Below are positions 1 through 64,000 of a DNA stretch of 64,000 bases, one piece after another. Within the stretch, counting starts at the first letter, position 1. The number at the start of each line of letters is the position of its first letter. The stretch lies in the NCBI RefSeq assembly GCF_003018235.1, contig NZ_CP027437.1. The stretch is one strand, 5' to 3'. Both the position numbers and the translations under genes were made by a program. The notes beneath the pieces were generated by a model. It did not search any database and was not told where the DNA came from. It saw only the letters and a list, made by a program, of their open reading frames with translations. This stretch comes from Escherichia coli. Its GTDB lineage: Bacteria > Pseudomonadota > Gammaproteobacteria > Enterobacterales > Enterobacteriaceae.

Positions 1-872
<872 letters not shown>

Positions 873-934
873 TTACCAGATTTAGACATCTGTTTCCGAT
901 AGCCCGTTCTGATGCTACACTTTTTGCTATTTTC

Positions 935-1621
935 ATGAACCTCATAAACACATTTATGACTGTTGCTGATTTCAAACGCCCCAAATTGGAGCTCCCAAAC
1001 GGGGCAAAAAAACTATTACTGCACTCTTGCTGTGCTCCATGTTCCGGTGAAGTGATGGAGGCGCTTCAGGCCTCGGGAATCGACTACACCATCTTTTTCT
1101 ACAACCCGAACATTCATCCTCAGAAAGAGTATTTAATTCGTAAGGATGAGAATATTCGCTTTGCTAAACAACACGGCGTGCCATTTATTGATGCTGATTA
1201 CGACACAGACAACTGGTTTGAGCGAGCCAAAGGAATGGAATGGGAGCCTGAACGAGGGATCCGTTGTACCATGTGTTTTGACATGCGTTTTGAGCGGACT
1301 GCGCTGTATGCCGCTGAAAATGGTTTCAGTGTGATCAGTAGCTCACTGGGCATTTCACGCTGGAAAAATATGCAGCAGGTTAACGACTGTGGACGGCGAG
1401 CCGTCGCGTATTATCCGGGCATGGTGTACTGGGATTATAACTGGCGAAAGCAGGGCGGCTCTTCCCGCATGATTGAAATCAGCAAGCGCGAACAATTCTA
1501 TCAGCAGGAATATTGTGGCTGCGTGTATTCACTGCGCGATACCAATCTACACCGCAAATCTCAGGGACGCCCTCTAATCAAAATTGGTCAACTCCACTAC
1601 GGTAAAGAAGGGCAGGAATGA
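935..1621 (+). CDS. DUF208 / QueH-like epoxyqueuosine reductase (start uncertain; ORF is open from a GTG at 842)
   Basis: [11 protein letters not shown] and YNPNIHP motifs plus several downstream Cys, as in DUF208/QueH proteins; about 230 aa. Confidence 0.6.
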
Positions 1622-2236
1622 TTTTATATTATGCCAACAACGGAGCGTAGCAGTGTTTCTATATATAGTACGCCTACCTTAATTTTCAAATAATCATGAT
1701 TAATGAGCAGGTCATCAGTGCAAGCAATGACCTGCTCATCTTGTTGAAATTAGAGGAAATCTTGAAGCCATGATATGGCTTAAAATAACGTTTGATTATT
1801 TTACCTGCTGTTTGTCCCTGGTTTAAAGTCGGTTGTCTGATTTGATTACGCGCAACTGACGCTTACGTATTGAAGTAACGAGCACGAAGACACATATTTA
1901 TCAGTGCCTGTATACGTCAAGAGCAGGAGATTTATGTGCTGGTTCTCAAATGCACGCTGGCTATTGTGGCTGTAATGGCAATTTATTGTCTTGTTATTGT
2001 TCTTATGGATCACCTTACTGATTGATTTCATATTGGCGAGGTAACGGTAGTTAAGTAGAATGGCTGCGGGTGCTTGAGGCTATCTGCCTCGGGCATGAAC
2101 ACCAACGGCAGATAGAGAAAAGCCCCAGTTAACATTACGCGTCCTGCAAGACGCTTAACATTAATCTGAGGCCAATTTCATGCTAGACACATGTAGGTTA
2201 GCCTCTTACGTGCCGAAAGGCAAGGAGAAGCAGGCT

Positions 2237-2392
2237 ATGAAGCAGCAAAAGGCGATGTTAATCGCCCTGATCGTCATTTGTTTAACCGTCATAGTGACGG
2301 CACTGGTAACGAGGAAAGACCTCTGCGAGGTACGAATCCGAACCGGCCAGACGGAGGTCGCTGTCTTCACAGCTTACGAACCTGAGGAGTAA
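2237..2392 (+). CDS. hokD: Hok-family type I toxin HokD (RelF), 51 aa
   Basis: Translation MKQQKAMLIALIVICLTVIVTALVTRKDLCEVRIRTGQTEVAVFTAYEPEE; SD aaggag 6 nt upstream of the ATG. Confidence 0.9.
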   Translation: MKQQKAMLIALIVICLTVIVTALVTRKDLCEVRIRTGQTEVAVFTAYEPEE

Positions 2393-2462
2393 GAGACCCG
2401 GCGAGGGAGAAATCCCTCGCCACCTCTGATGTGGCAGGCATCCTCAACGCACCCGCACTTAA

Positions 2463-2490
2463 CCCGCTTCGGCGGGTTTTTGTTTTTATT
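2463..2490 (+). terminator. Rho-independent terminator after hokD
   Basis: Hairpin cccgc-ttcg-gcggg followed by tttttgttttt. Confidence 0.7.
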
Positions 2491-2608
2491 TTCAACGCGT
2501 TTGAAGTTCTGGACGGTGCCGGAATAGAATCAAAAATACTTAAGTAGCGCGCAGGGATAAGAGGGATGGTCCCTTAAAGGGGAGAGCTAATTATCCGGAA
2601 GGATTCTG

Positions 2609-2860
2609 ATGATGAACATCGAAGAACTGCGTAAAATTTTTTGTGAAGATGGCCTCTATGCTGTGTGCGTTGAAAATGGAAATCTTGTTAGTCATTACCG
2701 CATTATGTGTTTGCGAAAGAATGGGGCTGCGTTAATTAATTTTGTGGATGGTCGAGTGACAGACGGATTTATCTTGCGCGAAGGTGAGTTTGTCACTTCA
2801 TTACAGGCACTGAAAGAGATCGGAATAAAAGCAGGCTTTTCAGCTTTTGCAGAAGAATAA
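2609..2860 (+). CDS. rem: Qin prophage small protein Rem
   Basis: 83-aa ORF MMNIEELRKIF... in the conserved hokD-rem-ydfU-Q order. Confidence 0.8.
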   Translation: MMNIEELRKIFCEDGLYAVCVENGNLVSHYRIMCLRKNGAALINFVDGRVTDGFILREGEFVTSLQALKEIGIKAGFSAFAEE

Positions 2861-2926
2861 ACTCATCTACAATCTTGCGCGGGGCTGAACTCCCGCTGAG
2901 TAACACCGTGCCACCGGAGAAAACCG

Positions 2927-3205
2927 ATGGCACGCAACGTAAAATATTACAATTCTGATAATTCGCCCGTTCTTGCCTGCACGCACGAGCGGTATTCTCA
3001 CGCATTCAAGTCTGAATGGTTCCAGCACCCTCCATGCACTGAAGAGCAGGCTGAATGGATAATTCAGTGTTACCGCAGGCGCGGATACGAGGTTAAGAAA
3101 GCCCTTAGTCTCGACTACCGTCACTGGATAATCTCAGTCAGATTGCCTTACTCCGAACGCCCACCGCGTCCGTCCCGTACATTCCAGCAACGCATCTGGA
3201 GGTAA
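2927..3205 (+). CDS. Hypothetical Cys/His-rich protein (92 aa) directly upstream of ydfU
   Basis: ORF ends 1 nt before the ydfU GTG start; no recognisable family. Confidence 0.4.
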   Translation: MARNVKYYNSDNSPVLACTHERYSHAFKSEWFQHPPCTEEQAEWIIQCYRRRGYEVKKALSLDYRHWIISVRLPYSERPPRPSRTFQQRIWR

Positions 3206-3206
3206 C

Positions 3207-4256
3207 GTGCGGGTATTACTTCGACCTGTTCTGGTACCGGAACTCGGGCTGGTGGTCGTTAAGCCGGGCCGTGAATCCATGCCGGTATTCCACAATACCC
3301 GGGTACTGGTGGAGCCGGAACCGAAAAGCATGCGTAATCTGCCGTCCGGGGTCGTTCCTGCCGTTCGCCAGCCGCTGGTGGAAGACAAAACATTGCTGCC
3401 GTTTTTCAGTAACGCACGGGTAATTCGTGCTGCTGGTGGTGCTGGTGCATTGTCTGACTGGCTGTTGCGCCATATTAAATCCTGCCAGTGGCCACACGGC
3501 GATTATCATCACAGTGAAACCGTTATTCACCGTTATGGTACCGGCGCAATGGTGTTGTGCTGGCACTGCGACAACCAGCTGCGTGACCAGACATCCGAAT
3601 CACTCGAGCAACTTGCTCATCAAAACCTGTCAGCATGGATGATTGACGTCATCGGTCACGCAATAAGCGGTACGCAGGAGCGTGAATTATCTCTGGCTGA
3701 ATTATCCTGGTGGGCGGTCCGCAATCAGGTGGCGGACGCGCTACCGGAAGCGGTATTACGTCGCTCGCTGGGATTACCAGCGGAAAAAAACTGCTCGGTG
3801 TACCGCGAAAGCGACATCGTACCGGGAGAGCAGACCGCCACCAGCATATTGAAACAGCGCACAAAAAATCTTGCACCGTTGCCTCACGCCCACCAGCAAC
3901 AAAACCCATCACAGGAAAAGACGGTGGTAAGCATCACCGTTGATCCAGAGTCTCCGGAATCTTTCATGAAGCTGCCTAAACGTCACCGTTGGGTTAAGGA
4001 GAAATACACACGCTGGGTTAAGACACAGCCGTGTGCTTGCTGCGGTATGCCAGCCGACGATCCGCATCATCTGATTGGTCACGGGCAGGGCGGAATGGGA
4101 ACCAAAGCACATGATCTCTTTGTGTTGCCTTTGTGCAGAAAGCATCACGACGAGCTGCATGCGAATACCGTGGCATTTGAAGAGAAGTATGGCTCCCAGC
4201 TGGAGCTGATATTTCGTTTTATCGATCGTGCGCTGGCAATAGGCGTACTGGCGTAA
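3207..4256 (+). CDS. ydfU: DUF968 protein YdfU with C-terminal HNH-like Cys/His cluster
   Basis: 349-aa ORF with GTG start and SD ggagg; C-terminus CACCGMPADDPHHLIGHGQGG...CRKHHDELH. Confidence 0.85.
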   Translation: MRVLLRPVLVPELGLVVVKPGRESMPVFHNTRVLVEPEPKSMRNLPSGVVPAVRQPLVEDKTLLPFFSNARVIRAAGGAGALSDWLLRHIKSCQWPHGDYHHSETVIHRYGTGAMVLCWHCDNQLRDQTSESLEQLAHQNLSAWMIDVIGHAISGTQERELSLAELSWWAVRNQVADALPEAVLRRSLGLPAEKNCSVYRESDIVPGEQTATSILKQRTKNLAPLPHAHQQQNPSQEKTVVSITVDPESPESFMKLPKRHRWVKEKYTRWVKTQPCACCGMPADDPHHLIGHGQGGMGTKAHDLFVLPLCRKHHDELHANTVAFEEKYGSQLELIFRFIDRALAIGVLA

Positions 4257-4269
4257 GTGGAGAACGAGC

Positions 4270-5022
4270 ATGAACCTTGAAGCTTTACCAAAATATTACT
4301 CCCCAAAATCTCCAAAATTGAGTGATGACGCACCGGCGACAGGCTCGGGTGGTTTAACAATAACAGATGTGATGGCTGCGCAGGGGATGGTGCAGTCGAA
4401 AGCTCCGCTTGGTTTTGCCTTATTCCTGGCAAAAGTTGGTGTTGAGGATCCTCAGTTTGCGATTGAAGGTCTGCTCAATTACGCGATGGCAATGGATAAT
4501 CCGACATTGAACAAATTGAGTGAAGAAATCCGGTTACAGATCATCCCTTACCTTGTGAATTTTGCCTTTGCTGATTATTCCAGGTCTGCGGCAAGTAAGG
4601 CTCGCTGTGAGTATTGTGCTGGTACTGGATTTCATAATGTATTGCGCGAAGTGGTGAAACACTCCAGAAGTGGGGAATCTGTTATCAAGGAAGAGTGGGT
4701 GAAGGAACTATGTCAGCATTGCCATGGTAAGGGAGAAGTCAGCACAGCGTGCAGAGGGTGTAAGGGGAAAGGTATTGTCCTGGATGAAAAAAGAACCCGG
4801 CTTCATAGCACGCCTGTTTATAAGGTTTGTGGGCGTTGCAATGGAAACCGGTTTAGTCGTTTACCAACGACACTGGCGCGGTGTCATGTCCAGAAGCTGG
4901 TACCAGACCTGACGGATTATCAGTGGTACAAAGGATATGCAGATGTCATTGATAAACTGGTTACAAAGTGCTGGCAGGAAGAAGCATATGCTGAGGTGCA
5001 ATTAAGAAAAGTGACGAGATAA
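4270..5022 (+). CDS. quuQ: Late-gene antiterminator Q
   Basis: 250-aa ORF with Cys-rich zinc-finger region (CEYCAGTG...CQHCHGKGE...CRGCKGKG...CGRCNGN); sits upstream of the lysis genes. Confidence 0.85.
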   Translation: MNLEALPKYYSPKSPKLSDDAPATGSGGLTITDVMAAQGMVQSKAPLGFALFLAKVGVEDPQFAIEGLLNYAMAMDNPTLNKLSEEIRLQIIPYLVNFAFADYSRSAASKARCEYCAGTGFHNVLREVVKHSRSGESVIKEEWVKELCQHCHGKGEVSTACRGCKGKGIVLDEKRTRLHSTPVYKVCGRCNGNRFSRLPTTLARCHVQKLVPDLTDYQWYKGYADVIDKLVTKCWQEEAYAEVQLRKVTR

Positions 5023-5192
5023 ATGATTTTCACCGAACGATGGCGACATAACGATTGTATTTTCTAAGGAAACGTGCAAAGAGTTTTCCAATGATGAGCC
5101 TTATATGCATACCTGTGGAAAATATCAATAAGCCGCGCAGAGTGGTTTTTTTGTGGACATAAACTTTGTGCAGAACGGTAACCATTATGGTT

Positions 5193-5229
5193 GCCGTGAA
5201 TGCAGTTTTTTTACATTGCTGGCTTTTTT
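5193..5229 (+). terminator. tR'-like intrinsic terminator about 190 nt downstream of Q
   Basis: Imperfect hairpin gccgtgaatg...cattgctggc followed by tttttt; matches the lambda PR'/tR' layout. Confidence 0.4.
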
Positions 5230-6099
5230 AGATTTGTGTTAGTTATTGATATTAACAAGAAGGGGAAAAGACATGCTAAAACGGCAGGATATGAAGGAAA
5301 CGGTTATGCGTGAATGTTCCAGTGTGATTAACCATATCATCTGGAGAAGCCATCCTGATGCAGGGAAGAGGTAACAGTAACGCGCATCAATCAGGCTGCA
5401 AATAAATGGCTTACGCCGGAAATCTGGCTATCGATGTATTACCGGTTTGTTACCCATGAAGAAAATTAAGGTGATAACGAAACTGATTTTATAGGTGTCT
5501 TGTCAGAGTGTTGCGATGAAACTTGTGTTGGCAGTGCAGGGAAAACAGTAGGATGAAAATTATAAATTGCTTTAAATGAGCTTGATTTTCCTCATGTTAT
5601 GAGATATTTGTCTTATATTGCTGGTTAATTATGAAAATTTTTGTAAATCTACAGCAATAAAATCCATATTAATTAAAGCACTAGATGCGTTTCTGATTTG
5701 TGCATGAAACATACATATCATAATGATTAATTGCATCTATAATTACAGATACAGCATTGTGCTATTAAAAAACTGGAGTCCCCATGAATACATTATATGT
5801 AAGTGATTCAAATGAAAAATCTCATGACAGGAATAAAAACAATGAGGATAGTAAGGGTAAGGATAATAAAAAAGACAACCGGAAAGAGTAAATAATCTTT
5901 CCTGCATGAAAATACTAGGGTGGAATATGTCAGAACATCCAGATTTTGATGACCGTAAGCCTGATGATGAGCCCGTTGAGCGTCCTGATGAGGGGCAACC
6001 ATTGAACCCTTTTTCACCGGATGATAAAAGAGATCCTATTATTTAGATATAGCAGAATATAGCCGTTTAAAGTAGGTTGTGTTTTGTTGCTATCCTTAA

Positions 6100-6126
6100 A
6101 CCACCTCCACAGGAGGTGGTTTTTTA
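6100..6126 (+). terminator. Strong Rho-independent terminator
   Basis: Perfect 9-bp stem accacctcc / ggaggtggt with 3-nt loop, then ttttt. Confidence 0.8.
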
Positions 6127-6182
6127 CTAATGGAACATTAATTGGCAGATGTGATTGTGTACGACTTATGGGAGGCTTAAGA

Positions 6183-6368
6183 TTATTTTCTGCCAATAAT
6201 AAAACCAAGCGTTAACCCTATGCTTAGAGCAACCACCACGCTAGTCAGTGGATAATTTCTAAATTTATCTTTAACGTTTTCTTTGCCTCCCTGCAAAGCA
6301 TCGTCAGCACATGATGCATATTTTTTGACAGTATTAACTATTTCGTTTTCAGATTGATTTGAAGTCAT
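6183..6368 (-). CDS. Small tail-anchored membrane protein, DUF883 (YqjD/ElaB/YgaM)-like; 61 aa from the first ATG (ORF open to 6467 with a TTG)
   Basis: C-terminal NYPLTSVVVALSIGLTLGFIIGRK resembles the DUF883 membrane anchor; weak SD agga. Confidence 0.35.
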   Translation of the reverse strand: MTSNQSENEIVNTVKKYASCADDALQGGKENVKDKFRNYPLTSVVVALSIGLTLGFIIGRK

Positions 6369-6823
6369 GTTTGAAGTCCTGATGTTAAGTGGTTTTTTAA
6401 TTATAGCAGATATGCTTTCAATGATAGGGCGGAGAGTTGTTATTGAGGTGATACTATGACCACTCAATCAATATTACATAAAATGACGTTTACTCCTGTT
6501 TGGCACAGTAGCAGAATTTTGCTTCTGCTACTGAAGTCGCTTTAGCACTAGAATATGCAGATGGATAAAGCAGTTCAGCGTATGTACTGCGTCATGCATA
6601 TCGGTCTTGCAGATATGACGAGAAGGGGAGACAAGGTGTGTGTAATGTAGAAGTCTTTAAAGTGCTGTCTGGGATAACTCTATGCTGAAGTGCAATTGAT
6701 AAAAGTAACACGATAAAGGTTTTTCAATGAAGATGGTAACGTGATGCTTGCATTTTTCAAAAAATATGGATAAAATTTTTTCAAAGATGGGCTTTGTATA
6801 CCCGACGTTAAGAAAAAGTAGAA

Positions 6824-6852
6824 AACCCGCTGATGAGCGGGTTTTGTGCTTT
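6824..6852. terminator. Bidirectional intrinsic terminator (3' end of the cspF transcript on the - strand)
   Basis: Hairpin cccgct-gatg-agcggg flanked by T-rich tracts on both strands. Confidence 0.55.
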
Positions 6853-7137
6853 AAATGGGGCAATGGTAATGTTGAATCTCATCCCGGGACTCATGTCTGT
6901 TAACTTATTATTTAGCTGGTGACTTGGTTATTTGCCTGATGTTTAAAATGTTTTCTTCCAGTACAATGTCCCTAAACACAATGAGTCTGCTTATTATATT
7001 ATTAGCAGAGCTATTACGGCCAAAGTACAGCATAAGCTTTTAAAGCCAATCAACCAGTCATCAAGACAGACGGGGTTATTCATAAAAACTCTCCATGTGT
7101 GATCCGATGGGGCCTGAAATTAAAGCTTTAATATAGC

Positions 7138-7350
7138 TCATGAAAGGTAAACATTGGCAGCTGAAGGGCCACGCAGACCATTTATCCGGCAAAATTCCAC
7201 GCGTAATCCGGTGGTAATTTCTTCTGCATCGCGGAGATTGAGCGCTGAAACATGAAGCTGGACATCGATACGACCATCGGATGGGGTGATAAGACCCTTG
7301 CCGCTTTTGCCGTCAAAGGTTTTGACAATTCCTGTCATTTTACGGGACAA
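7138..7350 (-). CDS. cspF: Cold-shock-like protein CspF
   Basis: 70-aa translation [70 protein letters not shown]. Confidence 0.9.
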
Positions 7351-7650
7351 AAAAATTCCTTAATACTGATAACTTGGCGCACTATACACACGTTCCTGAA
7401 GAAAGCTATAGTTTTTTGATGGGGTTGAAGATGGCTGGATGTCTAAAATAAACATTGCTTCATATGTTCAACTATGCGTTAATGATTGCGTCGGTTTGAA
7501 GAACAGACGATATACGAAGTAGTTTACTAAAGCAGTTCTCATTTCAGGTGTTATTCACTTATTCCTTCTTTGAGTCTCTCCAATTAAGTACGAAGTCGTT
7601 TCTGTTATGCAAACCATTTATGCCGAAAGGCTCAAGTTAAGGAATGTAGA

Positions 7651-7866
7651 ATGTCAAATAAAATGACTGGTTTAGTAAAATGGTTTAACGCTGATAAAGG
7701 TTTCGGCTTTATTTCTCCTGTTGATGGTAGTAAAGATGTGTTTGTGCATTTTTCTGCGATTCAGAATGATAATTATCGAACCTTATTTGAAGGTCAAAAG
7801 GTTACCTTCTCTATAGAGAGTGGTGCTAAAGGTCCTGCAGCAGTAAATGTCATCATTACTGATTAA
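7651..7866 (+). CDS. cspB: Cold-shock-like protein CspB
   Basis: 71-aa translation [26 protein letters not shown]... with the CspA-family RNP motifs. Confidence 0.9.
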
Positions 7867-8147
7867 AATTCATCGCTCGTCTGTATACGATAACGAAGAA
7901 GGCTGATGCCTGAGTAGAGATACGGACAGAGTAGTGAATATTGGATCTCTTTAATAAAAAGTAAGGAGATCCAATACATGAAACAATGGCCAGCATATTT
8001 GGCAAAATCTTAATCAGGAAAAGTATGCTAACCATTGTGGTGAAGTGCAGGTTTGCTGCATGAATAGTTTCACAGCAGAAGCTAACTGCTGGCATCGCAA
8101 AACAAAGTGCGTAAGTGGATGACTCCCACAAAAAGCACCACAATCTC

Positions 8148-8172
8148 AAACCCGCTCAGGCGGGTTTTTTAT
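8148..8172 (+). terminator. Rho-independent terminator about 290 nt downstream of cspB
   Basis: Hairpin cccgc-tcag-gcggg followed by ttttttatt. Confidence 0.7.
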
Positions 8173-8229
8173 TATCTGCTTTAAATATATTATTAAAATA
8201 TAAAAAATACTTGTTACTAATAAAATCAA

Positions 8230-8400
8230 TCAGGCTACAGCTTTAAGATTTGTCTGGAATACTTTGTTGCAATGAGGGCAGATCAAAAGGGCACCTTTTT
8301 GTACTCTTGAAAAACTGTGTTCTGACTCTTGGGTGCAGTTTGGGCAGGAACATTTAACGAGATAATTACGGCGTGATTTTGAGTCTTTACGTTCTGACAT
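8230..8400 (-). CDS. ynfU: Small zinc-ribbon protein (56 aa), YnfU-like
   Basis: MSERKDSKSRRNYLVKCSCPNCTQ...CPHCNKVF with CxCPxC...CPxC motif; assignment to ynfU is from memory of the K-12 small-protein set. Confidence 0.5.
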   Translation of the reverse strand: MSERKDSKSRRNYLVKCSCPNCTQESEHSFSRVQKGALLICPHCNKVFQTNLKAVA

Positions 8401-8619
8401 AGGCTTTTCCTGTATAAATGGCCGTATACAGTACACTAAATATGAAAACATTTCTCGTATTATTATTTTATATATGACTTTCTTTCAAAATAATTACCCA
8501 CATTTTTAATGTGTATGTTTTTTTAGCGCCGTTGAGAACAACGTGTGCTGTCAAAACTACCCCGTAGACTCCGATCTTTTCAAACATATTGCACCATCCG
8601 TGTACATCGGGGTGAGGAT

Positions 8620-8835
8620 ATGAAATCAATGGATAAGTTAACAACAGGTGTTGCCTATGGCACATCGGCGGGTAATGCTGGTTTCTGGGCATTGCAGTTA
8701 CTCGATAAAGTAACTCCGTCACAGTGGGCTGCAATCGGTGTGCTGGGTAGCCTGGTTTTTGGCCTGCTGACGTATCTGACAAATCTTTATTTCAAGATTA
8801 AAGAAGACAGGCGTAAGGCTGCGAGAGGAGAGTAA
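8620..8835 (+). CDS. essQ: Class II holin (phage 21 S-type pinholin) with dual-start motif MKSM
   Basis: 71 aa with two transmembrane segments; Met1 and Met4 give antiholin/holin starts; followed by a SAR endolysin. Confidence 0.85.
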
Positions 8836-8839
8836 TCCA

Positions 8840-9147
8840 ATGACTCAAGACTATGAACTGGTTGTGAAAGGAGTCCGTAATTTTGAGAATAAAGTTACGG
8901 TAACTGTAGCCTTACAGGACAAAGAACGCTTTGACGGTGAAATTTTTGACCTGGATGTCGCCATGGACCGTGTTGAAGGAGCTGCGCTGGAGTTTTATGA
9001 GGCAGCAGCCAGAAGGAGCGTCCGGCAAGTCTTCCTGGAAGTAGCAGAAAAATTGTCAGAAAAAGTTGAGTCTTATCTGCAGCATCAGTACTCCTTTAAG
9101 ATTGAAAATCCTGCCAATAAGCACGAGCGTCCTCATCATAAATATCT

Positions 9148-9151
<4 letters not shown>
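8840..9151 (+). CDS. ydfR: DUF1327 protein YdfR
   Basis: 103-aa ORF between holin and endolysin, as in K-12 Qin. Confidence 0.8.
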
Positions 9152-10175
<1,024 letters not shown>

Positions 10176-10535
10176 GGTAATATTAAATCGGAACATTTAC
10201 ATCGCGGAATGTAAAATTTAAATAAAAAGGACTCTTCCATGAGCCAAAATTCCTGAAATCTTAAGGGTAAGAAAAGGTCTTAATCAGAATGACACGTTTT
10301 ATTAATAAATAAAGCTATTCTTTCATTGCTGTGTTTTTCTTTACAAAAGTAATCCTTGCTATGGGTGGTTAATCATGCGTTAATGGTGTTCTGGTTTGTT
10401 ACAAATTTATCTGAAGCAGTCATTGTTATAATTTTATTATTTGTACCTCTTGGGATTTCCTTGTTGGTTTTTCTCTCTGATATTTTTTTTCGGACCATTC
10501 TGCCCAAGGGCTAATTTCTTCAAAAGGTAATAATT

Positions 10536-10748
10536 ATGTCTAACAAAATGACTGGTTTAGTGAAATGGTTTAACCCTGAAAAAGGTTTTGGTTTCATCAC
10601 GCCGAAAGATGGCAGCAAAGATGTGTTTGTCCATTTCTCAGCAATTCAGAGCAACGATTTCAAAACATTAACTGAGAATCAGGAAGTTGAATTTGGTATT
10701 GAGAACGGACCTAAAGGTCCTGCCGCTGTTCATGTAGTGGCGCTTTGA
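10536..10748 (+). CDS. cspI: Cold-shock-like protein CspI
   Basis: 70-aa translation [26 protein letters not shown]... Confidence 0.9.
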
Positions 10749-10952
10749 GGTAGACAATATTACAAACCATATTCACTTTAGATGCCCGTGTTGTCATGGT
10801 TCCCAGTATAGAACATCATCTTTTGATGTTTCTGACATGAATCCTTTCGGGGCAAAATGTATCTTTTGTAAATCAATGATGATTACATTTGATAATATTT
10901 CACAATACTTAAATGCCAGCCGTCTGTCGTTGGATTTAAAAAAGTGAAAATG

Positions 10953-10976
10953 AAGGCTCCTTCGGGAGCTTTTTTG
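10953..10976 (+). terminator. Rho-independent terminator
   Basis: Hairpin gctcc-ttcg-ggagc followed by tttttt. Confidence 0.65.
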
Positions 10977-11019
10977 CTTGGTGTCTATTCGATGGATACT
11001 CACATACTACGGTAACATC

Positions 11020-11250
11020 ATGAAAAAAATCATAGTTTTTTTTAACTCTGAACCAGCAGTGGTAGTGCCAGCGATGACTGGAGTTAACACCATCATGCGT
11101 GAATATCCAAATGGCGAAAAAACACACCTTACTGTAATGGCCGCAGGGTTTCCATCTCTGACCGGAGATCATAAAGTCATTTATGTAGCCGCGGATCGAC
11201 ATGTTACTTCAGAAGAAATTCTGGAAGCAGCAATAAGGCTCTTGAGTTGA
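11020..11250 (+). CDS. Hypothetical protein (76 aa)
   Basis: ORF MKKIIVFFNSEPAVVV... on the late strand between cspI and gnsB; no clear SD. Confidence 0.3.
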   Translation: MKKIIVFFNSEPAVVVPAMTGVNTIMREYPNGEKTHLTVMAAGFPSLTGDHKVIYVAADRHVTSEEILEAAIRLLS

Positions 11251-11421
11251 TTTGATGCTATTGTATTGATAATTCAGGAAAATTCTCTTTGTCTGTTTGT
11301 GTAAAATTTAGACTATCGTATGTTGATTATTGCGATGTTTCATCTTATCTTTTACACGTTTGCACCATATAATCGACTTACTGTGTAACTGGAAAGTCAT
11401 AACAGGCTAAAAGAGGAAATG

Positions 11422-11595
11422 ATGAATATTGAAGACTTAAAAACAAAAACAGAAGCAGATATTTCTGAATATATAACAAAAAAAATTATTGAACTTAAGA
11501 AAAAGACCGGGAAAGAAGTTACCAGTATTCAGTTTACCGCACGGGAAAAAATGACGGGTCTTGAAAGCTATGATGTCAAGATTAATTTAATCTGA
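11422..11595 (+). CDS. gnsB: GnsA/GnsB-family small protein (57 aa)
   Basis: MNIEDLKTKTEADISEYITKKIIELKKKTGKEVTSIQFTAREKMTGLESYDVKINLI; SD aagagga; missing from the ORF track because under 60 aa. Confidence 0.8.
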   Translation: MNIEDLKTKTEADISEYITKKIIELKKKTGKEVTSIQFTAREKMTGLESYDVKINLI

Positions 11596-11623
11596 TGTAT
11601 TCAATAATAAAATTTATCCATAA

Positions 11624-11647
11624 ACCCCGTTTTTACGGGGTTTTGTT
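11624..11647 (+). terminator. Rho-independent terminator after gnsB
   Basis: Hairpin ccccgt-tttt-acgggg followed by tttt. Confidence 0.75.
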
Positions 11648-11746
11648 ATATTTGAATGGTTCCGAATATCTAAATCACAATTGTTGATGGTTTTTATTAA
11701 ACCAATGCAGTCCGGCTCAGGAGTGAGAGAAGCCGGACGTTATGGT

Positions 11747-12157
11747 TTAGCGTGGTAAGATCTGTGTAGTTTTCTGGATGCTTTCAGTAAATAGTAATGA
11801 GTTATCAAAGGCATAGTAATATCTTTGGTGTTCCTGGATATTTGTAACCCATCGGAAAACTCCTGCTTTAGCAAGATTTTCCCTGTATTGTTGAAATGTG
11901 ATTTCTTTTGATTTCAACTTATTATAGGAGGTCTCTATAAGATGTTTGTTTCTGGAGAATTTAACATTTACAACCTTTTTGAGTCCTTTTACTAACACTA
12001 TGTTGTCGTTTTCTAACACAATGTGAATATTATCTGTGGCTAAATAGTAAATATAAAGTGAGACATTGTGACGTTTTAGCTCAGAATAAAATAATTCACA
12101 GTTTAAATCTTTACGCACTTGATCGAATATTTCTTTAAAAATGGCAGCCTGAGCCAT
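11747..12157 (-). CDS. ydfO: DUF1398 protein YdfO (136 aa)
   Basis: Start taken at the second Met, which has SD gaagg; length matches K-12 YdfO. Confidence 0.75.
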
Positions 12158-12457
12158 TGGTAAACCTTCCATGTGATACGATGGCGCGTAGTTTGCATTA
12201 TCGTGTTTATTGTTTCAATCTGGTCTGACCTCTTTGTGTTTTGTTGATGATTTATGTCAAATATTAAGCCTGTTTTTAATGAATAGTGTTGATTGCGTAA
12301 CAAAGTTGAGCCTTGCTGGCATCCAGGAGGGATATGCAACCGACAGATGTATGTAAGGTCGATGTACTCAAACTTTCATACTTTTCCTCTTTTATGCAGA
12401 AAGATTTGAAGTAATATTTTAACCGCTAGATGACGAGCAAACGCATGGAGCGACAAA

Positions 12458-12664
12458 ATGAATAAAGAACAATCTGCTGATGAACTCTCGTTGGATCTGA
12501 TTCGTGTAAAAAATATGCTTAATAGCACCATTTCTATGAGTTACCCGGATGTTGTAATTGCATGTATAGAACATCAGGTGTCTCTGGAAGCATTCAGGGC
12601 AATTGAGGCAGCGTTGGTGAAGCACGATAAGAATTCGAAGGATTATTCCCTGGTGGTTGACTGA
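12458..12664 (+). CDS. Hypothetical small protein (68 aa)
   Basis: ATG with SD ggag 7 nt upstream; no recognisable family. Confidence 0.3.
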
Positions 12665-12999
12665 GCACCATAACTGCTAATCATTCAAACTATTTCACCT
12701 GTGACAGAGTCAATATCGCATTCTGTCACTGTCAGGCTAATACAGAGCTGCAATTCAACTACTGCAATGTCCTCGTAATTAGGTGAATTTACAATATCGT
12801 CCTGTTCGGATGCCGGCTGCATTGCTGAAGATGAGGCATTTATGGTTCGCATATTTTCCCCTCATGCTCGTCAGTCCTGTGCGTAGGAAGAAACAGGACA
12901 CTCACACTAATTTGTGTGGGCATGCTGTGATGTCCTTCTGAATTATTCCTATTCCATTATGTAAAGCGCTGTATCAGATGCTCGTCACGGCTGTCAGGC

Positions 13000-13100
13000 T
13001 GTCGGGTCCTCCCGGTGGGGGCCCCTGCCACGGGGCGGGAGCGTCGCGGAAAAAGGCTAGTTTTTGAAATTTTATTCGTCATCACCACTACTGTAATTGA
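13000..13100 (+). other. Putative cos site (cosN/cosB region) upstream of the terminase small subunit
   Basis: acggggcgggagcgtcgcgg...ttcgtcat resembles lambda cos acggggcggcgacctcgcgg...ttcgtcat at the equivalent position. Confidence 0.45.
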
Positions 13101-13218
13101 TTGATATTACAGTTGTTTTATTTTTATGGTGTCGATTCTGATTGTTTTTTGTTCATCACTAACACCGTTTGCCTAAAGTTGTTCGCAAGATGCATGTTTA
13201 AAACATTCTGGAGCGGGT

Positions 13219-13713
13219 ATGGATCGAGAGTTAAAAAATCTGACGCTGAATATCAGTCAACTGGCGGCATTGTCAGGTGTACATCGCCAGACTGCTGCGG
13301 CAAGGCTGCAAAATCTACCCGTTGCAGGGGGGCATGAAAGCAACCTCAAGCTTTATCGGGTGGTTGATATTGTGTCGGCATTTCTGGCATTACCACCGCC
13401 GGTTGCAGAAGGCGAAATGGACGCGCATGAGCGCAAAGCCTGGTATCAGTCTGAACGTGAGCGTCTTAAGTTCGAACAGGAAACGGCACAACTCATTCCG
13501 GCCAGTGATGTCAGACGGGAGTTTGCCATCTGGGCAAAAGCGGTCGTGCAGGTGCTGGAGACATTACCGGATATTCTTGAACGTGACTGCGGTCTGCAGC
13601 CTGCCGCTGTGAGCCGTGTTCAGTCCATTATTGATGATCTGCGCGATCAGATAGCCCTGCGGGTGACTGAAGCAGGTGCGGATGATGAGGAGGAATTACA
13701 GCAGGAGGAGTAA
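13219..13713 (+). CDS. Terminase small subunit (Nu1/Noh family)
   Basis: 164 aa with N-terminal HTH (LNISQLAALSGVHRQTAA); stop overlaps the large-subunit start. Confidence 0.8.
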   Translation: MDRELKNLTLNISQLAALSGVHRQTAAARLQNLPVAGGHESNLKLYRVVDIVSAFLALPPPVAEGEMDAHERKAWYQSERERLKFEQETAQLIPASDVRREFAIWAKAVVQVLETLPDILERDCGLQPAAVSRVQSIIDDLRDQIALRVTEAGADDEEELQQEE

Positions 13714-15815
13714 TGCTGAATCAGGAAACCGCAAAGGCAGCACGAACCGATTCAGGTTATATCCTTCGCGCACCGAGACGAATGCGGGTTGCTGATGCCG
13801 TTGCTCAGTATATGCGGGTGCCCATGGGGGCAGGGAACTCAGTCCCGTGGGATCCGCTGGTGGCACCGTATGTTATTGAGCCTATGAACTGCCTGGCCTC
13901 GCGTGAATACGACGCAGTGATATTTGTTGGCCCGGCACGAACCGGCAAGACTATCGGCCTGATTGACGGCTGGGTGATTTACAACGTGATTTGCGATCCT
14001 GCTGATATGCTGATCATTCAGATGACGGAGGAAAAAGCCCGCGAACACTCCAAAAAACGACTCGCCAGAACGTTTCGCGTCAGCCCGGAAGTGGTCAGTC
14101 GCCTGAGTCCGAACAAAAATGACAACAACGTTTATGACAGAACATTCCTTGCTGGCAACTACCTGAAAATCGGCTGGCCGTCAGTCAATATCATGTCTTC
14201 ATCAGATTATAAATGCGTGGCGCTGACGGATTATGACCGTTTTCCGGAAGATATTGATGGTGAGGGGGATGCCTTCTCTCTTGCCTCAAAACGTACCACC
14301 ACATTTATGTCCAGTGGTATGACGCTGGTGGAGAGTTCCCCCGGCAGGGATGTGAAGGATGTGAAATGGCGACGGACTTCACCGCATGAGGCTCCACCAA
14401 CCACGGGGATCCTGTCGCTCTATAACCGTGGCGATCGCCGTCGCTGGTACTGGCCCTGTCCACACTGTGGTGAGTATTTTCAGCCCTGCGGCGATGTGGT
14501 TGCTGGTTTCCGTGATATTGCCGATCCTGTGCTGGCAAGTGAGGCGGCTTATATTCAGTGTCCTTCCTGTTCAGGACGGATTTTGCCTGAACAAAAACGC
14601 GAGCTGAACGGACGTGGGGTCTGGTTACGGGATGGTGAATCCATCAATGCAGATGGCAGTCGTTATGGTGATCCCCGGCGTTCACGTATTGCGTCATTCT
14701 GGATGGAGGGGCCGGCAGCTGCTTATCAGACACTCTCGCAACTCGTTTACAAACTGCTTACTGCAGAACAGGAATACGAGACAACCGGAAGTGAAGAGAC
14801 ACTCAAGACGGTTATCAATACCGACTGGGGATTACCTTATCTTCCCCGCGCCAGCATGGAGCAACGAAAAAGTGAATTGCTTGAGCAGCGGGCAGAGCCA
14901 GTTCCTTCCCGCAGTGTGCCGGATGGCGTTAATTTCCTTGTGGCGACAGTGGATGTGCAGGCGGGACGTCATCGCCGTTTTGTGGTTCAGGTAACGGGCT
15001 ATGGCAGCCGTGGCGAACGCTGGATTATTGATCGTTACAACATCACGCAGTCATTGCGCGGTGACAGCGACGGGGAGAGCCAGCGAATTGATCCGGCCAG
15101 CTATCCGGAAGACTGGGATGTCCTGCTGACGGATGTTTTTCATAAAAGCTGGCCGCTGGCCTCCGATCCTTCTCAACAAATGCGACTGATGGCAATGGCG
15201 GTGGACTCCGGCGGTGAAGACGGGGTCACTGATAATGCCTATAAATTCTGGCGTCGTTGCCGTCGTGATGGCCTTGGTAAACGTATTTACCTGTTTAAGG
15301 GCGACAGCATCCAGCGCGCAAAACTGATCACCCGTACATTCCCTGATAACACCGGACGAACGGGCCGACGGGCGCAGGCCGCAGGTGATGTACCGCTCTG
15401 GCTTCTTCAGACGGATGCCCTGAAAGACCGGGTGAATAACGCGTTATGGCGTGACTCGCCAGGTCCCGGCTATGTGCATTTCCCTGACTGGCTGGGGAGC
15501 TGGTTTTACGACGAACTGACGTATGAAGAGCGGAGCAGTGACGGGAAATGGAGTAAGCCGGGTCGCGGTGCCAACGAAGCTTTTGACCTGATGGTGTATG
15601 CCGAGGCTCTGGTCATTCTGCATGGATACGAAAAGATCCGCTGGCCGGATGCACCGGAGTGGGCGAGCCGGGAAACCTGGCTGGAGTGTGTCCCGGACAG
15701 TACCGAACCGTCACCCACACCGGAACCGGTATCCACGCCTGTTAAAAAACAAAAACGGAAGAAAACAGTAACTGACGATGTTAACCCCTGGCTGACTTCC
15801 GGAGGATGGTTATGA
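13713..15815 (+). CDS. Terminase large subunit (lambda gpA-like)
   Basis: 700 aa with Walker A VGPARTGKT and C-terminal nuclease region. Confidence 0.92.
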   Translation: MLNQETAKAARTDSGYILRAPRRMRVADAVAQYMRVPMGAGNSVPWDPLVAPYVIEPMNCLASREYDAVIFVGPARTGKTIGLIDGWVIYNVICDPADMLIIQMTEEKAREHSKKRLARTFRVSPEVVSRLSPNKNDNNVYDRTFLAGNYLKIGWPSVNIMSSSDYKCVALTDYDRFPEDIDGEGDAFSLASKRTTTFMSSGMTLVESSPGRDVKDVKWRRTSPHEAPPTTGILSLYNRGDRRRWYWPCPHCGEYFQPCGDVVAGFRDIADPVLASEAAYIQCPSCSGRILPEQKRELNGRGVWLRDGESINADGSRYGDPRRSRIASFWMEGPAAAYQTLSQLVYKLLTAEQEYETTGSEETLKTVINTDWGLPYLPRASMEQRKSELLEQRAEPVPSRSVPDGVNFLVATVDVQAGRHRRFVVQVTGYGSRGERWIIDRYNITQSLRGDSDGESQRIDPASYPEDWDVLLTDVFHKSWPLASDPSQQMRLMAMAVDSGGEDGVTDNAYKFWRRCRRDGLGKRIYLFKGDSIQRAKLITRTFPDNTGRTGRRAQAAGDVPLWLLQTDALKDRVNNALWRDSPGPGYVHFPDWLGSWFYDELTYEERSSDGKWSKPGRGANEAFDLMVYAEALVILHGYEKIRWPDAPEWASRETWLECVPDSTEPSPTPEPVSTPVKKQKRKKTVTDDVNPWLTSGGWL

Positions 15816-16024
15816 ATCAGAATGATATTGAAGCCATGATTCAGCGTTATACGGAAGCTGAAATGGCAGTGCTGGACGGAAAATCCGTCACTTTTAATGG
15901 TCAGCAGATGACCATGGAAAACTTATCTGAGATCCGGCAGGGGCGGCAGGAGTGGGAGCGCCGCCTTGCGGCTCTGATTACACGACGACGGGGGCATCCC
16001 GGGTACCGGCTGGCGAGGTTCTGA
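15812..16024 (+). CDS. Head-tail joining protein gpW-like
   Basis: 70 aa; C-terminus ITRRRGHPGYRLARF resembles lambda W; ATGA overlap with terminase stop. Confidence 0.7.
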   Translation: MNQNDIEAMIQRYTEAEMAVLDGKSVTFNGQQMTMENLSEIRQGRQEWERRLAALITRRRGHPGYRLARF

Positions 16025-17532
16025 TGGCAATTCTTGATGATGTGATTGGCGTTTTTTCACCAGGATGGAAAGCGGCAAGGCTGCGTTCCCGAGCGGTGAT
16101 CCAAGCTTATGAGGCCGTAAAAACGACGCGGACACACAAAGCCCGACGGGAGAACCGAACTGCCGACCAGTTAAGCCAGTACGGGGCCGTGTCGTTACGT
16201 GAGCAGGCCCGTTACCTTGATAACAACCACGATCTGGTCATTGGTGTATCTGACAAGCTGGAAGAACGGGTGGTGGGGAAAAACGGGATTATTGTCGAGC
16301 CACATCCGGTATTACGCAATGGTGCCATTGCCCGTGACCTGGCAGCGGAGATACGTACCCGATGGAGTGAATGGTCTGTCAGTCCGGAAGTCACCGGGCA
16401 GTTTACCCGTCCGATGCTGGAACGTCTGATGCTGCGTACCTGGCTGCGCGATGGTGAGGTGTTTGCCCAGATGGTTTCCGGGCGCATAAACAGCCTGACG
16501 CCTTCTGCCGGTGTTCATTTCTGGCTGGAGGCGCTCGAGCCGGACTTTATTCCCATGACCAGTGATGAGAGCAACAGGCTGAATCAGGGCGTGTTTGTTG
16601 ATGACTGGGGGCGTCCCGAAAAATATCTGGTGTATAAAAGTCGTCCTGTATCCGGACGGCAGATGGAAACCAAAGAAGTGGATGCAGAGCGAATGCTGCA
16701 TCTTAAATTTGTTCGCCGTCTGCACCAGATGCGCGGGACGTCTTTATTGTCCGGTGTGCTGATCCGCCTCAGCGCCCTGAAAGAGTATGAAGATTCTGAG
16801 CTGACTGCAGCAAGGATCGCCGCTGCTCTGGGGATGTACATCCGGAAAGGCGACGGACAGAGCTATGAAACGGATGGTAATGACAGCAAGGAGAATGAAC
16901 GCGAGCTTACCATTCAGCCAGGCATTATTTACGACGATCTGAAACCCGGCGAAGAAATCGGAATGGTGAAGTCGGATCGTCCCAATCCTAACCTTGAAAC
17001 TTTTCGTAATGGTCAGTTGCGTGCCGTGGCGGCGGGCAGTCGTCTGAGTTTTTCCAGTACGGCACGCAACTATAACGGCACTTACAGCGCCCAGCGTCAG
17101 GAACTGGTTGAGTCTACTGATGGCTACCTGATCCTGCAGGACTGGTTTATTGGTGCCGTCACCCGCCCGATGTATCGTGCCTGGCTGAAACAGGCTGTGG
17201 CATCCGGTGTTATCAGGCTACCCCGCGATCTTGACCGTTCTTCACTGTATACCGCGGTGTATTCCGGACCAGTGATGCCGTGGATTGACCCTGTTAAGGA
17301 GGCTGAGGCCTGGAAAATCCAGATTCGTGGTGGAGCGGCGACAGAATCAGACTGGGTACGTGCTGGTGGTCGTAATCCGGATGATGTCAAACGTCGGCGC
17401 AAGGCCGAAATTGATGAAAACCGCAAGCTGGATCTGGTATTTGATACCGATCCGGCCAGTGATAAAGGAGGCAGCAGTGCCGCAACGAAACGACAGGAGC
17501 CGCAGCACACCGACGACCAGTCCGAAGAATAA
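16024..17532 (+). CDS. Portal protein (lambda gpB family)
   Basis: 503 aa, start overlaps gpW stop by 1 nt; position and size fit a portal. Confidence 0.88.
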   Translation: MAILDDVIGVFSPGWKAARLRSRAVIQAYEAVKTTRTHKARRENRTADQLSQYGAVSLREQARYLDNNHDLVIGVSDKLEERVVGKNGIIVEPHPVLRNGAIARDLAAEIRTRWSEWSVSPEVTGQFTRPMLERLMLRTWLRDGEVFAQMVSGRINSLTPSAGVHFWLEALEPDFIPMTSDESNRLNQGVFVDDWGRPEKYLVYKSRPVSGRQMETKEVDAERMLHLKFVRRLHQMRGTSLLSGVLIRLSALKEYEDSELTAARIAAALGMYIRKGDGQSYETDGNDSKENERELTIQPGIIYDDLKPGEEIGMVKSDRPNPNLETFRNGQLRAVAAGSRLSFSSTARNYNGTYSAQRQELVESTDGYLILQDWFIGAVTRPMYRAWLKQAVASGVIRLPRDLDRSSLYTAVYSGPVMPWIDPVKEAEAWKIQIRGGAATESDWVRAGGRNPDDVKRRRKAEIDENRKLDLVFDTDPASDKGGSSAATKRQEPQHTDDQSEE

Positions 17533-17545
17533 TTCCTGGTTCAGG

Positions 17546-19504
17546 ATGCAGGCTGGTCACCAGAGTGACGCGGATATTTATATTTATGACGAGATTGGTT
17601 TCTGGGGTGTTACAGCGAAGCAGTTTATCAGTGATCTGAATGCACTGGGCGATATCACCCACATTAATCTCCATATTAATTCACCGGGTGGCGATGTCTT
17701 TGAAGGCATCGCCATTTTTAATGCGCTGAAAACACATGGTGCGTCCATTACCGTTTATGTCGACGGTGTGGCGGCGTCAATGGCGTCGGTCATTGCGATG
17801 GTGGGAAACCCGGTCATTATGCCGGAAAACACTTTCATGATGATTCATAAACCATTTGGCTTTACGGGCGGTGATGCGGAGGACATGCGCACCTATGCCG
17901 ACCTGCTCGATAAAGTTGAGGCGGTTCTGTTACCCGCTTATGCACAGAAAACCGGGAAAACCACCGATGAAATTGCTGCCATGCTGGCGGATGAGACCTG
18001 GATGTCCGGTGCCGAATGTCTGGCACATGGATTTGCTGATCAGGTAACGCCAGCCGTTAAGGCAATGGCATGTATTCAGTCAAAACGTACAGAGGAATTT
18101 AAAAAGATGCCGGAATCCATTCGAAACATGATTACTCCGCCACGCAACAGTGCTCCACGCGTACAGGATGATGAACCTGCAGCCTCCCGGACGCCAGTGC
18201 AGGCAGCAGCACCCGTGGTGGATGAAAACAGTATCCGTGCGCAGGTACTGGCAGAGCAAAAAGCGCGTGTAAACGGTATTAATGATCTGTTTGCCATGTT
18301 TGGCGGGCGTTATCAGACTCTGCAGGCTCAGTGTCTTGCCGATCCTGAATGTTCGCTGGAGCAGGCCCGCGAAAAGCTGTTGAACGAGATGGGGCGCGAG
18401 TCCACGCCATCCAATAAAAATACCCCGGCTCATATTTATGCCGGTAACGGTAATTTTGTGGGGGACGGGATCCGCCAGGCGCTGATGGCGCGTGCCGGAT
18501 TTGAAAAAACCGAACGTGATAATGTCTACAACGGGATGACCCTGCGTGAATATGCCCGTATGTCACTGACTGAACGGGGTATTGGGGTTTCCAGTTATAA
18601 CCCGATGCAGATGGTCGGTGCGGCGTTCACACACAGTACGTCTGACTTCGGTAATATTCTGCTGGATGTTGCGAACAAAGCCATTCTGCAGGGCTGGGAA
18701 GATGCTCCTGAAACCTATGAACAGTGGACGCGGAAAGGTCAGTTGTCTGATTTTAAAATTGCCCATCGTGTGGGTATGGGGGGCTTCAGTGCTCTGCGTC
18801 AGGTGCGTGAAGGGGCGGAATATAAATACGTCACCACCGGAGATAAACAGGCCACTATTGCACTGGCGACCTATGGCGAGCTGTTCAGTATCACCCGTCA
18901 GGCCATTATCAATGATGATCTGAATATGCTGACCGATGTCCCGATGAAGCTGGGCCGTGCGGCGAAATCCACCATTGCCGATCTGGTTTATGCCATTCTG
19001 ACGTCTAACCCGAAAATCTCCACAGATAATGTAAGTCTGTTCGATAAAGCGAAACATGCAAACGTACTGGAGAGCGCTGCAATGGACGTGGCATCGCTGG
19101 ATAAAGCCCGCCAGTTGATGCGCGTTCAGAAAGAGGGGGAGCGTCATCTGAATATTCGTCCTGCGTTCGTACTGGTACCGACGGCGATGGAGTCTGTTGC
19201 TAACCAGGTCATTCGCTCCTCAAGTGTCAAGGGGGCTGACATTAACGCCGGTATTATTAACCCGGTGAAAGATTTTGCGACCGTTATTGCAGAGCCTCGT
19301 CTTGATGATAACAGCCAGACCACCTTCTACCTGGCTGCGTCCAAAGGCTCCGATACGATTGAAGTGGCTTATCTCAACGGTGTGGATACGCCATATATTG
19401 ATCAGATGGAGGGCTTCAGTGTGGATGGCGTGACAACGAAAGTGCGTATTGACGCCGGTGTCGCGCCAGTTGATCACCGCGGTCTGGTGAAATGTACGGC
19501 GTAA
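17546..19504 (+). CDS. Fused ClpP/S49-like prohead protease, scaffold region and HK97-fold major capsid protein
   Basis: N-terminal ClpP-like region, Ala/Pro-rich linker, C-terminal capsid-like domain; 652 aa from the first ATG after the portal stop. Confidence 0.8.
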   Translation: MQAGHQSDADIYIYDEIGFWGVTAKQFISDLNALGDITHINLHINSPGGDVFEGIAIFNALKTHGASITVYVDGVAASMASVIAMVGNPVIMPENTFMMIHKPFGFTGGDAEDMRTYADLLDKVEAVLLPAYAQKTGKTTDEIAAMLADETWMSGAECLAHGFADQVTPAVKAMACIQSKRTEEFKKMPESIRNMITPPRNSAPRVQDDEPAASRTPVQAAAPVVDENSIRAQVLAEQKARVNGINDLFAMFGGRYQTLQAQCLADPECSLEQAREKLLNEMGRESTPSNKNTPAHIYAGNGNFVGDGIRQALMARAGFEKTERDNVYNGMTLREYARMSLTERGIGVSSYNPMQMVGAAFTHSTSDFGNILLDVANKAILQGWEDAPETYEQWTRKGQLSDFKIAHRVGMGGFSALRQVREGAEYKYVTTGDKQATIALATYGELFSITRQAIINDDLNMLTDVPMKLGRAAKSTIADLVYAILTSNPKISTDNVSLFDKAKHANVLESAAMDVASLDKARQLMRVQKEGERHLNIRPAFVLVPTAMESVANQVIRSSSVKGADINAGIINPVKDFATVIAEPRLDDNSQTTFYLAASKGSDTIEVAYLNGVDTPYIDQMEGFSVDGVTTKVRIDAGVAPVDHRGLVKCTA

Positions 19505-19590
19505 ACGTCGCAGACAACAACTCTGATGGCCCGTAAGGGCTTTTTTTGTACCTGAAATCAGCCTCTGAACGGGGCTGTGCGGAGACAGTT

Positions 19591-19914
19591 ATGGCAAAGA
19601 ATTTTGTAGAAGAAGGAAAAACGGTGGCGATTGTTGCCAGTGCAGCCATCAGCAGCGGAGATCTGGTGCAGGTGGGTGATGTTTTTGCGGTGGCGCTGAC
19701 CGATATTCCACAGGGTGAAACAGGCGACGGCATGACCGAAGGTGTGTTTATCCTGCCTAAACTGAAAACGGATGACATGAAAACGGGTAAGAAGGTTTAT
19801 CTGAAGTCCGGAAAAGTTCAGCTGACTAACAGCGGCTCTGATCCGCTGGTCGGGGTTGTCTGGGCAGATGCCGGAACCAGTGCAGAAGAAGTGCCGGTAA
19901 AACTCAATGTCTGA
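19591..19914 (+). CDS. DUF2190-like small head protein (putative decoration/cement)
   Basis: 107 aa immediately after the capsid gene; SD ggag. Confidence 0.5.
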   Translation: MAKNFVEEGKTVAIVASAAISSGDLVQVGDVFAVALTDIPQGETGDGMTEGVFILPKLKTDDMKTGKKVYLKSGKVQLTNSGSDPLVGVVWADAGTSAEEVPVKLNV

Positions 19915-20182
19915 TCCCTTTTCCCGGCTGGCAGCGCGTATGGATGCGATCACGGTCAGAAAGATGGGAAAGACAGCCTCGATTAATGATGTCGATATGG
20001 CTGTGATCCCGGGCGAAACACTGGCAGAGCTGAATGCTCTGTCCGGACCTGCGGTCTCTCTGGTGGTGTTTTCTTCGGGATACCGCCCACGGCGCGGGGA
20101 TCGCGTTGTTTATGACGGACAACAATGGACGGTCACACGGCATGAACGTTTTAACGGTAAGCCAATGATCTTTATTGAGTAA
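19907..20182 (+). CDS. Head-tail attachment/adaptor protein
   Basis: 91-aa ORF overlapping the preceding stop, between head and tail genes. Confidence 0.5.
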   Translation: MSDPFSRLAARMDAITVRKMGKTASINDVDMAVIPGETLAELNALSGPAVSLVVFSSGYRPRRGDRVVYDGQQWTVTRHERFNGKPMIFIE

Positions 20183-20193
20183 AGAGGTGTGGG

Positions 20194-20772
20194 ATGAAGG
20201 GGCTTGAGAATGCCATCCGCAATCTGAACAGCCTTGATACCCGTATGGTGCCACAGGCCAGCGCATGGGCGATAAACCGTGTGGCACAGAAAGCGGTCTC
20301 GGTTGCCACCCGGCAGGTTGCCGGGAATACCGTTGCGGGAGATAACCAGGTGAAAGGGATCCCCCTGAAACTGGTACGTCAGCGTGTCCGGGTGTTTAAA
20401 GCCAGTCCGTCAGGAAAAATGACGGCCAGGATCCGCGTTAACCGGGGCAATCTGCCCGCCATTAAGCTGGGGACAGCCCGGGTCAGACTGGCCCGGCGTG
20501 GTGGAAAACTGCAGTACCGTGGCAGTGTGCTGAAGGTGGGTAAATATCTTTTCCGGGATGCGTTTATTCAGCAACTGGCGAATGGTCGCTGGCATGTGAT
20601 GCGGCGTATTGATGGCAAAAATCGTTACCCCATTGATGTGGTGAAAATCCCGCTGTCCGGACCGCTGACACAGGCATTTGAAGATGCCCGCGACCACATC
20701 ATTGCTGCGGAAATGCCGAAACAGCTGGGGTATGCACTGAAACAACAACTGAGGTTATGGCTGACCCGATGA
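20194..20772 (+). CDS. Minor tail protein Z-like (tail completion)
   Basis: 192 aa, same size and position as lambda gpZ. Confidence 0.7.
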   Translation: MKGLENAIRNLNSLDTRMVPQASAWAINRVAQKAVSVATRQVAGNTVAGDNQVKGIPLKLVRQRVRVFKASPSGKMTARIRVNRGNLPAIKLGTARVRLARRGGKLQYRGSVLKVGKYLFRDAFIQQLANGRWHVMRRIDGKNRYPIDVVKIPLSGPLTQAFEDARDHIIAAEMPKQLGYALKQQLRLWLTR

Positions 20773-21170
20773 ACCGGCATACACAAATCCGCCAGGCCGT
20801 ACTGGCACGCCTTCGGGAACAGTGTGGAGACAGCGCCACGTTTTTTGACGGGCTTCCGGCATTTATTGATGTGCAGGAACTGCCTGCCGTGGCGGTGTGG
20901 CTGAGTGATGCTCAGTACACCGGAAAAATGACGGATGAAGATGACTGGCAGGCTGTTCTGCATATTGCCGTCTTCATCCGGGCACAGGCACCGGATTCAG
21001 AGCTGGATATGTGGATGGAGAGCACCATTTTCCCTGCCCTGAATGATATACCGGCACTTTCCGGACTCATCGACACCCTGATCCCACTCGGTTTTAACTA
21101 TCAACGTGATAATGAGATGGCCACCTGGGCGATGGCGGAAATCACGTACCAGATCACGTACACGAATTAA
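20757..21170 (+). CDS. Tail terminator protein U-like
   Basis: 137 aa between Z and the major tail protein. Confidence 0.7.
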   Translation: MADPMNRHTQIRQAVLARLREQCGDSATFFDGLPAFIDVQELPAVAVWLSDAQYTGKMTDEDDWQAVLHIAVFIRAQAPDSELDMWMESTIFPALNDIPALSGLIDTLIPLGFNYQRDNEMATWAMAEITYQITYTN

Positions 21171-21180
21171 GGAGGTGGTA

Positions 21181-21924
21181 ATGACCACACCAAATCCACT
21201 GGCAAAGACGAAAGGTGCGGGGACGACGTTCTGGATGTATACCGGCAACGGCGATGCGTTTGCGAACCCTTTGTCGGACACTGACTGGCTGCGTCTTGCG
21301 ATGGTGAAGGATCTGCAACCTGGCGAAATGACCGCTGATGCAGAAGATGACACTTATCTCGATGATGAAGATGCAGACTGGAAAACGACAACCCAGGGGC
21401 AGAAATCCGTTGGTGATACTTCGGCGACGCTGGCCTGGCGTCCGGGTGACAGCGGGCAGAAAAAACTGGTTCAGTTGTTCGACTCCGGTGAAGTCTGCGC
21501 GTTTCGTATCAAATATCCCAACGGCACTGTTGATGTTTTCCGTGCCTGGCTGAGCTCACTGGGTAAAACCATTGCCTCAAAAGACGTGATGACCCGCACT
21601 GTGAAAATCAGCGGTGTGGGGCGTCCGTATCTGGCAGAGGAAGGCACTGAAACCGTGAGCGTTACCGGGCTGACAGTATCACCGGCGTCTGCCAGTGTAA
21701 AAGTGGGAGCAACCACCACGCTGACCTTTACAGTAAAACCTGACGGAGCCAGTGACAAAGCGATCAGTGTGCATTCGTCAGATCCACAGACTGCCACGGT
21801 TACCCTGAACGGACTTGTGGCCACGGTAAAAGGCGTGAAGCAGGGCAGTGTCAGCATTGTGGGCATGACCGCTGACGGGAATTTTGTGGCTGTGACTGCG
21901 GTGACTGTCAGCGCAGCAGGTTAA
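21181..21924 (+). CDS. Major tail protein V with C-terminal Ig-like (Big_2) domain
   Basis: 247 aa with SD aaggagg; C-terminal VTGLTVSPASASVKVGATTTLTFTVKP... is Ig-like. Confidence 0.85.
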   Translation: MTTPNPLAKTKGAGTTFWMYTGNGDAFANPLSDTDWLRLAMVKDLQPGEMTADAEDDTYLDDEDADWKTTTQGQKSVGDTSATLAWRPGDSGQKKLVQLFDSGEVCAFRIKYPNGTVDVFRAWLSSLGKTIASKDVMTRTVKISGVGRPYLAEEGTETVSVTGLTVSPASASVKVGATTTLTFTVKPDGASDKAISVHSSDPQTATVTLNGLVATVKGVKQGSVSIVGMTADGNFVAVTAVTVSAAG

Positions 21925-21944
21925 CAGGACGATACTCATCATTT

Positions 21945-21968
21945 GCCCCGGTTATGCGGGGCTTTTTT
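21945..21968 (+). terminator. Intrinsic terminator/attenuator between V and G
   Basis: Hairpin gccccg-gttat-gcgggg followed by tttttt. Confidence 0.6.
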
Positions 21969-21984
21969 GCAGGTGGAGAACATG

Positions 21985-22371
21985 ATGTTTCTGAAACAGG
22001 ACACGTTTAATTATGAAAAACAGTCCGTGGTGCTCAGTGAGCTGTCCGGGCTGCAGAGAATTGAATATCTGACGTTTGTTCAGCAGCGAACGGCAAAGTT
22101 TGATGCCGGGGAGGGAGAACTGCCGGAGGCTGAACGACAGATTGCTTTTCTGCGGATGGGGATGGATATCAATGCCTGGCTGGTTTCCCGCTCACTGTGG
22201 AATGCGGATCAGTCTAAGGATGTAGAGACGCTTTGCGCATCCGTTATTACAACATGGTCGTATGATGCCCTGGGTGCGGGGGCGGAGATGGTTCTGTCGC
22301 TGAGCGGTATGGGGGCCATTGATAATGCCGTGGATGATGAGCATGAGGCGCTGACGCCGGAAAAGTCCTGA
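21985..22371 (+). CDS. Tail assembly chaperone G
   Basis: MFLKQDTFNYEKQSVVLSELSGLQRIEYL... resembles lambda G (MFLKTESFEHNGVTVTLSELSALQRIEHL). Confidence 0.85.
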   Translation: MFLKQDTFNYEKQSVVLSELSGLQRIEYLTFVQQRTAKFDAGEGELPEAERQIAFLRMGMDINAWLVSRSLWNADQSKDVETLCASVITTWSYDALGAGAEMVLSLSGMGAIDNAVDDEHEALTPEKS

Positions 22372-22709
22372 CGCGGGAAATGCAGTTTGTCATGCGGCTT
22401 GCCCGGGAGTTCCGGCGGGCAGACTGGCGGCGGATGCTGTCGGAAATGTCGGCCACTGAGCTTGGTGAGTGGGGCGATTATTTCCGGATGCAGAGCTTCA
22501 GTGATGTGTGGATGGATGCGCAGTTTGCCTCGCTGAAGGCATTGATCGTGATAATGGTGTCCGGCAGCAGTGATGCTGCGGTGGCTGATTTCAGCCTTTT
22601 ACCGGAAGAGAACGGGATACCGGAGCGAACGGACGAAGAACTGATGCATCTTGGGGAAGGTATTTCCGGAGGTGTGCGTTATGGAGCAGATAGCCAACCT
22701 GGTCATTGA
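21985..22709 (+). CDS. Tail assembly chaperone G-T, made by a -1 programmed frameshift near the end of G
   Basis: The T frame (22347-22709) is -1 relative to G and overlaps the last 8 codons of G; candidate slip site ggaaaag at 22359-22365. Confidence 0.6.
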
Positions 22710-25700
22710 TTTGGGGATTGATGCGGCAGAGTTTAAAAATGAAATTCCCCGTATCAAAAACCTTCTGAATGGTGCAGCCAGCGATGCAGAACGGTCTTCT
22801 GCCCGTATGCAGCGTTTTATGGAGCGTCAGACTCAGGCCGCCCGGCAGACAACGCAGGCAGCTTCTTCGGCTGCAACAGCCGCATCCGTCCATGCGCAGA
22901 CGGTGGAGAAGAACGCACAGGCTCATGAACGCATGGCCCGCGAGGTGGAGAAAACCCGCCAGCGCATGGAGGCACTGAGCCAGAAAATGCGCGAGGAACA
23001 GGCGCAGGCCATGGCTCTGGCGGAGGCTCAGGATAAAGCGGCTGCTGCGTTTTATCGTCAGATTGACAGTGTGAAACAGGCCAGTGCGGGGCTGCAGGAA
23101 TTACAGCGTATTCAGCAGCAGATCCGACAGGCCAGAAACAGTGGCGGGATTGGTCAGCAGGATTATCTGGCGCTGATTTCTGAGGTTACTGCGAAAACCC
23201 GTGTTCTTACACAGGCTGAGGAAGAGGCTACCCGACAGAAAGTGGCGTTTATCCGTCAGCTTAAAGAGCAGGCAACCCGCCTGAATCTTTCATCTTCTGA
23301 GTTGCTTCGTGCTAAGGCAGCCCAGCTGGGGGTAAGCAGTGCTGCAGAAGTGTATATCCGCAAAATGGAGCATGCAGGAAAAGCCACGCATTCGCTGGGT
23401 CTGAAAAGTGCATCAGCCCGCCAGGAGATAGGCGTTCTGATAGGTGAACTGGCCCGCGGCAATTTAGGGGCGCTGAGGGGATCCGGGATAACGCTGGCTA
23501 ACCGTGCCGGATGGATAGACACACTGATGTCACCGAAAGGCATGATGCTTGGCGGGGTTATTGGCGGTATTGCCGCGGCCGTCTATGGTCTGGGTAAAGC
23601 CTGGTATGACGGTCAGAAGGAGGGGGAAGAATTTAACCGCCAGTTGTCGCTGACGGGGCATTATGCCGGAGTCACTGCCGGGCAGCTGTGGACGCTCAGT
23701 CGTGCTATTTCCGGGAATGGTATCACGCAACATGCTGCAGCCGGTGCGCTGGCTCAGGTGGTGGGGAGTGGTGCATTTCGTGGAAACGATATCGGTATGG
23801 TGGCGAGAGCTGCCGCACAGATGGAGCGATCGGTTGGCCAGTCGGTCAGCGATACCATAAATCAGTTTAAGCGGCTGAAGGATGATCCTGTAAATGCCGC
23901 GAAGGCTCTGGACAATGAGCTGCATTTTCTTACTGCCACTCAGCTTGAGCAGATACGCGTCCTTGGGGAGCAGGGGCGGTCCAGTGATGCTGCACGGATA
24001 GCCATGTCTGCACTGGCAGAGGAAACCGGTCGGCGTACTGCGGATATTGATAATAACCTCAATGCGCTTGGCAGTACGCTGAAGTATCTGTCTGATTTGT
24101 GGAGTCGTTTCTGGGATGCGGCCATGAATATTGGTCGTGAAGACTCGCTGGATGAACAGATTGCCGCTTTACAGGAGAAAGTGTCGCGGGCGAAAAGACT
24201 CCCCTGGACGGCATCATCTTCTCAGGTTGAATACGATCAGCAGCGTCTTAACGATCTTCAGGAGAAAAAACGCCAGAAGGATTTGCAGGATGCAAAAGAG
24301 CAGGCAGAGCGGAATTATCAGGAGCAACAGAAACGCCGTAATGCTGAAAATGCTGCACTGAACCGGATGAATGAAACGGAAGCAGCACGACATCAGCGTG
24401 AAATTGCGCGTATTAATGCCATGCAGTACGCCGATCAGGCTGTCAGGGATGCGGCGATACAACGTGAAAATGAACGTTACGAGAAAGCCCTGGCATCCGG
24501 TAAGAAAAAAACACGCGAAACCCGTAATGATGAGGCCACCCGGTTATTGCTGCAGTACAGTCAGCAACAGGCACAGGTGGAAGGACAGATTGCTGCTGCC
24601 AGACAGTCAGTAGGCATTGCCACGGAAAGGATGACAGAAGCGCATAAACAGCTTCTGGCTCTGCAGCAGCGCATCAGCGACCTAGACGGGAAAAAACTTA
24701 CGGCAGATGAAAAGAGTGTGCTGGCCCGTAAAGATGAACTGATTCAGGCACTGACGCTGCTGGATGTAAAACAGCAGGAGCTTCAGAAACAGACGGCACT
24801 CAACGAGCTGAAGAAAAAAACAATTCAGCTGACCAGTCAACTGGCTGAAGAAGAGCGCGCTCAGCGTCAGCAACATGACCTGGATATCGCCACGGTGGGT
24901 ATGGGTGATCAGCAGCGACAGCGATATCAGGTACAACTGAGTCTTCGCCAGAAATACCAGCAACAGCTGGAGCAGTTGAGGCGGGATAGTGAGCAGAAAG
25001 GGACATATAACACGGATGACTACAGAAAGGCCGAGCAGGCGCTGACGGAGAGCCTGAACCGACAACTGAATGAGAATCGCCGTTACTGGCAACAGCTTGA
25101 AGTTGTGCAGGGTAACTGGAAAAACGGAGTCCTGCGTGCATTTCAGGATTTTACCGTGGATGCAGATAATACGGCAGAAACAGCAGAACAGGTGTTCTCG
25201 TCAGCCTTCAGCAACATGGGAAATGGCCTGGCAACTTTTGTCACTACCGGCAAACTCAATTTCAAATCCTTCACCTCTTCTGTGCTGTCAGATATGGCGA
25301 AAATCCTGGCGCAGGCAACCATGATGAAATCGATAAAAGGGATTGGCAGTGTACTGGGATTTGATCTCAGCAGCCTTTCCCTGAATGCCAATGGGGGGAT
25401 TTATCAGTCTGCTGATTTGAGTCGTTACAGTGGCACGGTGGTTAACCGTCCGACGTTTTTTGCTTTTGCAAAAGGCGCGGGTGTGATGGGGGAAGCGGGA
25501 CCTGAAGCCATTCTGCCATTGCGTCGTGGTGCTGACGGTAAGCTGGGGGTTGTGGCGGATATTGGGGGTTCAGGTATGGCGATGTTTTCCCCGCAGTACA
25601 ACATCGAGATCAATAACGATGGCACGAACGGGCAGATAGGTCCGGCTGCCCTGAAGGCGGTTTATGACCTCGGGAAAAAAGCGGCAGCGGACTTTATGCA

Positions 25701-25746
25701 ACAGCAGGCCCGTGATGGTGGTCGGTTAAGTGGAGCATATCGGTAA
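22681..25746 (+). CDS. Tail tape measure protein (gpH-like), 1021 aa
   Basis: Long coiled-coil-rich ORF; SD ggagg 8 nt upstream; start overlaps the end of T. Confidence 0.9.
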   Translation: MEQIANLVIDLGIDAAEFKNEIPRIKNLLNGAASDAERSSARMQRFMERQTQAARQTTQAASSAATAASVHAQTVEKNAQAHERMAREVEKTRQRMEALSQKMREEQAQAMALAEAQDKAAAAFYRQIDSVKQASAGLQELQRIQQQIRQARNSGGIGQQDYLALISEVTAKTRVLTQAEEEATRQKVAFIRQLKEQATRLNLSSSELLRAKAAQLGVSSAAEVYIRKMEHAGKATHSLGLKSASARQEIGVLIGELARGNLGALRGSGITLANRAGWIDTLMSPKGMMLGGVIGGIAAAVYGLGKAWYDGQKEGEEFNRQLSLTGHYAGVTAGQLWTLSRAISGNGITQHAAAGALAQVVGSGAFRGNDIGMVARAAAQMERSVGQSVSDTINQFKRLKDDPVNAAKALDNELHFLTATQLEQIRVLGEQGRSSDAARIAMSALAEETGRRTADIDNNLNALGSTLKYLSDLWSRFWDAAMNIGREDSLDEQIAALQEKVSRAKRLPWTASSSQVEYDQQRLNDLQEKKRQKDLQDAKEQAERNYQEQQKRRNAENAALNRMNETEAARHQREIARINAMQYADQAVRDAAIQRENERYEKALASGKKKTRETRNDEATRLLLQYSQQQAQVEGQIAAARQSVGIATERMTEAHKQLLALQQRISDLDGKKLTADEKSVLARKDELIQALTLLDVKQQELQKQTALNELKKKTIQLTSQLAEEERAQRQQHDLDIATVGMGDQQRQRYQVQLSLRQKYQQQLEQLRRDSEQKGTYNTDDYRKAEQALTESLNRQLNENRRYWQQLEVVQGNWKNGVLRAFQDFTVDADNTAETAEQVFSSAFSNMGNGLATFVTTGKLNFKSFTSSVLSDMAKILAQATMMKSIKGIGSVLGFDLSSLSLNANGGIYQSADLSRYSGTVVNRPTFFAFAKGAGVMGEAGPEAILPLRRGADGKLGVVADIGGSGMAMFSPQYNIEINNDGTNGQIGPAALKAVYDLGKKAAADFMQQQARDGGRLSGAYR

Positions 25747-26075
25747 TGGAGACGTTTCACTGGAAAGTGCGCCCGGATATGAATGTGGTATCAGAGCCGA
25801 AAGTGGTGACAGTGAAGCTGGGCGATGGTTATGAACAGCGTCGTGCGGCGGGACTGAATAACCAGTTGTCGACTTACAGCGTGACGATACGTGTTCGTAA
25901 ATGTGAACACCCATCTTTAAAAGCCTTTCTGGAACGGCACGGTGGCGTCCGTGCATTTCAGTGGACGCCACCTTATGACTGGAAACCGATCAGGGTGGTT
26001 TGTCGTAAATGGTCGGCAAGCGTGGGGGCGCTGTGGGTAACCATAACGGCAGATTTTGAACAGGTCGTGGCATAG
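25746..26075 (+). CDS. Minor tail protein M
   Basis: 109 aa, size and sequence match lambda gpM. Confidence 0.9.
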   Translation: METFHWKVRPDMNVVSEPKVVTVKLGDGYEQRRAAGLNNQLSTYSVTIRVRKCEHPSLKAFLERHGGVRAFQWTPPYDWKPIRVVCRKWSASVGALWVTITADFEQVVA

Positions 26076-26084
26076 GAGGCTCTG

Positions 26085-26783
26085 ATGCAGGATATTCCAC
26101 AGGAAACACATCATGAGACGACACGCCTCACTCAGTCAGCCCAGGTGGTGCTATGGGAAATCGATCTGGCAGAGGTCGGTGGTGAACGTTATTTTTTCTG
26201 TAATGAGCAGAACGAAAAAGGTGAGCCGGTTATCTGGCAGGGGCGGCAGTATCAGGTATACCCCATTCAGGGGACGGGATTTGAACTGAACGGCAAGGGC
26301 AGTGCTGCCCGTCCGACACTGACGGTTTCTAACCTGCACGGCATGGTCACCGGGATGGCGGAAGACCTGCAGAGTCTGGTCGGAGGAACGGTGGTCCGGC
26401 GTAAGGTTTACGCCCGTTTTCTGGATGCGGTGAACTTCGTCAACGGAAACAGTGACGCCGATCCGGAGCAGGAGGTGATCAGCCGCTGGCGCATCGAGCA
26501 GTGCAGCGAACTGAGCGCGGTGAGTGCCTCTTTTGTACTGTCCACGCCGACGGAAACGGACGGTGCCGTTTTTCCGGGACGTATCATGCTGGCCAACACC
26601 TGCACCTGGACCTATCGCGGTGATGAGTGCGGTTATCACGGTCCGGCGGTCGCGGATGAATATGATCAGCCGACGTCCGATATCACGAAGGATAAATGCA
26701 GCAAATGCCTGAGCGGCTGTAAGTTTCGCAATAACGTCGGCAACTTTGGCGGCTTCCTTTCCATTAACAAACTTTCGCAGTGA
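26085..26783 (+). CDS. Minor tail protein L
   Basis: 232 aa with C-terminal Cys cluster as in lambda gpL. Confidence 0.9.
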   Translation: MQDIPQETHHETTRLTQSAQVVLWEIDLAEVGGERYFFCNEQNEKGEPVIWQGRQYQVYPIQGTGFELNGKGSAARPTLTVSNLHGMVTGMAEDLQSLVGGTVVRRKVYARFLDAVNFVNGNSDADPEQEVISRWRIEQCSELSAVSASFVLSTPTETDGAVFPGRIMLANTCTWTYRGDECGYHGPAVADEYDQPTSDITKDKCSKCLSGCKFRNNVGNFGGFLSINKLSQ

Positions 26784-27532
26784 ATCCCATGACAGAGACA
26801 GAATCAGCGATTCTGGCGCACGCCCGGCGATGTGCGCCAGCGGAGTCGTGCGGCTTCGTGGTGAGAACACCGGAGGGGGAAAAATATTTTCCCTGCGTGA
26901 ATATCTCCGGTGAGCCGGAGGAGTATTTCCGGATGTCGCCGGAGGACTGGCTGCGGGCAGAGATGCAGGGTGAGATTGTGGCGCTGGTCCACAGCCACCC
27001 CGGTGGTCTGCCCTGGCTGAGTGAGACCGACCGGCGGCTGCAGGTGCAGAGTGATTTGCCGTGGTGGCTGGTTTGCCGGGGGGCGATTCACAAGTTCCGC
27101 TGTGTGCCACATCTTTCCGGGCGGCGCTTTGAGCACGGGGTGACGGACTGTTACACGCTGTTCCGGGATGCTTACCATCTGGCGGGGATTGAGATGCCGG
27201 ATTTTCATCGCGAGGATGACTGGTGGCGTAACGGTCAGAATCTCTATCTGGATAATCTGGAGGCCACAGGGCTGTATCAGGTGCCGTTGTCAGCGGCGCA
27301 GCCGGGCGATGTGCTGCTGTGCTGTTTTGGTTCATCGGTGCCGAATCATGCCGCCATTTACTGTGGTGACAGCGAGCTGCTGCACCATATTCCTGAACAA
27401 CTGAGCAAACGAGAGAGGTACACCGACAAATGGCAGCGACGCACACACTCCCTCTGGCGTCACCGGGCATGGCACGCATCTGCCTTTACGGGGATTTACA
27501 ACGATTTGGCCGCCGCATCGACCTTCGAGTGA
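26780..27532 (+). CDS. Tail tip protein K (JAB/MPN plus NlpC/P60 domains)
   Basis: HSHPGG metalloprotease-like motif and C-terminal Cys/His hydrolase region. Confidence 0.85.
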   Translation: MNPMTETESAILAHARRCAPAESCGFVVRTPEGEKYFPCVNISGEPEEYFRMSPEDWLRAEMQGEIVALVHSHPGGLPWLSETDRRLQVQSDLPWWLVCRGAIHKFRCVPHLSGRRFEHGVTDCYTLFRDAYHLAGIEMPDFHREDDWWRNGQNLYLDNLEATGLYQVPLSAAQPGDVLLCCFGSSVPNHAAIYCGDSELLHHIPEQLSKRERYTDKWQRRTHSLWRHRAWHASAFTGIYNDLAAASTFE

Positions 27533-28077
27533 AAACGGGGTCCGAAGCCATCCGGGCGCTGGCCATGCAGATCCCGGCGTTTCGTCAGAAACTGAGCGAC
27601 GGCTGGTACCAGGTACGCATTGCCGGGCGTGATGCAGGTGAAACCGAATTGTCTGCCCGTCTTAATGAGCCGCTGGCAAATGGTGCCGTGATCCACATCG
27701 TGCCGCGTCTGGCGGGAGCTAAAAGTGGCGGTGTGTTTCAGGTGGTGCTGGGGGCGGCGCTGATTGCGGTGGCATGGTGGAACCCTGTGGGCTGGCTGGG
27801 TGCCGCGGCTGTATCGGGCATGTATGCGGCAGGGGCCAGTATGATCCTGGGCGGAGTGGCGCAGATGCTGGCACCGAAAGCCAGGACGCCCACGGCAGCA
27901 AGTACAGATAACGGCAAACAGAACACCTATTTCTCCTCACTGGATAACATGGTTGCCCAGGGCAATGTTCTGCCCGTTCTGTACGGTGAAATGCGCGTGG
28001 GGTCGCGGGTGGTCTCTCAGGAGATCAGCACGGCAGACGAAGGGGATGGTGGTCAGGTTGTGGTGATTGGTCGCTGA
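27430..28077 (+). CDS. Tail assembly protein I
   Basis: N-terminus MAATHTLPLASPGMARICLYGDLQRFGRRIDLRV matches lambda gpI; overlaps K. Confidence 0.9.
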   Translation: MAATHTLPLASPGMARICLYGDLQRFGRRIDLRVKTGSEAIRALAMQIPAFRQKLSDGWYQVRIAGRDAGETELSARLNEPLANGAVIHIVPRLAGAKSGGVFQVVLGAALIAVAWWNPVGWLGAAAVSGMYAAGASMILGGVAQMLAPKARTPTAASTDNGKQNTYFSSLDNMVAQGNVLPVLYGEMRVGSRVVSQEISTADEGDGGQVVVIGR

Positions 28078-28137
28078 TGAAAAACGTTTTATGTGAAACC
28101 GCCTCCGGGCGGTTTTGTCGTTTATGGAGCGTGAGGA

Positions 28138-31100
28138 ATGGGTAAAGGCAGCAGTAAGGGGCATACTCCGCGCGAAGCGAAGGACAACCTGAAGTCCACG
28201 CAGTTGCTGAGTGTGATCGATGCCATCAGCGAAGGGCCGGTTGAAGGTCCGGTGGACGGATTAAAAAGCGTGCTGCTGAACAGTACGCCAGTGCTGGACA
28301 CTGAGGGGAATACCAACATCTCCGGCGTCACGGTGGTGTTCCGGGCCGGTGAGCAGGAGCAGACTCCGCCGGAGGGGTTTGAATCCTCCGGTTCCGAGAC
28401 GGTGCTGGGTACGGAAGTGAAATATGACACGCCGATCACCCGCACCATCACGTCGGCAAACATCGACCGTCTGCGCTTTACCTTCGGTGTGCAGGCACTG
28501 GTGGAAACCACCTCAAAGGGGGACAGGAATCCATCGGAAGTCCGCCTGCTGGTTCAGATACAGCGTAACGGTGGCTGGGTGACGGAAAAAGACATCACCA
28601 TTAAGGGCAAAACCACCTCGCAGTATCTGGCCTCGGTGGTGGTGGATAACCTGCCGCCGCGCCCGTTTAATATCCGGATGCGCAGGATGACGCCGGACAG
28701 CACCACAGACCAGCTGCAGAACAAAACGCTCTGGTCGTCATACACCGAAATTATCGATGTGAAACAGTGCTACCCGAACACGGCACTGGTCGGCGTGCAG
28801 GTGGACTCGGAGCAGTTCGGCAGCCAGCAGGTGAGCCGTAATTATCATCTGCGCGGGCGTATTCTGCAGGTGCCGTCGAACTATAACCCGCAGACGCGGC
28901 AATACAGCGGTATCTGGGACGGAACGTTTAAACCGGCATACAGCAACAACATGGCCTGGTGTCTGTGGGATATGCTGACCCACCCGCGCTACGGCATGGG
29001 GAAACGTCTTGGTGCGGCGGATGTGGATAAATGGGCGCTGTATGTCATCGGCCAGAATTGCGACCAGTCGGTGCCGGACGGCTTTGGCGGCACGGAGCCG
29101 CGCATCACCTGTAATGCCTGGCTGACCACACAGCGCAAGGCGTGGGATGTGCTCAGTGATTTCTGCTCGGCGATGCGCTGTATGCCGGTATGGAACGGGC
29201 AGACGCTGACGTTCGTGCAGGACCGGCCATCGGATAAGGTGTGGACCTATAACCGCAGTAATGTGGTGATGCCGGATGATGGCGCGCCGTTCCGCTACAG
29301 CTTCAGCGCCCTGAAGGACCGCCATAATGCCGTTGAGGTGAACTGGATTGACCCGAACAACGGCTGGGAGACGGCGACAGAGCTTGTTGAAGATACGCAG
29401 GCCATTGCCCGTTACGGTCGTAATGTCACGAAGATGGATGCCTTTGGTTGTACCAGTCGGGGGCAGGCACACCGCGCCGGGCTGTGGCTGATTAAAACGG
29501 AGCTGCTGGAGACGCAGACCGTGGACTTCAGCGTGGGCGCAGAAGGGCTTCGCCATGTACCGGGCGATGTCATTGAAATCTGCGATGATGACTATGCGGG
29601 GATCAGCATCGGCGGGCGCGTGCTGGCGGTGAACAGCCAGACCCGGACGCTGACGCTCGACCGTGAAATCACGCTGCCATCCTCCGGTACCACGCTGATA
29701 AGCCTGGTTGACGGAAGTGGCAATCCGGTCAGCGTGGAGGTCCAGTCCGTCACCGACGGCGTGAAGGTGAAAGTGAGCCGTGTTCCTGACGGCGTTGCAG
29801 AATACAGCGTGTGGGGGCTGAAGTTGCCGACGTTGCGCCAGCGCCTGTTCCGCTGTGTGAGTATCCGTGAGAACGATGACGGCACGTATGCCATCACTGC
29901 CGTGCAGCATGTACCGGAAAAAGAGGCCATCGTGGATAACGGGGCGCACTTTGACGGCGACCAGAGCGGCACGGTGAATGGTGTCACGCCGCCAGCGGTG
30001 CAGCACCTGACCGCCGAAGTCACCGCAGACAGCGGGGAATATCAGGTGCTGGCGCGCTGGGACACGCCGAAGGTGGTGAAGGGCGTGAGCTTCCTGCTCC
30101 GTCTGACCGTAACAGCGGATGACGGCAGTGAGCGGCTGGTCAGCACGGCCCTGACGACGGAAACCACATACCGCTTCAGGCAACTGGCGCTGGGGCGTTA
30201 CACGCTGACGGTCCGGGCGGTAAATGCGTGGGGACAGCAGGGCGATCCGGCATCGGTATCGTTCCGGATTGCCGCACCGGCTGCGCCGTCGCGGATTGAG
30301 CTGACGCCGGGCTATTTTCAGATAACCGCCACGCCGCATCTTGCGGTTTATGATCCGACGGTACAGTTTGAGTTCTGGTTCTCGGAAACGCGGATTACCG
30401 ATATCAGGCAGGTTGAAACCACAGCCCGCTACCTTGGCACGGGGCTGTACTGGATAGCCGCCAGTATCAATATCAAACCGGGCCATGATTATTACTTTTA
30501 TATCCGCAGTGTGAACATCGTTGGCAAATCGGCATTCGTGGAGTCCGTCGGTCGGGCGAGCGATGATGCGGAAGGTTACCTGGATTTTTTCAAAGGCAAG
30601 ATAACCGAATCCCATCTCGGCAAGGAGCTGCTGGAAAAAGTCGATCTGACGGAGGATAACGCCAGCAGACTGGATGAGTTTTCGAAAGAGTGGAAGGATG
30701 CCAACGATAAATGGAATGCCATGTGGGCTGTCAAAATTGAGCAGACCAAAGACGGCAAACATTATGTCGCGGGTATTGGCCTCAGTATGGAGGACACGGA
30801 GGAAGGCAAACTGAGCCAGTTTCTGGTTGCCGCTAACCGTATCGCGTTTATTGACCCGGCAAACGGGAATGAAACGCCGATGTTTGTGGCGCAGGGCAAT
30901 CAGATATTCATGAACGACGTGTTCCTGAAACGCCTGACGGCCCCCACCATTACCAGTGGTGGAAATCCACCGGCATTTTCCCTGACACCGGATGGGCGGC
31001 TGACGGCGAAAAATGCCGATATCAGCGGTAACGTGAATGCGAACTCCGGGACGCTCAACAACGTCACGATTAACGAGAACTGTCGGGTTCTGGGAAAACT

Positions 31101-31533
31101 GTCCGCGAACCAGATTGAAGGCGATCTCGTTAAAACAGTGGGCAAAGCTTTCCCCCGGGACTCCCGTGCACCGGAACGGTGGCCATCAGGGACCATTACC
31201 GTCAGGGTTTATGACGATCAGCCGTTTGACCGGCAGATTGTTATTCCGGCGGTGGCATTCAGCGGCGCTAAACATGAGAGAGAGCATACTGATATTTACT
31301 CCTCATGCCGTCTGATAGTGCGGAAAAACGGTGCTGAAATTTATAACCGTACCGCGCTGGATAATACGCTGATTTACAGTGGCGTTATTGATATGCCTGC
31401 CGGTCACGGTCACATGACGCTGGAGTTTTCGGTGTCAGCATGGCTGGTAAATGACTGGTATCCCACAGCAAGTATCAGCGATTTGCTGGTTGTGGTGATG
31501 AAGAAAGCCACCGCAGGCATCAGTATCAGCTGA
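28138..31533 (+). CDS. Host specificity protein J (central tail fibre), 1131 aa
   Basis: Size and position as lambda gpJ, following M-L-K-I. Confidence 0.95.
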
Positions 31534-31599
31534 ATTTTATAACCCATATACGGGCACCAGAAATGGTGCTTTTTTTTTGCAGAAAAGCGAGAGGTAATT

Positions 31600-32199
31600 A
31601 TGCGTAAACTTTATGCCGCCATTTTGTCCGCAGCCATTTGTCTGGCCGTATCCGGTGCGCCTGCATGGGCATCTGAACATCAGTCCACGCTGAGCGCGGG
31701 GTATCTTCATGCCTCGACGAACGTTCCCGGCAGCGATGATCTTAACGGGATTAACGTGAAATACCGTTATGAGTTTACGGACACACTGGGGCTGGTGACG
31801 TCATTCAGCTATGCAGGAGACAAGAATCGCCAGCTTACCCGTTACAGCGATACCCGCTGGCATGAAGATTCCGTTCGTAACCGCTGGTTCAGCGTGATGG
31901 CGGGGCCGTCTGTGCGCGTGAATGAATGGTTCAGCGCGTATGCGATGGCGGGTGTGGCTTACAGCCGTGTGTCGACTTTCTCCGGGGATTATCTCCGCGT
32001 AACTGACAACAAGGGGAAAACGCACGACGTGCTGACCGGAAGTGATGACGGTCGCCACAGCAACACGTCTCTGGCGTGGGGAGCTGGCGTGCAGTTTAAC
32101 CCGACCGAATCCGTGGCCATTGATATTGCTTATGAAGGCTCCGGCAGTGGCGACTGGCGCACTGACGGTTTCATCGTGGGTGTCGGTTATAAATTCTGA
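31600..32199 (+). CDS. lom: Lom-like outer membrane protein (Ail/Lom family)
   Basis: Signal peptide, beta-barrel alternation and C-terminal GVGYKF. Confidence 0.9.
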
Positions 32200-32226
32200 T
32201 TAGCCAGGTAACACAGTGTTATGACA

Positions 32227-32252
32227 GCCCGCCGGTTCAGGCGGGCTTTTTT
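32227..32252 (+). terminator. Rho-independent terminator after lom
   Basis: Hairpin gcccgcc-ggttca-ggcgggc followed by tttttt. Confidence 0.75.
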
Positions 32253-32263
32253 GTGGGGTGAAT

Positions 32264-35200
32264 ATGGCAGTAAAGATTTCAGGTGTACTGAAAGACGGCA
32301 CAGGAAAACCGGTACAGAACTGCACAATCCAGCTGAAAGCAAAACGTAACAGCACCACGGTGGTGGTGAACACGCTGGCCTCAGAAAATCCGGATGAAGC
32401 CGGGCGTTACAGTATGGACGTTGAGTATGGTCAGTACAGCGTTATTCTGTTGGTGGAGGGATTCCCGCCGTCACATGCCGGGACTATCACCGTGTATGAA
32501 GATTCTCAACCCGGTACGCTGAATGATTTTCTCGGTGCCATGACGGAGGATGATGCCCGTCCGGAGGCACTGCGCCGTTTTGAAGTGATGGTGGAAGAGG
32601 TGGCGCGTAACGCGTCCGCAGTGGCACAGAACACGGCAGCCGCGAAGAAGTCAGCCGGCGATGCCAGCACATCAGCCCGTGAGGCGGCAACCCATGCGAC
32701 TGATGCTGCAGACTCAGCACGCGCAGCCAGCACGTCAGCCGGACAGGCCGTGTCGTCGGCTCAGTCAGCGTCTTCCAGCGCAGGAACTGCATCAGCAAAG
32801 GCCACTGAAGCATCAAAAAGTGCTGCCGCTGCAGAGTCCTCAAAAAGCGCGGCGGCCACCAGTGCCGGTGCGGCAAAAACGTCAGAAACGAATGCTTCAG
32901 CGTCACAACAATCAGCAGCCACTTCTGCATCCACCGCGACCACGAAAGCGTCAGAAGCTGCCACCTCAGCCCGGGATGCGGCGGCCTCAAAAGAGGCAGC
33001 GAAATCATCAGAAACGAACGCATCCTCGAGCGCCAGTAGTTCCGCTTCCTCGGCAACGGCGGCAGGAAATTCCGCGAAGGCGGCAAAAACGTCCGAGACG
33101 AACGCCAGGTCTTCTGAGACGGCAGCGGGACAGAGCGCCTCAGCTGCGGCAGGCTCAAAAACAGCGGCTGCATCATCTGCCAGTGCCGCGTCAACAAGTG
33201 CCGGGCAGGCCTCAGCCAGTGCCACTGCCGCCGGAAAATTGGCAGAAAGCGCTGCATTGTCCGCTTCAACAGCCACAACGAAGGCTGGCGAAGCCGCTGA
33301 ACAGGCCAGCGCAGCAGCGAGGTCTGCATCCGCAGCGAAGACATCCGAAACGAACGCGAAAGCGTCGGAAACCAGTGCAGAATCCTCAAAAACGGCAGCT
33401 GCATCGTCCGCCAGTTCGGCGGCGTCATCGGCATCATCTGCGTCTGCTTCAAAAGATGAGGCGACCAGACAGGCATCAGCAGCGAAAGGCAGCGCCACGA
33501 CGGCATCCACGAAGGCGACAGAGGCTGCTGGCAGTGCGACGGCGGCAGCACAGAGCAAGAATACGGCAGAATCCGCAGCAACGCGCGCCGAGACAGCAGC
33601 TAAACGGGCAGAGGATATTGCATCCGCCGTGGCGCTTGAGGATGCAAGTACGACGAAAAAGGGGATAGTACAGCTCAGCAGTGCGACCAACAGTTCGTCT
33701 GAAACGCTGGCGGCAACGCCAAAGGCAGTAAAATCAGCCTATGACAATGCAGAGAAACGTCTGCAGAAAGACCAGAACGGCGCTGATATACCCGATAAGG
33801 GACGCTTCCTGAACAACATTAACGCGGTCAGTAAAACAGACTTTGCTGATAAGCGTGGTATGCGTTATGTGCGGGTTAACGCTCCTGCAGGTGCAATATC
33901 TGGAAAATATTACCCTGTTGTTGTTATGCGTTCTGCTGGCTCAGTAAGCGAACTGGCATCAAGGGTCATTATCACCACGGCAACGCGAACCGCAGGCGAT
34001 CCGATGAATAACTGCGAGTTTAACGGATTTGTTATGCCTGGTGGCTGGACTGACAGGGGGCGTTATGCTTATGGAATGTTCTGGCAATATCAAAACAATG
34101 AACGAGCCATCCACTCAATAATGATGAGTAATAAGGGCGATGATTTGCGCTCTGTGTTCTATGTTGATGGCGCTGCTTTCCCTGTTTTTGCGTTTATCGA
34201 AGATGGCCTGTCAATATCCGCACCTGGTGCTGATCTCGTTGTTAATGATACGACCTATAAGTTTGGGGCAACAAATCCGGCGACTGAATGTATCGCGGCG
34301 GACGTTATCCTTGATTTTAAGAGTGGGCGTGGTTTTTATGAGTCTCATTCGTTAATTGTTAACGATAACTTGTCGTGCAAAAAACTTTTTGCCACAGACG
34401 AAATTGTAGCGCGTGGTGGTAATCAGATTCGAATGATAGGTGGGGAGTATGGTGCATTATGGCGTAATGATGGCGCTAAAACTTACCTGCTGCTTACCAA
34501 TCGAGGTGATGTTTATGGTGGCTGGAATACATTAAGACCGTTTGCTATTGATAACGCAACCGGCGAACTGGTTATTGGAACCAAACTGTCCGCAAGTCTG
34601 AACGGTAATGCATTAACAGCAACAAAGCTGCAAACGCCAAGACTGGTTTCTGGTGTTGAGTTTGATGGTTCCAAAGATATTACTTTAACCGCCGCGCATG
34701 TGGCTGCTTTTGCCAGAAGGGCAACGGATACATATGCCGATGCGGATGGTGGCGTTCCCTGGAATGCCGAATCAGGCGCTTACAATGTCACCCGCTCTGG
34801 CGACAGCTATATTCTGGTTAACTTCTATACCGGAGTCGGAAGTTGCCGGACCCTGCAGATGAAGGCGCATTACAGAAATGGTGGTCTGTTCTACCGTTCT
34901 TCAAGAGATGGCTATGGTTTTGAGGAAGACTGGGCAGAAGTTTATACCTCGAAAAATCTTCCACCAGAAAGCTACCCAGTCGGCGCACCAATCCCGTGGC
35001 CATCAGATACCGTTCCGTCTGGTTATGCCCTGATGCAGGGGCAGACTTTTGACAAATCTGCCTACCCGAAACTTGCAGCCGCTTATCCGTCAGGCGTGAT
35101 CCCTGATATGCGTGGCTGGACGATTAAGGGCAAGCCCGCCAGTGGTCGTGCCGTATTGTCTCAGGAACAGGATGGCATTAAATCGCATACCCACAGCGCC

Positions 35201-35677
35201 AGCGCATCCAGTACGGATTTGGGGACGAAAACCACATCGTCGTTTGATTACGGCACTAAATCCACGAATAACACCGGGGCGCATACGCACAGTCTGAGTG
35301 GCTCTACGGGGTCTGCCGGTGCTCATACTCATGGTAATGGTATTCGTTGGCCAGGAGGCGGCGGTTCTGCGTTAGCATTTTATGATGGCGGTGGGTTCAC
35401 TTATGTCCAGGATTCACAGTATCAAGTAAGCCCGGGGACTTCTTCCAGTAGATCGTATTATCAACGTATTCAGACACAGTCAGCAGGTGCTCATACCCAC
35501 TCGCTGTCTGGTACTGCAGCAAATGCTGGCGCACATGCACATACTGTAGGTATTGGTGCGCATACGCACTCGGTTGCGATTGGGTCACATGGACACACCA
35601 TCACCGTTAACGCTGCTGGTAACGCGGAAAACACCGTCAAAAACATCGCATTTAACTATATTGTGAGGCTCGCATAA
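32264..35677 (+). CDS. stf: Side tail fibre protein Stf
   Basis: N-terminus [26 protein letters not shown]; ~330-residue Ala/Ser/Thr-rich repeat region; C-terminal GAHTHS His-x-His repeats. Confidence 0.9.
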
Positions 35678-36252
35678 TGGCATTCAGAATGAGTGAACAA
35701 GCACGGACCATAAAAATTTATAACCTGCTGGCCGGAACTAATGAATTTATTGGTGAAGGTGACGCATATATTCCTCCTCATACAGGTCTGCCTGCAAACA
35801 GTACCGATATTGCACCGCCAGATATTCCGGCTGGCTTTGTGGCTGTTTTCAACAGTGATGAGGCATCGTGGCATCTCGTTGAAGACCATCGGGGAAAAAC
35901 GGTCTATGACGTGGCTTCCGGCGACGCGTTATTTATTTCTGAACTCGGCTCATTACCGGAAAATGTCACCTGGTTATCCCCGGAAGGGGAGTTTCAGAAG
36001 TGGAACGGTACAGCCTGGGTGAAGGATACGGAAGCAGAAAAACTGTTCCGGATCCGGGAGGCGGAAGAAACAAAAAACAGCCTGATGCAGGTAGCCAGTG
36101 AGCATATAGCGCCGCTTCAGGATGCTGTGGATCTGGAGATCGCAACGGAGGAAGAAACCTTGTTGCTGGAAGCCTGGAAAAAGTATCGGGTGTTGCTGAA
36201 CCGTGTTGATACATCAACTGCACCGGATATTGAATGGCCAGCCCTACCGTAG
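35677..36252 (+). CDS. tfa: Tail fibre assembly protein Tfa
   Basis: 191 aa; start overlaps stf stop (ATAATGG). Confidence 0.85.
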
Positions 36253-36349
36253 GGTAAGATATATAAATTCTATAATTAGAAGTATCTTTCCATTTAAGGC
36301 TAGGAAGGGGGGCTTGGAAAACGTAAGGAATCTCACACCGAGATTATTT

Positions 36350-36940
36350 TTATATATCAGGTGTCTGATTTTTTGCTTTAGCTCTTAAAATGGTTTGCCG
36401 CGAGGTTTTGAATTCTTGGGCAATGTCACTTATATTTATACCTGACTTAATTTGCTCTAGTACCCTCTGTATTTGTTCATCATTTAACACAGGTGGGCGA
36501 CCAAATCGCTTTCCTGCGCCCCGTGCTCTTAATATCCCTGAATGAGTACGCTCAAGTAAAAGGTCTCGCTCAAATTCAGCGACTGCTGAAATTACTTGCA
36601 TCATCATTTTTCCAGGTGGACTGGTCAGGTCAACGCCCCCCAATGCTAAGCAATGCACTTTGATACCTGCTTTGGTCAGTTGTTCCACCGTTTTACTGAT
36701 ATCCATTGGATTACAACCGAGGCGATCCAGTTTTGTGACAATCAATGCATCACCTCTTTTCAGTCGATCAAGCAACTGGTTAAAACCAGGACGCTCACTG
36801 GTTGCTGCTGAGCCGCTAATTTGTTCTTCAATTATTTGCTGAGATTTGATGTTAAAACCTGCACTTTCGATTTCCCGACGTTGATTTTTGGTTGTCTGTT
36901 CCAGAGTTGATACCCGACAGTAAGCATAAATTCGAGACAT
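36350..36940 (-). CDS. pinQ: Serine recombinase (Pin/Gin-type DNA invertase homologue), 196 aa
   Basis: N-terminal catalytic YCRVSTLEQ and C-terminal HTH; matches K-12 PinQ in size and position. Confidence 0.85.
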
Positions 36941-37258
36941 AGTGAGATCTTCTATACGAAATTGGTGTACATATCATAATGCATCTCAGAAAATAATTTT
37001 GATTATTTTTGTACATATTTGTATGTACACGTTCGAAAATAAACGAATGCGTATGCAACCCCGTAATTTTGGTGAGACCCAAAATCGATTTTGTGAAAAA
37101 TGGCCTTAACTCGGTTTGTTTTTCGAGTTCCGGGGGGACTCAAGGAAGAAGAATAGTGTTGCGTGTTATTTTAACCAGATTTCAAGTTGTTTGGTCGTGA
37201 AAAAGTGGAGCAAAATGTTGTTAAAGTGGAAAAATGATAAAAAAGTAAGTTTATTATA

Positions 37259-37492
37259 TTACATTTTACCATTTAAATTTTTGTTGTCTTTAAGAACTGA
37301 TATCGCTGTTTGTAATAATTCTTTGTTATCCAGCCATGACTTTTTCTTTATGTTTCCTTCAATGTAATCAAGCAATGTTCTGGTATTGATAGGTCTTCCC
37401 TGTTTTGCTACTTCCACTACAGCATCCCCTAGGATAATTCTTACTTCAGGAAGCTGCGCAGGGAACCACTTTAGGGTGTCTTTTGATTTCAT
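37259..37492 (-). CDS. ydfK: Small protein YdfK (YnaE family), 77 aa
   Basis: MKSKDTLKWFPAQLPEVRIILGDAVVEVAKQGRPINTRTLLDYIEGNIKKKSWLDNKELL... Confidence 0.85.
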   Translation of the reverse strand: MKSKDTLKWFPAQLPEVRIILGDAVVEVAKQGRPINTRTLLDYIEGNIKKKSWLDNKELLQTAISVLKDNKNLNGKM

Positions 37493-38277
37493 GAAGATAT
37501 TCCTTAAAATATTATTGATTTTCATTGCGATATTGTATGTCTGATTCAGGATATGTTGACTTATACATCGGTTTTGTCTGGGTTATTGGATATGCCAATC
37601 CCTAATTTTATTAGAGCATGACTAAAAATGCTGAATATGATAAGGAGCGAAGTGATTATCAGTATGCTGTTCATATAGCCTCGAATTAGTAATGTGTTAT
37701 ATATGATATAGTTGACAATTTTTATCCTGGGTGTTCTTAAAGTTCGTAGATAAACATTGTCGTTTCAGGTATACAGGAATGCTAACAGGTGGCGGCAAAA
37801 ATCAGGCGGTTTATGGCGCAAGCTGAAGTGGCAACTGCAAACTATCTTATGCAGAGACTCTACACGGATTGGGTTTAAAAGTATACATAGATAACAGTTT
37901 TTATCTGAAGAAGAAAAATATCAAGGTGATATAGCCTATATGCCTTTGATGCGGAGGAATGAATGTGATGGGAGTGATGTATCTGAATAGTTGAAAAACC
38001 GCAGACACGCCTTATGCAAGAACGTGCTGCGGTTGGCTGGTAAATTTTTCGATAGTGCGAGTATTGAATGATTTCCAGCCGTTATTGATTTTACGCGTAA
38101 ATCCATGAAAAAACTACTTATCTGTTGGGGAGTTTTTTTGGGGCATATATGGGACAGAAATAGGCCCCAGATAGACACTGAGATCGAACTTAGGATGCTT
38201 TTTAAAAAATGCAACTATCTGAAAAAACCTAGAAAACGCCAAGGAAACCACAGGATGGGAAAAAACACCTGTGAATT

Positions 38278-39561
38278 ATGGATTTCCAGTTATATTCGCT
38301 CGGCGCAGCGTTAGTGTTTCATGAAATATTTTTTCCTGAATCATCAACGGCAATGGCGTTAATTCTGGCAATGGGAACCTACAGTGCAGGTTATGTGGCG
38401 CGTATTGTCGGAGCATTTATTTTCGGCAAAATGGGCGACAGAATCGGGCGTAAAAAAGTGCTCTTTATTACCATCACTATGATGGGGATCTGTACCACCT
38501 TAATTGGTGTGCTGCCGACCTATGCACAAATTGGTGTGTTTGCGCCAATTTTGCTGGTGACGCTGCGTATTATTCAGGGGCTGGGGGCAGGCGCGGAAAT
38601 TTCCGGTGCCGGCACGATGCTGGCGGAATATGCACCAAAAGGTAAGCGCGGAATTATCTCCTCATTTGTGGCTATGGGAACTAACTGCGGAACCTTGAGC
38701 GCAACGGCAATCTGGGCCTTTATGTTCTTCATTCTCAGTAAAGAGGAACTGCTGGCGTGGGGATGGCGTATACCGTTCCTGGCGAGCGTTGTCGTGATGG
38801 TCTTTGCTATCTGGTTGCGTATGAATCTGAAAGAAAGCCCGGTCTTTGAGAAGGTTAACGACAGCAACCAACCGACAGCAAAACCTGCACCTGCTGGTAG
38901 CATGTTCCAGAGCAAATCCTTCTGGCTGGCAACAGGGCTGCGTTTTGGTCAGGCTGGTAACTCCGGTTTAATTCAGACTTTCCTTGCAGGCTATTTAGTA
39001 CAGACGTTATTGTTTAACAAAGCAATTCCAACAGATGCATTGATGATCAGTTCGATTCTCGGCTTTATGACCATTCCGTTCCTTGGTTGGTTATCCGATA
39101 AAATTGGTCGCCGGATCCCGTATATTATTATGAATACCTCCGCGATTGTGCTGGCATGGCCAATGCTTTCTATCATCGTAGATAAAAGCTATGCCCCGAG
39201 CACCATTATGGTGGCACTGATTGTGATTCATAACTGTGCGGTGCTGGGATTATTTGCTCTGGAAAACATTACCATGGCAGAAATGTTCGGCTGTAAAAAC
39301 CGCTTTACCCGGATGGCCATTTCTAAAGAAATTGGTGGTCTTATCGCTTCCGGTTTTGGTCCTATCCTGGCGGGTATTTTCTGCACCATGACGGAGTCCT
39401 GGTATCCGATCGCCATTATGATCATGGCATATTCAGTGATTGGTTTAATCTCTGCGCTGAAAATGCCAGAAGTGAAAGACCGTGATTTAAGTGCGCTGGA
39501 AGACGCTGCGGAAGATCAACCGCGTGTTGTCAGAGCTGCGCAACCTTCCAGAAGTCTTTAA
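38278..39561 (+). pseudogene. ydfJ: MFS metabolite:H+ symporter YdfJ, N-terminally truncated by the prophage insertion
   Basis: 427-aa ProP/KgtP-like transporter ORF; in-frame stop 2 codons upstream of the first Met. Confidence 0.8.
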
Positions 39562-39649
39562 ATCCTCAATCCCTTCTCTTACCGGAGAGGGGATTTTTAT
39601 TCATATAACAAAACATGTAGCTTGCCATATTTAAATTTAAGGAATTGTT

Positions 39650-41110
39650 ATGGGAAATAATTTGTTATCAGCAAAAGCGACGCTCCCTGTTTATGATCGT
39701 AATAACCTGGCCCCAAGAATTGTTCATTTAGGCTTTGGCGCATTTCACCGTGCGCATCAGGGCGTGTATGCCGATATTCTTGCTACAAAACATTTCAGTG
39801 ATTGGGGATATTATGAGGTCAACTTAATCGGCGGCGAACAGCAAATTGCCGATTTACAACAGCAAGATAATCTTTATACCGTTGCGGAAATGTCGGCCGA
39901 TGCGTGGACGGCTCGCGTCGTTGGCGTCGTTAAAAAAGCCTTGCACGTACAGATTGATGGCTTAGAAACCGTGTTGGCTGCGATGTGTGAACCGCAAATC
40001 GCGATTGTCTCTCTGACAATCACCGAAAAAGGGTATTTCCACTCTCCGGCGACCGGACAGTTAATGCTCGATCACCCGATGGTCGTTGCCGACGTACAAA
40101 ATCCCCACCAGCCGAAAACTGCAACAGGGGTGATTGTCGAGGCGCTGGCTCGCCGTAAAGCGGCAGGACTTCCCGCATTTACCGTCATGTCATGTGACAA
40201 CATGCCAGAAAACGGTCATGTTATGCGTGACGTTGTCACTTCCTACGCGCAAGCTGTTGATGTAAAACTGGCACAATGGATCGAAGAAAACGTGACTTTC
40301 CCATCAACAATGGTGGACCGTATTGTGCCCGCAGTGACAGAGGATACGCTGGCGAAAATCGAACAACTTACCGCTGTGCGCGATCCTGCTGGCGTTGCAT
40401 GTGAACCTTTCCGCCAGTGGGTAATAGAAGATAACTTTGTTGCCGGACGTCCGGAATGGGAAAAAGCGGGAGCCGAACTGGTTAGTGATGTGCTGCCTTA
40501 TGAAGAGATGAAGTTGCGCATGCTCAACGGCAGTCATTCATTCCTGGCGTATCTGGGTTATCTTGCCGGATATCAGCACATTAATGACTGCATGGAAGAT
40601 GAACATTATCGTCATGCAGCGTATGCCTTGATGTTGCAGGAACAAGCGCCGACGTTGAAAGTGCAGGGCGTTGATTTGCAAGATTACGCTAATCGATTAA
40701 TTGAACGCTATAGCAACCCGGCGCTACGTCATCGAACCTGGCAGATTGCGATGGATGGCAGCCAGAAATTGCCACAGCGGATGTTGGATTCTGTTCGCTG
40801 GCATCTGGCGCATGACAGCAAGTTCGATCTGCTGGCGCTGGGCGTCGCAGGTTGGATGCGTTATGTCGGTGGTGTTGATGAACAGGGAAATCCGATAGAA
40901 ATCAGTGACCCACTGTTACCTGTTATTCAGAAGGCTGTACAAAGTAGTGCCGAAGGGAAAGCGCGCGTCCAGTCATTGCTGGCGATTAAGGCGATCTTTG
41001 GTGATGATTTGCCAGACAATAGCTTGTTTACTGCAAAAGTGACGGAAGCGTACTTGTCTTTATTAGCGCATGGTGCGAAAGCGACCGTGGCGAAATATTC
41101 CGTGAAGTAA
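39650..41110 (+). CDS. ydfI: Mannitol/mannonate dehydrogenase-family oxidoreductase YdfI
   Basis: 486 aa with N-terminal Rossmann motif GFGAFHRAH. Confidence 0.85.
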
Positions 41111-41145
41111 AAAAAGCAATGCCGCCATCGGCGGCATTCACACGC

Positions 41146-41349
41146 TTAGTTCATGCCGAGACGAATCAGGTCCAGAGGTGCCAGTTTCTCTTCACAACCT
41201 TCAACAACTACGGTTTTTCCGCGGCGGATTTGCTCAGCGGTCAGACCTTCAGTATCAATCGACAGGATCTTGCCAGTGTGACCGGTGCCGCTAACCATAA
41301 CACGGCTGCCAGTGGTGATTGCGTTACGGTTACGATCGTAGGTCGTCAT
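41146..41349 (-). CDS. ydfZ: Small protein YdfZ (67 aa)
   Basis: [67 protein letters not shown]. Confidence 0.85.
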
Positions 41350-41525
41350 AGGTGTTTTCTCCTTTCTGATTTACAGTCGAAGCCCACGTAACGGGCGCAA
41401 TATAAATACTCCTGTCGAGTGAAATATTTTTTGTTTTTGATCAAGCTCACATCTTTTTTGATGCATGCATGAGCCATAAGGCGGGGGGAAAGACTCTCAC
41501 CCCGGATGGGATGAGAGGAAATGAA

Positions 41526-42212
41526 TTACTCTTCGCTAAACCAGTCGCTGTTTTCCTGACGGATCTGGCGCACGGATTCGCTGATTTCCTGCAAATGTTG
41601 CGTCATTGCACGTTCTACCGCATCGCCATCACGTTTTTGCAGGGCAGAGAAAATCTCAAGATGCTGGCGTAACAGCATTTCTGGTGGAGAAACGTGGTCG
41701 AAACTCATATAGCGCACGCGATCAACGGTCGCTTTCAGGTTCTCAATGGTATCCCACGCCAGTTGACAGTCGGCAATCTGGGTCAGGAGTTGATGGAAGT
41801 TGTCATCAAGTTCAAAAAAATCATCCAGTTGCTTGCGCTCAATGGCAATGCGTTGCTGGTGAAGATTTTGTTCCAGTTGGTAGCACTGGCTTTCGGTAAT
41901 CATGCTCGCCGCCCGACGCGCCACCGCGCACTCAATGGCCTGACGGATAAAACTGCCGTTGCGCACCTGGGCCATGGAAATTTTGTTGACGTAGCTGCCA
42001 CGCTGCGGACGAATTTGAATCAGGCCGTTTTCCGCCAGTTTAATAAAGGCTTCACGAACCGGCTGGCGTGACACATTGAAACGAACAGAAACTTCTTTTT
42101 CCGACAACGGTGTGCCTGGTGCAATCAGGCAATGGACAATGTCGCGACGAAGAATACGATAAATCTGCTGATTGACAGGCTGTGTGGGATTAAGTTGCGT
42201 TTCGACGGTCAT
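41526..42212 (-). CDS. rspR: GntR/FadR-family transcriptional regulator RspR (YdfH)
   Basis: 228 aa with N-terminal winged HTH and C-terminal FCD domain. Confidence 0.8.
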
Positions 42213-42300
42213 TCGTTCTTGCTTGTGAGTGAGTTAACTGCATGAGTCTACCACTTTTTTGTGACAAGCAATAACCCGGCAGTTACGCCGGGTATAAAAA

Positions 42301-43047
42301 TTACTGACGGTGGACATTCAGTCCGGCATAGCTTTGGGTAACCGGCATCATTTCCAGGGTATTGATATTAACGTGAGCAGGCAGCGTTGACACCCACCAG
42401 ACGGCTTCGCTGACATCTTCTGGCGTCAATGCAACGGTATTTTGATAGGTTTTTTCCGCTTTACCGTCATCGCCTTTAAAGCGGACATTGGAAAACTCGG
42501 TACCACCCACCAGACCCGGTTCGATGTCGGTGACGCGCACCGCCGTACCATGCAGGTCCGTACGCAGATTCAGGCTAAACTGACGAACAAACGCTTTCGT
42601 CGCACCGTAAACGTTACCACCGGCATACGGCCAGCTACCAGCCGTTGAGCCAATGTTAATAATATGACCATGATTACGTTCAACCATACCCGGTAAGACG
42701 GCGCGCGTCATATATACCAGGCCTTTGTTGTTGGTATCAATCATCGTTTCCCAGTCTTCAACGCTGGCTTTATGCGCAGGCTCCATGCCCAACGCCAGAC
42801 CGGCATTATTTACCAGGATATCAATATTGCACCACTCGGCAGGAAGCGATGCCAGCATCTCTTCAATAGCGGCGCGGTTGCGAACGTCCAGTTGGGCGAT
42901 ATACAGATTATCTCCCAGTTCGTCTTTTAACTCCTGCAACCGCTCCTGGCGACGGCCAGTGGCGATAACTTTATGCCCTTGTTGAATAAAACGACGAGTA
43001 ATGCATTCACCAAAACCTGCCGTTGCTCCAGTTACTAAAACGATCAT
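42301..43047 (-). CDS. ydfG: NADP-dependent 3-hydroxy acid dehydrogenase YdfG (SDR family)
   Basis: TGATAGFG cofactor motif and YxxxK active site; 248 aa from the ATG with SD gagga. Confidence 0.9.
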   Translation of the reverse strand: MIVLVTGATAGFGECITRRFIQQGHKVIATGRRQERLQELKDELGDNLYIAQLDVRNRAAIEEMLASLPAEWCNIDILVNNAGLALGMEPAHKASVEDWETMIDTNNKGLVYMTRAVLPGMVERNHGHIINIGSTAGSWPYAGGNVYGATKAFVRQFSLNLRTDLHGTAVRVTDIEPGLVGGTEFSNVRFKGDDGKAEKTYQNTVALTPEDVSEAVWWVSTLPAHVNINTLEMMPVTQSYAGLNVHRQ

Positions 43048-43183
43048 CTCACTGTTCCTCAACGCTTTTGTGTGTCAATAACATAGCACGTGATGCTTAA
43101 GAGCGGGTAATACTGGTTTGCAAGATTGCACTCCGTTATCAGTAAGCCTACGCTATGGAACACCTCGCGTTCAGGAGAAGAAA

Positions 43184-45229
43184 ATGACAACAATGAATCC
43201 TTTCCTTGTGCAAAGCACACTGCCGTATCTGGCTCCCCATTTTGATCAAATTGCCAATCATCACTATCGCCCGGCATTCGATGAGGGAATGCAGCAAAAG
43301 CGGGCAGAAATTGCTGCCATCGCGCTTAACCCGCAAGCGCCTGATTTCAACAATACTATTCTGGCACTGGAACAAAGCGGAGAATTACTTACCCGCGTTA
43401 CCAGCGTCTTTTTTGCGATGACTGCGGCGCATACCAATGATGAATTACAGCGTCTTGATGAACAGTTTTCCGCTGAACTGGCGGAACTGGCTAATGATAT
43501 CTATCTGAACGGTGAATTATTCGCGCGGGTAGATGCTGTCTGGCAGCGCCGTGAATCTCTTGGGCTTGATAGTGAATCCATCCGCCTGGTGGAGGTGATT
43601 CATCAGCGTTTTGTCCTTGCCGGAGCCAAACTTGCGCAAGCTGATAAAGCAAAATTAAAAGTACTGAATACAGAAGCTGCGACCCTAACCAGCCAGTTTA
43701 ACCAGCGGTTACTGGCAGCAAATAAATCCGGCGGTCTGGTTGTGAACGATTTCGCGCAGCTGGCAGGAATGAGTGAGCAAGAGATTGCGCTGGCGGCAGG
43801 GGCGGCTCGCGAGAAAGGTCTGGATAACAAATGGCTGATTCCGTTGCTGAATACCACCCAGCAACCAGCGCTTGCTGAACTGCGCGATCGCGCGACGCGT
43901 GAAAAACTGTTCACTGCGGGCTGGACGCGAGCGGAAAAAAATGATGCCAATGATACCCGCGCTATCATTCAACGTCTGGTGGAGATCCGCGCGCAGCAGG
44001 CGAAACTGCTTGGTTTCCCTCATTATGCCGCATGGAAAATCGCCGATCAGATGGCAAAAACGCCAGAAGCAGCACTCAACTTTATGCGGGAAATTGTTCC
44101 AGCGGCGCGTCAACGTGCGAGCGATGAATTAGCCTCCATACAGGCGGTTATCGATAAGCAGCAGGGCGGGTTTAGCGCGCAGCCGTGGGACTGGGCATTT
44201 TATGCCGAGCAGGTAAGACGTGAGAAATTCGATCTCGATGAATCGCAGCTCAAGCTATATTTTGAATTAAACACGGTGTTGAATGAAGGTGTATTCTGGA
44301 CCGCGAATCAGCTCTTCGGTATTAAGTTTGTCGAACGTTTTGATATTCCTGTCTACCATCCTGACGTTCGTGTGTGGGAAATTTTTGATCATAATGGCGT
44401 GGGGCTGGCGTTATTTTACGGTGATTTCTTCGCCCGTGATTCAAAAAGCGGCGGTGCATGGATGGGCAATTTTGTTGAGCAATCATCGCTTAATGAAACG
44501 CATCCGGTAATTTATAACGTCTGCAATTATCAGAAACCCGCTGCCGGTGAGCCTGCGTTGTTACTCTGGGATGATGTCATAACCTTATTCCATGAATTTG
44601 GTCATACGTTGCACGGCCTCTTTGCCCGCCAGCGTTATGCCACACTTTCCGGCACCAACACGCCGCGTGATTTTGTCGAATTTCCGTCGCAAATCAACGA
44701 ACACTGGGCAACGCATCCGCAGGTATTCGCTCGCTACGCCCGGCATTATCAGAGCGGGGCAGCAATGCCTGACGAACTGCAACAGAAAATGCGTAATGCC
44801 AGCTTGTTCAACAAAGGGTATGAGATGAGCGAACTGCTTAGCGCCGCACTTCTCGATATGCGCTGGCATTGCCTGGAAGAAAACGAAGCAATGCAGGATG
44901 TCGATGATTTCGAATTGCGGGCGCTGGTGGCGGAAAATATGGATCTTCCCGCTATACCGCCACGCTATCGCAGCAGTTATTTCGCCCATATTTTTGGTGG
45001 CGGATATGCCGCAGGTTATTACGCTTATCTGTGGACACAAATGTTGGCCGATGATGGTTACCAGTGGTTTGTTGAGCAGGGCAGATTAACGCGTGAAAAT
45101 GGGCTGCGTTTTCGCGAGGCGATCCTTTCCAGAGGTAACAGCGAGGATCTGGAACGCCTGTATCGACAATGGCGCGGTAAGGCACCTCAGATTATGCCGA
45201 TGCTGCAACATCGTGGCTTGAACGTATAA
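43184..45229 (+). CDS. dcp: Peptidyl-dipeptidase Dcp (M3 metallopeptidase)
   Basis: 681 aa with HEFGH zinc-binding motif; SD caggag. Confidence 0.92.
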   Translation: MTTMNPFLVQSTLPYLAPHFDQIANHHYRPAFDEGMQQKRAEIAAIALNPQAPDFNNTILALEQSGELLTRVTSVFFAMTAAHTNDELQRLDEQFSAELAELANDIYLNGELFARVDAVWQRRESLGLDSESIRLVEVIHQRFVLAGAKLAQADKAKLKVLNTEAATLTSQFNQRLLAANKSGGLVVNDFAQLAGMSEQEIALAAGAAREKGLDNKWLIPLLNTTQQPALAELRDRATREKLFTAGWTRAEKNDANDTRAIIQRLVEIRAQQAKLLGFPHYAAWKIADQMAKTPEAALNFMREIVPAARQRASDELASIQAVIDKQQGGFSAQPWDWAFYAEQVRREKFDLDESQLKLYFELNTVLNEGVFWTANQLFGIKFVERFDIPVYHPDVRVWEIFDHNGVGLALFYGDFFARDSKSGGAWMGNFVEQSSLNETHPVIYNVCNYQKPAAGEPALLLWDDVITLFHEFGHTLHGLFARQRYATLSGTNTPRDFVEFPSQINEHWATHPQVFARYARHYQSGAAMPDELQQKMRNASLFNKGYEMSELLSAALLDMRWHCLEENEAMQDVDDFELRALVAENMDLPAIPPRYRSSYFAHIFGGGYAAGYYAYLWTQMLADDGYQWFVEQGRLTRENGLRFREAILSRGNSEDLERLYRQWRGKAPQIMPMLQHRGLNV

Positions 45230-45593
45230 ACACCACCAATGGCTGGCCTGGATTTATCGCCAGACCAGCCTCGTTATAGCAGTAATTGCAGCAGCTGGGT
45301 GAGGGCAAACTTCACCGCTAATGCGAATGCCGTTTCGCAGTCGCCAGCAAAATTACTTTTTTTGTATACCCTTCCGTTATAATAATTTTCAAATTTATAA
45401 ATCTGATTGTTCTGAAATATGTTTAAGACTCTTTAATCTTCTTCTTACTTTAGTGAGTAAAATTCTCTGAATATTTGACAGCTAGTTGCCTGATTTTAAA
45501 TGCCTTATAACAATTGGCAGTATTCTTATTTGTCAATTATAAAAATAGCAACCAGACTTAATAAGTCAAACCAAACGCAATTAAGGAGTCAGT

Positions 45594-45986
45594 ATGAAAT
45601 TTCAGGCCATTGTATTAGCAAGTTTTCTTGTCATGCCTTATGCGTTGGCAGATGACCAGGGCGGATTAAAACAGGATGCAGCGCCACCGCCGCCTCATGC
45701 AATAGAAGATGGCTATCGCGGAACCGATGATGCAAAAAAAATGACCGTTGATTTCGCAAAAACCATGCACGATGGCGCTTCGGTTTCACTGCGCGGTAAT
45801 TTGATTTCTCACAAAGGAGAAGACCGTTACGTTTTTCGCGATAAGAGCGGTGAAATTAATGTTGTTATTCCTGCGGCAGTCTTTGATGGACGAGAAGTTC
45901 AGCCGGACCAGATGATCAACATTAGCGGAAGTCTGGATAAGAAAAGCGCTCCGGCCGTCGTTCGGGTCACTCATTTGCAGAAATAA
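45594..45986 (+). CDS. ydeI: Periplasmic BOF/YgiW-family OB-fold protein
   Basis: 130 aa with signal peptide [19 protein letters not shown]. Confidence 0.75.
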
Positions 45987-46240
45987 AAATAAATTAGCCT
46001 GATGGCCTGAACTACTGGGCCATTAGGGTATTGGGTTATGCTATTTGTCATCCTTTTAATTGCGATAATGCAGGCTTAATTTACAGAATTAAACACTTTT
46101 TTATCTGCTGATTTTGTTTCAAATCACAATGTTATCTCAGAGATGACTCATAACTTAGGATTTCTATGAAAATATTGACGTAATTTTGCTTTTCTCTCGT
46201 TAGAATAGCGCGCACAAGGAACTGTGAAAAAGGAGTGGCA

Positions 46241-47131
46241 ATGATCAAGAAGACAACGGAAATTGATGCCATCTTGTTAAATCTCAATAAGGCTATCGAT
46301 GCCCACTACCAGTGGCTGGTAAGTATGTTTCGCAGCGTAGTCGCGAGAGATGCCAGTAAGCCAGAAATAACGGATAACCATTCTTATGGACTGTGCCAGT
46401 TTGGTCGGTGGATTGATCATCTGGGACCACTCGATAATGATGAATTACCTTATGTTCGGCTAATGGATTCTGCCCATCAACATATGCATAACTGTGGTCG
46501 GGAATTAATGCTGGCTATTGTTGAAAATCACTGGCAGGACGCGCATTTCGACGCCTTTCAGGAGGGGTTGCTTTCTTTTACTGCGGCATTAACCGATTAC
46601 AAAATTTATTTGCTGACGATCCGTAGCAATATGGATGTTTTGACGGGATTGCCGGGTCGTCGGGTTCTTGATGAATCCTTTGATCATCAGTTACGCAACG
46701 CTGAGCCTCTGAATCTTTATTTAATGTTGTTGGATATTGACCGATTTAAATTGGTTAATGATACCTACGGGCATTTAATCGGCGATGTAGTATTACGCAC
46801 CCTGGCAACTTACTTAGCCAGTTGGACGCGCGATTACGAAACGGTTTATCGCTACGGTGGCGAAGAATTTATCATTATTGTCAAAGCGGCTAATGATGAA
46901 GAAGCATGTCGTGCAGGTATCAGAATTTGCCAGTTAGTCGATAACCATGCCATCACACATTCTGAAGGGCATATCAACATTACCGTGACAGCAGGTGTGA
47001 GTCGCGCATTTCCTGAAGAGCCTCTGGATGTGGTCATTGGAAGAGCGGACCGGGCAATGTATGAGGGTAAGCAAACCGGAAGAAATCGCTGTATGTTTAT
47101 TGACGAACAAAACGTGATTAACCGAGTTTAA
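46241..47131 (+). CDS. dgcZ: Zinc-sensing diguanylate cyclase DgcZ (YdeH)
   Basis: N-terminal zinc-binding domain then GGEEF active site (RYGGEEF); 296 aa. Confidence 0.9.
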   Translation: MIKKTTEIDAILLNLNKAIDAHYQWLVSMFRSVVARDASKPEITDNHSYGLCQFGRWIDHLGPLDNDELPYVRLMDSAHQHMHNCGRELMLAIVENHWQDAHFDAFQEGLLSFTAALTDYKIYLLTIRSNMDVLTGLPGRRVLDESFDHQLRNAEPLNLYLMLLDIDRFKLVNDTYGHLIGDVVLRTLATYLASWTRDYETVYRYGGEEFIIIVKAANDEEACRAGIRICQLVDNHAITHSEGHINITVTAGVSRAFPEEPLDVVIGRADRAMYEGKQTGRNRCMFIDEQNVINRV

Positions 47132-47142
47132 GCTCCGTTTAA
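47126..47142 (+). promoter_or_regulatory. PhoP box (direct repeat GTTTAA-N5-GTTTAA) upstream of MgrR
   Basis: Perfect hexamer direct repeat with 5-nt spacer, overlapping the dgcZ stop codon. Confidence 0.6.
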
Positions 47143-47176
47143 CATTCATTGAGAAAACTGATGCTACTGTGTCAAC

Positions 47177-47274
47177 GATCCGTTATCAGTGCAGGAAAAT
47201 GCCTGTTAGCGTAAAAGCAAAACACAAATCTATCCATGCAAGCATTCACCGCCGGTTTACTGGCGGTTTTTTTT
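47177..47274 (+). ncRNA. mgrR: Putative PhoP-activated Hfq-binding sRNA MgrR (5' end approximate)
   Basis: PhoP box upstream; intrinsic terminator accgcc-ggtttact-ggcggt followed by tttttttt at 47247-47274; between dgcZ and mgtS. Confidence 0.45.
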
Positions 47275-47349
47275 CGCCGTCATAAAAATCAGGCCCCTTG
47301 TACACAGTTGTAACAAGGGGCCGGTTAGGTGAGGGATTATCTCCGTTCA

Positions 47350-47445
47350 TTAGTCATCCCATTTGTGGCTGAAATACGCGGCCAGAAAACCAGAAAATAA
47401 AATTATTCCCAGTACGGCCATAAAAACATTCATATTACCCAGCAT
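47350..47445 (-). CDS. mgtS: Small membrane protein MgtS (YneM), 31 aa
   Basis: MLGNMNVFMAVLGIILFSGFLAAYFSHKWDD; SD ggagg 7 nt upstream; hairpin terminator at 47281-47322. Confidence 0.8.
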   Translation of the reverse strand: MLGNMNVFMAVLGIILFSGFLAAYFSHKWDD

Positions 47446-47571
47446 TATTTGCCTCCGTTTATGGTGTGGTGTGTTTCCTCGCTTACCTTAATTTTCATCT
47501 CAATGAGAAAGATATTAGCAGAGGTAACCTAAACGAAGGCTGAATTAAATTTTTATTGTGTTCGACTTAAA

Positions 47572-48759
47572 TCAACAAAGCGCGGGCTGCCCCCACGGTC
47601 TTGCACGAATTCCTTTTAACATCAGCACCCACGCAGCAACGATCACCAACGCTAAGATGATAAACAGCGAGAAAGGCGGCAGACTGGTAAGTACTATGCC
47701 ACTCACTAATGGGTTAATCGCCGCACCAAGCCAGCCTAAAGACTGGGCGGAAAAATAGCTGGCTTTCATTCCTGGCGGTGCAATATGGTCAATCAACATA
47801 TACTCGCCCGGCGCATAAATGATTTCACCGACAGTAAATACCGCAGCTGACATACCCCACAATAGCAGGCTGTTGCCGGAAAAAATAAAACCAACCAGAC
47901 CGATGACGAAACAGAGGGTGCCTGCTGTCATCAGCGCGCGGATGTTAGCCGGGTTAAGGCGGCGGCCCACGGAATATTGCAACGTAACCACCATGGCAGC
48001 ATTCACCGGAAGAACAACCGCGACCACCTTTTCGGCAAAATCCCCATCAGCAATCACCATCACATATTGTGAAATGCACGAGGCAAATGCGCCGCTAACA
48101 AAGGAAGCCAGAAAACCAGAGCAGGTAAACCACAACAGTGCTTTATCTTGTAATAAAACTTTCGGCGACCAGGCACTGCCTGTTTCCGTGGCGATGATTT
48201 TCTCGCTGCGCTTTACCCAAATTTGAATGAAAAGCATGGGAAACGCGGAACAGATAGCTGCCAGCCAGAAGGGCAGATTGATGCTCTGCATCACCAACAA
48301 CGTGCCGAGCGGCGGACCGATGGTCCAGCCAATGTTTAGCATGGTGTAGTTGATTGAGAAGATTTTCGTTTTGCTGGTGGACGAAAGATTGTCGGCAAAC
48401 CAGGCTTTCAACACGGTAGCAAAAACGGAATAGGCGCAGTTAATGAGGGCAAAAAAGAGCACCACCAGCGTCACGTTATTCACTAAAGGAATGGCAATAA
48501 AACCGCTGGCGAAGGCGGTAATTGCCAGTAACATATAGCGTTTCTTGTCGAACTTATCCGCCAGGATACCAAAACCGAGGCTAAAAACGACGCCAATAGT
48601 GAGCGCAATTGTCATCGCATAACCGATTAGATCGACACTCAGGTTGTACTGGCGACTCAAGTAAATGGTCATAAACGGCAGCGTAGCGCCGCGTCCGATG
48701 GTTAATAACAACGACGAGGCAAGAAGGGCGCTGGTAGAGCGTCGGAGGGATAAGTTCAT
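47572..48759 (-). CDS. ydeE: MFS transporter YdeE
   Basis: 395 aa, about 12 transmembrane segments. Confidence 0.85.
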   Translation of the reverse strand: MNLSLRRSTSALLASSLLLTIGRGATLPFMTIYLSRQYNLSVDLIGYAMTIALTIGVVFSLGFGILADKFDKKRYMLLAITAFASGFIAIPLVNNVTLVVLFFALINCAYSVFATVLKAWFADNLSSTSKTKIFSINYTMLNIGWTIGPPLGTLLVMQSINLPFWLAAICSAFPMLFIQIWVKRSEKIIATETGSAWSPKVLLQDKALLWFTCSGFLASFVSGAFASCISQYVMVIADGDFAEKVVAVVLPVNAAMVVTLQYSVGRRLNPANIRALMTAGTLCFVIGLVGFIFSGNSLLLWGMSAAVFTVGEIIYAPGEYMLIDHIAPPGMKASYFSAQSLGWLGAAINPLVSGIVLTSLPPFSLFIILALVIVAAWVLMLKGIRARPWGQPALC

Positions 48760-48953
48760 TTGTCTGTCCGGCAGTGCGTTTCGTTATGTTTTGTTTTAGA
48801 GATGTAAAGAAATAGCATGGCAAAAATCCGAAGTATAGCGACTTATTTGCGCATTAATGCCGTCGTAATCGGCGACTAACGAATCAACTGTTAAAGAAAA
48901 GTAAATTCAGCTAAGTTGATTGCTTACAAAAGATGAAATTCAGAGGCGGTAGA

Positions 48954-49853
48954 ATGTCGCGAAAAGATGGGGTGTTGGCGCTACTGGTAGTGGTCGTATG
49001 GGGGCTGAATTTTGTGGTCATCAAAGTGGGGCTTCATAACATGCCACCGCTGATGCTGGCCGGTTTGCGCTTTATGCTGGTCGCTTTTCCGGCCATCTTT
49101 TTTGTCGCACGACCGAAAGTACCACTGAATTTGTTGCTGGGGTATGGATTAACCATCAGTTTTGCGCAGTTTGCTTTTCTTTTTTGTGCCATTAACTTCG
49201 GTATGCCTGCTGGACTGGCTTCGCTGGTGTTACAGGCACAGGCGTTTTTTACTATCGTACTTGGCGCATTTACTTTCGGTGAGCGGCTGCATGGCAAACA
49301 ATTGGCGGGGATTGCCTTAGCGATTTTTGGCGTACTGGTGTTAATCGAAGATAGTCTGAACGGTCAGCATGTGGCGATGCTCGGCTTTATGTTGACCCTG
49401 GCGGCAGCATTTAGTTGGGCGTGTGGCAACATCTTCAATAAAAAGATCATGTCGCACTCAACGCGCCCGGCGGTGATGTCGCTGGTAATCTGGAGCGCAT
49501 TAATCCCAATCATTCCCTTCTTTGTTGCCTCGCTGATTCTCGATGGTTCCGCAACCATGATTCACAGTCTGGTCACTATCGATATGACCACCATCTTGTC
49601 TCTGATGTATCTGGCGTTTGTGGCGACAATTGTTGGTTATGGGATCTGGGGGACGTTACTGGGACGCTATGAAACCTGGCGGGTTGCACCGTTATCGTTA
49701 CTGGTGCCCGTAGTAGGACTGGCAAGTGCGGCACTATTGTTGGATGAACGCTTAACGGGTCTACAATTTTTCGGTGCGGTGCTCATTATGACCGGGCTGT
49801 ATATCAATGTATTTGGCTTGCGGTGGCGTAAAGCGGTAAAGGTTAGAGGCTAA
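48954..49853 (+). CDS. eamA: Cysteine/O-acetylserine exporter EamA (YdeD), DMT superfamily
   Basis: 299 aa, 10-TM DMT fold; SD gaggcgg. Confidence 0.9.
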   Translation: MSRKDGVLALLVVVVWGLNFVVIKVGLHNMPPLMLAGLRFMLVAFPAIFFVARPKVPLNLLLGYGLTISFAQFAFLFCAINFGMPAGLASLVLQAQAFFTIVLGAFTFGERLHGKQLAGIALAIFGVLVLIEDSLNGQHVAMLGFMLTLAAAFSWACGNIFNKKIMSHSTRPAVMSLVIWSALIPIIPFFVASLILDGSATMIHSLVTIDMTTILSLMYLAFVATIVGYGIWGTLLGRYETWRVAPLSLLVPVVGLASAALLLDERLTGLQFFGAVLIMTGLYINVFGLRWRKAVKVRG

Positions 49854-49856
49854 ACC

Positions 49857-49900
49857 ATACGCACAGAATGTGATGCCAGCACTCTGTGCGTATGCTTTTA
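49857..49900. terminator. Bidirectional hairpin terminator between eamA and the PTS-islet regulator
   Basis: 12-bp stem catacgcacaga / tctgtgcgtatg followed by cttttat. Confidence 0.55.
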
Positions 49901-50596
49901 TCGCGGGAAAAAGTACTTTACCTGGAACTCGAAAATATTGCTGTAAAGTAACGAATAATCCAGCGGAATAGAGTTACTGTCCACAGCCTGGGTCTGAATT
50001 TTAAGTATGGGATCCCGTGGGCTGATCCGTAAAATACTGGCGATTTCTGGGGTAGGAAAAGTAGGGGAGAAAGTTTCAAAGGTGCCAATGATTTTGATCC
50101 CGCATTCGTTCTCAATATACGAAAATTTGGATTTTTGCATATGTGCTACGGTTAAATCAGGAAAACGTGCCACTGACATCCACGTTTCTTCTAATTGTGC
50201 TGCATTATCCTCAATGAATCGCAGTCTCTTTATGTAATAAACCTGCTCACCAGTCACTAAATTCAGCTCAGTCGCAATAGGGGGAGAAGCATCCTGCACT
50301 TCAAATTTCATAATCTGACTTCCTGCCTCCTTGCCGCTTTTATGCGCAATTTCACTGAAGCTGTTCATGTGATCAATGTGTGCAACAAAATTCTTTTTTT
50401 GAATATATGTTCCTGAACCATGCTTTCTATGAATAATTCCTTCGCCTTCCAGCAAGGATAATGCCTTACGCAGGGTATTACGCGAAACATTATAACGAAC
50501 AGCGAGTTCAGCTTCTGACGGCAACAAATCACCAACATGCCATGAATAGCCATTGATCTCGGATTTAAGTAAGCGGGCAATCTTTTGAAAAATCAC
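49898..50596 (-). CDS. GntR/HutC-family transcriptional regulator (probable repressor of the adjacent PTS operon)
   Basis: N-terminal winged HTH, C-terminal UTRA-like domain; GTG start with SD aaggtg; divergent from the PTS operon. Confidence 0.8.
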   Translation of the reverse strand: MIFQKIARLLKSEINGYSWHVGDLLPSEAELAVRYNVSRNTLRKALSLLEGEGIIHRKHGSGTYIQKKNFVAHIDHMNSFSEIAHKSGKEAGSQIMKFEVQDASPPIATELNLVTGEQVYYIKRLRFIEDNAAQLEETWMSVARFPDLTVAHMQKSKFSYIENECGIKIIGTFETFSPTFPTPEIASILRISPRDPILKIQTQAVDSNSIPLDYSLLYSNIFEFQVKYFFPR

Positions 50597-50794
50597 TTTT
50601 GCACCTTTTAAGAGCCATTGAAAACAAGGAGTTGAGTCCTGATTGGTTTATCGTATGGCCGAGTCGTTTAATTATTACCCTGATGTTGAACAACTTTATT
50701 GCTGTATTACTGTGATCAATGTACCAGGACGTATAGCTACTGCGGGATATGATATTTACACAATGTAATCTGTTATATACCAGTAAGGGAAAAT

Positions 50795-51106
50795 ATGAAA
50801 AAGATATTGTTAGTTTGCGCTGCGGGCATGTCAACCAGTATGCTGGTTAAACGTATGATTGATCATGCTAACGCTATTTCACTTGAAGTTAATATTTCCG
50901 CATTGGCGATTGCAGAGGCTAAAGGGAAAATTAAAAATAACGAAGTTGACGTTGTTTTACTTGGCCCGCAAGTTCGCTTTCAGAAACCAGAGATTGAAGC
51001 TGTTGCACAGGGGAAAATGCCTGTAGCTGTTATCGAGATGAAAGACTATGGCACCATGAACGGACAGGCAGTTCTTGAATTTGCGATGAAACTACTGCAA
51101 GAGTAA
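50795..51106 (+). CDS. PTS lactose/cellobiose-family EIIB
   Basis: MKKILLVCAAGMSTSMLV with phospho-acceptor Cys, 103 aa. Confidence 0.85.
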   Translation: MKKILLVCAAGMSTSMLVKRMIDHANAISLEVNISALAIAEAKGKIKNNEVDVVLLGPQVRFQKPEIEAVAQGKMPVAVIEMKDYGTMNGQAVLEFAMKLLQE

Positions 51107-51220
51107 GAATCTAATATTATTAAACTATTACCTGAACTAACTTTTCACACATCATAAAATGGATATGGCATACATGCTTTATTGGGATGTATAAATATCC
51201 AGAACAACACGTATAAAAAA

Positions 51221-52543
51221 ATGAGATTAATGACCTCATTCGAACGTGGAATGGAACGTTTTCTTGTTCCAGTTGCTATCAAGTTAAACTCACAAAAACA
51301 TGTTGCAGCGGTGAGAGATGGATTCGTTTTTACGTTTCCAATTATCATGGCAAGCTCATTAATTATATTAATAAACTTTGCCATATTATCGCCAGACGGC
51401 TTTATTGCCGGACTGCTGCATCTGAACAGCGTTTTTCCCAACCTTGAAAAAGCACAAGCTATTTTTACTCCGGTAATGAATGGCTCTGTAAATATCATGT
51501 CAATTATGATTGCTTTCCTGGTCGCCAGAAATATGGCGATTAGCTATGAGCAAGATGATCTTTTATGCGGATTAACGGCAATAGGCGCATTTTTTATTGT
51601 TTATACGCCATATCAGATGATAGATGGACAAGCATTCCTGACGACCAAATATCTCGGCGCACAGGGGTTGTTTGTTGCTGTTATCGTTGCATTAATCACC
51701 AGTGAAATATTTTGTCGCTTAGCTCGAAACCCAAAAATCACCATAACGATGCCGGCATCTGTACCTCCTGCGGTAGCGCGTTCATTTAAAGTTTTATTGC
51801 CAATATTTTTTGTCATGGTGTTCTTTTCCGCACTTAATTATTGCCTGACACTGATATCCCCGGCAGGATTAAACGATCTCATTTACACATTAATCCAGAC
51901 GCCGCTCAAACATATGGGAACGAATATCTTTGCGGTAATTATCCTGGGGGCTGTGGGTAATTTCCTGTGGGTGCTGGGGATCCACGGACCTAATACCACC
52001 TCGGCAATTCGAGAAACTGTTTTTTCTGAGGCTAATCTGGAGAATCTCTCCTGGGCCGCTCAACACGGCACTACCTGGGGCGCGCCATATCCGATTACCT
52101 GGACTTCTATTAATGATGCATTCGCCAACTGCGGCGGTTCAGGCATGACGTTGGGATTATTGTTGGCTATTTTCATCGCTTCTAAGCGTGCGGAATACCG
52201 TGATCTGGCAAAAATGTCATTTATCCCCGGTATTTTCAATATCAATGAACCGATAATGTTCGGCCTTCCTATTGTACTTAACCCCATCATGATGGTGCCG
52301 TTTATTCTGGTTCCCATTGTTAACTGTGCCATTGGTTACTGCTTTGTTTCGATGGAAATTATTCCACCGGTTGCTTATGCCGTGCCCTGGACTACGCCCG
52401 GACCTTTAATTGCTTTCCTCGGAACCGGGGGAAACTGGCTGGCGTTACTGGTGGGTTTTTTATGTTTAGGTGTGGCGACAATGATCTATTTACCTTTTGT
52501 TATTGCAGCCAACAAGGTCAATAACATGACAACTAACGGATAA
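51221..52543 (+). CDS. PTS lactose/cellobiose-family EIIC permease
   Basis: About 440 aa polytopic membrane protein resembling ChbC; start approximate. Confidence 0.85.
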   Translation: MRLMTSFERGMERFLVPVAIKLNSQKHVAAVRDGFVFTFPIIMASSLIILINFAILSPDGFIAGLLHLNSVFPNLEKAQAIFTPVMNGSVNIMSIMIAFLVARNMAISYEQDDLLCGLTAIGAFFIVYTPYQMIDGQAFLTTKYLGAQGLFVAVIVALITSEIFCRLARNPKITITMPASVPPAVARSFKVLLPIFFVMVFFSALNYCLTLISPAGLNDLIYTLIQTPLKHMGTNIFAVIILGAVGNFLWVLGIHGPNTTSAIRETVFSEANLENLSWAAQHGTTWGAPYPITWTSINDAFANCGGSGMTLGLLLAIFIASKRAEYRDLAKMSFIPGIFNINEPIMFGLPIVLNPIMMVPFILVPIVNCAIGYCFVSMEIIPPVAYAVPWTTPGPLIAFLGTGGNWLALLVGFLCLGVATMIYLPFVIAANKVNNMTTNG

Positions 52544-52570
52544 TCCCATTTACACAGGAAGGAGATGTTG

Positions 52571-52882
52571 ATGTTTGCAGATGAAGAACTTGTTATGGAG
52601 TTACTGATCAACGCGGGACAGGCACGTTCTGATGCGATGGAAGCCATACGTTGTGCCGGGCAAAAAGACTGGCAGGGCGCAACTCAGCTAATGGCCAGTT
52701 CGGAATTAGCCTGTCTTCAGGCACATAAGATTCAGACCGCGTTAATTAGTCAGGATGAAGGTTGTGGCAAAATAGTAGTTAATTTAATTCTGGTTCATGC
52801 ACAGGATCATTTGATGAATGCAATATTATGCCAGGATTTAGCCAGGGAAATTATTTCATTAAGAAAAGAGCTCCATGCCTGA
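52571..52882 (+). CDS. PTS lactose/cellobiose-family EIIA
   Basis: About 103 aa helical protein with conserved His, like ChbA; start chosen by SD spacing. Confidence 0.8.
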   Translation: MFADEELVMELLINAGQARSDAMEAIRCAGQKDWQGATQLMASSELACLQAHKIQTALISQDEGCGKIVVNLILVHAQDHLMNAILCQDLAREIISLRKELHA

Positions 52883-52934
52883 TTTTTTCCTCCAGTGCGA
52901 TAGCTGGAGGAAATTATTACACTCTTAAGGATAA

Positions 52935-55985
<3,051 letters not shown>

Positions 55986-56041
55986 GACTTCAGGAAGATA
56001 TTACGGAGATATCAGGCTCTGTGATCAGAGCCTGACAATAA

Positions 56042-56260
56042 CTACATAGCGTGTTGATTATAATAGGGCACGCCGAGCGCATCCGACTTATCACTGCCAG
56101 TACCCATGTGATTTAAATCAAACGGTGGTTGTTCCTGCGATGGGGGAACAACCACGACATTGGCACAGGAAGTAACAACCTGCTGCGTGGTTTGTTCCGC
56201 AATGCCCTGCGTGGAAAAGAGAATAAACGCAGCTGCTATTGCGGATAAAAGTGGTTTCAT
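56042..56260 (-). CDS. marB: Periplasmic protein MarB
   Basis: 72-aa MKPLLSAIAAAFILFSTQGIAEQ... Confidence 0.9.
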   Translation of the reverse strand: MKPLLSAIAAAFILFSTQGIAEQTTQQVVTSCANVVVVPPSQEQPPFDLNHMGTGSDKSDALGVPYYNQHAM

Positions 56261-56291
56261 GATTGCCTCAGTGACGTTGTCACGTTATCAA

Positions 56292-56675
56292 CTAGCTGTT
56301 GTAATGATTTAATGGATGTAAAAAGCGCGATTCGCCCTGCATATTGGTCATCCGGTATTTATGTGGCGGAACATCAAAGTAATTTTTGAAGGTTCGGGTC
56401 AGAGTTTGTTGCGACTCGAAGCCATATCGTTCTGCCAGATAGAGTATCGGCTCGTTACTTTCCTTCAGCTTTTGCGCGATTTCCGTCATCTTACGGCTGC
56501 GGATGTATTGGCCTAATGAATGACCGGTTTCTTTTTTAAACATCCGTTGCAGGTGCCATTTAGAGTAACCCGAACGCTCTGACACTTTCTCCAGTGACAG
56601 TGGCGATTCCAGGTTGTCCTCGATCCAGTCCAAAATGCTATGAATGGTAATAGCGTCAGTATTGCGTCTGGACAT
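56292..56675 (-). CDS. marA: AraC-family activator MarA (127 aa)
   Basis: [71 protein letters not shown]... Confidence 0.95.
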
Positions 56676-56695
56676 CGTCATACCTCTTTTATTGT

Positions 56696-57130
56696 TTACG
56701 GCAGGACTTTCTTAAGCAAATGCTCAAGTGTTGCCACTTCGTCCGCCGTCAGGTTTTTTGTTAATTCTTGATGCAGGTCCTGGCCAACTAATTGATGGCA
56801 TTGTTCACATATTGCCGCGCCGCTGGTGGTAAGTTTTACCAGTACGCCGCGCTTGTCATTCGGGTTCGGCAACCTTTCCACCCAGCCTTTACAGACCAGG
56901 CGATCCAGCATACGGGTCAGCGCCCCCAGGTCGACCGATAACACTTTTTTCAGTTCAACCGGAGTAATACACGCCGCGCAGCGGATAGAGCAGAGCACCT
57001 TAAACTGTGCCGCGGTAATATCCAGCGGAGACAGATACTCGTTAAGCAGGCGATCTTTCTTCTGATTAACCATATGGATTAAGCGACCCAATGGAATAAT
57101 TTCATTGAACAGATCGCTGGTACTTTTCAC
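56696..57130 (-). CDS. marR: Repressor MarR (144 aa, GTG start) with G103S and Y137H relative to K-12
   Basis: [62 protein letters not shown]... Confidence 0.95.
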
Positions 57131-57341
57131 ATTAGTTGCCCTGGCAAGTAATTAGTTGCAGGGGATAATATTGCCCAGGCAAGTATAAGTCAAATGAATG
57201 AATTGACCGATGCCACGTTTTGCTAAATCGGTTCAAGTTTTGGTCAGTGCGATGCAAGGTTAGCTAAAGAGTGACACTTTATCCTTGTTTACCCCTTATA
57301 CTTTTCGCTGATAACCCAGATACACAGGATAACAACCACCA
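57131..57341 (-). promoter_or_regulatory. marO: marO: marRAB promoter (-35 TTGACT, -10 TATTAT), MarR sites I and II, marbox; divergent marC promoter
   Basis: MarR palindromes TTGCCctGGCAA (57136-57147) and TTGCCcaGGCAA (57171-57182); marbox atttagcaaaacgtggcatc (57209-57228, - strand). Confidence 0.85.
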
Positions 57342-58007
57342 ATGTTAGATTTATTTAAAGCAATTGGCCTGGGGCTGGTGGTGTTACTACCGTTAGCTAA
57401 CCCATTAACAACTGTCGCGTTATTTCTTGGCCTGGCAGGCAACATGAACAGTGCCGAACGTAATCGTCAGTCGTTGATGGCCTCGGTGTACGTCTTTGCC
57501 ATCATGATGGTGGCGTATTACGCCGGGCAATTGGTGATGGATACATTTGGCATTTCGATTCCCGGTCTGCGAATTGCAGGCGGCTTAATCGTCGCGTTTA
57601 TCGGTTTTCGGATGCTCTTTCCGCAACAGAAAGCGATTGATTCACCGGAGGCGAAAAGCAAGTCGGAAGAGCTGGAAGATGAACCCAGTGCCAATATTGC
57701 CTTTGTACCACTGGCAATGCCAAGTACCGCCGGTCCGGGAACCATTGCAATGATTATTAGCTCGGCGTCCACAGTGCGTCAGAGTTCAACCTTCGCTGAT
57801 TGGGTACTGATGGTTGCGCCGCCGCTGATCTTTTTCCTGGTGGCGGTTATTTTGTGGGGAAGTCTACGCAGCTCTGGCGCAATTATGCGGCTGGTGGGTA
57901 AGGGGGGCATTGAAGCGATCTCCCGTCTGATGGGATTCCTGCTGGTATGTATGGGTGTGCAGTTTATTATTAACGGCATCCTGGAAATCATTAAAACGTA
58001 CCATTAA
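57342..58007 (+). CDS. marC: Inner membrane protein MarC
   Basis: 221-aa [24 protein letters not shown]... Confidence 0.9.
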
Positions 58008-58008
58008 A

Positions 58009-58030
58009 AAAGGCCCGAATGGGCCTTTCA
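58009..58030. terminator. Bidirectional terminator between marC and sotB
   Basis: Hairpin aggccc-gaat-gggcct flanked by A and T runs. Confidence 0.65.
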
Positions 58031-58031
58031 A

Positions 58032-59222
58032 CTATTGCGTCTGTTCTTCGAGTGTCACTGGCCAGCGGCGAAATATAATGATTGACCATATTAACGCGGC
58101 AAAAGCAGGCACCGCGCCCACATAACCAATCATCGACATTGACCAGTGCAGACTCACCTGATTACCTACCAACGCACCCGCCCCGATTCCAATATTAAAT
58201 ATCCCGGAGAATAGCGCCATCGCGACGTCGGTGGCATCTGGTGCCAGCGCCAGCACTTTAACCTGCATACCAAGCCCGATGATCATCATCGCGATCCCCC
58301 AGAAAATACTTAGCACCCCGAGGTGTATTTCACTGTTCGCCGCAGGTAGCAGCAGTGCGAGGCACACCAGCAACAACGCAATCGCCGTACTCACCAACGC
58401 AGACGCATACTGATTACCCAGTTTACCGAAAATCACGCTGCCAATAATGCCCGCACCACCGAGTAATAATAGTAATGCCGTGGCAAAGTTGGCGCTGAAT
58501 CCCGCAATGTTTTGCACAAAAGGCTCGATATAGCTGTATGCCGTGTAATGGGCGGTGACAACCACCACAGTTAACAAATAAATGCTCATTAATGCCGGGC
58601 GGCGGAACAATAGCGGGAGGCTTTTCAATGAACCGGAATGCTCACTGGGCAGCAAGGGAAGTAACTTAATCAGGCACAAAAGGGTAATAAACGCCCCGAT
58701 ACCAATCGCGAAGAAGGTCATTCGCCAGCCAAAATACTGCCCCACAATGCGCCCGAGAGGTAAACCTAATACCATCGCCAGTGCAGTACCGGTGGCAATT
58801 AAACTCAATGCCTGTGCTCGCTTCCCGGCCGGAGCCATACGGATCGCCAGAGACGCCGTAATCGACCAGAAAATCGCATGTGCAAAAGCCACACCAATGC
58901 GACTGATCACCAGAACGGTAAAACTCCACGATAAAAACGACAGTACGTGGCTGGCAATAAACACCACAAACAGGCAGATCAGTAATTTGCGCCGTTCAAC
59001 CTGGCTGGTCATTAACATAAAAGGCAATGACATTAGCGCTACTACCCATGCGTAAATGGTCAACATAATGCCGACCTGAGCGGTTTGCATGTGAAAACTT
59101 TGCGCAATGTCAGAGAGCAGGCCAACTGGGACAAATTCGGTGGTGTTGAAGATGAAGGCGGCGACTGCCAGCGTAACGACCCGTAGCCACGCCACTTTGC
59201 GGGAAACAGTGTTTGTTGTCAT
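58032..59222 (-). CDS. sotB: MFS sugar efflux transporter SotB (YdeA)
   Basis: 396-aa [30 protein letters not shown]... Confidence 0.9.
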
Positions 59223-59371
59223 AACAGATTATCGGGTGAGTTGCGAAAAAGTGATGAAATGATCTTAAAACGGTTAATGATGTGAATACAATGCATTTGT
59301 GATCTGGATCGCGTTTTCCGTTTCTCTGACGCTGATTCTTTCACGCGTCAGAGAGTCGGTCACATCACTGT

Positions 59372-60487
59372 TTAATGACGTTCAGGGAGGTCTGGCGTTT
59401 TGGCGGTTGCGGGTATAGGTGGTCTGACAGGGGAGCGAGGCCTGTTTTTCACCAGGTCTTCATGAGTAACTTTTGGCGGCGTTTCATTTTTTATAAAAAG
59501 TTTGAGGGTCTTGCGCGCCATATGTTTGATAATTTTATCATCACTTAATGATGCTGGCATCAACACGTCAATCAAATCACTTTCATTGGGATTCATAAAT
59601 TGGTGATAGTGCAATAACATATTGGCGAAAAATAAAAACAAGTCCTGAAAATGTGGAAAATCTTGTTCTGCTAAAATGGATAAAAAGCAGATGCAGACTT
59701 CGGGTAGTACATGTTTGTTAGAACCTAGTGAATCCATCAGACTTTGCAATAAATCCTCTTTTAATTCGCTGTCCGTTATATCGAGAATAGCGGTAAGCAA
59801 GTTAGGTTCTTTATTCCCGAACCATCTGTGAACCTCAGAGTTATTCCATAATCGGGGGAGTATGACAAAATTACCGCGAGAGATAAAATTCAGGACAAGC
59901 AAATCAAACTGGCGTAAGTAATCTGCAGCGGTATGGTGATCCGGATGCAGGGGTTCAATATGTGGCGTATGCGCTCTTTTGATAGGAACGCCAGGGTTGA
60001 TTATTGGGAATTGTTCAATAAAGTCATTCAGAAACAGAAAGAGTACACGCTCGACGCCGGTCTGAAATACGCGCCCCATAGTGACAGGCTTTGGGTTGGG
60101 AGCGCAAAAAATATTAATTTCTCCATCATGGCGGAAATTATCTAAATAAATAGGGCTTAAATTTATTACTACCTGAAATTCAATATTTTCTTTGTGTCTT
60201 CCATTCTTGACGGGATAAGTGAGTTTAAACTGAACCTTTTCATTGTATAGCGTGTCGTTACCCCGAAAAGAAGTCCTCTGAATATATGATAAGTTGTCAA
60301 GGTTATTAAATATCTTTTTTGTGGCTGAGTTGATGTTTAAAGACGTGCGCCACTCTTCATCACATATTATTGTACTTAGCGCATCAATAAAATCCTTTAA
60401 AACTTCTTTTACCTGAGGTGCAATATTACGAACGGGAAAATCATAAGGAAGAGATATGTAATTGCTGATGCTTACTGGCGTAACCAT
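59372..60487 (-). CDS. yneK: Uncharacterised protein, YneK by position (371 aa)
   Basis: Length and position between sotB and yneJ match K-12 yneK. Confidence 0.65.
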   Translation of the reverse strand: MVTPVSISNYISLPYDFPVRNIAPQVKEVLKDFIDALSTIICDEEWRTSLNINSATKKIFNNLDNLSYIQRTSFRGNDTLYNEKVQFKLTYPVKNGRHKENIEFQVVINLSPIYLDNFRHDGEINIFCAPNPKPVTMGRVFQTGVERVLFLFLNDFIEQFPIINPGVPIKRAHTPHIEPLHPDHHTAADYLRQFDLLVLNFISRGNFVILPRLWNNSEVHRWFGNKEPNLLTAILDITDSELKEDLLQSLMDSLGSNKHVLPEVCICFLSILAEQDFPHFQDLFLFFANMLLHYHQFMNPNESDLIDVLMPASLSDDKIIKHMARKTLKLFIKNETPPKVTHEDLVKNRPRSPVRPPIPATAKTPDLPERH

Positions 60488-60570
60488 ATTTGCCCCATAT
60501 AGTCATAAGTCATCGGAGCATCACTATATAGAGCATATTAGCCGCAAGAACTATCAAAAATAGCTCATTG

Positions 60571-61446
60571 CTAACTCTGTTTTGCCGAGTCAGACACATC
60601 CAGTAGTTGAATAAATGCCTCAAGCGGACGCGTTTTCGCACCGCGACGCCAGACCAGCCAGGTTGTTAACCAACGCCATTGCTCAGCTAACGGCCACGCT
60701 TCAACCTGGTGATGCCCCGGCATACTTTCCAGCATAGAGCGTGGAATAAGCGCAATGCCTGCTCCTGCGACCACACAGGCCAACATCCCGTGATACGACT
60801 CCATCTCGTGAATAGTTCCCGGAGCGGCACCGTCAGCATGAAACCAGCTCTCGAAGTGGCGACGATACGAACAATTGGCGCGGAAGGCATAAATGTTACT
60901 GCCATTAACCTGACTGGCACGGGTTACTGGCGCATGTCCTTGTGGCGTGACAATCATCAGCTCCTCGCGGTACACCGGTATCCCGTCAATGGCAGTATGG
61001 TTAATGGGCCCATCAATAAACGCCGCATTCAGTTTTCCCTCCAGCACCCCTTCCAGCATAGTGCCGGAAGGGCCGGTGGAAAGTGAAAACTGAATTTTGG
61101 GATAACGACGGTTAAATTCCGCCAGCGTGGCCGGAATGCGCACTGCTGCGGTGCTTTCCAGCGAACCAAGAGAAAATAAACCTTGCGGCTCATCGCCAGC
61201 GACAATGCTCCGCGCTTCATCCACTAATGCGAGAATTTGTTGGCTATAGCGTAAAAAGTTATGCCCGGCAGGCGAGAGACGTAAACGCTGATTCTCGCGA
61301 ATAAACAGATCAACCCCCAGTTCTGTTTCCAGCTGGCGTAGACGGGTAGTGAGATTCGACGGCACGCGATGCACTTTTGCTGCAGCCTGGGTTATGCTGC
61401 CAGCTTCGGCAACCGCGTTGAACATCTCCAGTTGGGTCAGATCCAT
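60571..61446 (-). CDS. yneJ: LysR-family transcriptional regulator YneJ
   Basis: N-terminal HTH and C-terminal LysR substrate-binding domain; divergent from sad. Confidence 0.75.
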
Positions 61447-61546
61447 AATATTCTCGATTCGTGAATAAGTGGCTTAATATTATTCATTTTAAAGCAAGAG
61501 TAAATCTGCGTATCTTCATACAATGACTCATAAAGGAGATACCCCG

Positions 61547-62935
61547 ATGACCATTACTCCGGAAACTCATGCAATTTCGATAAATCCTGCCACCGGTGAA
61601 CAACTTTCTGTGCTGCCGTGGGCTGGCGCTGACGATATCGAAAACGCACTACAGCTGGCGGCAGCTGGCTTTCGCGACTGGCGCGAGACAAATATAGATT
61701 ATCGTGCTGAAAAACTGCGTGATATCGGTAAGGCTCTGCGTGTCCGTAGCGAAGAAATGGCGCAAATGATCACCCGTGAAATGGGCAAACCAATCAACCA
61801 GGCGCGCGCTGAAGTGGCGAAATCGGCGAATTTGTGTGACTGGTATGCAGAACATGGTCCGGCAATGCTGAAGGCGGAACCTACGCTGGTGGAAAATCAG
61901 CAGGCAGTTATTGAGTATCGACCGTTGGGGACAATTCTGGCGATTATGCCGTGGAATTTTCCGTTATGGCAGGTGATGCGTGGCGCGGTTCCCATCATTC
62001 TTGCAGGTAACGGCTACTTACTTAAACATGCGCCGAATGTGATGGGCTGTGCACAGCTCATTGCCCAGGTGTTTAAAGATGCGGGTATCCCACAAGGCGT
62101 ATATGGCTGGCTGAATGCCGACAACGACGGCGTCAGTCAGATGATTAAAGACTCGCGCATTGCTGCTGTCACGGTGACCGGAAGTGTTCGTGCGGGAGCG
62201 GCTATTGGCGCACAGGCTGGAGCGGCACTGAAAAAATGCGTACTGGAACTGGGCGGTTCGGATCCATTTATTGTGCTTAACGATGCCGATCTGGAACTGG
62301 CGGTTAAAGCGGCGGTAGCCGGACGTTATCAGAATACCGGACAGGTTTGTGCAGCGGCAAAACGCTTTATCATCGAAGAGGGAATTGCTTCGGCATTTAC
62401 CGAACGTTTTGTGGCAGCTGCGGCAGCCTTGAAAATGGGCGATCCCCGTGACGAAGAGAACACTCTCGGACCAATGGCTCGTTTTGATTTACGTGATGAG
62501 CTGCATCATCAGGTGGAGAAAACCCTGGCGCAGGGTGCACGTTTGTTACTGGGCGGGGAAAAGATGGCTGGGGCAGGTAACTACTATCCGCCAACGGTTC
62601 TGGCGAATGTTACCCCAGAAATGACCGCGTTTCGGGAAGAAATGTTTGGCCCCGTTGCGGCAATCACGATTGCGAAAGATGCAGAACATGCACTGGAACT
62701 GGCTAATGATAGCGAGTTCGGCCTTTCAGCGACCATTTTTACCACTGACGAAACACAGGCCGGACAGATGGCGGCACGTCTGGAATGCGGTGGGGTGTTT
62801 ATCAATGGTTATTGTGCCAGCGACGCGCGAGTGGCCTTTGGTGGCGTGAAAAAGAGTGGCTTTGGTCGTGAGCTTTCCCATTTCGGCTTACACGAATTCT
62901 GTAATATCCAGACGGTGTGGAAAGACCGGATCTGA
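61547..62935 (+). CDS. sad: NAD+-dependent succinate-semialdehyde dehydrogenase Sad (YneI)
   Basis: Aldehyde dehydrogenase motifs LELGGSDP and catalytic Cys (QVCAAAKR); 462 aa; SD aaggag. Confidence 0.9.
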
Positions 62936-62998
62936 CGCTACATATTCAGCTCTGATATACTCGCAGGTCTTTTCAGACCTGCGGTCCAGGAGTAGAAA

Positions 62999-63925
62999 GT
63001 GGCAGTCGCCATGGATAATGCAATTTTAGAAAACATCTTGCGGCAAGTGCGGCCGCTCATTGGTCAGGGTAAAGTCGCGGATTATATTCCGGCGCTGGCT
63101 ACGGTAGACGGTTCCCGATTGGGCATTGCTATCTGTACCGTTGACGGACAGCTTTTTCAGGCCGGAGACGCGCAAGAACGTTTTTCCATTCAGTCTATTT
63201 CCAAAGTGCTGAGTCTCGTTGTCGCCATGCGTCATTACTCCGAAGAGGAAATCTGGCAACGCGTCGGCAAAGATCCGTCTGGATCACCGTTCAATTCTTT
63301 AGTGCAACTGGAAATGGAGCAGGGTATTCCGCGTAATCCGTTTATTAATGCCGGTGCGCTGGTGGTCTGCGATATGTTGCAAGGGCGATTAAGCGCTCCT
63401 CGGCAACGTATGCTGGAAGTCGTGCGCGGCTTAAGCGGTGTGTCTGATATTTCCTACGATACGGTGGTAGCGCGTTCCGAATTTGAACACTCCGCGCGAA
63501 ATGCGGCTATCGCCTGGCTGATGAAGTCGTTTGGCAATTTCCATCATGACGTGACAACCGTTCTGCAAAACTACTTTCATTACTGCGCTCTGAAAATGAG
63601 CTGTGTAGAGCTGGCCCGGACGTTTGTCTTTCTGGCTAATCAGGGGAAAGCTATTCATATTGATGAACCTGTGGTGACGCCAATGCAGGCGCGGCAAATT
63701 AACGCACTGATGGCGACCAGTGGTATGTACCAGAACGCGGGGGAGTTTGCCTGGCGGGTGGGACTACCGGCGAAATCTGGCGTTGGTGGCGGTATTGTGG
63801 CGATTGTTCCGCATGAAATGGCCATCGCAGTCTGGAGCCCGGAACTGGATGATGCCGGTAACTCGCTTGCGGGCATTGCTGTCCTTGAACAATTGACGAA
63901 ACAACTAGGGCGTTCGGTTTATTAA
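62999..63925 (+). CDS. glsB: Glutaminase 2 GlsB (YneH)
   Basis: 308 aa serine-dependent glutaminase (SISKV motif). Confidence 0.9.
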
Positions 63926-64000
63926 TGCAGTCTCTCGATCCACTCTTCGCGCGTTTATCCCGTTCAAAATTTCGCTCTCGGTTTCGTTTGGGCATGAAAG

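Follow-up and report, generated by a model that had tools for sequence, protein, structure and literature searches.

Positions 13004-13218 of the window (the whole stretch analysed, 64,000 nucleotides of Escherichia coli DNA) very probably form the lambda-type cohesive-end packaging site of a Qin-like lambdoid prophage with Gifsy-2-type head genes, as judged from sequence features and gene order. The cos site is an ordinary one of an already known kind, and it was classed as an instance of that kind because of the variation described by the Feiss laboratory and the precedents of Gifsy-1, mEp213/LLS and Cr-LKS3. An initial annotation of the region had proposed cohesive-end packaging with a 12-nt overhang from a lambda-type cos, a proposal that appears well supported by homology and context. 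We infer the nick positions, the protein-DNA contacts and the activity of the prophage.

Position and composition of the cos site

Positions 13000-13100 read ...ctgtcGGGTCCTcccggtgggggcccctgccACG GGGCGGGAGCGT CGCGGaaaaaggctagtttttgaaattttaTTCGTCATcaccac..., and 13004-13049 can be written GGGTCCT-N22-ACG/GGGCGGGAGCGT/CGCGG, with slashes at the predicted nicks (Table 1). The string quoted in the initial annotation was recovered where it had been placed, at 13030-13057 (acggggcgggagcgtcgcggaaaaaggc) with ttcgtcat at 13075-13082, and the lambda string quoted beside it agrees with NC_001416. The cosQ-like heptamer, absent from that annotation, is separated from the left nick by a spacer of 22 nt, compared with 23 nt in lambda. 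GGGTCCT is what we take to be lambda cosQ (lambda 48473-48479).

Table 1. Features of the proposed cos site and the adjoining terminase genes (offsets past the left nick in brackets)
Feature	Position	Strand	Remarks
cosQ-like heptamer GGGTCCT	13004..13010	+	proposed packaging-termination signal; identical to lambda heptamer, same place
cosN CCACG/GGGCGGGAGCGT/CGCGG	13028..13049	.	predicted nicks; matches lambda ACG/GGGCGG and T/CGCGG
I2-like segment, phased A/T tracts	13050..13075	+	A5 13050-13054, T5 13061-13065, AAATTTT 13067-13073
cosB site 1 TCGTCATCACCAC	13076..13088 (+44..+56)	+	proposed R3-equivalent site for small terminase; putative binding
Inverted repeat I3, 11-nt arms	13087-13116		encloses IHF-like site; 8-nt perfect arms 13090-13097 / 13106-13113
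IHF-like site TATCAATCAATTA	13094..13106 (+62..+74)	-	fits consensus WATCAANNNNTTR
cosB site 2 GTGTCGA (reverse complement TCGACAC)	13129..13135 (+97)	-	inverted heptamer copy
cosB site 3 TCATCAC	13153..13159 (+121)	+	direct heptamer copy
Small terminase, 164 aa, Pfam DUF1441	13219..13713	+	Pfam E = 2.7e-41
Large terminase, 700 aa, gpA family	13713..15815	+	Pfam GpA_ATPase E = 1.6e-71, GpA_nuclease E = 5.2e-86

Nicks are predicted at 13032/13033 on the top strand and 13044/13045 on the bottom strand, which would leave the 12-nt 5' overhang GGGCGGGAGCGT (13033-13044), its length and both nick sites resting on homology. As first noted, the overhang is a variant of that of lambda; it differs at four positions (7 C>G, 8 G>A, 9 A>G and 11 C>G) instead of the about five first counted, all of them in the right half, bp 7-11. 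The partial two-fold symmetry of cosN, a further likeness to lambda, covers 8/16 and 12/22 bp here and 10/16 and 10/22 bp in lambda. Phased A/T tracts follow cosN as they do in lambda, with the GCTA and AAATTTT of the I2-like segment in register with lambda.

Phages of the lambda-like class described by the Feiss laboratory carry 12-base 5' extensions similar to those of lambda, with natural variation in bp 7-12, a conserved left half and flanking CG, and a highly conserved 7-bp cosQ (PMC4669245). The window carries the sequence elements of that class, namely a conserved 7-bp cosQ upstream of cosN, the left half GGGCGG, and a CG dinucleotide beside each nick, 12 bp apart (PMC4669245). Its cos also lies just upstream of the small- and large-terminase genes, the large subunit being of the gpA family as in lambda. 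The small-terminase ATG was found 174 bp past the last overhang base, in line with the "about 170 bp" of the initial annotation, and 186 bp past the left nick (+187; 191 in lambda).

The 64-kb window matched the pattern GGGTCCT-N(18-26)-ACGGGGCGG-N5-TCGCGG once, at 13004-13049; 100 shuffles that preserved dinucleotide frequencies gave no match. A promoter and terminator scan of 12600-13400 gave nothing informative.

Two minor features overlap or adjoin the site. An 8-bp tandem repeat at 12989-13004 (GGCTGTCA GGCTGTCG) abuts cosQ and is present in three copies in Tritos, a difference in copy number that suggests slippage. A 43-codon ORF on the minus strand (12957-13088) spans cosQ, cosN and site 1; equivalents are annotated as hypothetical protein in vB_EcoS-569R4 (41 aa), mEp460 and several other phage records, and the ORF is probably not a gene.

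The putative cosB region and the terminase genes

The 174 bp from cosN to terS (13045-13218) were read by eye for the lambda R-site sequence CGTTTCC.TTCT and none was visible; the region is assigned as putative cosB by its position and apparent architecture. The initial annotation had likened the site to lambda "cosN/cosB". The likeness held for cosN and was not supported for cosB as a resemblance of sequence, the small terminase being DUF1441, no R-site sequence being visible and the shared 8-mer lying within chance. That 8-mer, TTCGTCAT, had been offered as parallel to lambda; it lies at +43..+50 here and at +67..+74 in lambda, 23 bp off register, and an 8-mer was shared in 55% of shuffles of the two cosB regions, those of the window and of lambda (P about 0.55). 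It was rejected as a counterpart of lambda cosB.

Candidate small-terminase sites were instead provided by the heptamer TC[AG][AT]CA[CT] (TCRWCAY), found direct at +44..+57, inverted at +96..+99 and direct at +120..+123. Among 30 unique cosB sequences with DUF1441 small terminases, 112 copies were observed at these three fixed positions against 4.7 expected, for a motif defined post hoc from the same sequences, which share descent. A (Y)CA triplet run occupies +44..+57 in all cosB types with a DUF1441 small terminase. The inverted copy at +96..+99 and the direct copy at +120..+123 occur in most subtypes, the latter also in Fels-1 and Gifsy-2, and in Gifsy-2 the equivalent of site 2 pairs with site 3 as a perfect 9-bp inverted repeat. 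Site 1 of the window falls where R3 lies in lambda (bp 50-65) and in N15 (bp 48-60; PMC9026076). Repeats of site 1 within single sequences were not significant in most subtypes (p 0.03-0.98); the basis of the cosB reading is the conserved position of the sites from one subtype to another.

Between sites 1 and 2, positions 13094-13106 read TAATTGATTGATA, the sole perfect match to the IHF consensus in the 64-kb window. Such a match arose in 1.8% of shuffles of the 174-bp region, and a perfect match at +62 or +64 was present in 91 of 126 unique relatives. The candidate sites fall in the order direct, IHF, inverted, direct, as in lambda, and the region appears to be built on the plan of lambda cosB, its layout mirroring R3-I1-R2(inverted)-R1. 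The inverted repeat I3 was also considered as a small-terminase site. It is restricted to the cosB type of the window and was set aside because types that lack it have nearly the same putative recognition helix.

The small- and large-terminase genes overlap by one base. For the small terminase, Pfam returned DUF1441 only and not Phage_Nu1, BLASTP against Nu1 gave no match, and the window falls outside the Nu1-type class defined by Phage_Nu1 together with cosB CGTTTCC.TTCT. An hhalign comparison with a Nu1 alignment was colinear over 141 columns (probability 52%, E = 1.5e-4, from shallow alignments). The AlphaFold model (pLDDT 74.7) has an N-terminal strand-helix-helix-wing-strand-helix arrangement, for which the best domain-level Foldseek matches were the terminase or Rpp winged-helix domains 6hn7_B, from a study of packaging redirection by PICI Rpp, and 7lwr_A, from a study of viral DNA-packaging motor assembly; these were weak (E >= 0.026) and were followed by MerR-type winged helices, also with weak E-values. 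Foldseek with the full-length model returned weak E-values only, and phmmer against PDB sequences returned nothing meaningful. We read the small terminase as a distant relative or analogue of Nu1, outside the Nu1 family.

Identity of the large terminase is 24.6% with lambda gpA, 87% with that of Tritos and 99.4% with those of other prophages; its gene is followed by a lambda-family portal and then a ClpP-capsid fusion. In a near-identical E. coli genome this neighbourhood is annotated as a lambdoid, Qin-like prophage in which the head and tail genes form a full row, and the named genes include ydfA, hokD, rem, cspB, essD, rrrQ, rzpQ, cspI and gnsB. The prophage around the site appears to be complete. 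An accessory block at 10536-12664, between the lysis genes and cos, holds CspI, a DUF1398 gene (YbcV-like, minus strand) and a YbcW-like ORF, to which the near-identical genome adds ynfQ, ynfN and gnsB; the arrangement is the same as in K-12 Qin and DLP12.

Distribution and comparison with related cos sites

The cos region was found almost unchanged in 2112 of 5426 complete E. coli genomes, and it matches a set of phages too. The cdtI (AB285204) and Tritos (OV696610, linear) records start exactly at GGGCGGGAGCGT and end in ...CTGCCACG (CCACG). Both record starts may have been set by analogy with lambda, as opposed to end sequencing; the Tritos paper gives the boundaries of the attachment site and does not state the basis of the cos start. 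For Ayreon, whose small terminase is identical to that of the window, a cos was only "expected" by the authors, in the 1 kb or so that precedes the small-terminase gene (PMC5764929). A literature search with the exact 12-mer matched unrelated eukaryotic work only.

A pattern scan of IMG/VR, anchored on GGGTCCT, returned 128 sites with a spacing of 22 or 23 nt, among which the lambda overhang was commonest (73) and that of the window second (23), the latter always accompanied by a large terminase 91-100% identical to that of the window or of Tritos. GGGTCCT is present in all 128 by construction, because it was the fixed anchor of the pattern. Independently of that anchor, it was at least 90% conserved in 126 unique regions, and it was present in 11 of 12 sequences of a BLAST-fetched alignment (the exception given being the window's own), in which lambda is one base out of register. 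A second IMG/VR scan, with the 24-mer GGGCGGGAGCGTCGCGGAAAAAGG, for contigs ending at the nick returned 120 loci, none of them at a terminus; many of these contigs have isolate-genome-style identifiers, which suggests prophage origin.

Throughout the 126 unique regions, all of which carry this cosN, the sequence was conserved from cosQ through +33 with any cosB type, +1..+24 having been fixed by the search pattern and +25..+33 left free. Beyond about +34 the regions fell into discrete cosB types that track the type of small terminase: TCGTCATCACCAC marks the window type, GGCCACCATCATC the type with an 86%-identical small terminase and GGCGGCGGCAGCA that of cdtI/Tritos (42% identical), the large terminases of these types being 87-99% identical. 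In diverged relatives, conservation is higher in the cos core than in the sequence on either side of it.

In cdtI/Tritos, cosN and the first 33 bp past the left nick are identical to those of the window and the cosQ-cosN spacer is near-identical, whereas cosB diverges completely from about +34 and the putative recognition helix reads HRDTVKKR against HRQTAAAR in the window. The relation parallels that between lambda and phage 21, which share cosN and differ in cosB and small-terminase specificity. Gifsy-1, counted among phages with lambda-like cohesive ends (PMC4669245), has the same cosQ heptamer and an overhang, GGGCGGCAGCGT, that differs from that of the window at position 7 only, but it has a Nu1-type small terminase, lambda/21-type head genes and the right flank CGCAGG.

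The head module of the window is also that of mEp213/LLS, Fels-1 and Gifsy-2, which have in common with it a DUF1441 small terminase, a gpA-type large terminase and a fused protease-capsid gene; in this group the triplet run of site 1 and the heptamers of either orientation keep the offsets of the window, Gifsy-2 with the inverted and second direct copies and Fels-1 with the whole layout. A 12-nt overhang GGGCGGCGCGCT was inferred for mEp213 and LLS, which have the Gifsy-2-type head module (PMC12315714). The small-terminase ATG of mEp213 is at +130, and its overhang differs from that of the window; Fels-1 differs in its overhang GGGCGGCAGCGG, and Gifsy-2 in the 14 nt, GGTGGCTTCGGGCT, that separate its CACG and CGCGG flanks. 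Fels-1 (L263 305-350) and Gifsy-2 (L262 290-345) both have GGTACTC where the cosQ GGGTCCT is expected. Together with the 14-nt stretch, this indicates that neither cosQ nor overhang length is invariant in this terminase clade.

Within the same large-terminase clade the distance between the conserved flanks is 9 nt (mEp460_4F5, Flotzy), 10-11 nt (Stx2 phages, VT1-Sakai) or 14 nt (Gifsy-2), so that flank spacing is not fixed. Cohesive 5' ends of 9 nt that begin with GGGC are reported for the cyanophage Cr-LKS3 (PMC9303873), the small terminase of which shows 40% identity to that of the window. In mEp460_4F5 (L007/L008) and Flotzy (L021) there are 3 nt fewer between the CG flanks than in the window (GGGCGGGAG/CGCGG and GGGCGGCGC/CGCGG), a difference that reflects either misassembly at the physical ends of the DNA or a natural overhang of 9 nt like the one reported for Cr-LKS3. 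The last 300 bases of a further record, mEp460_ev081 (L009), contain a tandem duplication of about 96 bp of I2-cosB from GGCTAGTTTTTG onward, which may represent a genuine duplication of cosB or an error of assembly.

With flank spacing so variable (9, 10-11 or 14 nt; 9 nt in Cr-LKS3, PMC9303873) and the large terminase so distant from lambda gpA, a functional cos could have nicks other than 12 nt apart or off the predicted bonds, its overhang shifted in length or position. We consider this unlikely, since exactly 12 bp separate the flanks here, the distance found in lambda and Gifsy-1, the CG dinucleotides marking the lambda nick sites are present (PMC4669245), and the cdtI and Tritos records open exactly at the predicted left nick.

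It is less probable still that the cos is an inherited, disused one in a prophage unable to make particles, its conservation reflecting recent descent. The window has full-length small and large terminases, a portal, a protease-capsid fusion and a complete tail row; its large terminase is nearly identical to those of other prophages, and the same small terminase occurs in the plaque-forming isolates Ayreon (PMC5764929) and mEp460. Recent descent also fits poorly with a cos core that is more conserved than its flanks in diverged relatives. Set against this, defective lambdoid prophages are numerous in E. coli, the gene neighbourhood is similar to that of Qin, a cryptic prophage of K-12, and remnants with this cos but without the large terminase exist (L013). 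Chance likeness to lambda cos, or headful (pac) packaging, is effectively refuted: the shared motifs are short, but no shuffle matched, the same composite site precedes terminase genes in more than 100 viral contigs, and gpA-family large terminases are of the cohesive-end type, an argument also made in PMC12315714.

Proposed packaging model, modularity and satellite-like elements

On the preferred reading, a lambda-type cohesive-end site, packaging would proceed as follows. After excision and concatemer formation, the DUF1441 small terminase would bind cosB, as in lambda, at the candidate sites 1 (direct), 2 (inverted) and 3 (direct), with IHF bending the DNA at the IHF-like site between the first two (Table 1). 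The bend would bring a pair of large terminases of the gpA type to cosN, which is partly symmetric, and these would nick the two strands at the predicted positions to give 12-nt 5' overhangs, with GGGCGGGAGCGT at the left end; rejoined ends would read CCACGGGGCGGGAGCGTCGCGG. Packaging would then run rightward, with the small-terminase gene entering first, and would end at the next cos, a step expected to need cosQ, cosN and the A/T-tract segment.

With the position of cos known, linear genomes of this prophage family can be opened at the correct point, a result of little import beyond annotation. The position also predicts the virion DNA ends to be seen in induction or virome data, and it flags the cos-spanning 43-codon ORF in phage records as probably spurious. 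The lambda cosQ-cosN design persists in a terminase lineage about 25% identical to that of lambda, together with several cosB/small-terminase modules.

Tentatively, and with somewhat more doubt than confidence, we suggest that DUF1441 small terminases form a second set of packaging specificities on the plan of lambda, in which the large terminase reads a shared cosQ-cosN-I2 unit and interchangeable cosB/small-terminase modules, each with its own R-site code, attach to that unit at about +34. The window, L010, L013 and cdtI/Tritos types would exemplify such modules, and the code of the window would be TCRWCAY, occurring direct, inverted and direct, plus the IHF site. A modular cos of this sort bears on cross-packaging between co-resident prophages and satellites, and satellite-like elements may exploit the arrangement.

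Two IMG/VR contigs, L091 and L203, carry two complete cos sites of different cosB types flanking a capsid gene of their own. The satellite-like element was observed in L091 (4265-10826), in L203 and in L013 (1056-3996), the last from E. coli GN06489 by thiM/thiD. Its order is a D5-type primase, SSB, a complete cos with a cdtI/Tritos-type cosB, an 80-aa ORF, a ClpP-capsid fusion, a second cos in the same orientation with another cosB type, a DUF1441 small terminase and a small ORF; neither a large terminase nor a portal was observed there. The element may parasitise the packaging of phages similar to the prophage of the window. Every cosQ in L091, L203 and L013 is closely preceded by a short T-run (GCC/CGG + TTTTTT).

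Follow-up and report, generated by a model that had tools for sequence, protein, structure and literature searches.

Does the long open reading frame that follows the portal gene in this stretch of Escherichia coli DNA (contig NZ_CP027437.1 of assembly GCF_003018235.1; 64,000 nucleotides, here called the window) encode a prohead protease, a scaffold and a major capsid protein in one chain, and if so, where does that chain begin and how might the capsid protein be released from it? A preliminary description had proposed such a fusion, starting at ATG 17546 or TTG 17285 and undergoing autoproteolysis during head maturation. The frame occupies the plus strand from 17285 to 19504, and the six-frame ORF list gives 739 aa counted from the TTG at 17285 and 652 aa if it is read from the ATG at 17546. 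It contains no internal stop, so the uninterrupted reading frame ending at 19504 that had been described is borne out; within 17477-19501, in particular, no stop codon is present. The stretch 17477-19504 is a genuine gene, undivided and carried by a lambdoid prophage of E. coli, and its parts and neighbours are collected in Table 1.

Table 1. Coordinates of the fusion gene, its parts and its neighbours in the window; residue numbers refer to the 675-aa form.
Feature	Position	Strand	Basis or remark
gpA-type large terminase gene	13713-15815		Pfam
Portal gene (lambda family)	16024..17532	+	Pfam Phage_portal_2, E 9e-82; RefSeq annotation of collinear prophage
Shine-Dalgarno sequence AAGGAGG	17465..17471	+	5-nt spacer before GTG 17477
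Protease-scaffold-major capsid protein fusion gene	17477..19504	+	675 aa, 73.5 kDa; most likely reading
Variable N-terminal extension, aa 1-22	17477..17542	+	Ends in conserved S-W-[FY]; overlaps portal 3' end in another frame
ClpP-like (MEROPS S14-type) prohead protease domain, aa 23-191	17543..18049	+	Pfam CLP_protease
Putative catalytic Ser101 codon, motif AASMA	17777..17779	+	Invariant in 60/60; aligns with ClpP GxAASM motif
Putative catalytic His124 codon, motif MIHKP	17846..17848	+	Invariant in 60/60; aligns with ClpP MIHQP motif
Poorly conserved linker, aa 192-249	18050..18223	+	Columns weakly conserved, with indels
Three-helix module (conserved), aa 250-308; delta-domain-like, a scaffolding candidate	18224..18400	+	AlphaFold2 and alignment
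Disordered junction, aa 309-325 (GRESTPSNKNTPAHIYA)	18401..18451	+	pLDDT <50 at aa 316-324
HK97-fold major capsid protein domain, aa 326-675, plus stop codon	18452..19504	+	Pfam Phage_capsid_4 and Foldseek
Intrinsic-terminator-like hairpin, GGCCC-GTAA-GGGC plus T7	19528..19548	+	Just 3' of the fusion gene
Head decoration (cement) protein gene, 107 aa	19591..19914	+	Phage_cement_2, E 2e-20; phrog_122 'head decoration', E 2e-46

The start codon is most likely the GTG at 17477, 69 nt upstream of 17546. The arrangement of AAGGAGG, five nucleotides and GTG recurs in mEp213 and ASU11, and at the equivalent upstream position MD8 carries GGAGG, five nucleotides and ATG. RefSeq places the start of the matching gene of NZ_CP076706, whose DNA is 100% identical over 17546-19504, so as to give the 675-aa form, and the biggest sequence clusters are likewise 675 aa long, one of them with 8230 members. 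We also aligned 60 full-length homologues (34-77% identity). In this alignment the column of the Met at ATG 17546 holds Ile in 30 of the 60 sequences and Met in 15, and just ahead of it stand a Trp (three residues upstream; 39/60) and an aromatic residue (two upstream; 42/60), whose conservation implies that the residues there are translated. Taken together, the Shine-Dalgarno sequence, the conservation of these upstream residues and the RefSeq start therefore make 17477-19504 the most likely extent of the gene. The N-terminal extension that this start adds has an AlphaFold pLDDT below 50 over aa 1-17, and a predicted strand follows at aa 23-26.

It is unlikely that the protein starts instead at one of the two codons previously proposed. 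The ATG at 17546 lies 14 nt past the portal stop and would spare the gene any overlap, whereas a 5' end at GTG 17477 overlaps the portal gene by 56 nt; moreover, some database entries differ in their start, as with the 707 aa of the Tritos annotation. However, a Shine-Dalgarno sequence was looked for before both ATG 17546 and TTG 17285 and found at neither, and in three homologues (Gifsy-2, Fels-1 and MD8) the codon equivalent to 17546 is ATC or ATT, which is no start codon, their own starts lying 32-33 codons upstream.

A second alternative concerns the frame itself, which could be an artefact, two or three separate genes for protease, scaffold and capsid that a frameshift in sequencing or assembly had merged, or else a decayed prophage pseudogene. 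What speaks for it is a homologue of 51% identity, P0165 at locus L009, for which the gene calls give two genes whose frames differ; one encodes a ClpP-like protein of 201 aa and the other a protein of 443 aa comprising the helical module and the capsid domain. The neighbours of that locus are, however, out of the usual head-gene order, with a DUF1441 gene downstream, and the split may be damage in an apparently rearranged neighbourhood. Against an artefact stands the spread of the intact gene. Of 5426 complete E. coli genomes, 2124 contain its DNA; the same unbroken frame is present in the 2002 where coverage reaches 80% or more, it is annotated there as the fusion protein, and in 1471 the identity is at least 99%. 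The frame is found as well in phages of Escherichia, Salmonella, Klebsiella, Providencia and Pseudomonas that form plaques, about 40 isolated phages carrying the gene at 64-100% amino acid identity, and it is intact in more than 100 distinct clusters at 50% identity. In addition, two curated models, NF045540 and phrog_133, cover the full length. We found no sign of a frameshift, and because conservation is so broad we exclude such an artefact, regarding it as extremely improbable. Two homologues were considered as natural split versions of the gene and rejected, P0165 for its two frames and for neighbouring gene calls out of the usual head-gene order, and P0228 for its place on a 1.5-kb contig without context.

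Having settled on a single gene that most likely starts at 17477, we turned to its domains, and both a protease and a capsid domain are present by HMM searches and by structure. The AlphaFold2 model of the 675-aa form has a mean pLDDT of 86.8, with exactly three disordered stretches (aa 1-17, 224-245 and 316-324) between well-folded modules. The N-terminal region had been described as a ClpP/S49-like protease, and of this the ClpP (S14) assignment stands and the S49 assignment does not. Pfam CLP_protease matches aa 23-168 of the 652-aa reading (E 4.4e-36), and the NCBIfam model for 'head maturation protease, ClpP-related' (NF045542) gives 216 bits, its cutoff being 120. Comparison of the full-length model with the PDB using Foldseek retrieved ClpP crystal structures with TM scores of 0.75-0.83, normalised to the target, and a phmmer search of PDB sequences matched ClpP proteins only, with no capsid relative among the matches. 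By contrast, no Pfam match to Peptidase_S49 was obtained at E<=0.01, and TIGR00706 (SppA_dom) reached 22.3 bits against a cutoff of 155. The protease domain is predicted with a pLDDT above 90. Ser101 is the putative active-site serine, as in ClpP; Glu173, which stands at the position of the ClpP Asp and is E in 51/60 homologues, is the putative third catalytic residue. The ClpP-type domain looks catalytically competent.

A capsid-like domain at the C-terminus was also confirmed by HMM and structure, though through Phage_capsid_4 and Mu gpT-like families rather than Pfam Phage_capsid. Phage_capsid_4 matches aa 352-649 of the 652-aa reading (E 7.4e-55) and Mu-like_gpT gives a weaker match (E 3.7e-8); neither Phage_capsid (PF05065) nor Peptidase_S78 was among the Pfam matches at E<=0.01. 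Because the full-length Foldseek search was dominated by ClpP chains, we made a separate model of aa 246-675, whose top matches were all HK97-fold shells with probability 1.00, namely encapsulins and the capsids of FCWL1, phiXacJX1, phiCD508, LME-1, PhiTE, P4 and a cf-PICI. If the chain were cut at the junction that precedes the domain, the capsid part would have a mass of about 38 kDa.

The central region between the two domains comprises aa 192-325; a size of about 130-200 aa is expected of a Gifsy-2-type tripartite gene. In the AlphaFold2 model, two short helices lie between the protease domain and a Pro/Ala-rich disordered linker. The Ala/Pro-rich middle segment of the earlier account is real: the linker core, aa 219-249, is 39% A+P, and pLDDT falls below 50 at aa 224-245, a predicted disorder. 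The three-helix module that comes next (helices 250-273, 280-288 and 294-308) is predicted with a pLDDT of about 90-96 and carries the conserved motifs E..R...I..F and CL.D......AR.KLL..LG. No scaffold family in Pfam matched this module, and a Pfam search with the middle segment, aa 190-328, returned nothing significant, its best match having an E of 0.024, below the cutoff. By position and by analogy, the module is a candidate for the scaffold part. The junction downstream of it differs in length among homologues and contains a nearly invariant Pro311; it is the candidate region for a maturation cleavage that would free the capsid protein.

The complete protein belongs to a family that has been described and is routinely annotated. 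NF045540, an NCBIfam model named 'ClpP-like prohead protease/major capsid protein fusion protein', scores 985.2 bits against a curated cutoff of 475 and aligns aa 9-651 with model positions 2-651 of 652, while phrog_133 of PHROG matches end to end (positions 12-667 of 668) with 1188 bits; nothing of note sets the gene apart from either family, of which it is a typical member. WP_001360054.1, the RefSeq protein of the matching gene in NZ_CP076706, is named as that fusion protein. An exhaustive HMMER scan of 1.84 billion cluster representatives retrieved 6757 proteins at E <= 1e-30; the best 150 of these matches are mostly full-length at 36-60% identity, and the clusters, drawn at 50% identity, that hold full-length matches exceed 100. 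The isolated phages Tritos and PhiR55_1 have a protein 100% identical to this one, which argues that the gene is functional, and identity is 99.4-99.8% in mEp460 (99.7%), cdtI, Ayreon and others. Over the full length, identities are 74-78% in Stx-converting phages, mEp213 and LLS, 72% in Fels-1, 69.8% in Gifsy-2, 64% in a Providencia phage and 57% in Pseudomonas F10/MD8-like phages. Searching the literature for the RefSeq product name as it stands yielded nothing useful.

The gene is an ordinary member of the Gifsy-2-type tripartite family, and a one-chain architecture of protease, scaffold and capsid is already known. [quoted passage not shown] A citing paper attributes the Gifsy-2 tripartite capsid gene to this 2010 work (PMC12315714). 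The Gifsy-2 protein (STM1034.3n) is a full-length homologue, its 69.8% identity extending over aa 1-651, in which ClpP-like protease, central region and capsid domain follow one another as they do here; its gene likewise follows a lambda-family portal gene with an overlapping start and precedes a decoration gene, whose product, STM1034, is 61% identical to the decoration protein of the window. The same flanking genes, portal upstream and decoration downstream, are found in Fels-1. On the other hand, the Pro/Ala linker and the junction of Gifsy-2 are of other length and sequence, both Gifsy-2 and Fels-1 differ by additional residues ahead of the capsid domain, and the ATG at which Gifsy-2 starts precedes the conserved core by 33 codons, whereas the GTG used here precedes it by 23. 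In Pseudomonas phage MD8, which differs in host genus, gp5 is a further case in which one gene encodes protease, scaffold and major capsid protein (PMC8508860), and it is 56.8% identical over the full length.

The fusion had further been set against lambda, with C/Nu3, D and E, and HK97, with separate gp4 and gp5. This contrast holds, and the published Gifsy-2 work makes just this point. The arrangement of C/Nu3, E and D in lambda is otherwise well established. The gene order of the window resembles that of lambda in its succession of terminase, W-like, lambda-family portal, protease/scaffold, capsid and decoration functions, in the joining of a protease of the ClpP/crotonase superfamily to a scaffold (here a candidate one), and in a decoration protein that stabilises the shell. 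In lambda, however, the protease is S49-type and fused to the scaffold only, Nu3 being nested in C, and the capsid protein E is the product of a separate gene preceded by the decoration gene D, whereas here an S14-type protease and the capsid domain share one chain and the decoration protein is of the Phage_cement_2 family, which differs from that of gpD. This comparison draws partly on PMC8508860. In HK97 the scaffold function resides in an N-terminal part of the capsid protein, itself of HK97 fold, that the prohead protease takes off; the likeness would lie in this delta-domain arrangement, which the three-helix module and the capsid part resemble here. The HK97 protease gp4, in contrast, is encoded by a separate gene and belongs to an unrelated family (S78/U35), and the HK97 shell is held by covalent cross-links without a decoration protein, whereas a decoration gene is present here.

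How might such a chain mature? The domain architecture, the conservation of the catalytic residues, the homology to Gifsy-2 over the full length and the gene context observed here, read alongside the published pathways of Gifsy-2, HK97 and lambda, fit a polyprotein whose capsid protein would be released by its own protease, and from these we infer the inward topology, the cleavage position, the scaffold function and whether cutting occurs in cis or in trans. Full-length subunits would build a T=7 procapsid on the portal, with the capsid domains forming the shell and the protease and helical parts, the N-terminal two-fifths of the chain, placed inside it, where they would serve as scaffold. Crowding within the shell would press the protease domains against the flexible linkers; these domains would then cleave it within or close to aa 309-325 and break down what lies inside. 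The major capsid protein of about 38 kDa would remain and expand on DNA packaging, and the decoration protein would bind and stabilise the shell. The self-release anticipated by the preliminary description is probable from homology. We hold the assignment to the Gifsy-2-type class, together with the general self-processing mechanism, with high confidence; for the exact position of cleavage our confidence is much lower.

A 1:1 stoichiometry of protease to capsid protein would be unusual, and it leaves room for additional products, made for instance by internal initiation. Nesting like that of lambda C/Nu3 could arise here if translation restarted at Met211 (ATG 18107, after GAGGAA) besides producing the full-length chain; this would yield a scaffold-capsid protein of 465 aa that lacks the protease, and only a minority of subunits would carry the protease, which would ease the stoichiometry. 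An ATG at this column, with an AGGA/AGGAG motif 9-10 nt upstream, is indeed present in 7/7 compared phage loci, including that of Pseudomonas MD8 (57% identity). We nevertheless consider such a restart very unlikely: across the 60-sequence alignment the Met211 column holds Met in 9, Val in 11, Ile in 10 and Ala in 9 sequences, the Shine-Dalgarno-like bases simply encode a conserved E-E-F motif of the protein, and their spacing is at the long end for a Shine-Dalgarno sequence. Were it true, relative initiation rates would determine how much protease each procapsid receives, and nesting in the style of lambda C/Nu3 would be extended to the capsid protein. In the reading that we prefer, a single full-length product, the gene is an example from nature of protease, scaffold and shell being supplied 1:1 in one chain. 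As a discovery it carries little weight, since the architecture has its own NCBIfam and PHROG families and is named correctly by RefSeq in thousands of E. coli genomes; the practical yield is the corrected start at GTG 17477 (675 aa), the domain map and the candidate cleavage region.

The surroundings of the gene are those of a lambdoid prophage. Positions 7148-39503 of the window are 99% identical to, and collinear with, a prophage of E. coli O170:H18 strain CFIAFB20120266, which adjoins ydfJ, ydfK and ynfT, chromosomal markers of the Qin locus, and carries the Qin-type genes dicB, ydfD, hokD, cspB/F/I, essD and rrrQ. The annotated head module of this collinear prophage has no further gene for a protease, a scaffold or a capsid protein. 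A search for Rfam families in 17300-20000 gave nothing real, and no tRNAs were found within the window.

A spacer of 86 nt separates the fusion gene from the decoration gene. The terminator-like hairpin at its upstream side is kept in 7/7 compared loci and is annotated as a rho-independent terminator in mEp213. Right before the decoration Shine-Dalgarno sequence lies a second, GC-rich hairpin, the sequence of which varies while its pairing is kept in six enterobacterial loci; MD8 retains the first hairpin but lacks this second, enterobacterial one.

The portal gene contains, at its 3' end, the likely start of the gene that follows it, which encodes the protease, scaffold-like segment and major capsid protein as one fusion, and the two genes overlap out of frame by 56 nt (17477-17532). 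An equivalent overlap was seen in Gifsy-2, Fels-1, MD8, mEp213 and ASU11; the Providencia phage, as annotated, is without it. The gene overlap suggests translational coupling of the portal protein and the capsid precursor.

Downstream, the spacer that leads from the capsid fusion gene to the gene for the head decoration protein (19505-19590) carries two hairpins in a conserved layout, and a search of Rfam gave no match for this two-hairpin spacer. Hairpin 1 was found in all seven phages compared, Pseudomonas phage MD8 among them, while in hairpin 2 pairing is kept as the sequence varies across the six enterobacterial loci. The position is an odd one for a terminator, as it separates two genes, capsid fusion and decoration, that are required at roughly equal levels. 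Under Q antitermination, transcription may run past hairpin 1, and the hairpin may influence how stable the mRNA is or how the decoration gene is translated.

Sequence features at the borders of the capsid fusion gene
Feature	Position	Sequence or remark
Fusion gene, probable start	17477	GTG
SD of fusion gene	17465-17471	AAGGAGG
Hairpin 1	19528-19548	terminator-like; GGCCC-GTAA-GGGC + T7
Conserved motif	between hairpins 1 and 2, within 19505-19590	ACCTGAAAtC
Hairpin 2	immediately 5' of the decoration gene's SD, within 19505-19590	GC-rich

A mechanical call of the decoration protein ORF starts at TTG 19546 and gives 122 aa (19546-19914), of which the matches to family models begin only at residues 16-21. 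In RefSeq and in Gifsy-2 the gene starts at ATG 19591 (107 aa), a codon preceded by GGAG.

In the Stx1 phage VT1-Sakai (AP000400.1), the homologue of the fusion gene is 78% identical, with the match split in two pieces. IS629 and transposase features are annotated beneath this match, and the capsid gene of VT1-Sakai appears to be broken by an insertion sequence.

Deposited phage genomes differ widely in their labels for identical or near-identical fusion proteins, which range from 'Major Capsid Protein', 'head-tail preconnector protein Nu3' and 'head-tail preconnector protease C' to 'putative protease/scaffold protein', 'head maturation protease' and even 'terminase protein'. In many such records a keyword search would therefore overlook the capsid gene. 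The start of the protein also occurs in three versions in public records (652, 675 and 707 aa).

The first 39500 nt of the window hold a seemingly intact lambdoid prophage adjoining ydfJ/ydfK/ynfT, whose Qin-type genes include dicB, hokD, rem, cspB/F/I, essD and rrrQ. This appears to be a complete prophage related to the K-12 Qin element, which is defective. Positions 7148-39503 are collinear with, and 99% identical to, a prophage of E. coli O170:H18 CFIAFB20120266, and the head module is common to phages Tritos, mEp460 and cdtI.

What the first reader, a model, noticed from the sequence alone, without database searches (positions are those of the whole stretch)
22347..22380. G-T tail chaperone frameshift site with a non-canonical heptamer
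The T frame overlaps the last 8 codons of G in the -1 frame. The only candidate slip site in the overlap is G GAA AAG (ggaaaag, 22359-22365), not lambda's G GGA AAG. That needs tRNA-Glu to re-pair on GGA, a middle-position mismatch, or slippage by tRNA-Lys alone (AAG to AAA). The G/G-T ratio may therefore be set differently from lambda.
Basis: partly seen in the sequence, partly recalled or inferred. Interest (0 to 1): 0.4.

Follow-up and report, generated by a model that had tools for sequence, protein, structure and literature searches.

The report
Known variant G-T tail frameshift site
This is the ribosome slip site that lets a lambda-like prophage of E. coli make its G-T tail-assembly fusion protein; its slightly off-rule sequence GGAAAAG is real and clearly under selection, but it is the usual slip site in a large group of lambda-like phages and was already marked as such in the phage N15 record, so it is ordinary.

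Summary
The lambda-G homolog ends at 22371. The T homolog lies in the -1 frame and is open only from 22347. The only in-phase slip candidate in that 25-nt overlap is G GAA AAG (22359-22365), at the position of lambda's G GGA AAG.

It is not peculiar to this window. The same heptamer sits at the junction in 20 of 29 sequence clusters of T-family loci, including N15, phi80, HK225, mEp237, mEp043, LLS, Gifsy-2 and mEp460/cdtI. GenBank already annotates GGAAAAG as the -1 slippery sequence in N15 and LLS.

Synonymous positions are fixed across clusters:
- GAA in 22 of 22.
- AAG in 24 of 29.
- First G in 21 of 22, across four codon families.

This favours two-tRNA slippage. tRNA-Glu would re-pair on GGA through a middle G·U pair, and tRNA-Lys would move from AAG to AAA.

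I found no downstream RNA structure. A weak GAGG lies 10 nt upstream. The ATG at 22380, which databases use as the T start, is not conserved.

The G:GT ratio cannot be computed. In vitro work rates this heptamer as less slippery than lambda's.

Verdict: real, functional, already known. Interest is low.

The parts
21181..21924 (+). Major tail tube protein (lambda V homolog with a C-terminal Ig-like domain)
   Evidence: PF16461 E 7e-67 and PF02368 E 2e-12; annotated as major tail protein in mEp460
21945..21971 (+). Intrinsic-terminator-like hairpin plus T run between V and G
   Evidence: Six G-C pair stem followed by TTTTTT; annotated as a rho-independent terminator in mEp460 and Ayreon, and at the same place in N15 and HK225
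21982..22371 (+). Tail assembly chaperone G (zero frame, 129 aa; PGAP starts it at the second ATG, 21985)
   Evidence: PF06894 E 4e-40; annotations
22344..22346 (+). TGA in the -1 (T) frame. This is the upstream limit for any G-to-T frame change
   Evidence: Read directly from the sequence
22345..22348 (+). Weak Shine-Dalgarno-like GAGG, 10 nt upstream of the heptamer. A possible stimulator, but unproven
   Evidence: Anti-SD duplex -5.6 kcal/mol, and 11% of 8-mers in the G gene do as well. It is much stronger at the same place in sister clades (AAGGAGGT, GGAGG) and absent in the N15 type
22359..22365 (+). -1 slip site G GAA AAG. In the zero frame, Glu is in the P site and Lys in the A site; after the shift they sit on GGA AAA
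   Evidence: the same heptamer is annotated as the slippery sequence in N15 and LLS
22365..22709 (+). T part of the GT fusion, read in the -1 frame from GTC (Val) at 22365 to the stop at 22707-22709. The predicted GT protein is 21982-22365 joined to 22365-22706, 242 aa, with junction ...ALTPEK|VLTREMQF...
   Evidence: PF06223 E 5e-14; translations; alignment A1
22380..22382 (+). ATG used as the T start in all database annotations. Probably just an internal Met of GT
   Evidence: Annotated as the start. Relatives have CTG, CTT or ATT here, and an invariant Glu codon lies upstream of it and beyond the G stop
22681..25746 (+). Tape measure protein (lambda H homolog). Its start overlaps the end of T
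   Evidence: PF06791, PF09718 and PF24622

Best explanation
This is the programmed -1 ribosomal frameshift site of a lambda-type G/GT tail assembly chaperone pair, in an mEp460/cdtI-type lambdoid prophage of E. coli. Most ribosomes read G to its stop at 22369-22371. A minority slip back one base when tRNA-Glu is on GAA in the P site and tRNA-Lys is on AAG in the A site. tRNA-Lys (the single E. coli species) re-pairs on AAA. tRNA-Glu re-pairs on GGA with G:C, a middle G·U pair, and A:U. Translation then continues with GTC CTG ACG... to give a 242-aa GT fusion with junction ...TPEK-VLTRE.... By homology with lambda, the G part of GT binds the tape measure protein and the T part recruits the tail tube protein.

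What is shown: the gene identities, the frame arrangement, the positional homology, and purifying selection on all seven bases.

What is inferred: that the shift actually occurs, the two-tRNA mechanism, and the efficiency. The efficiency is probably lower per ribosome than on lambda's G GGA AAG unless sequence context compensates.
For: - Pfam assignments and the V-G-T-H gene order.
- T is open only from 22347 and carries no other slip candidate.
- T-family homology (K-[VA]-L-x-x-E-[LM]-x-F-...-LAREF) begins right after the Lys codon and upstream of the annotated ATG.
- GGAAAAG is at the junction in 20 of 29 clusters (90% identity clusters) drawn from 96 loci, down to 43% T identity and with different flanking codons.
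- Synonymous positions are fixed. GAA is used in 22/22 clusters against 55% gene-wide (P 2e-6). AAG is used in 24/29 against 36% (P 4e-7).
- The first base is G in 21/22 clusters, across CCG, GCG, GTG and CTG codons, against 49% gene-wide (P 4e-6).
- Plaque-forming or inducible phages carry this heptamer: mEp460 and Ayreon, and N15, phi80, HK225, LLS and Gifsy-2.
- GenBank annotates GGAAAAG as the -1 slippery sequence in N15 and LLS.
- The Atkins et al. 2016 review lists G_GA as a known near-cognate X_XX class and NNA_AAG as a known shift type.
Against: - No GT protein has been observed here, and I found no published measurement for a GGAAAAG phage.
- In a reconstituted E. coli system, AUG GAA AAG gave mainly zero-frame product and was used as the poorly slippery control (PMC6924986).
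- In vivo, A_AAG without a stimulator was barely above background, 0.15% against 0.11% (PMC4066793).
- I found no stimulatory structure downstream (z -0.18 and -0.59).
- The cluster statistics treat related lineages as independent, so the P values are too small.
- Variants with poor P-site re-pairing exist in relatives (A GAA AAG, G GCA AAA), so re-pairing of tRNA-Glu is not obligatory in the family.
Confidence: 0.85

Rival explanations
1. The site works by slippage of tRNA-Lys alone (the hexanucleotide or tetranucleotide type, NNA_AAG, as in IS1222 and B. subtilis cdd). tRNA-Glu would not need to re-pair. The product is the same GT protein.
For: AAA at heptamer positions 4-6 is the only part invariant in 29/29 clusters. 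Relatives with A GAA AAG and G GCA AAA keep the A-site slip but have little P-site pairing. A_AAG is the best tetramer in E. coli. CGA_AAG sites are used naturally.
Against: The first base G and the GAA codon are both fixed at synonymous positions. Slippage of tRNA-Lys alone would not select for that. Tetramer-only sites need a strong stimulator, and none is visible here.
Confidence: 0.25
2. T is made on its own from the ATG at 22380, as every database annotation implies, and no frameshift is needed.
For: mEp460, cdtI and PGAP/RefSeq all annotate a separate T CDS starting at this ATG. A G-rich stretch (GGGAA, 22375-22379) precedes it.
Against: The ATG is replaced by CTG, CTT or ATT in most related clusters. 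GGG ends only 2 nt before the ATG, which is too close for a normal ribosome binding site (read from the sequence). An invariant Glu codon and the conserved K-[VA]-L-x-x-E segment lie upstream of the ATG and beyond the G stop, so they are conserved as -1 frame protein. Heptamer conservation at synonymous sites would be left unexplained. In lambda, T is made only as GT (the review, describes the gpGT fusion).
Confidence: 0.05
3. The frame change is made at the RNA level, by RNA polymerase slippage on the A run, not by the ribosome.
For: Some tail chaperone and dnaX homologs in other organisms use transcriptional slippage on long A runs.
Against: The run here is only four A. The cases described use runs of about 8-10 A. 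The conserved AAG and first G fit codon-anticodon logic, not run length.
Confidence: 0.02

Closest known systems
Phage lambda G / GT (-1 frameshift at G GGA AAG)
   Same: The gene order V-G-T-H and the Pfam families are the same. T is in the -1 frame overlapping the 3' end of G. The slip site sits at the homologous position, with its Lys codon 5 codons before the conserved E-L-x-F-A-L-K-LARE segment. There is no evident RNA stimulator.
   Different: The third base of the heptamer is A, not G. The P-site codon is therefore GAA (Glu) instead of GGA (Gly), and it re-pairs with a middle G·U pair. G ends one codon after the site instead of five. T is 38% identical.
Phage N15 genes 14/15, and their relatives phi80, HK225, mEp237, mEp043 and LLS
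   Same: The heptamer G GAA AAG is identical and sits at the same junction. It is explicitly annotated as the -1 slippery sequence in the N15 and LLS GenBank records.
   Different: T is only 40-46% identical. The codon before the site is GCG or GTG rather than CCG. G continues for five more codons after the site. There is no Shine-Dalgarno-like sequence upstream.
Salmonella prophage Gifsy-2 G / G+G' hybrid
   Same: The site and its immediate context are identical, ACG CCG GAA AAG TCC TGA, with GAGG at the same upstream distance. It is annotated as a frameshift hybrid.
   Different: T is 53% identical, and there is no ATG after the site.
Hexanucleotide NNA_AAG sites (IS1222 G_CGA_AAG, B. subtilis cdd A_CGA_AAG) and the IS3 A_AAG site
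   Same: A -1 shift driven by the single E. coli tRNA-Lys moving from AAG to AAA.
   Different: Those sites have essentially no P-site re-pairing, and IS3 relies on a pseudoknot. Here P-site pairing is near-cognate and selected for, and no structure is seen.
G_GAN_NNN sites of eukaryotic RNA viruses (insect-specific flaviviruses, dianthoviruses, umbraviruses, mesoniviruses)
   Same: The same near-cognate X_XX = G_GA class, in which a GAN-reading tRNA re-pairs on GGA (review).
   Different: Eukaryotic ribosomes, different A-site codons, and strong RNA stimulators.
E. coli dnaX (A AAA AAG with an upstream Shine-Dalgarno-like element and a downstream hairpin)
   Same: An AAG A-site codon. A G-rich anti-SD-complementary element lies 10 nt upstream: AGGGAG in the dnaX-mimic mRNA, GAGG here.
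   Different: The element here is weak and is not conserved across the family. There is no hairpin. The expected efficiency is far lower.

Membership tests
Lambda-type tail assembly chaperone pair G/GT with programmed -1 frameshift | Two reading frames located between the major tail tube gene and the tape measure gene | tested here: met
   V 21181-21924, G 21982-22371, T frame 22347-22709, H 22681-25746
Lambda-type tail assembly chaperone pair G/GT with programmed -1 frameshift | The upstream product is a gpG homolog and the downstream frame encodes a gpT homolog | tested here: met
   PF06894 E 4e-40; PF06223 E 5e-14
Lambda-type tail assembly chaperone pair G/GT with programmed -1 frameshift | T is in the -1 frame, overlaps the 3' end of G, and has no conserved start of its own | tested here: met
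   Overlap is 22347-22371. The ATG at 22380 is not conserved, and conserved T-frame residues lie upstream of it
Lambda-type tail assembly chaperone pair G/GT with programmed -1 frameshift | A slippery sequence inside the overlap, conserved among relatives at the nucleotide level | tested here: met
   GGAAAAG in 20/29 clusters and AAA in 29/29. Synonymous-site tests gave P 2e-6, 4e-7 and 4e-6
Lambda-type tail assembly chaperone pair G/GT with programmed -1 frameshift | The heptamer obeys the strict X XXY YYZ rule | tested here: not met
   G GAA AAG: the third base differs from the first two. This rule is not required for family membership. N15 is an accepted member with the same heptamer
Lambda-type tail assembly chaperone pair G/GT with programmed -1 frameshift | A GT fusion protein is made at a low fixed ratio to G and is needed for tail assembly | not testable with these tools
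   Needs a reporter assay, mass spectrometry or genetics
Single-tRNA A_AAG / NNA_AAG -1 shift sites (IS3, IS1222, cdd) | An in-phase A_AAG read by the single tRNA-Lys | tested here: met
   GAA AAG in the G phase
Single-tRNA A_AAG / NNA_AAG -1 shift sites (IS3, IS1222, cdd) | The P-site tRNA has no useful -1 pairing, so the bases before NNA are free to vary | tested here: not met
   GGA offers G:C, G·U and A:U pairing to tRNA-Glu. The first G (21/22) and GAA (22/22) are fixed
Single-tRNA A_AAG / NNA_AAG -1 shift sites (IS3, IS1222, cdd) | A strong downstream RNA stimulator | tested here: not met
   Folding of 22366-22445 gave z -0.18 and of 22320-22420 gave z -0.59
dnaX-type site with flanking stimulators | A Shine-Dalgarno-like element about 10 nt upstream | tested here: inconclusive
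   GAGG at 22345-22348 has the right spacing but is weak (-5.6 kcal/mol; 11% of 8-mers in the G gene are as good). It is strong in two sister clades and absent in the N15 type
dnaX-type site with flanking stimulators | A stable hairpin a few bases downstream | tested here: not met

The most novel reading that the evidence does not exclude
In the mEp460/cdtI/Gifsy-2 branch, the weaker heptamer is compensated by an internal Shine-Dalgarno-like element placed 10 nt upstream, as in dnaX. This element is GAGG here, and AAGGAGGT or GGAGG in sister clades. Under this reading the G:GT ratio is tuned by the strength of that element and not by the heptamer. The N15/phi80 branch, which lacks the element, would run with a much lower GT fraction or use another context effect, such as the rare CCC codon that follows its site.
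Probability: 0.15. Interest if true: 0.35.

Novelty: already known. Interest (0 to 1): 0.12.

Why it matters
There is little new biology here. GGAAAAG has been marked as the slippery sequence in the public N15 record and again in LLS, and near-cognate G_GA sites are a described class.

Two modest points remain. First, about a third of complete E. coli genomes (1843 of 5426) carry this exact G/T junction, and RefSeq, mEp460 and cdtI all annotate T as a free-standing gene from a non-conserved ATG. That is probably wrong, and it hides the GT fusion from proteomic databases. Second, biochemists use this very heptamer as the 'poorly slippery' control (PMC6924986), yet many viable phages rely on it for a protein that, by homology with lambda GT, is needed for tail assembly. 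Measuring its in vivo efficiency in native context would say how much GT a lambdoid tail really needs.

Tried and rejected
- Downstream stimulatory structure. Folding 22366-22445 and 22320-22420 gave energies no better than shuffles (z -0.18, -0.59). The only hairpins are a 5-bp stem starting right at the end of the heptamer, which is too close, and stems more than 45 nt away inside the conserved LAREF coding segment.
- Upstream Shine-Dalgarno-like stimulator. It is present but weak in the window and not family-wide, so I kept it only as a lead.
- Search for annotated GT fusions of this type among 5.8 billion proteins. This returned only singletons in which G and T are joined by internal deletions of 8-28 residues, probably defective copies or assembly errors. 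It says nothing about slippage.
- Literature search for the heptamer. No phage paper mentions it. The only relevant hit is the in vitro EF-G study.
- Xu, Hendrix and Duda 2004 is not held in the library, so I could not check whether their table lists GGAAAAG for N15. I rely on the GenBank features instead.
- The PRFect supplement does not contain the heptamer. That its 'twofour' motif means XXYYYYZ is my inference from the name.
- Transcriptional slippage was rejected because the run is only four A.
- Independent initiation at 22380 was rejected on conservation grounds.

Full report
**What is there.** The region is the tail-assembly block of a lambdoid prophage.
- 21181-21924 encodes a lambda-type tail tube protein with an Ig-like domain.
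- 21982-22371 encodes a homolog of the lambda chaperone G (PF06894, E 4e-40).
- The -1 frame from 22347 to 22709 encodes a homolog of lambda T (PF06223, E 5e-14).
- 22681-25746 encodes a lambda-type tape measure protein.

The 901 bases around the site are 97-99.7% identical to 17 sequenced phages, including mEp460, cdtI, Tritos, Ayreon and phi458. The 231 bases around the junction occur in 1843 of 5426 complete E. coli genomes.

**Check of the observation.** G ends ...GAG GCG CTG ACG CCG GAA AAG TCC TGA. The -1 frame has a TGA at 22344-22346 and is open from 22347, so any G-to-T change must happen within 22347-22371. A scan for in-phase sites with three identical bases in the A-site position finds only G GAA AAG at 22359-22365. 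Lambda has G GGA AAG at the homologous place. The heptamer as a bare string is common, with 16 copies in the window against about 10 expected. Its meaning therefore comes from phase, position and conservation.

**Comparative evidence.** I collected the G/T junction from 15 annotated phage or genome records and from 80 IMG/VR loci found with a T-family alignment. T identity to the window ranged from 98% down to 43%. Anchored on the slip site and clustered at 90% identity, these give 29 clusters:

| Heptamer | Clusters | Notes |
|---|---|---|
| GGAAAAG | 20 | |
| GGCAAAA | 3 | |
| GGGAAAG | 2 | lambda type |
| AAAAAAG | 1 | Stx/Sakai type |
| CCCAAAA | 1 | a Vibrio phage |
| GGAAAAA | 1 | |
| AGAAAAG | 1 | |

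The sampling favours relatives of this window, so these are not population frequencies.

The GGAAAAG group includes N15, phi80, HK225, mEp237, mEp043, LLS, an Enterobacter Ravinvirus and Gifsy-2. The flanks differ among clusters. The preceding codon is CCG, GCG, GTG or CTG. The site is followed by TCC, CCC, CGC or a stop. The acidic tail of G upstream is poorly conserved (30-60% majority base). Within the heptamer, the majority base is shared by 79-100% of clusters.

Synonymous positions are fixed:
- The Glu codon is GAA in 22 of 22 clusters, against 55% in the rest of these genes.
- The Lys codon is AAG in 24 of 29, against 36%.
- The first base is G in 21 of 22, against 49% G at comparable third positions.

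The nominal probabilities are 2e-6, 4e-7 and 4e-6. They overstate the case because the lineages are related, but the direction is clear. All seven bases are under selection as nucleotides.

**T is not an independent gene.** Every annotation I saw for this phage type starts T at the ATG at 22380. That ATG is CTG, CTT or ATT in most related clusters. The segment K-[VA]-L-x-x-E, including an invariant Glu codon at +18/+19 from the heptamer start, lies upstream of the ATG and downstream of the G stop. It is therefore conserved as -1 frame protein. The G-rich stretch before the ATG ends only 2 nt from it.

**Mechanism.** The product predicted from a shift after decoding AAG is a 242-aa GT protein with junction ...ALTPEK|VLTREMQF.... 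tRNA-Lys moves from AAG to AAA, the classic E. coli shift. tRNA-Glu moves from GAA to GGA and keeps G:C and A:U pairs with a middle G·U pair.

Selection on the first G and on GAA argues that P-site re-pairing matters, which means two-tRNA slippage on a near-cognate heptamer. The Atkins et al. review lists G_GA as a known intermediate X_XX class and NNA_AAG as a known lower-efficiency type. Variants in relatives with poor P-site pairing (A GAA AAG, G GCA AAA) show that the tRNA-Lys shift is the indispensable part.

I found no RNA structure downstream. That matches lambda, where none is known (my own knowledge of Levin et al. 1993, which is cited). A GAGG lies 10 nt upstream, the same spacing as in the dnaX-mimic mRNA. 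It is weak here, strong in two sister clades, and absent in the N15 type.

**Efficiency.** This cannot be computed, but published data set expectations.
- In a reconstituted system, AUG GAA AAG gave mainly zero-frame product and served as the 'less slippery' control against G GGA AAG (PMC6924986).
- In vivo, A_AAG alone gave about 0.15% without a stimulator and 5.6% with the IS3 pseudoknot.
- In vivo, G_GGA_AAG gave 0.28% without a stimulator, 3.8% with the IS911 stimulators, and 43% with the IS3 pseudoknot.

**Comparison with what is known, and novelty.** The locus meets every testable defining feature of the lambda G/GT family except the strict X XXY YYZ rule, which accepted members such as N15 also break. 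The N15 record marks 10027-10033, which reads GGAAAAG, as 'slippery sequence for -1 translational frameshift'. The LLS record names 'minus-one programmed translational frameshift site GGAAAAG'. Gifsy-2 is annotated as a frameshift hybrid. The PRFect paper lists non-canonical motif classes for tail chaperone shifts and discusses tRNA-Glu re-pairing on GGA through G·U.

The finding is therefore correct, functional in all likelihood, and already known. What remains of practical value is that RefSeq-style annotation of this very common prophage gene pair omits the fusion.

Noticed in passing
window 21945-21971: A strong intrinsic-terminator-like hairpin (6 G-C pairs followed by TTTTTT) lies between the tail tube gene V and G. 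It could lower expression of G, GT and the tape measure protein relative to V. The same feature is annotated in mEp460, Ayreon, N15 and HK225.
   Followed up: partly
window 22380-22709, and RefSeq WP_001161009.1 in L015: PGAP, mEp460, cdtI and others annotate T as a separate 109-aa protein from a non-conserved ATG, with no slippage join. This is probably a systematic annotation gap affecting about 1800 complete E. coli genomes.
   Followed up: yes
window 22345-22347, and position -14..-12 in all related loci: An acidic codon (GAR/GAY) four codons before the P-site codon is kept in about 26 of 29 clusters, including the lambda, Stx and Vibrio types, although the rest of the G tail varies freely. 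The peptide pattern is E-[PA]-[VL]-[TS]-[AP]-[EG]-K. I cannot tell whether this conservation acts at the protein level or affects slippage.
   Followed up: partly
L053, L055-L060, L070, L072, L081, L085 (junction at about 898-913): In several related lineages the G stop codon follows the slip site immediately (GGAAAAA TAG, GGCAAAA TAG, AGAAAAG TAA, GGAAAAG TAG). A slowly decoded stop next to the shift codon might itself promote slippage. These are also the lineages with the poorest P-site re-pairing.
   Followed up: no
N15-type loci L003, L006, L012, L013, L014, L096, just after the heptamer: In the N15/phi80 group the heptamer is followed by CCC, a rare E. coli codon. [quoted passage not shown] This is a possible context effect in the branch that lacks any Shine-Dalgarno-like element.
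   Followed up: no
L030 1-1000 (IMGVR_UViG_2551306526_000001): A defective relative. A deletion joins an upstream 264-aa gene, which I did not identify, to the last approximately 18 codons of G, so the slip site and T survive without G.
   Followed up: partly
proteins P0001, P0002, P0003, P0018: Single-copy database proteins in which G and T are fused in one frame by internal deletions of 8-28 residues around the junction. They are either rare natural deletion variants or assembly errors.
   Followed up: partly
window 17285-19504: A 739-aa ORF combines a ClpP-type prohead protease region with what looks like the major capsid protein in one frame. It is annotated as 'head maturation protease' in mEp460 and 'protease/scaffold' in cdtI.
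   Followed up: no

What the first reader, a model, noticed from the sequence alone, without database searches (positions are those of the whole stretch)
32590..33640. Extreme Ala/Ser/Thr-rich repeat region inside the side tail fibre gene
About 330 residues of the fibre consist of degenerate repeats of the type AAKTSETNA(K/R)SSETAAG. The DNA is so repetitive and GC-skewed that three long spurious ORFs appear on other frames or strands. Such repeats are prone to slipped-strand and recombinational length variation, and the following HxH-rich C-terminal domain (GAHTHS repeats) is the probable receptor-binding tip.
Basis: partly seen in the sequence, partly recalled or inferred. Interest (0 to 1): 0.3.

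Follow-up and report, generated by a model that had tools for sequence, protein, structure and literature searches.

The report
Coiled-coil shaft of side tail fibre
The alanine/serine/threonine-rich stretch is the already-described rod-like coiled-coil shaft (50 unbroken seven-residue repeats) of an ordinary E. coli prophage side tail fibre; its length is stable rather than hypervariable, and the part that really varies between relatives is a short cassette at the fibre's far tip.

Summary
The tract is real (ORF aa 113-462, nt 32594-33643; 72% Ala+Ser+Thr) and lies in an intact lambda-Stf/K-12-StfR-type side tail fibre gene, in a lambdoid prophage at the E. coli Qin site. It has no 17-residue repeat. 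It is 50 consecutive, indel-free heptads of the form xxAxxSA, with no higher-order period. Heptad positions 3, 6 and 7 are almost invariant among relatives although their codons vary freely, which is the signature of a coiled-coil core. The equivalent lambda segment was described in 2025 as the trimeric proximal coiled coil of gpStf.

The DNA is not repetitive: there is no tandem array, and the longest exact repeat (14 nt) matches codon-shuffled expectation. It is T-poor, not GC-skewed. That composition explains the three spurious ORFs, which are not conserved in relatives.

Length is stable: 47 of 54 related phage loci have the same length, as do K-12 and most sampled E. coli genomes. Rare variants differ mostly by whole heptads; lambda is 15 shorter.

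The C-terminus is homologous to the T4 gp37 tip (E = 7e-84), and all seven HxH motifs are conserved. Real hypervariability sits in the 30-67-residue cassette between HxH motifs 3 and 4.

Verdict: ordinary and already known.

The parts
32264..35677 (+). stf, the side tail fibre gene (1137 aa from ATG 32264; the mechanical ORF starts 2 codons earlier at GTG 32258)
   Evidence: ORF; Pfam PF08400, PF21446, PF07484 and PF03335; 99.7% identical to an annotated gene in NZ_CP075852 that starts at the ATG; 96.8% identical to K-12 stfR
32264..32545 (+). N-terminal collar domain that anchors the fibre to the tail tip
   Evidence: ORF aa 3-96 match PDB 9e7m/9mgh 'Tail fiber protein', E = 7e-52; in Ur-lambda, residues 1-94 of gpStf form the collar on gpV/gpM (PMC12617516)
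32594..33643 (+). The finding: 50 uninterrupted heptads xxAxxSA (ORF aa 113-462), the proximal coiled-coil shaft
   Evidence: Heptad register and column composition; periodicity z = 7-10; core positions 3/6/7 nearly invariant; AF2 predicts helix over aa 101-310 and 326-457; the lambda counterpart is described as the proximal coiled coil, residues 102-393
33420..33438 (+). The only DNA tandem micro-repeat in the gene (9 nt x 2.1; encodes ASS-ASS)
   Evidence: TRF; relatives P0046 and P0087 lack exactly 3 residues here
33659..33694 (+). Conserved [12 protein letters not shown] motif that starts the hinge or next module; used here as the C-side anchor for measuring shaft length
   Evidence: region aa 442-523 matches Mu tail fibre protein S 5yvq, E = 3e-28
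34250..34549 (+). T4 gp34-like trimerisation domain in the distal half
   Evidence: Pfam PF21446, E = 5e-27, aa 665-764; PDB 4uxe/5nxf, E about 1e-11
34967..35674 (+). T4 gp37-type collar, needle and tip module with seven HxH motifs
   Evidence: PDB 2xgf, E = 7e-84, aa 904-1139, all HxH aligned; HxH coordinates
35333..35491 (+). Hypervariable tip cassette between HxH motifs 3 and 4 (probable receptor-contacting head)
   Evidence: The only non-conserved block in the C-terminal alignment; 11 clusters at 60% identity among 48 relatives, one of which looks like a mis-segmentation; this cassette is in 719 of 5426 E. coli genomes, against 4733 for the shaft; it aligns to the T4 gp37 segment that holds the receptor-binding residues 933-953
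35677..36252 (+). tfa, the tail fibre assembly chaperone; its start overlaps the stf stop by one base
   Evidence: Pfam PF02413, E = 2e-44; annotated tfaQ in the closest genome
32487..33581 (-). Spurious ORF (364 aa) caused by the tract's composition
   Evidence: stop counts per frame; not kept open in relatives
32661..33668 (+). Spurious ORF (335 aa, frame +2 of stf)
   Evidence: only 2% T at codon position 2 removes stops in this frame; broken in 11 of 47 relatives
32761..33690 (-). Spurious ORF (309 aa)

Best explanation
The tract encodes the proximal shaft of a trimeric lambda-Stf/StfR-type side tail fibre. It is a continuous alpha-helical coiled coil of 50 heptads. Its core stripe is made of very small residues: Ala at heptad position 3, Ser at position 6 and Ala at position 7.

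It works as a thin, stiff spacer. It holds the distal hinge and the gp37-like receptor-binding needle about 50 nm from the N-terminal collar that clamps the fibre to the tail tip. That estimate is an inference: 350 residues at about 0.15 nm each, roughly 16 nm longer than the lambda shaft.

The nucleotide oddities (61% GC, 12% T, open alternative frames) are by-products of the Ala/Ser/Thr/Glu/Lys codon set.

The shaft is not a mutational hot spot. Length changes are rare and nearly always remove or add whole heptads, so the coiled-coil register is kept. Host-range variation is carried by exchangeable distal modules and, within the gp37-like module, by the short cassette between HxH motifs 3 and 4.

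Shown here: the heptad anatomy, the core conservation, the length statistics, and the homologies of both ends. Taken from the literature: the trimeric coiled-coil state and the rod shape. Inferred: the physical length and the spacer role.
For: - Heptad anatomy: 50 in-register heptads with no indel. Position 3 is Ala in 46 of 50, position 6 is Ser in 36 of 50, position 7 is Ala in 35 of 50. Periodicity z = 7-10 at every multiple of 7 and nowhere else. No larger repeat.
- Structural constraint: among 48 distinct same-length sequences, amino-acid-variable columns number 6, 5 and 7 of 50 at positions 3, 6 and 7, against 17-25 of 50 at the other positions. Synonymous variation is equal or higher at the core positions, 27-35 of 50. 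Codon differences are 2041 synonymous against 890 non-synonymous.
- Helix: the AF2 monomer model gives helix over aa 101-310 and 326-457, with pLDDT 72-87 over the first 200 residues.
- Literature: in Ur-lambda gpStf, residues 102-393 are the proximal coiled-coil domain of a trimeric fibre, seen as a rod by cryo-ET (PMC12617516).
- Identity of the gene.
- Length stability: 47 of 54 loci. The shaft matches 4733 of 5426 complete E. coli genomes, 3584 of them at 80% coverage or more, and sampled full-length hits are all 1281/1281 nt, including K-12 sublines.
- Heptad-quantised variants: 8 of 12 distinct indels among close relatives are multiples of 7 (224, 112, 105 x3, 28 x2, 14), P = 5e-5. 27 of 36 diverse cluster representatives are in phase with the query. 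A Viterbi heptad model keeps one phase through nearly all relatives, whatever their distal module.
- No repetitive DNA.
Against: - No trimer could be modelled or measured here. The oligomeric state and rod shape rest on the lambda paper, where this segment is an AlphaFold3 model fitted to cryo-ET density, not an atomic structure.
- An Ala/Ser core is atypical for a stable coiled coil.
- The AF2 monomer model is only moderately confident (mean pLDDT 65.7). It breaks at aa 311-325 and folds back.
- Four of 12 indels are out of phase (3, 3, 220 and 253 residues), so the register constraint is not absolute.
- The samples of relatives are not independent, and they are biased toward E. coli.
Confidence: 0.85

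Rival explanations
1. One reading: the tract is a hypermutable repeat whose copy number changes often by slipped-strand mispairing or intragenic recombination, giving fibre-length variation between strains and ambiguous assemblies.
For: Length variants exist among relatives, and several have endpoints in short shared motifs. A 3-residue deletion coincides with the 9-nt micro-repeat. Four IMG/VR contigs end inside the tract. The tract is multi-copy in genomes: median 2, up to 13 places.
Against: There is no tandem DNA array. The longest exact repeat is 14 nt, which equals the codon-shuffled expectation and is shorter than the roughly 25 bp usually needed for RecA recombination (the RecA figure is from my own knowledge). 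47 of 54 loci have the same length at 89-97% identity, as do independent K-12 assemblies. A spacing of exactly 254 residues is kept even between tracts that are only 30-60% identical. Contig breaks are explained by paralogous prophages, not by internal repeats.
Confidence: 0.05
2. The tract mainly serves as a conserved stretch of DNA homology in which recombination between co-resident prophages swaps distal receptor-binding modules. This is complementary to the structural role rather than exclusive of it.
For: The same N-terminal domain and shaft are joined to at least four unrelated distal modules, at different shaft lengths and always in the same heptad phase. There are 2-13 copies per genome at 88-97% identity. 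Engineered lambda Stf chimeras that fuse the N-terminal part to foreign C-terminal parts are functional (PMC11338833).
Against: The strong position-specific amino-acid constraint, with free synonymous change, shows selection on the protein, not on the DNA. No recombination junction was mapped at the DNA level here.
Confidence: 0.35
3. The tract is an intrinsically disordered, low-complexity or glycosylated linker rather than a folded rod.
For: 72% Ala+Ser+Thr. BLAST's low-complexity filter masks it.
Against: It has a strict 7-residue register over 350 residues, an invariant 3/6/7 stripe, and almost no Pro or Gly. It is predicted helical. A rod is seen in Ur-lambda.
Confidence: 0.03
4. One of the long alternative-frame ORFs is a real overlapping gene.
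For: Three ORFs of 309-364 aa overlap the tract.
Against: They are explained by codon composition: T is 2% at codon position 2, and stop counts in the tract are 0, 1 and 1 in those frames. Stops interrupt them in relatives. Their translations are low-complexity Pro/Arg/Gln- or Leu/Pro/Trp-rich strings.
Confidence: 0.01

Closest known systems
Bacteriophage lambda (Ur-lambda) side tail fibre gpStf
   Same: Same gene order (J - lom - stf - tfa). The N-terminal collar domain is homologous (PDB 9e7m, E = 7e-52). The xxAxxSA heptad shaft is the same, followed by the [12 protein letters not shown]-type hinge motif and a gp37-like HxH C-terminus.
   Different: The lambda shaft is exactly 15 heptads (105 aa) shorter, with the gap best placed after ORF aa ~309-313. 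This protein carries an extra gp34-like middle module (1137 against 774 aa) and a different tip cassette.
E. coli K-12 StfR (Rac prophage), and the Qin-site stf/tfaQ/pin cluster
   Same: 96.8% nt identity over 95% of the gene. The shaft length is identical (1281/1281 nt at 95.9%). A Pin-type recombinase follows tfa. The chromosomal neighbours ydfK, ynfT, ydfJ and ydfI are those annotated beside the best-matching genome's copy; that these mark the K-12 Qin site is my own knowledge.
   Different: The matched span is 51 nt shorter in the K-12-lineage records than the 3420-nt query (3369 nt), and the shaft itself has identical length. Here the prophage gene is intact at the Qin position.
T4 long tail fibre gp37 receptor-binding tip (PDB 2XGF)
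   Same: 236 residues align at E = 7e-84. All seven HxH motifs, the collar and the C-terminal strand are conserved. In T4 these histidines bind the iron ions of the needle (from my knowledge of Bartual et al. 2010).
   Different: The segment that aligns to the T4 receptor-contacting residues 933-953 (PMC6957217) is unrelated and 18 residues longer here. T4 gp37 has no heptad shaft of this kind ahead of the tip.
Proximal shafts of the T5 L-shaped fibre pb1 (8hqz) and T7 gp17 (7boz)
   Same: Weakly similar Ala/Ser/Glu/Asn heptad strings, including 'SE.NA' motifs.
   Different: E-values are marginal (0.028 and 0.11) and driven by composition. Homology is not established.
Alanine-zipper trimeric coiled coils (e.g. 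Lpp-56 variants)
   Same: Small-residue core in a parallel trimer. This is recalled from memory and was not tested.
   Different: No sequence relationship. Here Ser also occupies a core-flanking position, and the coil is about 7 times longer.

Membership tests
Lambda Stf / StfR side tail fibre family | N-terminal 'prophage tail fibre N-terminal' collar domain | tested here: met
   PF08400, E = 8e-72, full length 1-134 of 134; PDB 9e7m, E = 7e-52
Lambda Stf / StfR side tail fibre family | Gene position after J and lom, followed by a Tfa chaperone gene | tested here: met
Lambda Stf / StfR side tail fibre family | Long proximal coiled-coil segment after the collar | tested here: met
   50 heptads; helix predicted; lambda counterpart described in PMC12617516
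Lambda Stf / StfR side tail fibre family | Assembles as a trimer on the virion and speeds adsorption | not testable with these tools
   Needs virions or a multimer model; only a monomer prediction was available
T4 gp37-type receptor-binding needle | Sequence homology to the solved tip | tested here: met
   2xgf, E = 7e-84 over aa 904-1139
T4 gp37-type receptor-binding needle | Seven HxH motifs in conserved positions | tested here: met
   Seven motifs, each aligned to a gp37 HxH; invariant in relatives
T4 gp37-type receptor-binding needle | Iron binding; OmpC/LPS recognition by the tip | not testable with these tools
   The tip segment is unrelated to that of T4, so the receptor cannot be inferred
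Canonical alpha-helical coiled coil | Unbroken heptad periodicity | tested here: met
Canonical alpha-helical coiled coil | Large hydrophobic residues at the a/d core positions | tested here: not met
   The core stripe is Ala/Ser/Ala, i.e. an alanine-zipper-like variant; only 9 Val/Leu/Ile in 354 residues
Slipped-strand contingency repeat | Tandem, near-identical DNA units | tested here: not met
   TRF finds only 9 nt x 2.1; longest exact repeat is 14 nt, equal to the shuffle expectation
Slipped-strand contingency repeat | Copy-number differences between close relatives or within a lineage | tested here: not met
   47 of 54 loci have identical length; K-12 sublines are identical; only two 3-residue variants

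The most novel reading that the evidence does not exclude
Shaft length may be a selected 'ruler' that exists in a few discrete, heptad-quantised classes. The distance from the collar to the hinge motif is 359 residues in this and most E. coli copies, and 254 in lambda-type fibres (15 heptads fewer).

Two observations point this way. The 254 spacing is reached with the 'missing' 15 heptads at clearly different places relative to this tract. It is also kept exactly in tracts only 30-60% identical to this one.

Two readings follow. The total rod length could be tuned, for example to the depth of the O-antigen or capsule layer or to the geometry of the central fibre. Alternatively, the 50-heptad form could have arisen by a single unequal crossover between two diverged 35-heptad alleles. 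The near-equivalence of all heptads (xxAxxSA) would make such in-register length jumps tolerable.
Probability: 0.3. Interest if true: 0.35.

Novelty: already known. Interest (0 to 1): 0.15.

Why it matters
It matters little as a discovery. The gene is annotated in thousands of E. coli genomes, and its lambda counterpart has a published architecture.

The practical value is corrective:
- Gene callers and readers should ignore the three long alternative ORFs.
- The tract should not be treated as a variable-number repeat or as an assembly artefact.
- Anyone interested in host range, or in engineering this fibre, should look at the exchangeable distal modules and the 159-nt tip cassette (35333-35491), not at the shaft.

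The heptad-quantised length classes are a small, testable observation about how fibre length evolves.

Tried and rejected
- AF2 on the C-terminal HxH module (aa 901-1139, 13-sequence alignment) gave mean pLDDT 43.9. This is expected for one chain of an intertwined trimer. It was not used, and no fold search was run.
- AF2 on the shaft could only be run as a monomer. The helix-break-helix hairpin at aa 311-325 is probably a monomer or alignment artefact.
- tblastn against phage genomes masked the tract as low complexity, so coverage figures there are meaningless. Only the spans were used.
- The top 120 hits of the word-indexed protein search were biased to same-length relatives. Less biased samples were taken from loci chosen by the N-terminal domain and from 50%-identity representatives.
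- I looked for a higher-order (17-residue, 105-residue or other) repeat and found none.
- I looked for an invertible segment served by the downstream recombinase and found no convincing inverted repeats.
- An apparent +132-nt variant (H107) turned out to be a duplicated hinge motif after an unchanged shaft.
- PDB matches of the tract alone (T5 pb1, T7 gp17) are too weak to claim homology.
- I could not establish which strain the window comes from, so 'same strain, different assemblies' was tested only on K-12 sublines.
Full report
WHAT IS THERE. The window region reads J (28138-31533), lom (31600-32199), a 1139-codon ORF (32258-35677), a tail fibre assembly gene (35677-36252) and, on the other strand, a resolvase/invertase (36350-36940). 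The long ORF carries the Pfam domains phage_tail_N (E = 8e-72), Gp34_trimer, Collar and Phage_fiber. It is 99.7% identical to an annotated 'prophage tail fiber N-terminal domain-containing protein' of E. coli S19-651 and 96.8% identical to K-12 stfR. In the best-matching genome the cluster is followed by ydfK, ynfT, a truncated ydfJ and ydfI; from my own knowledge of K-12 that is the Qin prophage site. Homologues and the RefSeq annotation start at ATG 32264 (MAVKISG), two codons inside the mechanical ORF. Residue numbers below are those of the mechanical ORF.

CHECKING THE OBSERVATION. ORF aa 112-465 contain 131 Ala, 82 Ser and 40 Thr out of 354 residues.

The tract is not built from units of about 17 residues. 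Autocorrelation shows a single periodicity of seven. Identity at lag 7 is 0.41 (z = 10.3), z is 6.8-9.2 at every multiple of 7 up to 63, and no signal appears at other lags. Written in rows of seven, aa 113-462 form 50 consecutive heptads without a single insertion or deletion. The consensus is xxAxxSA: position 3 is Ala in 46 of 50 rows, position 6 is Ser in 36, and position 7 is Ala in 35. No larger period exists. The highest identity at any multiple of 7 (0.429) is below the mean maximum of heptad-shuffled controls (0.446). The motif AAK(T/S)SETNA occurs four times at irregular spacings.

The DNA is not repetitive. Tandem Repeats Finder reports only a 9-nt x 2.1 micro-repeat at 33420-33438. 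The longest exact direct repeat is 14 nt, against a mean of 12.1 in codon-shuffled controls, and 14.5% of shuffles reach 14. Dispersed copies are 60-88% identical, mostly spaced at multiples of 21 nt. The tract is not GC-skewed (skew -0.09 to +0.02). It is GC-rich (about 0.61) and T-poor (12% T, AT skew up to 0.49).

The three long alternative ORFs exist and follow from composition. Codon position 2 is 66% C and 2% T, and stop counts inside the tract are 0, 1 and 1 in the three frames concerned. In 47 same-length relatives these frames are not preserved. The +2 frame has stops in 11, the -2 frame in all 47, and the -3 frame in 45. They are artefacts.

WHAT THE TRACT IS. Four lines of evidence point to the proximal coiled-coil shaft of the fibre.
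1. It has an unbroken heptad register over 350 residues.
2. It shows position-specific constraint. Among 48 distinct same-length sequences, only 6, 5 and 7 of 50 columns vary in amino acid at heptad positions 3, 6 and 7, against 17-25 of 50 at positions 1, 2, 4 and 5. Synonymous codon variation is as frequent or more frequent at the constrained positions, 27-35 of 50. Overall, 2041 synonymous codon differences stand against 890 non-synonymous ones. This pattern fits a buried a/d/e-type stripe.
3. An AlphaFold2 monomer model built on a 36-sequence alignment predicts helix over aa 101-310 and 326-457, with pLDDT 72-87 in the first 200 residues. Mean pLDDT is only 65.7, and the model breaks and folds back at aa 311-325, which is probably a monomer artefact.
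4. [quoted passage not shown]

The N-terminal 94 residues here match that paper's deposited collar chain (9e7m, E = 7e-52).

The core of Ala/Ser/Ala is unusual for a coiled coil, because the canonical hydrophobic a/d feature is not met. The oligomeric state could not be tested here. At about 0.15 nm per residue the shaft would be about 52 nm long, roughly 16 nm longer than the lambda equivalent (inference; arithmetic).

IS ITS LENGTH UNSTABLE? I measured the distance from the end of the collar domain (RRFE) to the conserved hinge motif [12 protein letters not shown].
- Of 80 IMG/VR loci retrieved with the N-terminal domain alone, 54 have both anchors. Of these, 47 have exactly the query's spacing (359), 4 have 254, and one each has 345, 247 and 139. 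The 47 are 88.7-96.7% identical in nucleotide sequence.
- In complete E. coli genomes the shaft matches 4733 of 5426 genomes, 3584 of them at 80% coverage or more. Every single-piece full-length hit in a spread sample of 60 rows spans exactly 1281 nt, including independent K-12 assemblies. Lambda-type copies are 315 nt shorter.
- An apparent +132-nt variant proved to be a duplicated hinge motif behind an unchanged shaft.

Among close relatives I found 12 distinct indels. Eight are multiples of seven residues: 224, 112, 105 at three positions, 28 at two positions, and 14. Four are not: -3, +3, 220 and 253. The binomial probability is P = 5e-5. Several indels have 2-5 shared residues at both endpoints (AAK, SETNA, AATSA). 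The 112- and 28-residue deletions match the 336- and 84-nt spacings of the degenerate DNA copies. The 3-residue deletion coincides with the 9-nt micro-repeat. Among 36 diverse cluster representatives with both anchors, 27 are in phase with the query, with 11 at 254, 5 at 247 and 5 at 359. A heptad Viterbi model keeps a single phase through almost every relative, including fibres with unrelated distal modules joined after shafts of about 128, 216, 233, 241 or 346 residues.

The tract is therefore length-conserved and heptad-quantised, not slippage-prone. Contigs that end inside it (L014, L022, L024, L076), and the many 'partial' database proteins of 735-910 residues, reflect paralogous prophage copies: a median of 2 and up to 13 places per genome.

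AN UNEXPLAINED DETAIL. The 254 class is reached with the missing 15 heptads at clearly different places. For P0131 the best gap lies after aa 206 (242 of 254 identities, against 179 if it is placed at 311). For P0129, L012 and lambda-like L083 it lies after about 311. Exactly 254 is also kept in tracts only 30-60% identical to this one. Selection on total length would explain this. So would an origin of the 50-heptad form by one unequal crossover between two diverged 35-heptad alleles. I could not decide between them.

THE C-TERMINUS. Residues 904-1139 align to the solved T4 gp37 tip (2XGF) at E = 7e-84, and all seven HxH motifs are matched. From my knowledge of the 2XGF paper, these histidines coordinate the iron ions of the needle.

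The HxH motifs and their flanks are nearly invariant among relatives. The segment between motifs 3 and 4 (aa 1026-1078, nt 35333-35491) is replaced wholesale: 11 clusters at 60% identity, of 31-67 residues, among 48 relatives, although one of the 11 looks like a mis-segmentation. This segment aligns to the T4 region that holds the receptor-contacting residues 933-953 (PMC6957217), and it is unrelated to and 18 residues longer than the T4 sequence. This particular cassette is present in 719 of 5426 E. coli genomes. A monomer AF2 model of the module failed (pLDDT 43.9), as expected for an intertwined trimer.

COMPARISON WITH WHAT IS KNOWN, AND VERDICT. The feature is the known proximal coiled-coil shaft of a lambda-Stf/StfR-family fibre in a common E. 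coli prophage. The membership features that could be tested are met: collar domain, gene order, heptad shaft, Tfa partner, gp37-like tip. The features that define a contingency repeat were tested and are not met. Novelty: already known. Interest is low. The only mildly new point is the heptad-quantised, few-class length distribution.

Noticed in passing
window 32226-32257: Terminator-like hairpin (8 pairs, 7 of them G-C) followed by a T run, between the lom stop codon and the stf start. A second such site lies after J, at 31552-31571.
   Followed up: partly
window 32258-32266: The mechanical ORF starts at GTG 32258, but the RefSeq annotation of the 99.7%-identical gene and nearly all homologues start at ATG 32264 (MAVKISG).
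   Followed up: yes
window 36350-36940 (-): A Pin-type serine recombinase (Resolvase + HTH_7) lies directly after tfa. No convincing inverted repeats flank the stf 3' end or tfa, so there is no evident invertible segment; it looks like an orphan invertase.
   Followed up: partly
window 37000-41200; L081 11002-14853: The genes after the recombinase in the closest genome are ydfK, ynfT, a 5'-truncated ydfJ and ydfI. From my own knowledge of K-12, this means the prophage occupies the Qin integration site.
   Followed up: partly
L082 (NZ_CM136175) aa 467-522 of its stf: The hinge motif [12 protein letters not shown]... is duplicated about 43-44 residues apart, behind a shaft of unchanged length. 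This explains an apparent +132-nt length variant.
   Followed up: yes
L014, L022, L024, L076: Four IMG/VR contigs end inside the heptad tract. Many database homologues are 'partial' at 735-910 aa. These are probably assembly breaks caused by several paralogous stf copies per genome.
   Followed up: partly
window 35333-35491: The tip cassette between HxH motifs 3 and 4 is swapped among at least about ten unrelated versions in relatives, while the flanking HxH needle sequence is nearly invariant.
   Followed up: partly
window 28738-30762 (-): A 674-aa antisense ORF lies inside the J gene. It may be another composition artefact like the three in the stf tract.
   Followed up: no
window 32594-33643, compared with PDB 8hqz and 7boz: The T5 L-shaped fibre pb1 and T7 gp17 contain weakly similar Ala/Ser/Glu/Asn heptad strings with 'SE.NA' motifs (E = 0.028 and 0.11). 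This may be a common design for fibre shafts.
   Followed up: no

Follow-up and report, generated by a model that had tools for sequence, protein, structure and literature searches.

The recombinase gene pinQ, found downstream of the tail-fibre genes in a lambdoid prophage of Escherichia coli, is in all likelihood the leftover tnpR of a small cryptic transposon of the Tn3 family, and the locus is most likely dead or nearly so as a recombinase. On sequence comparison, the region 36307-37055 is of Tn3-family ancestry (coordinates are those of the window, the whole 64,000-nucleotide stretch of E. coli chromosome that was analysed). According to the history that we propose, a Tn3-family transposon of ~3.8 kb would have inserted downstream of tfa, in the accessory region of an ancestral lambdoid phage, and would then have lost tnpA. 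The remnant left at 36307-37055 consists of one terminal inverted repeat (IR), tnpR in the form of pinQ, and a three-subsite res overlapping the predicted pinQ promoter. If pinQ is such a transposon resolvase relic, an invertible fibre segment was never to be expected beside it.

Genomic setting of pinQ

At the Qin site, beside ydfJ, the window carries a lambdoid prophage. Identity to strain STEC2018-607 is 99.7% over positions 32000-38500, and at least 80% of this interval is colinear in 765 complete genomes. The span 36253-37258 comprises pinQ and the intergenic region on either side (Table 1). A reading made earlier from the sequence alone had placed a recombinase gene next to stf-tfa on the opposite strand, and this was confirmed: pinQ is convergent with stf and tfa, and its product combines the Pfam domains Resolvase (E=1e-37) and HTH_7 (E=2e-11). 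Phage 2H10 has the gene order fibre, tfa, pinQ, two small ORFs, int. The position of pinQ after tfa probably reflects insertion into a dispensable stretch that separates the fibre genes from the integrase/attachment-site end.

Table 1. Features of the pinQ region, in window coordinates
Feature	Positions	Strand	Remarks
stf, side tail-fibre gene	32258-35677	+	1139 aa; phage_tail_N, Gp34_trimer, Collar; context only
tfa, tail-fibre assembly gene	35677-36252	+	191 aa; Caudo_TAP E=2e-44; context only
Terminal inverted repeat relic (IRR), GGGGGGCTTGGAAAACGTAAGGAATCTCACACCGAG	36307-36342	+	Tn3-family
pinQ	36350-36940	-	intact ORF, 196 aa; small serine recombinase, TnpR (resolvase) type
Codon 76 of pinQ, TGT (Cys)	36713-36715	-	CGT (Arg) in plasmid and transposon TnpR
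res subsite III, TGTACACCAATTTCGTATA	36953-36971	-	near-identical to plasmid transposon copies
-10-like block TATGAT	36973-36978	-	TATAAT in plasmid copies; between subsites II and III
res subsite II, TGTACAAAA + 14 nt + TTTCTGAGA	36984-37015	-	9+14+9, as in plasmid copies
Spacer between sites I and II	37016-37029		14 bp
res subsite I (crossover site), CATACGCAT + 8 nt + TTTCGAACG	37030-37055	-	9+8+9
ydfK-like ORF	37259-37525	-	88 aa; upstream of pinQ; flanking phage/moron DNA outside the transposon relic

The tail-fibre genes lack an invertible segment

Tblastn in all six frames, with tfa, the stf C-terminus and e14 TfaE/TfaP as queries, found no second copy of stf or tfa in the window. stf has no alternative C-terminus, tfa is single, and an inverted alternative fibre end is absent from the window, in agreement with what the sequence-only reading had described. 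That reading had also failed to find a pair of palindromic crossover sites around stf/tfa and had proposed a weight-matrix search for gix/hix-like sites. We built such a matrix from the gix, cix and pix half-sites of Mu, P1 and K-12 e14. The best full site in the 64 kb scored 11.7 bits, compared with 28-33 bits for real gix, cix and pix and a mean maximum of 13.6 bits in shuffled sequence; nothing in the window thus rose above shuffle level. The top half-site score in 32000-38000 was 12.7 bits, and this half-site had no partner. No paired 26-bp crossover sites in inverted orientation, of the TTCTCNNAAACC-NN-GGTTTNNGAGAA type, were present in the window, and AAACCNNGGTTT had no match with at most one mismatch close to the pinQ locus. 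Across 31500-38300 the only inverted repeats were short and of chance-level strength.

Candidate sites that emerged from these searches were rejected. An inverted repeat pairing 35560-35575 (codons of the stf AHTH repeat) with 37041-37056 (the left half of res site I) was no stronger than several chance pairs. The perfect dyad TGTACATAtttgTATGTACA (37010-37029) was considered as a new crossover site; it corresponds to the spacer between sites I and II plus the left half of site II, and was discounted further on finding that it is imperfect in phage 2H10 and K-12.

PinQ belongs with transposon resolvases

The classification of PinQ as a Pin/Gin-type enzyme did not survive comparison with its relatives. 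In a joint alignment PinQ shares 35-38% of its residues with PinE, Gin and Cin (37-38% with PinE), whereas these three are 75-82% identical to one another. To plasmid Tn3-family TnpRs its identity is 74-80%. Identity to gamma-delta resolvase is 33%, and a PDB search with PinQ returned Gin at 99 bits and gamma-delta resolvase at 85 bits. NCBIfam gave only sub-threshold matches to the protein. Genes of Din invertases hold a Fis-dependent recombinational enhancer in their 5' part; Fis sites are too degenerate for calling by sequence, and at the DNA level pinQ is not homologous to cin or gin. Homologues of PinQ were detected by tblastn on 1,850 plasmids, mostly at 60-80% identity; the hosts are Klebsiella, Escherichia and Enterobacter, with alpha-proteobacteria at 50-57% identity. 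Only 11 phage records had matches at 80-90% identity, the five listed among them being without exception lambdoid phages of E. coli. The bona fide invertases in phage records (Cin, Gin, Fin) were every one 32-35% identical to PinQ. The recognition helix and the E-helix hardly differ between the prophage and the plasmid proteins. The earlier suggestion of an orphaned invertase therefore holds in that the fibre genes offer no target in cis, but not in the enzyme class, which is not that of an invertase.

Intact relatives are minimal Tn3-family transposons

Plasmid homologues of pinQ adjoin a divergent Tn3-family transposase gene, often interrupted, whose product carries DUF4158 and DDE_Tnp_Tn3 (E=2e-150). 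The ends of the plasmid unit are 38-bp inverted repeats of the form GGGG...TAAG, GGGGTCCGCTTGGAAAACGGAAATTATCCCACGCTAAG. The layout of the transposon is IR, tnpA, res, tnpR, IR, over about 3.8 kb. In Shewanella baltica we found three identical copies of 3,815 bp, each with a 994-aa TnpA, a 160-bp intergenic res, a 196-aa TnpR and perfect 38-bp IRs; two of the three are bounded by clean 5-bp target duplications (TTTAA, ATGGG). This element is an active minimal Tn3-family transposon, and its TnpR is 76% identical to PinQ of the window. No target-site duplication was found around the transposon copy of pECOED. One prophage copy shows gene conversion by a plasmid transposon.

Transposon relics on both sides of pinQ

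Homology to the pECOED transposon was detected by blastn over window positions 36312-37022 (82%), past both ends of pinQ, and Arsenophonus plasmids carry it on to 37038. On the tfa side, the IR relic matches the 38-bp transposon IR at 27 of 38 positions, with an alignment score of 41; 5000 random 36-mers of the window averaged 4.8 and reached 27 at most. Its outer GGGG end points toward tfa, and 7 nt separate its inner end from the pinQ stop codon, a spacing to the tnpR stop that is the same in pECOED and Shewanella. The position after tfa had been read as the usual place for a host-range switch; this reading fails, pinQ being the tnpR of a Tn3-family remnant. A second IR is absent from the window. 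A candidate for it at ~37108-37140 (…CCGGGGGGAC…) proved to be a hairpin with a 6-bp stem, of the wrong polarity and lacking transposon homology.

Upstream of pinQ, the interval from site I to the ATG aligned colinearly and without gaps with the sequence between tnpA and tnpR in six transposon copies. The 64-kb window has three TGTACATA octamers in all, and each of them lies inside 36966-37029 (64 bp). The subsites were scored with a half-site matrix built from the plasmid transposon copies. Site II reached 17.1 bits, the best match to site-II geometry in the window (mean shuffle maximum 11.5; plasmid copy 31.1), with 2 mismatches in its right half. Site I scored 8.6-8.7 bits, compared with 27-29 in functional copies, where the plasmid half-sites are TGACCGAAA/TGTCCGAAA, and 15.0 in phage 2H10. 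It is recognisable by position alone, its right half retained and its left half decayed. No further candidate res was found in the window, the best other dyad (50116) scoring within the shuffle range. The block TATGAT is probably the -10 element of the pinQ promoter, judging from its counterpart in the plasmid copies; a generic promoter scan called no promoter at res, and the promoter/terminator scan was uninformative.

To the left of site I, unrelated DNA takes the place of the conserved tnpA leader, and tblastn with the 994-aa TnpA found no TnpA remnant in the window (best E=1.8). The idea that resolvase exchange at the crossover replaced the left half-site of site I was considered and is unsupported: phage 2H10 retains a better left half (6/9), which makes decay the more likely course. 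Neither an intact transposon at the pinQ position nor an empty site with tfa joined to ydfK was found in 60 sampled E. coli records or among phage records. IR and res relics are also present at Rac pinR and Qin pinQ of K-12 and at the homologue in phage 2H10.

PinQ has lost a catalytic arginine and is under purifying selection

PinQ reads KLDRLGCN in place of the motif KLDRLGRN. Codon 76 is TGT also in the K-12/2H10 allele (85% protein identity), and the PDB-search alignment places Cys76 at R71 of Tn3/gamma-delta resolvase. Among 120 cluster representatives of the family, DRLGR was found in 113 and DRLGC in four; the latter are the prophage clusters, of 374, 2,148, 6 and 1,066 member sequences. 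Mutants R71A and R71K of Tn3 resolvase gave no detectable recombination, and cleavage was ~1000-fold slower (PMC2794168). PinQ thus lacks the complete catalytic set (Tn3 numbering Y6, R8, S10, D36, R68, R71) in that R71 is replaced by Cys. The remaining catalytic residues are intact (Y7, R9, S11, R73, E124, R125), and E39 of PinQ is likewise E in the active Shewanella TnpR. Inactivating mutations had been raised by the sequence-only reading as something that would count against it; Cys76 is arguably one.

A resolvase would need two res sites in cis, and the locus offers a single decayed copy. The lone decayed res, the degenerate site I and the change of Arg to Cys together make recombination at the locus most likely dead or nearly dead. 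We infer that the pinQ locus is incapable of resolution or inversion in cis and takes no part in tail-fibre switching.

The gene has nevertheless been maintained. Between the two Cys alleles pN/pS is 0.40 (33 non-synonymous and 25 synonymous differences; P=8e-4), and in comparison with the plasmid gene it is 0.22-0.27. pinQ is kept under purifying selection, so the protein still does something. The relic occurs in 2,678-2,796 of 5,426 complete E. coli genomes, about half, the figure for its 761-bp extent being 2,796. It is nearly always chromosomal: of 3,375 matches to it in E. coli, only 6 lie on plasmids. By analogy with TnpR of Tn3, PinQ most likely still binds subsites II and III, which bracket the -10 block, and probably acts there as an autorepressor. 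Any wider influence, for instance on the orientation of the e14 P segment, would be that of a modulator that binds DNA or of an enzyme with very weak activity.

Alternative explanations

A different account of PinQ has been published, in which it is an active invertase that acts in trans on the pix sites of e14 and so generates a chimeric Stf that blocks adsorption of T2. Kirigo et al. (NAR 2025; PMC12529663) reported that K-12 PinQ guards against T2, with the P segment of e14 inverted in trans, and called it a 'recombinase-activated' anti-T2 defence. The inverted fraction of the P segment was 30% in the wild type, 88% when PinQ was overproduced and 49% when PinE was overproduced (controls, 26-30%); deletion of pinQ lowered this fraction and sensitised cells to T2, T2 survivors carried the inversion, and the effect required stfP, stfE and e14 (PMC12529663). 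Action at a distant site, which the sequence-only reading had envisaged, has thus been reported for the K-12 allele, but direct catalysis was not demonstrated there: the PinQ assays all had PinE present and covered the K-12 allele only, and a pinE mutant was locked in one orientation despite pinQ and pinR (PMC12529663). A freely reversible enzyme should moreover approach 50:50, as PinE does, and 88% would rather suggest selection or modulation. The PinQ-family half-site matrix finds its best matches within the 6.5-kb e14 locus at pixL and pixR, yet these score 5-7 bits with a spacing of 6-7 instead of 8, far below cognate site I of functional copies; weak binding by overproduced PinQ is therefore possible. 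PinQ is only distantly related to PinE and lacks the catalytic arginine, and the window allele differs from the assayed K-12 PinQ at 15% of residues. A colinear P segment of K-12 type with pinE was found in 170 complete genomes, a count that misses copies in the inverted state, compared with ~2,700 genomes with the relic; despite the undercount, e14 inversion cannot generally account for pinQ retention. An indirect or modulatory effect of PinQ fits better than direct catalysis, given the requirement for PinE, the directional bias, Cys76 and the low identity to PinE, and we regard inversion of the P segment by PinQ itself as unlikely. Were the effect direct catalysis, a Cys76 enzyme would be active on foreign sites, and this would count against our explanation.

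Alternatively, PinQ could be a working resolvase whose substrate is the res of plasmid transposons, in cointegrate resolution or repression of tnpA, or a pair of res sites in Rac and Qin. The almost unchanged recognition helix and E-helix, the purifying selection and the frequency of related transposons on enterobacterial plasmids are compatible with this, as is the gene conversion of one prophage copy, which indicates that the two types meet in cells. Cys76, however, should cripple catalysis, although repression would survive it, and the near absence of the relic from E. coli plasmids is a further argument against; we consider this explanation improbable. The last alternative, a true Din-family fibre invertase whose invertible segment and crossover sites have been deleted, has in its favour the position by stf-tfa, the historical name and the annotation as 'DNA invertase'. 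It is effectively refuted by the distance of PinQ from a tightly knit set of Din members, by its nearest relatives being transposon TnpRs, by the Tn3-type IR and three-subsite res that flank the gene, and by the lack of any trace of Din half-sites beyond one unpartnered, weak match.

Descent from the tnpR of a Tn3-family transposon remains our preferred explanation, and it may be extended in a direction that we regard as possible, if doubtful. PinQ and PinR would be domesticated, catalytically crippled TnpRs, serving as sequence-specific DNA-binding proteins rather than recombinases. The arginine would have been lost in the ancestor of both prophage alleles, and the gene since retained in about half of E. 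coli and in phages like 2H10. Candidate roles are repression of its own promoter, repression of incoming related transposons, and a bias on the orientation set by PinE; the last might operate through weak binding at Din-type sites, with PinE as the true invertase. If this role is real, the published anti-T2 phenotype would be explained anew, without catalysis by PinQ.

Relation to published work and to known systems

The pinQ gene has been described before, both as an orphan and with a distant target proposed for it. The descent of pinQ/pinR from a Tn3-family tnpR, with remnants of its IR and res, and the loss of the arginine seem not to have been reported: the literature that we searched contained no paper that ties PinQ/PinR to Tn3-family transposons or notes the change of Arg to Cys. 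This reading reinterprets the gene in terms of elements of known kinds and does not describe a new kind of system. It has consequences for annotation, in that pinQ/pinR, present in about half of the sequenced E. coli genomes, are everywhere annotated as 'DNA invertase', a name that spreads by automatic annotation to tnpR genes on Klebsiella plasmids. Reading the gene as a resolvase relic removes the puzzle of the missing segment and corrects the expectation of a host-range switch. It also casts doubt on the mechanism proposed in 2025, for which PinQ is the founding example of 'recombinase-activated' phage defence, on account of the lost arginine, a cognate site unrelated to pix and an inversion that still needs PinE.

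Compared with known systems, the closest elements to the pinQ relic are unnamed 3.8-kb cryptic transposons in pECOED, in Klebsiella IncFIB plasmids and in Shewanella baltica, while Tn3/gamma-delta is the textbook reference for its TnpR, res and IR. As in the Tn3 family, the resolvase gene is directly preceded by a res of three subsites that overlaps its promoter, and the GGGG...TAAG terminal repeat found just past the tnpR stop has a decayed counterpart at pinQ. The half-sites of the PinQ-family res are TGT(C/A)CGAAA, which the site I half-site of gamma-delta, CGTCCGAAA, resembles. Unlike a Tn3 transposon, the relic has neither tnpA nor a second IR, and the promoter region proximal to tnpA is gone as well; its site I is 26 bp long compared with 28 bp in Tn3.

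With the Din invertases (Gin of Mu, Cin of P1, PinE of e14, Hin), PinQ has in common the superfamily, the domain layout and a similar size; in phages these genes also adjoin tail-fibre genes, and the recombination site is 26 bp in both. The Din invertases are, however, tightly clustered, and PinQ is about as far from them as from gamma-delta resolvase. It carries the family-specific insertions FNIKSQ and SAAT, which they lack; its half-site sequence differs from theirs, and its locus has no crossover sites, invertible segment or alternative tfa/stf ends. The direct counterparts of the window gene are PinQ (Qin) and PinR (Rac) of K-12, which share its locus, its gene order (ydfK/ynaE, pin, tfa, stf), its relics of IR and res, and its Cys76. 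The window allele shows 85% protein and 90% DNA identity to K-12 pinQ, and it resides in a prophage much more complete than that of K-12, with a full-length stf.

Transposon copies in Shewanella and chimeric recombinase genes

An intact form of a minimal Tn3-family transposon was found in Shewanella baltica, where CP002811 and CP002813 together hold three identical copies of 3,815 bp, each consisting of tnpA (994 aa), res and tnpR (196 aa) within perfect 38-bp inverted repeats. Two of the three copies have 5-bp target duplications (TTTAA and ATGGG). The third, which is chromosomal, lies without a matching duplication and in inverted orientation relative to the first copy, as expected from intramolecular transposition or recombination.

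In Klebsiella resistance plasmids, the tnpR genes of Tn3-family transposons have been automatically named 'pinR' or 'DNA-invertase from lambdoid prophage Rac', a naming that runs opposite to true descent. The protein of one E. coli prophage copy (L013) is of the plasmid-transposon type over most of its length, Arg76 included, and only its final ~10 residues (RAKAKLQTPDI) are of PinQ type. Judged from this mosaic, the L013 copy looks as though the prophage relic had undergone gene conversion with a plasmid transposon. Similar chimeras occur in several metagenome clusters with a single member each (P0004-P0007).

Features of the window and of related loci
Feature	Location	Strand	Description
Inverted repeat pair, stf and left half of res site I	window 35560-35575 / 37041-37056		16 nt, 88%
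Inverted repeat pair, stf and left half of res site I	window 35263-35289 / 37048-37074		27 nt, 74%
Perfect 14-bp palindrome	window 37080-37093		CAAAATCGATTTTG; between ydfK and res
Hairpin, 6-bp stem	window 37108-37129		AACTCG-N10-CGAGTT; between ydfK and res
ydfK-like ORF	window 37259-37525	-	88 aa counted from first start codon
Prophage recombinase copy	L013 5001-5591		E. coli GCA_910593615.1 chromosome; ynaE-recombinase-tfa order, the usual context
Minimal Tn3-family transposon, intact	L014 1823-5637		further copies on L015, L016; all three from Shewanella baltica CP002811 and CP002813

The tfa-relic-ydfK block and its surroundings

The tfa/ydfK junction was surveyed with window 36941-37360 in a sample of E. 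coli genomes (60 records). All sampled genomes matching both flanks carried the same 749-bp relic between tfa and ydfK, and neither an empty site nor an intact transposon was found at this position in the sample. We therefore conclude that tfa-relic-ydfK moves as a single unit from one lambdoid prophage to another, at Qin, Rac and elsewhere.

Codons of the His-rich repeat of stf (GCGCATACGCAC, encoding AHTH) form inverted repeats with res site I, in its decayed left half. These are probably due to chance, since the scan also turned up several equally strong pairs unrelated to them.

The palindrome and the hairpin both lie beyond the limits of transposon homology, and K-12 Qin and Rac both keep them. 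The ydfK-like ORF had no match in a Pfam scan; PF27475 (YnaE) is listed in the precomputed annotation of a homologue. K-12 YdfK is annotated at 77 aa, in contrast to the length of the window ORF when read from its first start codon.

Follow-up and report, generated by a model that had tools for sequence, protein, structure and literature searches.

The sequence analysed here, referred to as the window, is a stretch of 64,000 nucleotides from an Escherichia coli genome. Its left edge is inside a prophage, at a DnaC/IstB-like gene and QueH, and everything rightward of approximately position 38278 is chromosome, with a shortened ydfJ (ydfJ') followed by ydfI, ydfZ, rspR, ydfG, dcp and onward. Leftward from this junction are found ydfK, pin, tfa, stf, J, the tail, head, terminase and lysis genes, cold-shock genes, Q, hok/sok and the DnaC-like gene. 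No tRNA or tmRNA was found anywhere in the 64-kb window, and a tRNA-type att site is thereby excluded. The features around the junction are listed below.

13219-36252, plus strand: late/structural module with DUF1441 small terminase, TerL, portal, ClpP/capsid fusion, tail, tape measure, J, Lom, Stf and Tfa
36350-36940, minus strand: pinQ homologue, a Pin-type serine DNA invertase, ORF of 196 aa with serine recombinase profile matches
37259-37492, minus strand: ydfK, cold shock protein YdfK, 77 aa counted from MKSKDTL, annotated so in K-12 and other genomes
37561-37674, minus strand: ynfT, small-protein gene of 37 aa, YnaM/YnfT family (NF041477), annotated ynfT in K-12
37675-37998, unstranded: conserved non-coding spacer upstream of ynfT-ydfK
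37999-38032, unstranded: conserved G+C-rich hairpin, followed by U5 on the minus strand
38114-38146, minus strand: remnant of a dinI-like gene, ATG (38146), 10 codons and a stop (MPQKNSPTDK)
38126-38275, unstranded: P arm of attR, a phage attP arm of about 150 bp
38276-38286, unstranded: att core common to attB, attP, attL and attR, coinciding with the annotated boundaries of K-12 Qin
38278-39561, plus strand: ydfJ', MHS-family MFS transporter gene without codons 1-28, severed from rspAB and its upstream region

The AT-rich right end

The 785 bases at 37493-38277, starting with the base just past the ydfK start codon, have a GC content of 37.1% compared to 48.4% for the whole window. AT-richness of this kind is expected of lambdoid accessory DNA. 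The original prediction had described these 800 bp as AT-rich with short ORFs only, and this description holds, one of the short ORFs being the recognised ynfT. The NF041477 model scored the ynfT product at 63.9 bits against a cut-off of 35, over positions 1-34 of 34, and YdfK matched no Pfam or NCBIfam family. The 800 bp are the right-end cargo and arm of the prophage, structured rather than filler. As read from alignments to other prophages, they are a stack of exchangeable modules, the edges of which are the points where homology to those prophages starts or stops.

The leftmost module consists of pin, ydfK, ynfT and the spacer, which extends to approximately 38036, and is also carried as cargo by Rac-type prophages (ttcA/uspF) and by a prfC-site prophage. 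The homology to these prophages extends to window 38036-38118 and then ends. The gene at the same place as the window pin is annotated pinQ or recombinase in K-12 and CFSAN018748. An invertible segment flanking the tail-fibre C-terminus and tfa was looked for beside pin, but only three weak inverted repeats of 16-17 nt were found and these were taken as chance. A scan for promoter consensus sequences gave a minus-strand promoter-like site at 37909-37880.

The hairpin at 37999-38032 has a folding energy of -20.7 kcal/mol, with z -3.8 for the minus and z -2.75 for the plus strand, and a single compensatory stem change is seen in AR_452. It is located approximately 75 nt downstream of the former end of a dinI-like gene and is probably the orphaned terminator of that deleted gene. 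Rfam at gathering thresholds returned nothing in 37200-38400. With permissive thresholds a sub-threshold match to CssrB appeared (28.7 bits versus 76), which depends on this same hairpin and was not counted as membership.

In the ydfJ prophages of O157 MB41-1 and E2855, an intact DinI-like gene of 80 aa occupies the corresponding position on the minus strand. Alignment with these two prophages revealed that about 200 bp of the gene have been deleted at approximately 38118-38126 in the window, where the start codon, 10 codons and the 3' flank remain of the ~80-aa ORF. Three intact DinI-like proteins gave no match to the window by tblastn, and no LexA box matching the consensus CTG-N10-CAG was found ahead of the remnant. 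The same deletion is present in K-12 Qin, in AR_452 and in the free phage mEp460_ev081, and it must therefore predate the present integration.

The rightmost module, 38126-38275, is 82-99% identical in K-12 Qin, AR_452, O157 MB41-1 and E2855, whatever the neighbouring cargo. Since it is conserved across ydfJ prophages and continuous with the attP of mEp460_ev081, it is identified as the P arm. Two conserved copies of the motif GAAAAAAC are found in the arm, at 38221 and 38259, and with three occurrences in 160 bp against 11 in 64 kb, these motifs may be candidate arm-type integrase sites. The breakpoints between the cold-shock cargo, the dinI-like gene and the arm are usable for prophage typing.

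The att core and recombination at ydfJ

The uninterrupted ydfJ of strain KTa008 (attB), the attP of the free phage mEp460_ev081, the attL of K-12 Qin and the attR of the window were compared, with the core set apart in the middle of each line.

KTa008 attB, uninterrupted ydfJ: GCGCTTGAAT TTATGGATTTC CAGTTATATTC
mEp460_ev081 attP, free phage: ACACCTGTGAA TTATGGATTTC AAGAGTCATAC
K-12 attL, K-12 Qin: GCGCTTGAAT TTATGGATTTC AAGAGTCATGC
Window attR: ACACCTGTGAA TTATGGATTTC CAGTTATATTC

The 11-bp sequence TTATGGATTTC, at 38276-38286 in the window, is exact in all four and is the sole block that they all contain, and the flanks swap across the four sequences as site-specific recombination predicts. 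On this comparison, strand exchange would have had to fall within the 11-bp block. In attB the core lies within ydfJ codons 27-32, as GAAT-TTATGGATTTC-CAG, and in attP it is surrounded by the dyad TGAA-N8-TTCA. The ATG at 38278 is codon 29 of the native ydfJ and is inside the core, and the in-frame TGA at 38272-38274, separated from it by ATT at 38275-38277, is phage P-arm DNA. Homology of the window to prophage-free genomes begins at 38272.

The alignment with an uninterrupted ydfJ had been proposed together with the original prediction, and it defines attB, attP, attL, attR and the 11-bp core. The YdfJ frame was confirmed to open at 38278 with an in-frame stop two codons upstream (TGA 38272-74), and the N-terminal part expected to be missing amounts to 28 residues relative to the 455-aa KTa008 copy. 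The prophage end had been placed at about 38270-38280 within ydfJ. It is indeed inside ydfJ and this range overlaps the core, but the exact core is 38276-38286 and the estimate was thus approximately 6 bp too far left.

Window 38276-38286 is almost certainly the attR core of a Qin/mEp460-type lambdoid prophage that arose by integration at ydfJ. Three lines of comparison point to this: the short identical core has reciprocal flanks in all four att sequences; the chromosomal side holds ydfJ minus its first 28 codons and then ydfI, ydfZ and rspR, as seen from ORFs and from the annotation of matching genomes; and 38126-38275 is homologous in other ydfJ elements while the upstream cargo differs.

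By the reciprocal flanks, a phage attP consisting of the P arm, TTATGGATTTC and the P' arm recombined with attB inside ydfJ. The attR product, present in the window, holds the P arm, the core and ydfJ codons 29-455. The attL product is outside the window and joins ydfJ codons 1-31 through the core region to the P' arm and int; the observations on attL and int come from K-12 and the free phage. In K-12 the opposite end of Qin holds the 28 lost codons, within the 36-codon ORF ynfP (b4534), which adjoins intQ, and attL runs from the core into an integrase gene of the mEp460_ev081 type. If the lambda paradigm applies, recombination would be catalysed in the lambda manner by the 426-aa IntQ-family tyrosine integrase, and strand exchange inside the 11-bp identity would take place with help from arm-type binding and from DNA-bending proteins of the host. 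The 426-aa integrase of mEp460_ev081 matches tyrosine-recombinase models. A consensus search for IHF sites gave one match in the P' arm of mEp460_ev081; the window's P arm had no such match. Insertion would part ydfJ-ydfI from rspA-rspB and from any promoter serving ydfJ-ydfI, and excision would be expected to yield the attP ...CACCTGTGAA-TTATGGATTTC-AAGAGTCAT... and the restored attB ...GCGCTTGAAT-TTATGGATTTC-CAGTTATATTC....

The arrangement P-O-B' of lambda attR is well established, and the window resembles it in the succession of a tail-fibre-side arm, a short core and bacterial DNA. The tyrosine integrase gene adjoins the other arm in lambda as in the Qin-type phages. Lambda has another core sequence and another integrase specificity, and the protein-binding sites proposed here are only guessed. 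Furthermore, the lambda attB is located between gal and bio, whereas the attB used here is within a coding sequence, so that ydfJ becomes truncated.

The junction as such is already known from the K-12 annotation and from published work (PMC6379469, PMC8112680). The annotated K-12 Qin feature, 1632277..1652745, starts at the first base of the attR core and stops one base before the attL core, and because it ends at the same core the boundary given here is already part of the reference annotation. Site-specific integration of Qin into the 5' end of ydfJ, at a cost of 28 codons, was described previously (PMC6379469). Nakamura et al. reported an att sequence of 18 or 19 bp for the ydfJ prophages (PMC8112680), which must take in imperfect flanking matches, as the exact sharing here is 11 bp only. 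According to the legend of S7 Fig in that study, the attP of ydfJ prophages was obtained by PCR on the circularised form (PMC8112680). What the present analysis adds is the precise position of the core in the window, the breakdown of the 800 bp into modules, the counts of occupied and empty sites and the caveat on excision. The finding as a whole matters mainly for annotation, the right prophage boundary in the window being fixed at 38276-38286.

Prophage content and its relatives

In the structural region, 13219-36252, all genes are open with lengths as annotated in mEp460_ev081, and the region is colinear with that phage. The DUF1441 small terminase was identified by Pfam. At the level of ORFs the structural region is thus complete. 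In K-12 MG1655, the attR of Qin has the same 11-bp core, the same 427-codon ydfJ' (b1543) and the same order of ydfK, ynfT and dinI remnant as the window, and the P arms are 98% identical over 422 bp. In K-12 Qin, however, all that would lie between nohA' and a truncated stfQ is gone, and intQ (b1579), interrupted by IS2, is a pseudogene. The original prediction had set the long structural region against the heavily deleted K-12 Qin, and this contrast is upheld, since the structural genes are open in the window and K-12 passes from nohA' straight to the truncated stfQ.

The closest free relative is mEp460_ev081 (LR597641.1), with its attP region at approximately 24,600-24,810. This phage, from infant faeces, was reported to be temperate and functional and to carry dicB, dicF, dicA/C and rem, which makes it a live relative of Qin (PMC10448788). 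The layout of P arm, core and cargo is identical in the phage and the window, with 98.6% identity over the 1,090 bp ending at the core. After the core, the phage continues with the P' arm and the integrase gene and the window with ydfJ. Window 13194-31083 (17.9 kb) is 98.7% identical to the phage and 35491-38286 is approximately 95% identical, with colinearity as far as the core, whereas the stf segment between them is largely unmatched and the early regions are only partly homologous. The best match among the complete E. coli RefSeq genomes was 99.5% identical at the junction and 99.8% identical in the structural region. The element in the window is a structurally complete relative of both K-12 Qin and the functional phage mEp460_ev081.

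The prophages at ydfJ in STEC strains, PPydfJ, use the same site and have a ~150-bp P arm that is 82-88% homologous to that of the window (Nakamura et al. 2021, PMC8112680). Next to attR, where the window has pin-ydfK-ynfT, these prophages have an intact dinI-like gene and nleG/DUF1076 effector loci, and they are often found in tandem clusters.

Intact virion genes do not by themselves imply the ability to excise, as seen from strain D72, a close relative. In this strain the structural region is 98.7% identical to that of the window, and an IS1-bounded deletion extends from the middle of rspA to rem, by which attL and int are gone. Because D72 keeps the structural genes without attL or int, the intact structural region of the window does not show that its prophage is able to excise, and the half with int/xis and immunity is outside the window.

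The uneven identity to mEp460_ev081, with a largely unmatched stf between two well matched parts, is evidence of lambdoid mosaicism and could also be read as the trace of another history. An older resident attR of Qin type, with ydfK-ynfT, P arm and ydfJ', would have received a mEp460-like structural module by homologous recombination with a lambdoid phage, either incoming or neighbouring, and the result would be a mosaic that is perhaps non-excisable. The presence of the pin-ydfK-ynfT module in prophages at other sites and the retention in D72 of the same structural genes after loss of the left end are in line with such grafting, and recombination and inversions between the ydfJ and ompW prophages are documented (PMC8112680). 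Yet mEp460_ev081 holds the structural genes, pin, ydfK, ynfT, the dinI remnant and attP in the same order in one genome, and the arrangement in the window consequently needs no added recombination step. We regard the grafting as a rather unlikely origin, and integration of one Qin/mEp460-type phage at ydfJ is the preferred reading.

Truncated ydfJ and occupancy of the site

The YdfJ frame in the window is 427 codons long. The uninterrupted ydfJ of KTa008, located 57 bp downstream of rspB, encodes 455 aa, and the window product is therefore short by 28 residues, the N-terminal MTIEKHERSTKDLVKAAVSGWLGTALEF. The TIGR00883 model scored the window protein at 452.9 bits, above the curated cut-off of 443.45, over profile positions 7-400 of 400. 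The full-length YdfJ spans positions 1-400, and although the score passes, YdfJ' is without positions 1-6 and the N-terminus of 22 residues and is not a full-length member. By these profile matches, ydfJ' is a truncated member of the MHS family, and in other genomes PGAP flags it as 'incomplete; missing N-terminus'. Alignment to the MHS family models suggests that approximately half of transmembrane helix 1 has been removed. In the window ydfJ is properly annotated as a truncated gene.

At the intact locus rspA-rspB are co-directional with ydfJ-ydfI. The published description of the event is one of promoter loss and truncation (PMC6379469). In the window, no plus-strand promoter-like sites were found in 37510-38278, and no Shine-Dalgarno sequence was evident ahead of the ATG at 38278.

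Six occupied ydfJ' alleles were examined; the 427 codons were open in all of them, and pairwise pN/pS ranged from 0.00 to 0.08. Between the window and K-12, ydfJ' differed by 27 synonymous changes and 1 non-synonymous change. Values this low could reflect ongoing selection, or equally recent and independent integrations into alleles that had already diverged. A test for relaxed selection was tried in which shared descent was to be recognised by the K-12-type nohA'-stfQ' deletion. This deletion was present in 376 genomes, almost all of them 100% identical, and since these genomes are near-clonal the test had no power. The pN/pS of ydfJ' hence cannot separate continued selection from independent recent integrations.

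The open frames and low pN/pS, together with a score still above the TIGR00883 cut-off and the use of the ydfJ site by functional phages, are what a living ydfJ' would display. Its 427-aa product would then be made from a promoter in the prophage arm or inside the gene and be under selection, or frequent excision would restore the gene in an 'active' lysogeny. We find this improbable: 37510-38278 and the bases ahead of the ATG offer neither a plus-strand promoter-like site nor an evident Shine-Dalgarno sequence, about half of helix 1 appears from the alignment to be gone, independent integrations explain the pN/pS as well, and the literature describes promoter loss and truncation (PMC6379469). 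That ydfJ' is kept functional, whether as an expressed 427-aa transporter or through restoration by repeated excision, is accordingly judged very improbable. If excision did restore ydfJ, Qin-type occupancy would be a reversible switch on the rspAB-ydfJ-ydfI sugar-acid utilisation cluster and not a simple inactivation. The preferred reading is that integration left a truncated gene.

The state of the site was surveyed in 5,426 complete E. coli genomes with 241-nt probes. An intact attB, covered in one piece, was found in 2,009 of them, and there ydfJ is contiguous with rspB and, at 455 aa, 28 codons longer than in the window; a copy of the window's length in prophage-free strains would have meant that the junction was elsewhere. 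That ydfJ is natively 427 aa, as the plain 427-aa CDS listed for b1543 in RefSeq K-12 might suggest, with the AT-rich DNA being simply intergenic or derived from some unrelated deletion or IS event, was rejected as having next to no probability, given these intact copies, the presence of the missing 28 codons in K-12 as ynfP on the opposite side of Qin, and a flank continuous with the phage attP.

The junction of the P arm with ydfJ' was detected in 3,169 of the 5,426 genomes with 88-100% identity. The ydfJ site is accordingly occupied in about 58% and empty in about 37% of the complete E. coli genomes, which places it among the prophage sites most often used in E. coli. This agrees with the presence of Qin in 48% of an earlier set of 638 genomes (PMC6379469). 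The whole arrangement of ydfK, ynfT, arm and ydfJ' was found in 1,987 of the complete E. coli genomes.

The truncated ydfJ and the dinI-like remnant

The truncated ydfJ (ydfJ') of the window (38278-39561) was compared with its counterparts in L001, L002, L003, L005, L006 and L007, loci of other E. coli genomes. The 427 codons were open in all ydfJ' alleles from the six prophage-occupied genomes, and the differences among them were almost all synonymous, with pN/pS values of 0.00-0.08. A pseudogene dead for a long time would not be expected to have such open alleles, differing nearly exclusively at synonymous sites; the low pN/pS could also be accounted for by recent integrations that took place independently.

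The octamer GAAAAAAC was found at 38107, 38221 and 38259, i.e. in three copies within the 160 bp adjoining the att core, out of 11 copies on both strands of the 64-kb window. The two closest to the core (38221 and 38259) are kept in other prophages at ydfJ and are candidate arm-type integrase sites.

Comparison with the intact gene identified a remnant in the same stretch:

38114-38146, minus strand: dinI-like gene remnant of 11 codons (MPQKNSPTDK and stop)

The deletion point lies at approximately 38118-38126 and about 200 bp are gone. K-12 Qin, AR_452 and the free phage mEp460_ev081 carry the identical deletion, and the gene is whole (80 aa) in the O157 and E2855 prophages at ydfJ.

The region upstream of ynfT-ydfK

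Approximately 320 bp upstream of ynfT-ydfK (37675-37998), in which no gene is annotated, were 88-97% conserved among prophages inserted at three distinct sites. The features in and beside this segment are:

37909-37880, minus strand: promoter-like site, inside the conserved segment
37999-38032: hairpin, conserved; on the minus strand its z is -3.8 and U5 follows it

The segment may provide the cold-shock gene ydfK with its promoter and a long leader, inside which ynfT would lie. One compensatory change in the hairpin was seen in AR_452. A plus-strand match to the Shigella sRNA CssrB in Rfam at 37894-38031 was sub-threshold, with 28.7 bits where the gathering score is 76, and depends mainly on this hairpin. 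The hairpin may serve as a terminator on one of the two strands.

The Pin-type invertase and the tail-fibre region

Two features concern the tail-fibre region:

36350-36940: Pin-type serine invertase gene
36020-36218: Rfam IS009 match (221.7 bits), wholly within the tail-fibre assembly gene tfa (35677-36252)

Across 32000-37300, neither an alternative tail-fibre cassette nor convincing inverted crossover sites turned up, and the invertase appears to have no invertible segment as substrate, as is likewise the case for pinQ of K-12. The IS009 match to an "RNA family" is probably conserved coding sequence.

The D72 prophage and other features

The structural region of the prophage in E. coli D72 (NZ_CP035312.1; locus L013, 18573-19997) is 98.7% identical to that of the window, and the entire left side of this prophage is gone. 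A truncated rspA is joined straight to rem by an IS1, with loss of rspB, the ydfJ N-terminus, attL, int and the immunity region.

Elsewhere in the window the following were detected, the RNAs by Rfam matches at the gathering score:

842-1621: homologue of QueH (epoxyqueuosine reductase), prophage early/replication region
2068-2242: sok antitoxin RNA
7490-7913 and 10390-10775: two cspA-type 5' leaders, prophage, ahead of cold-shock genes
47143-47356: STnc560, Hfq-binding sRNA, chromosome to the right of the prophage

The QueH homologue adjoins a DnaC/IstB-like gene, which is cut by the left end of the window.
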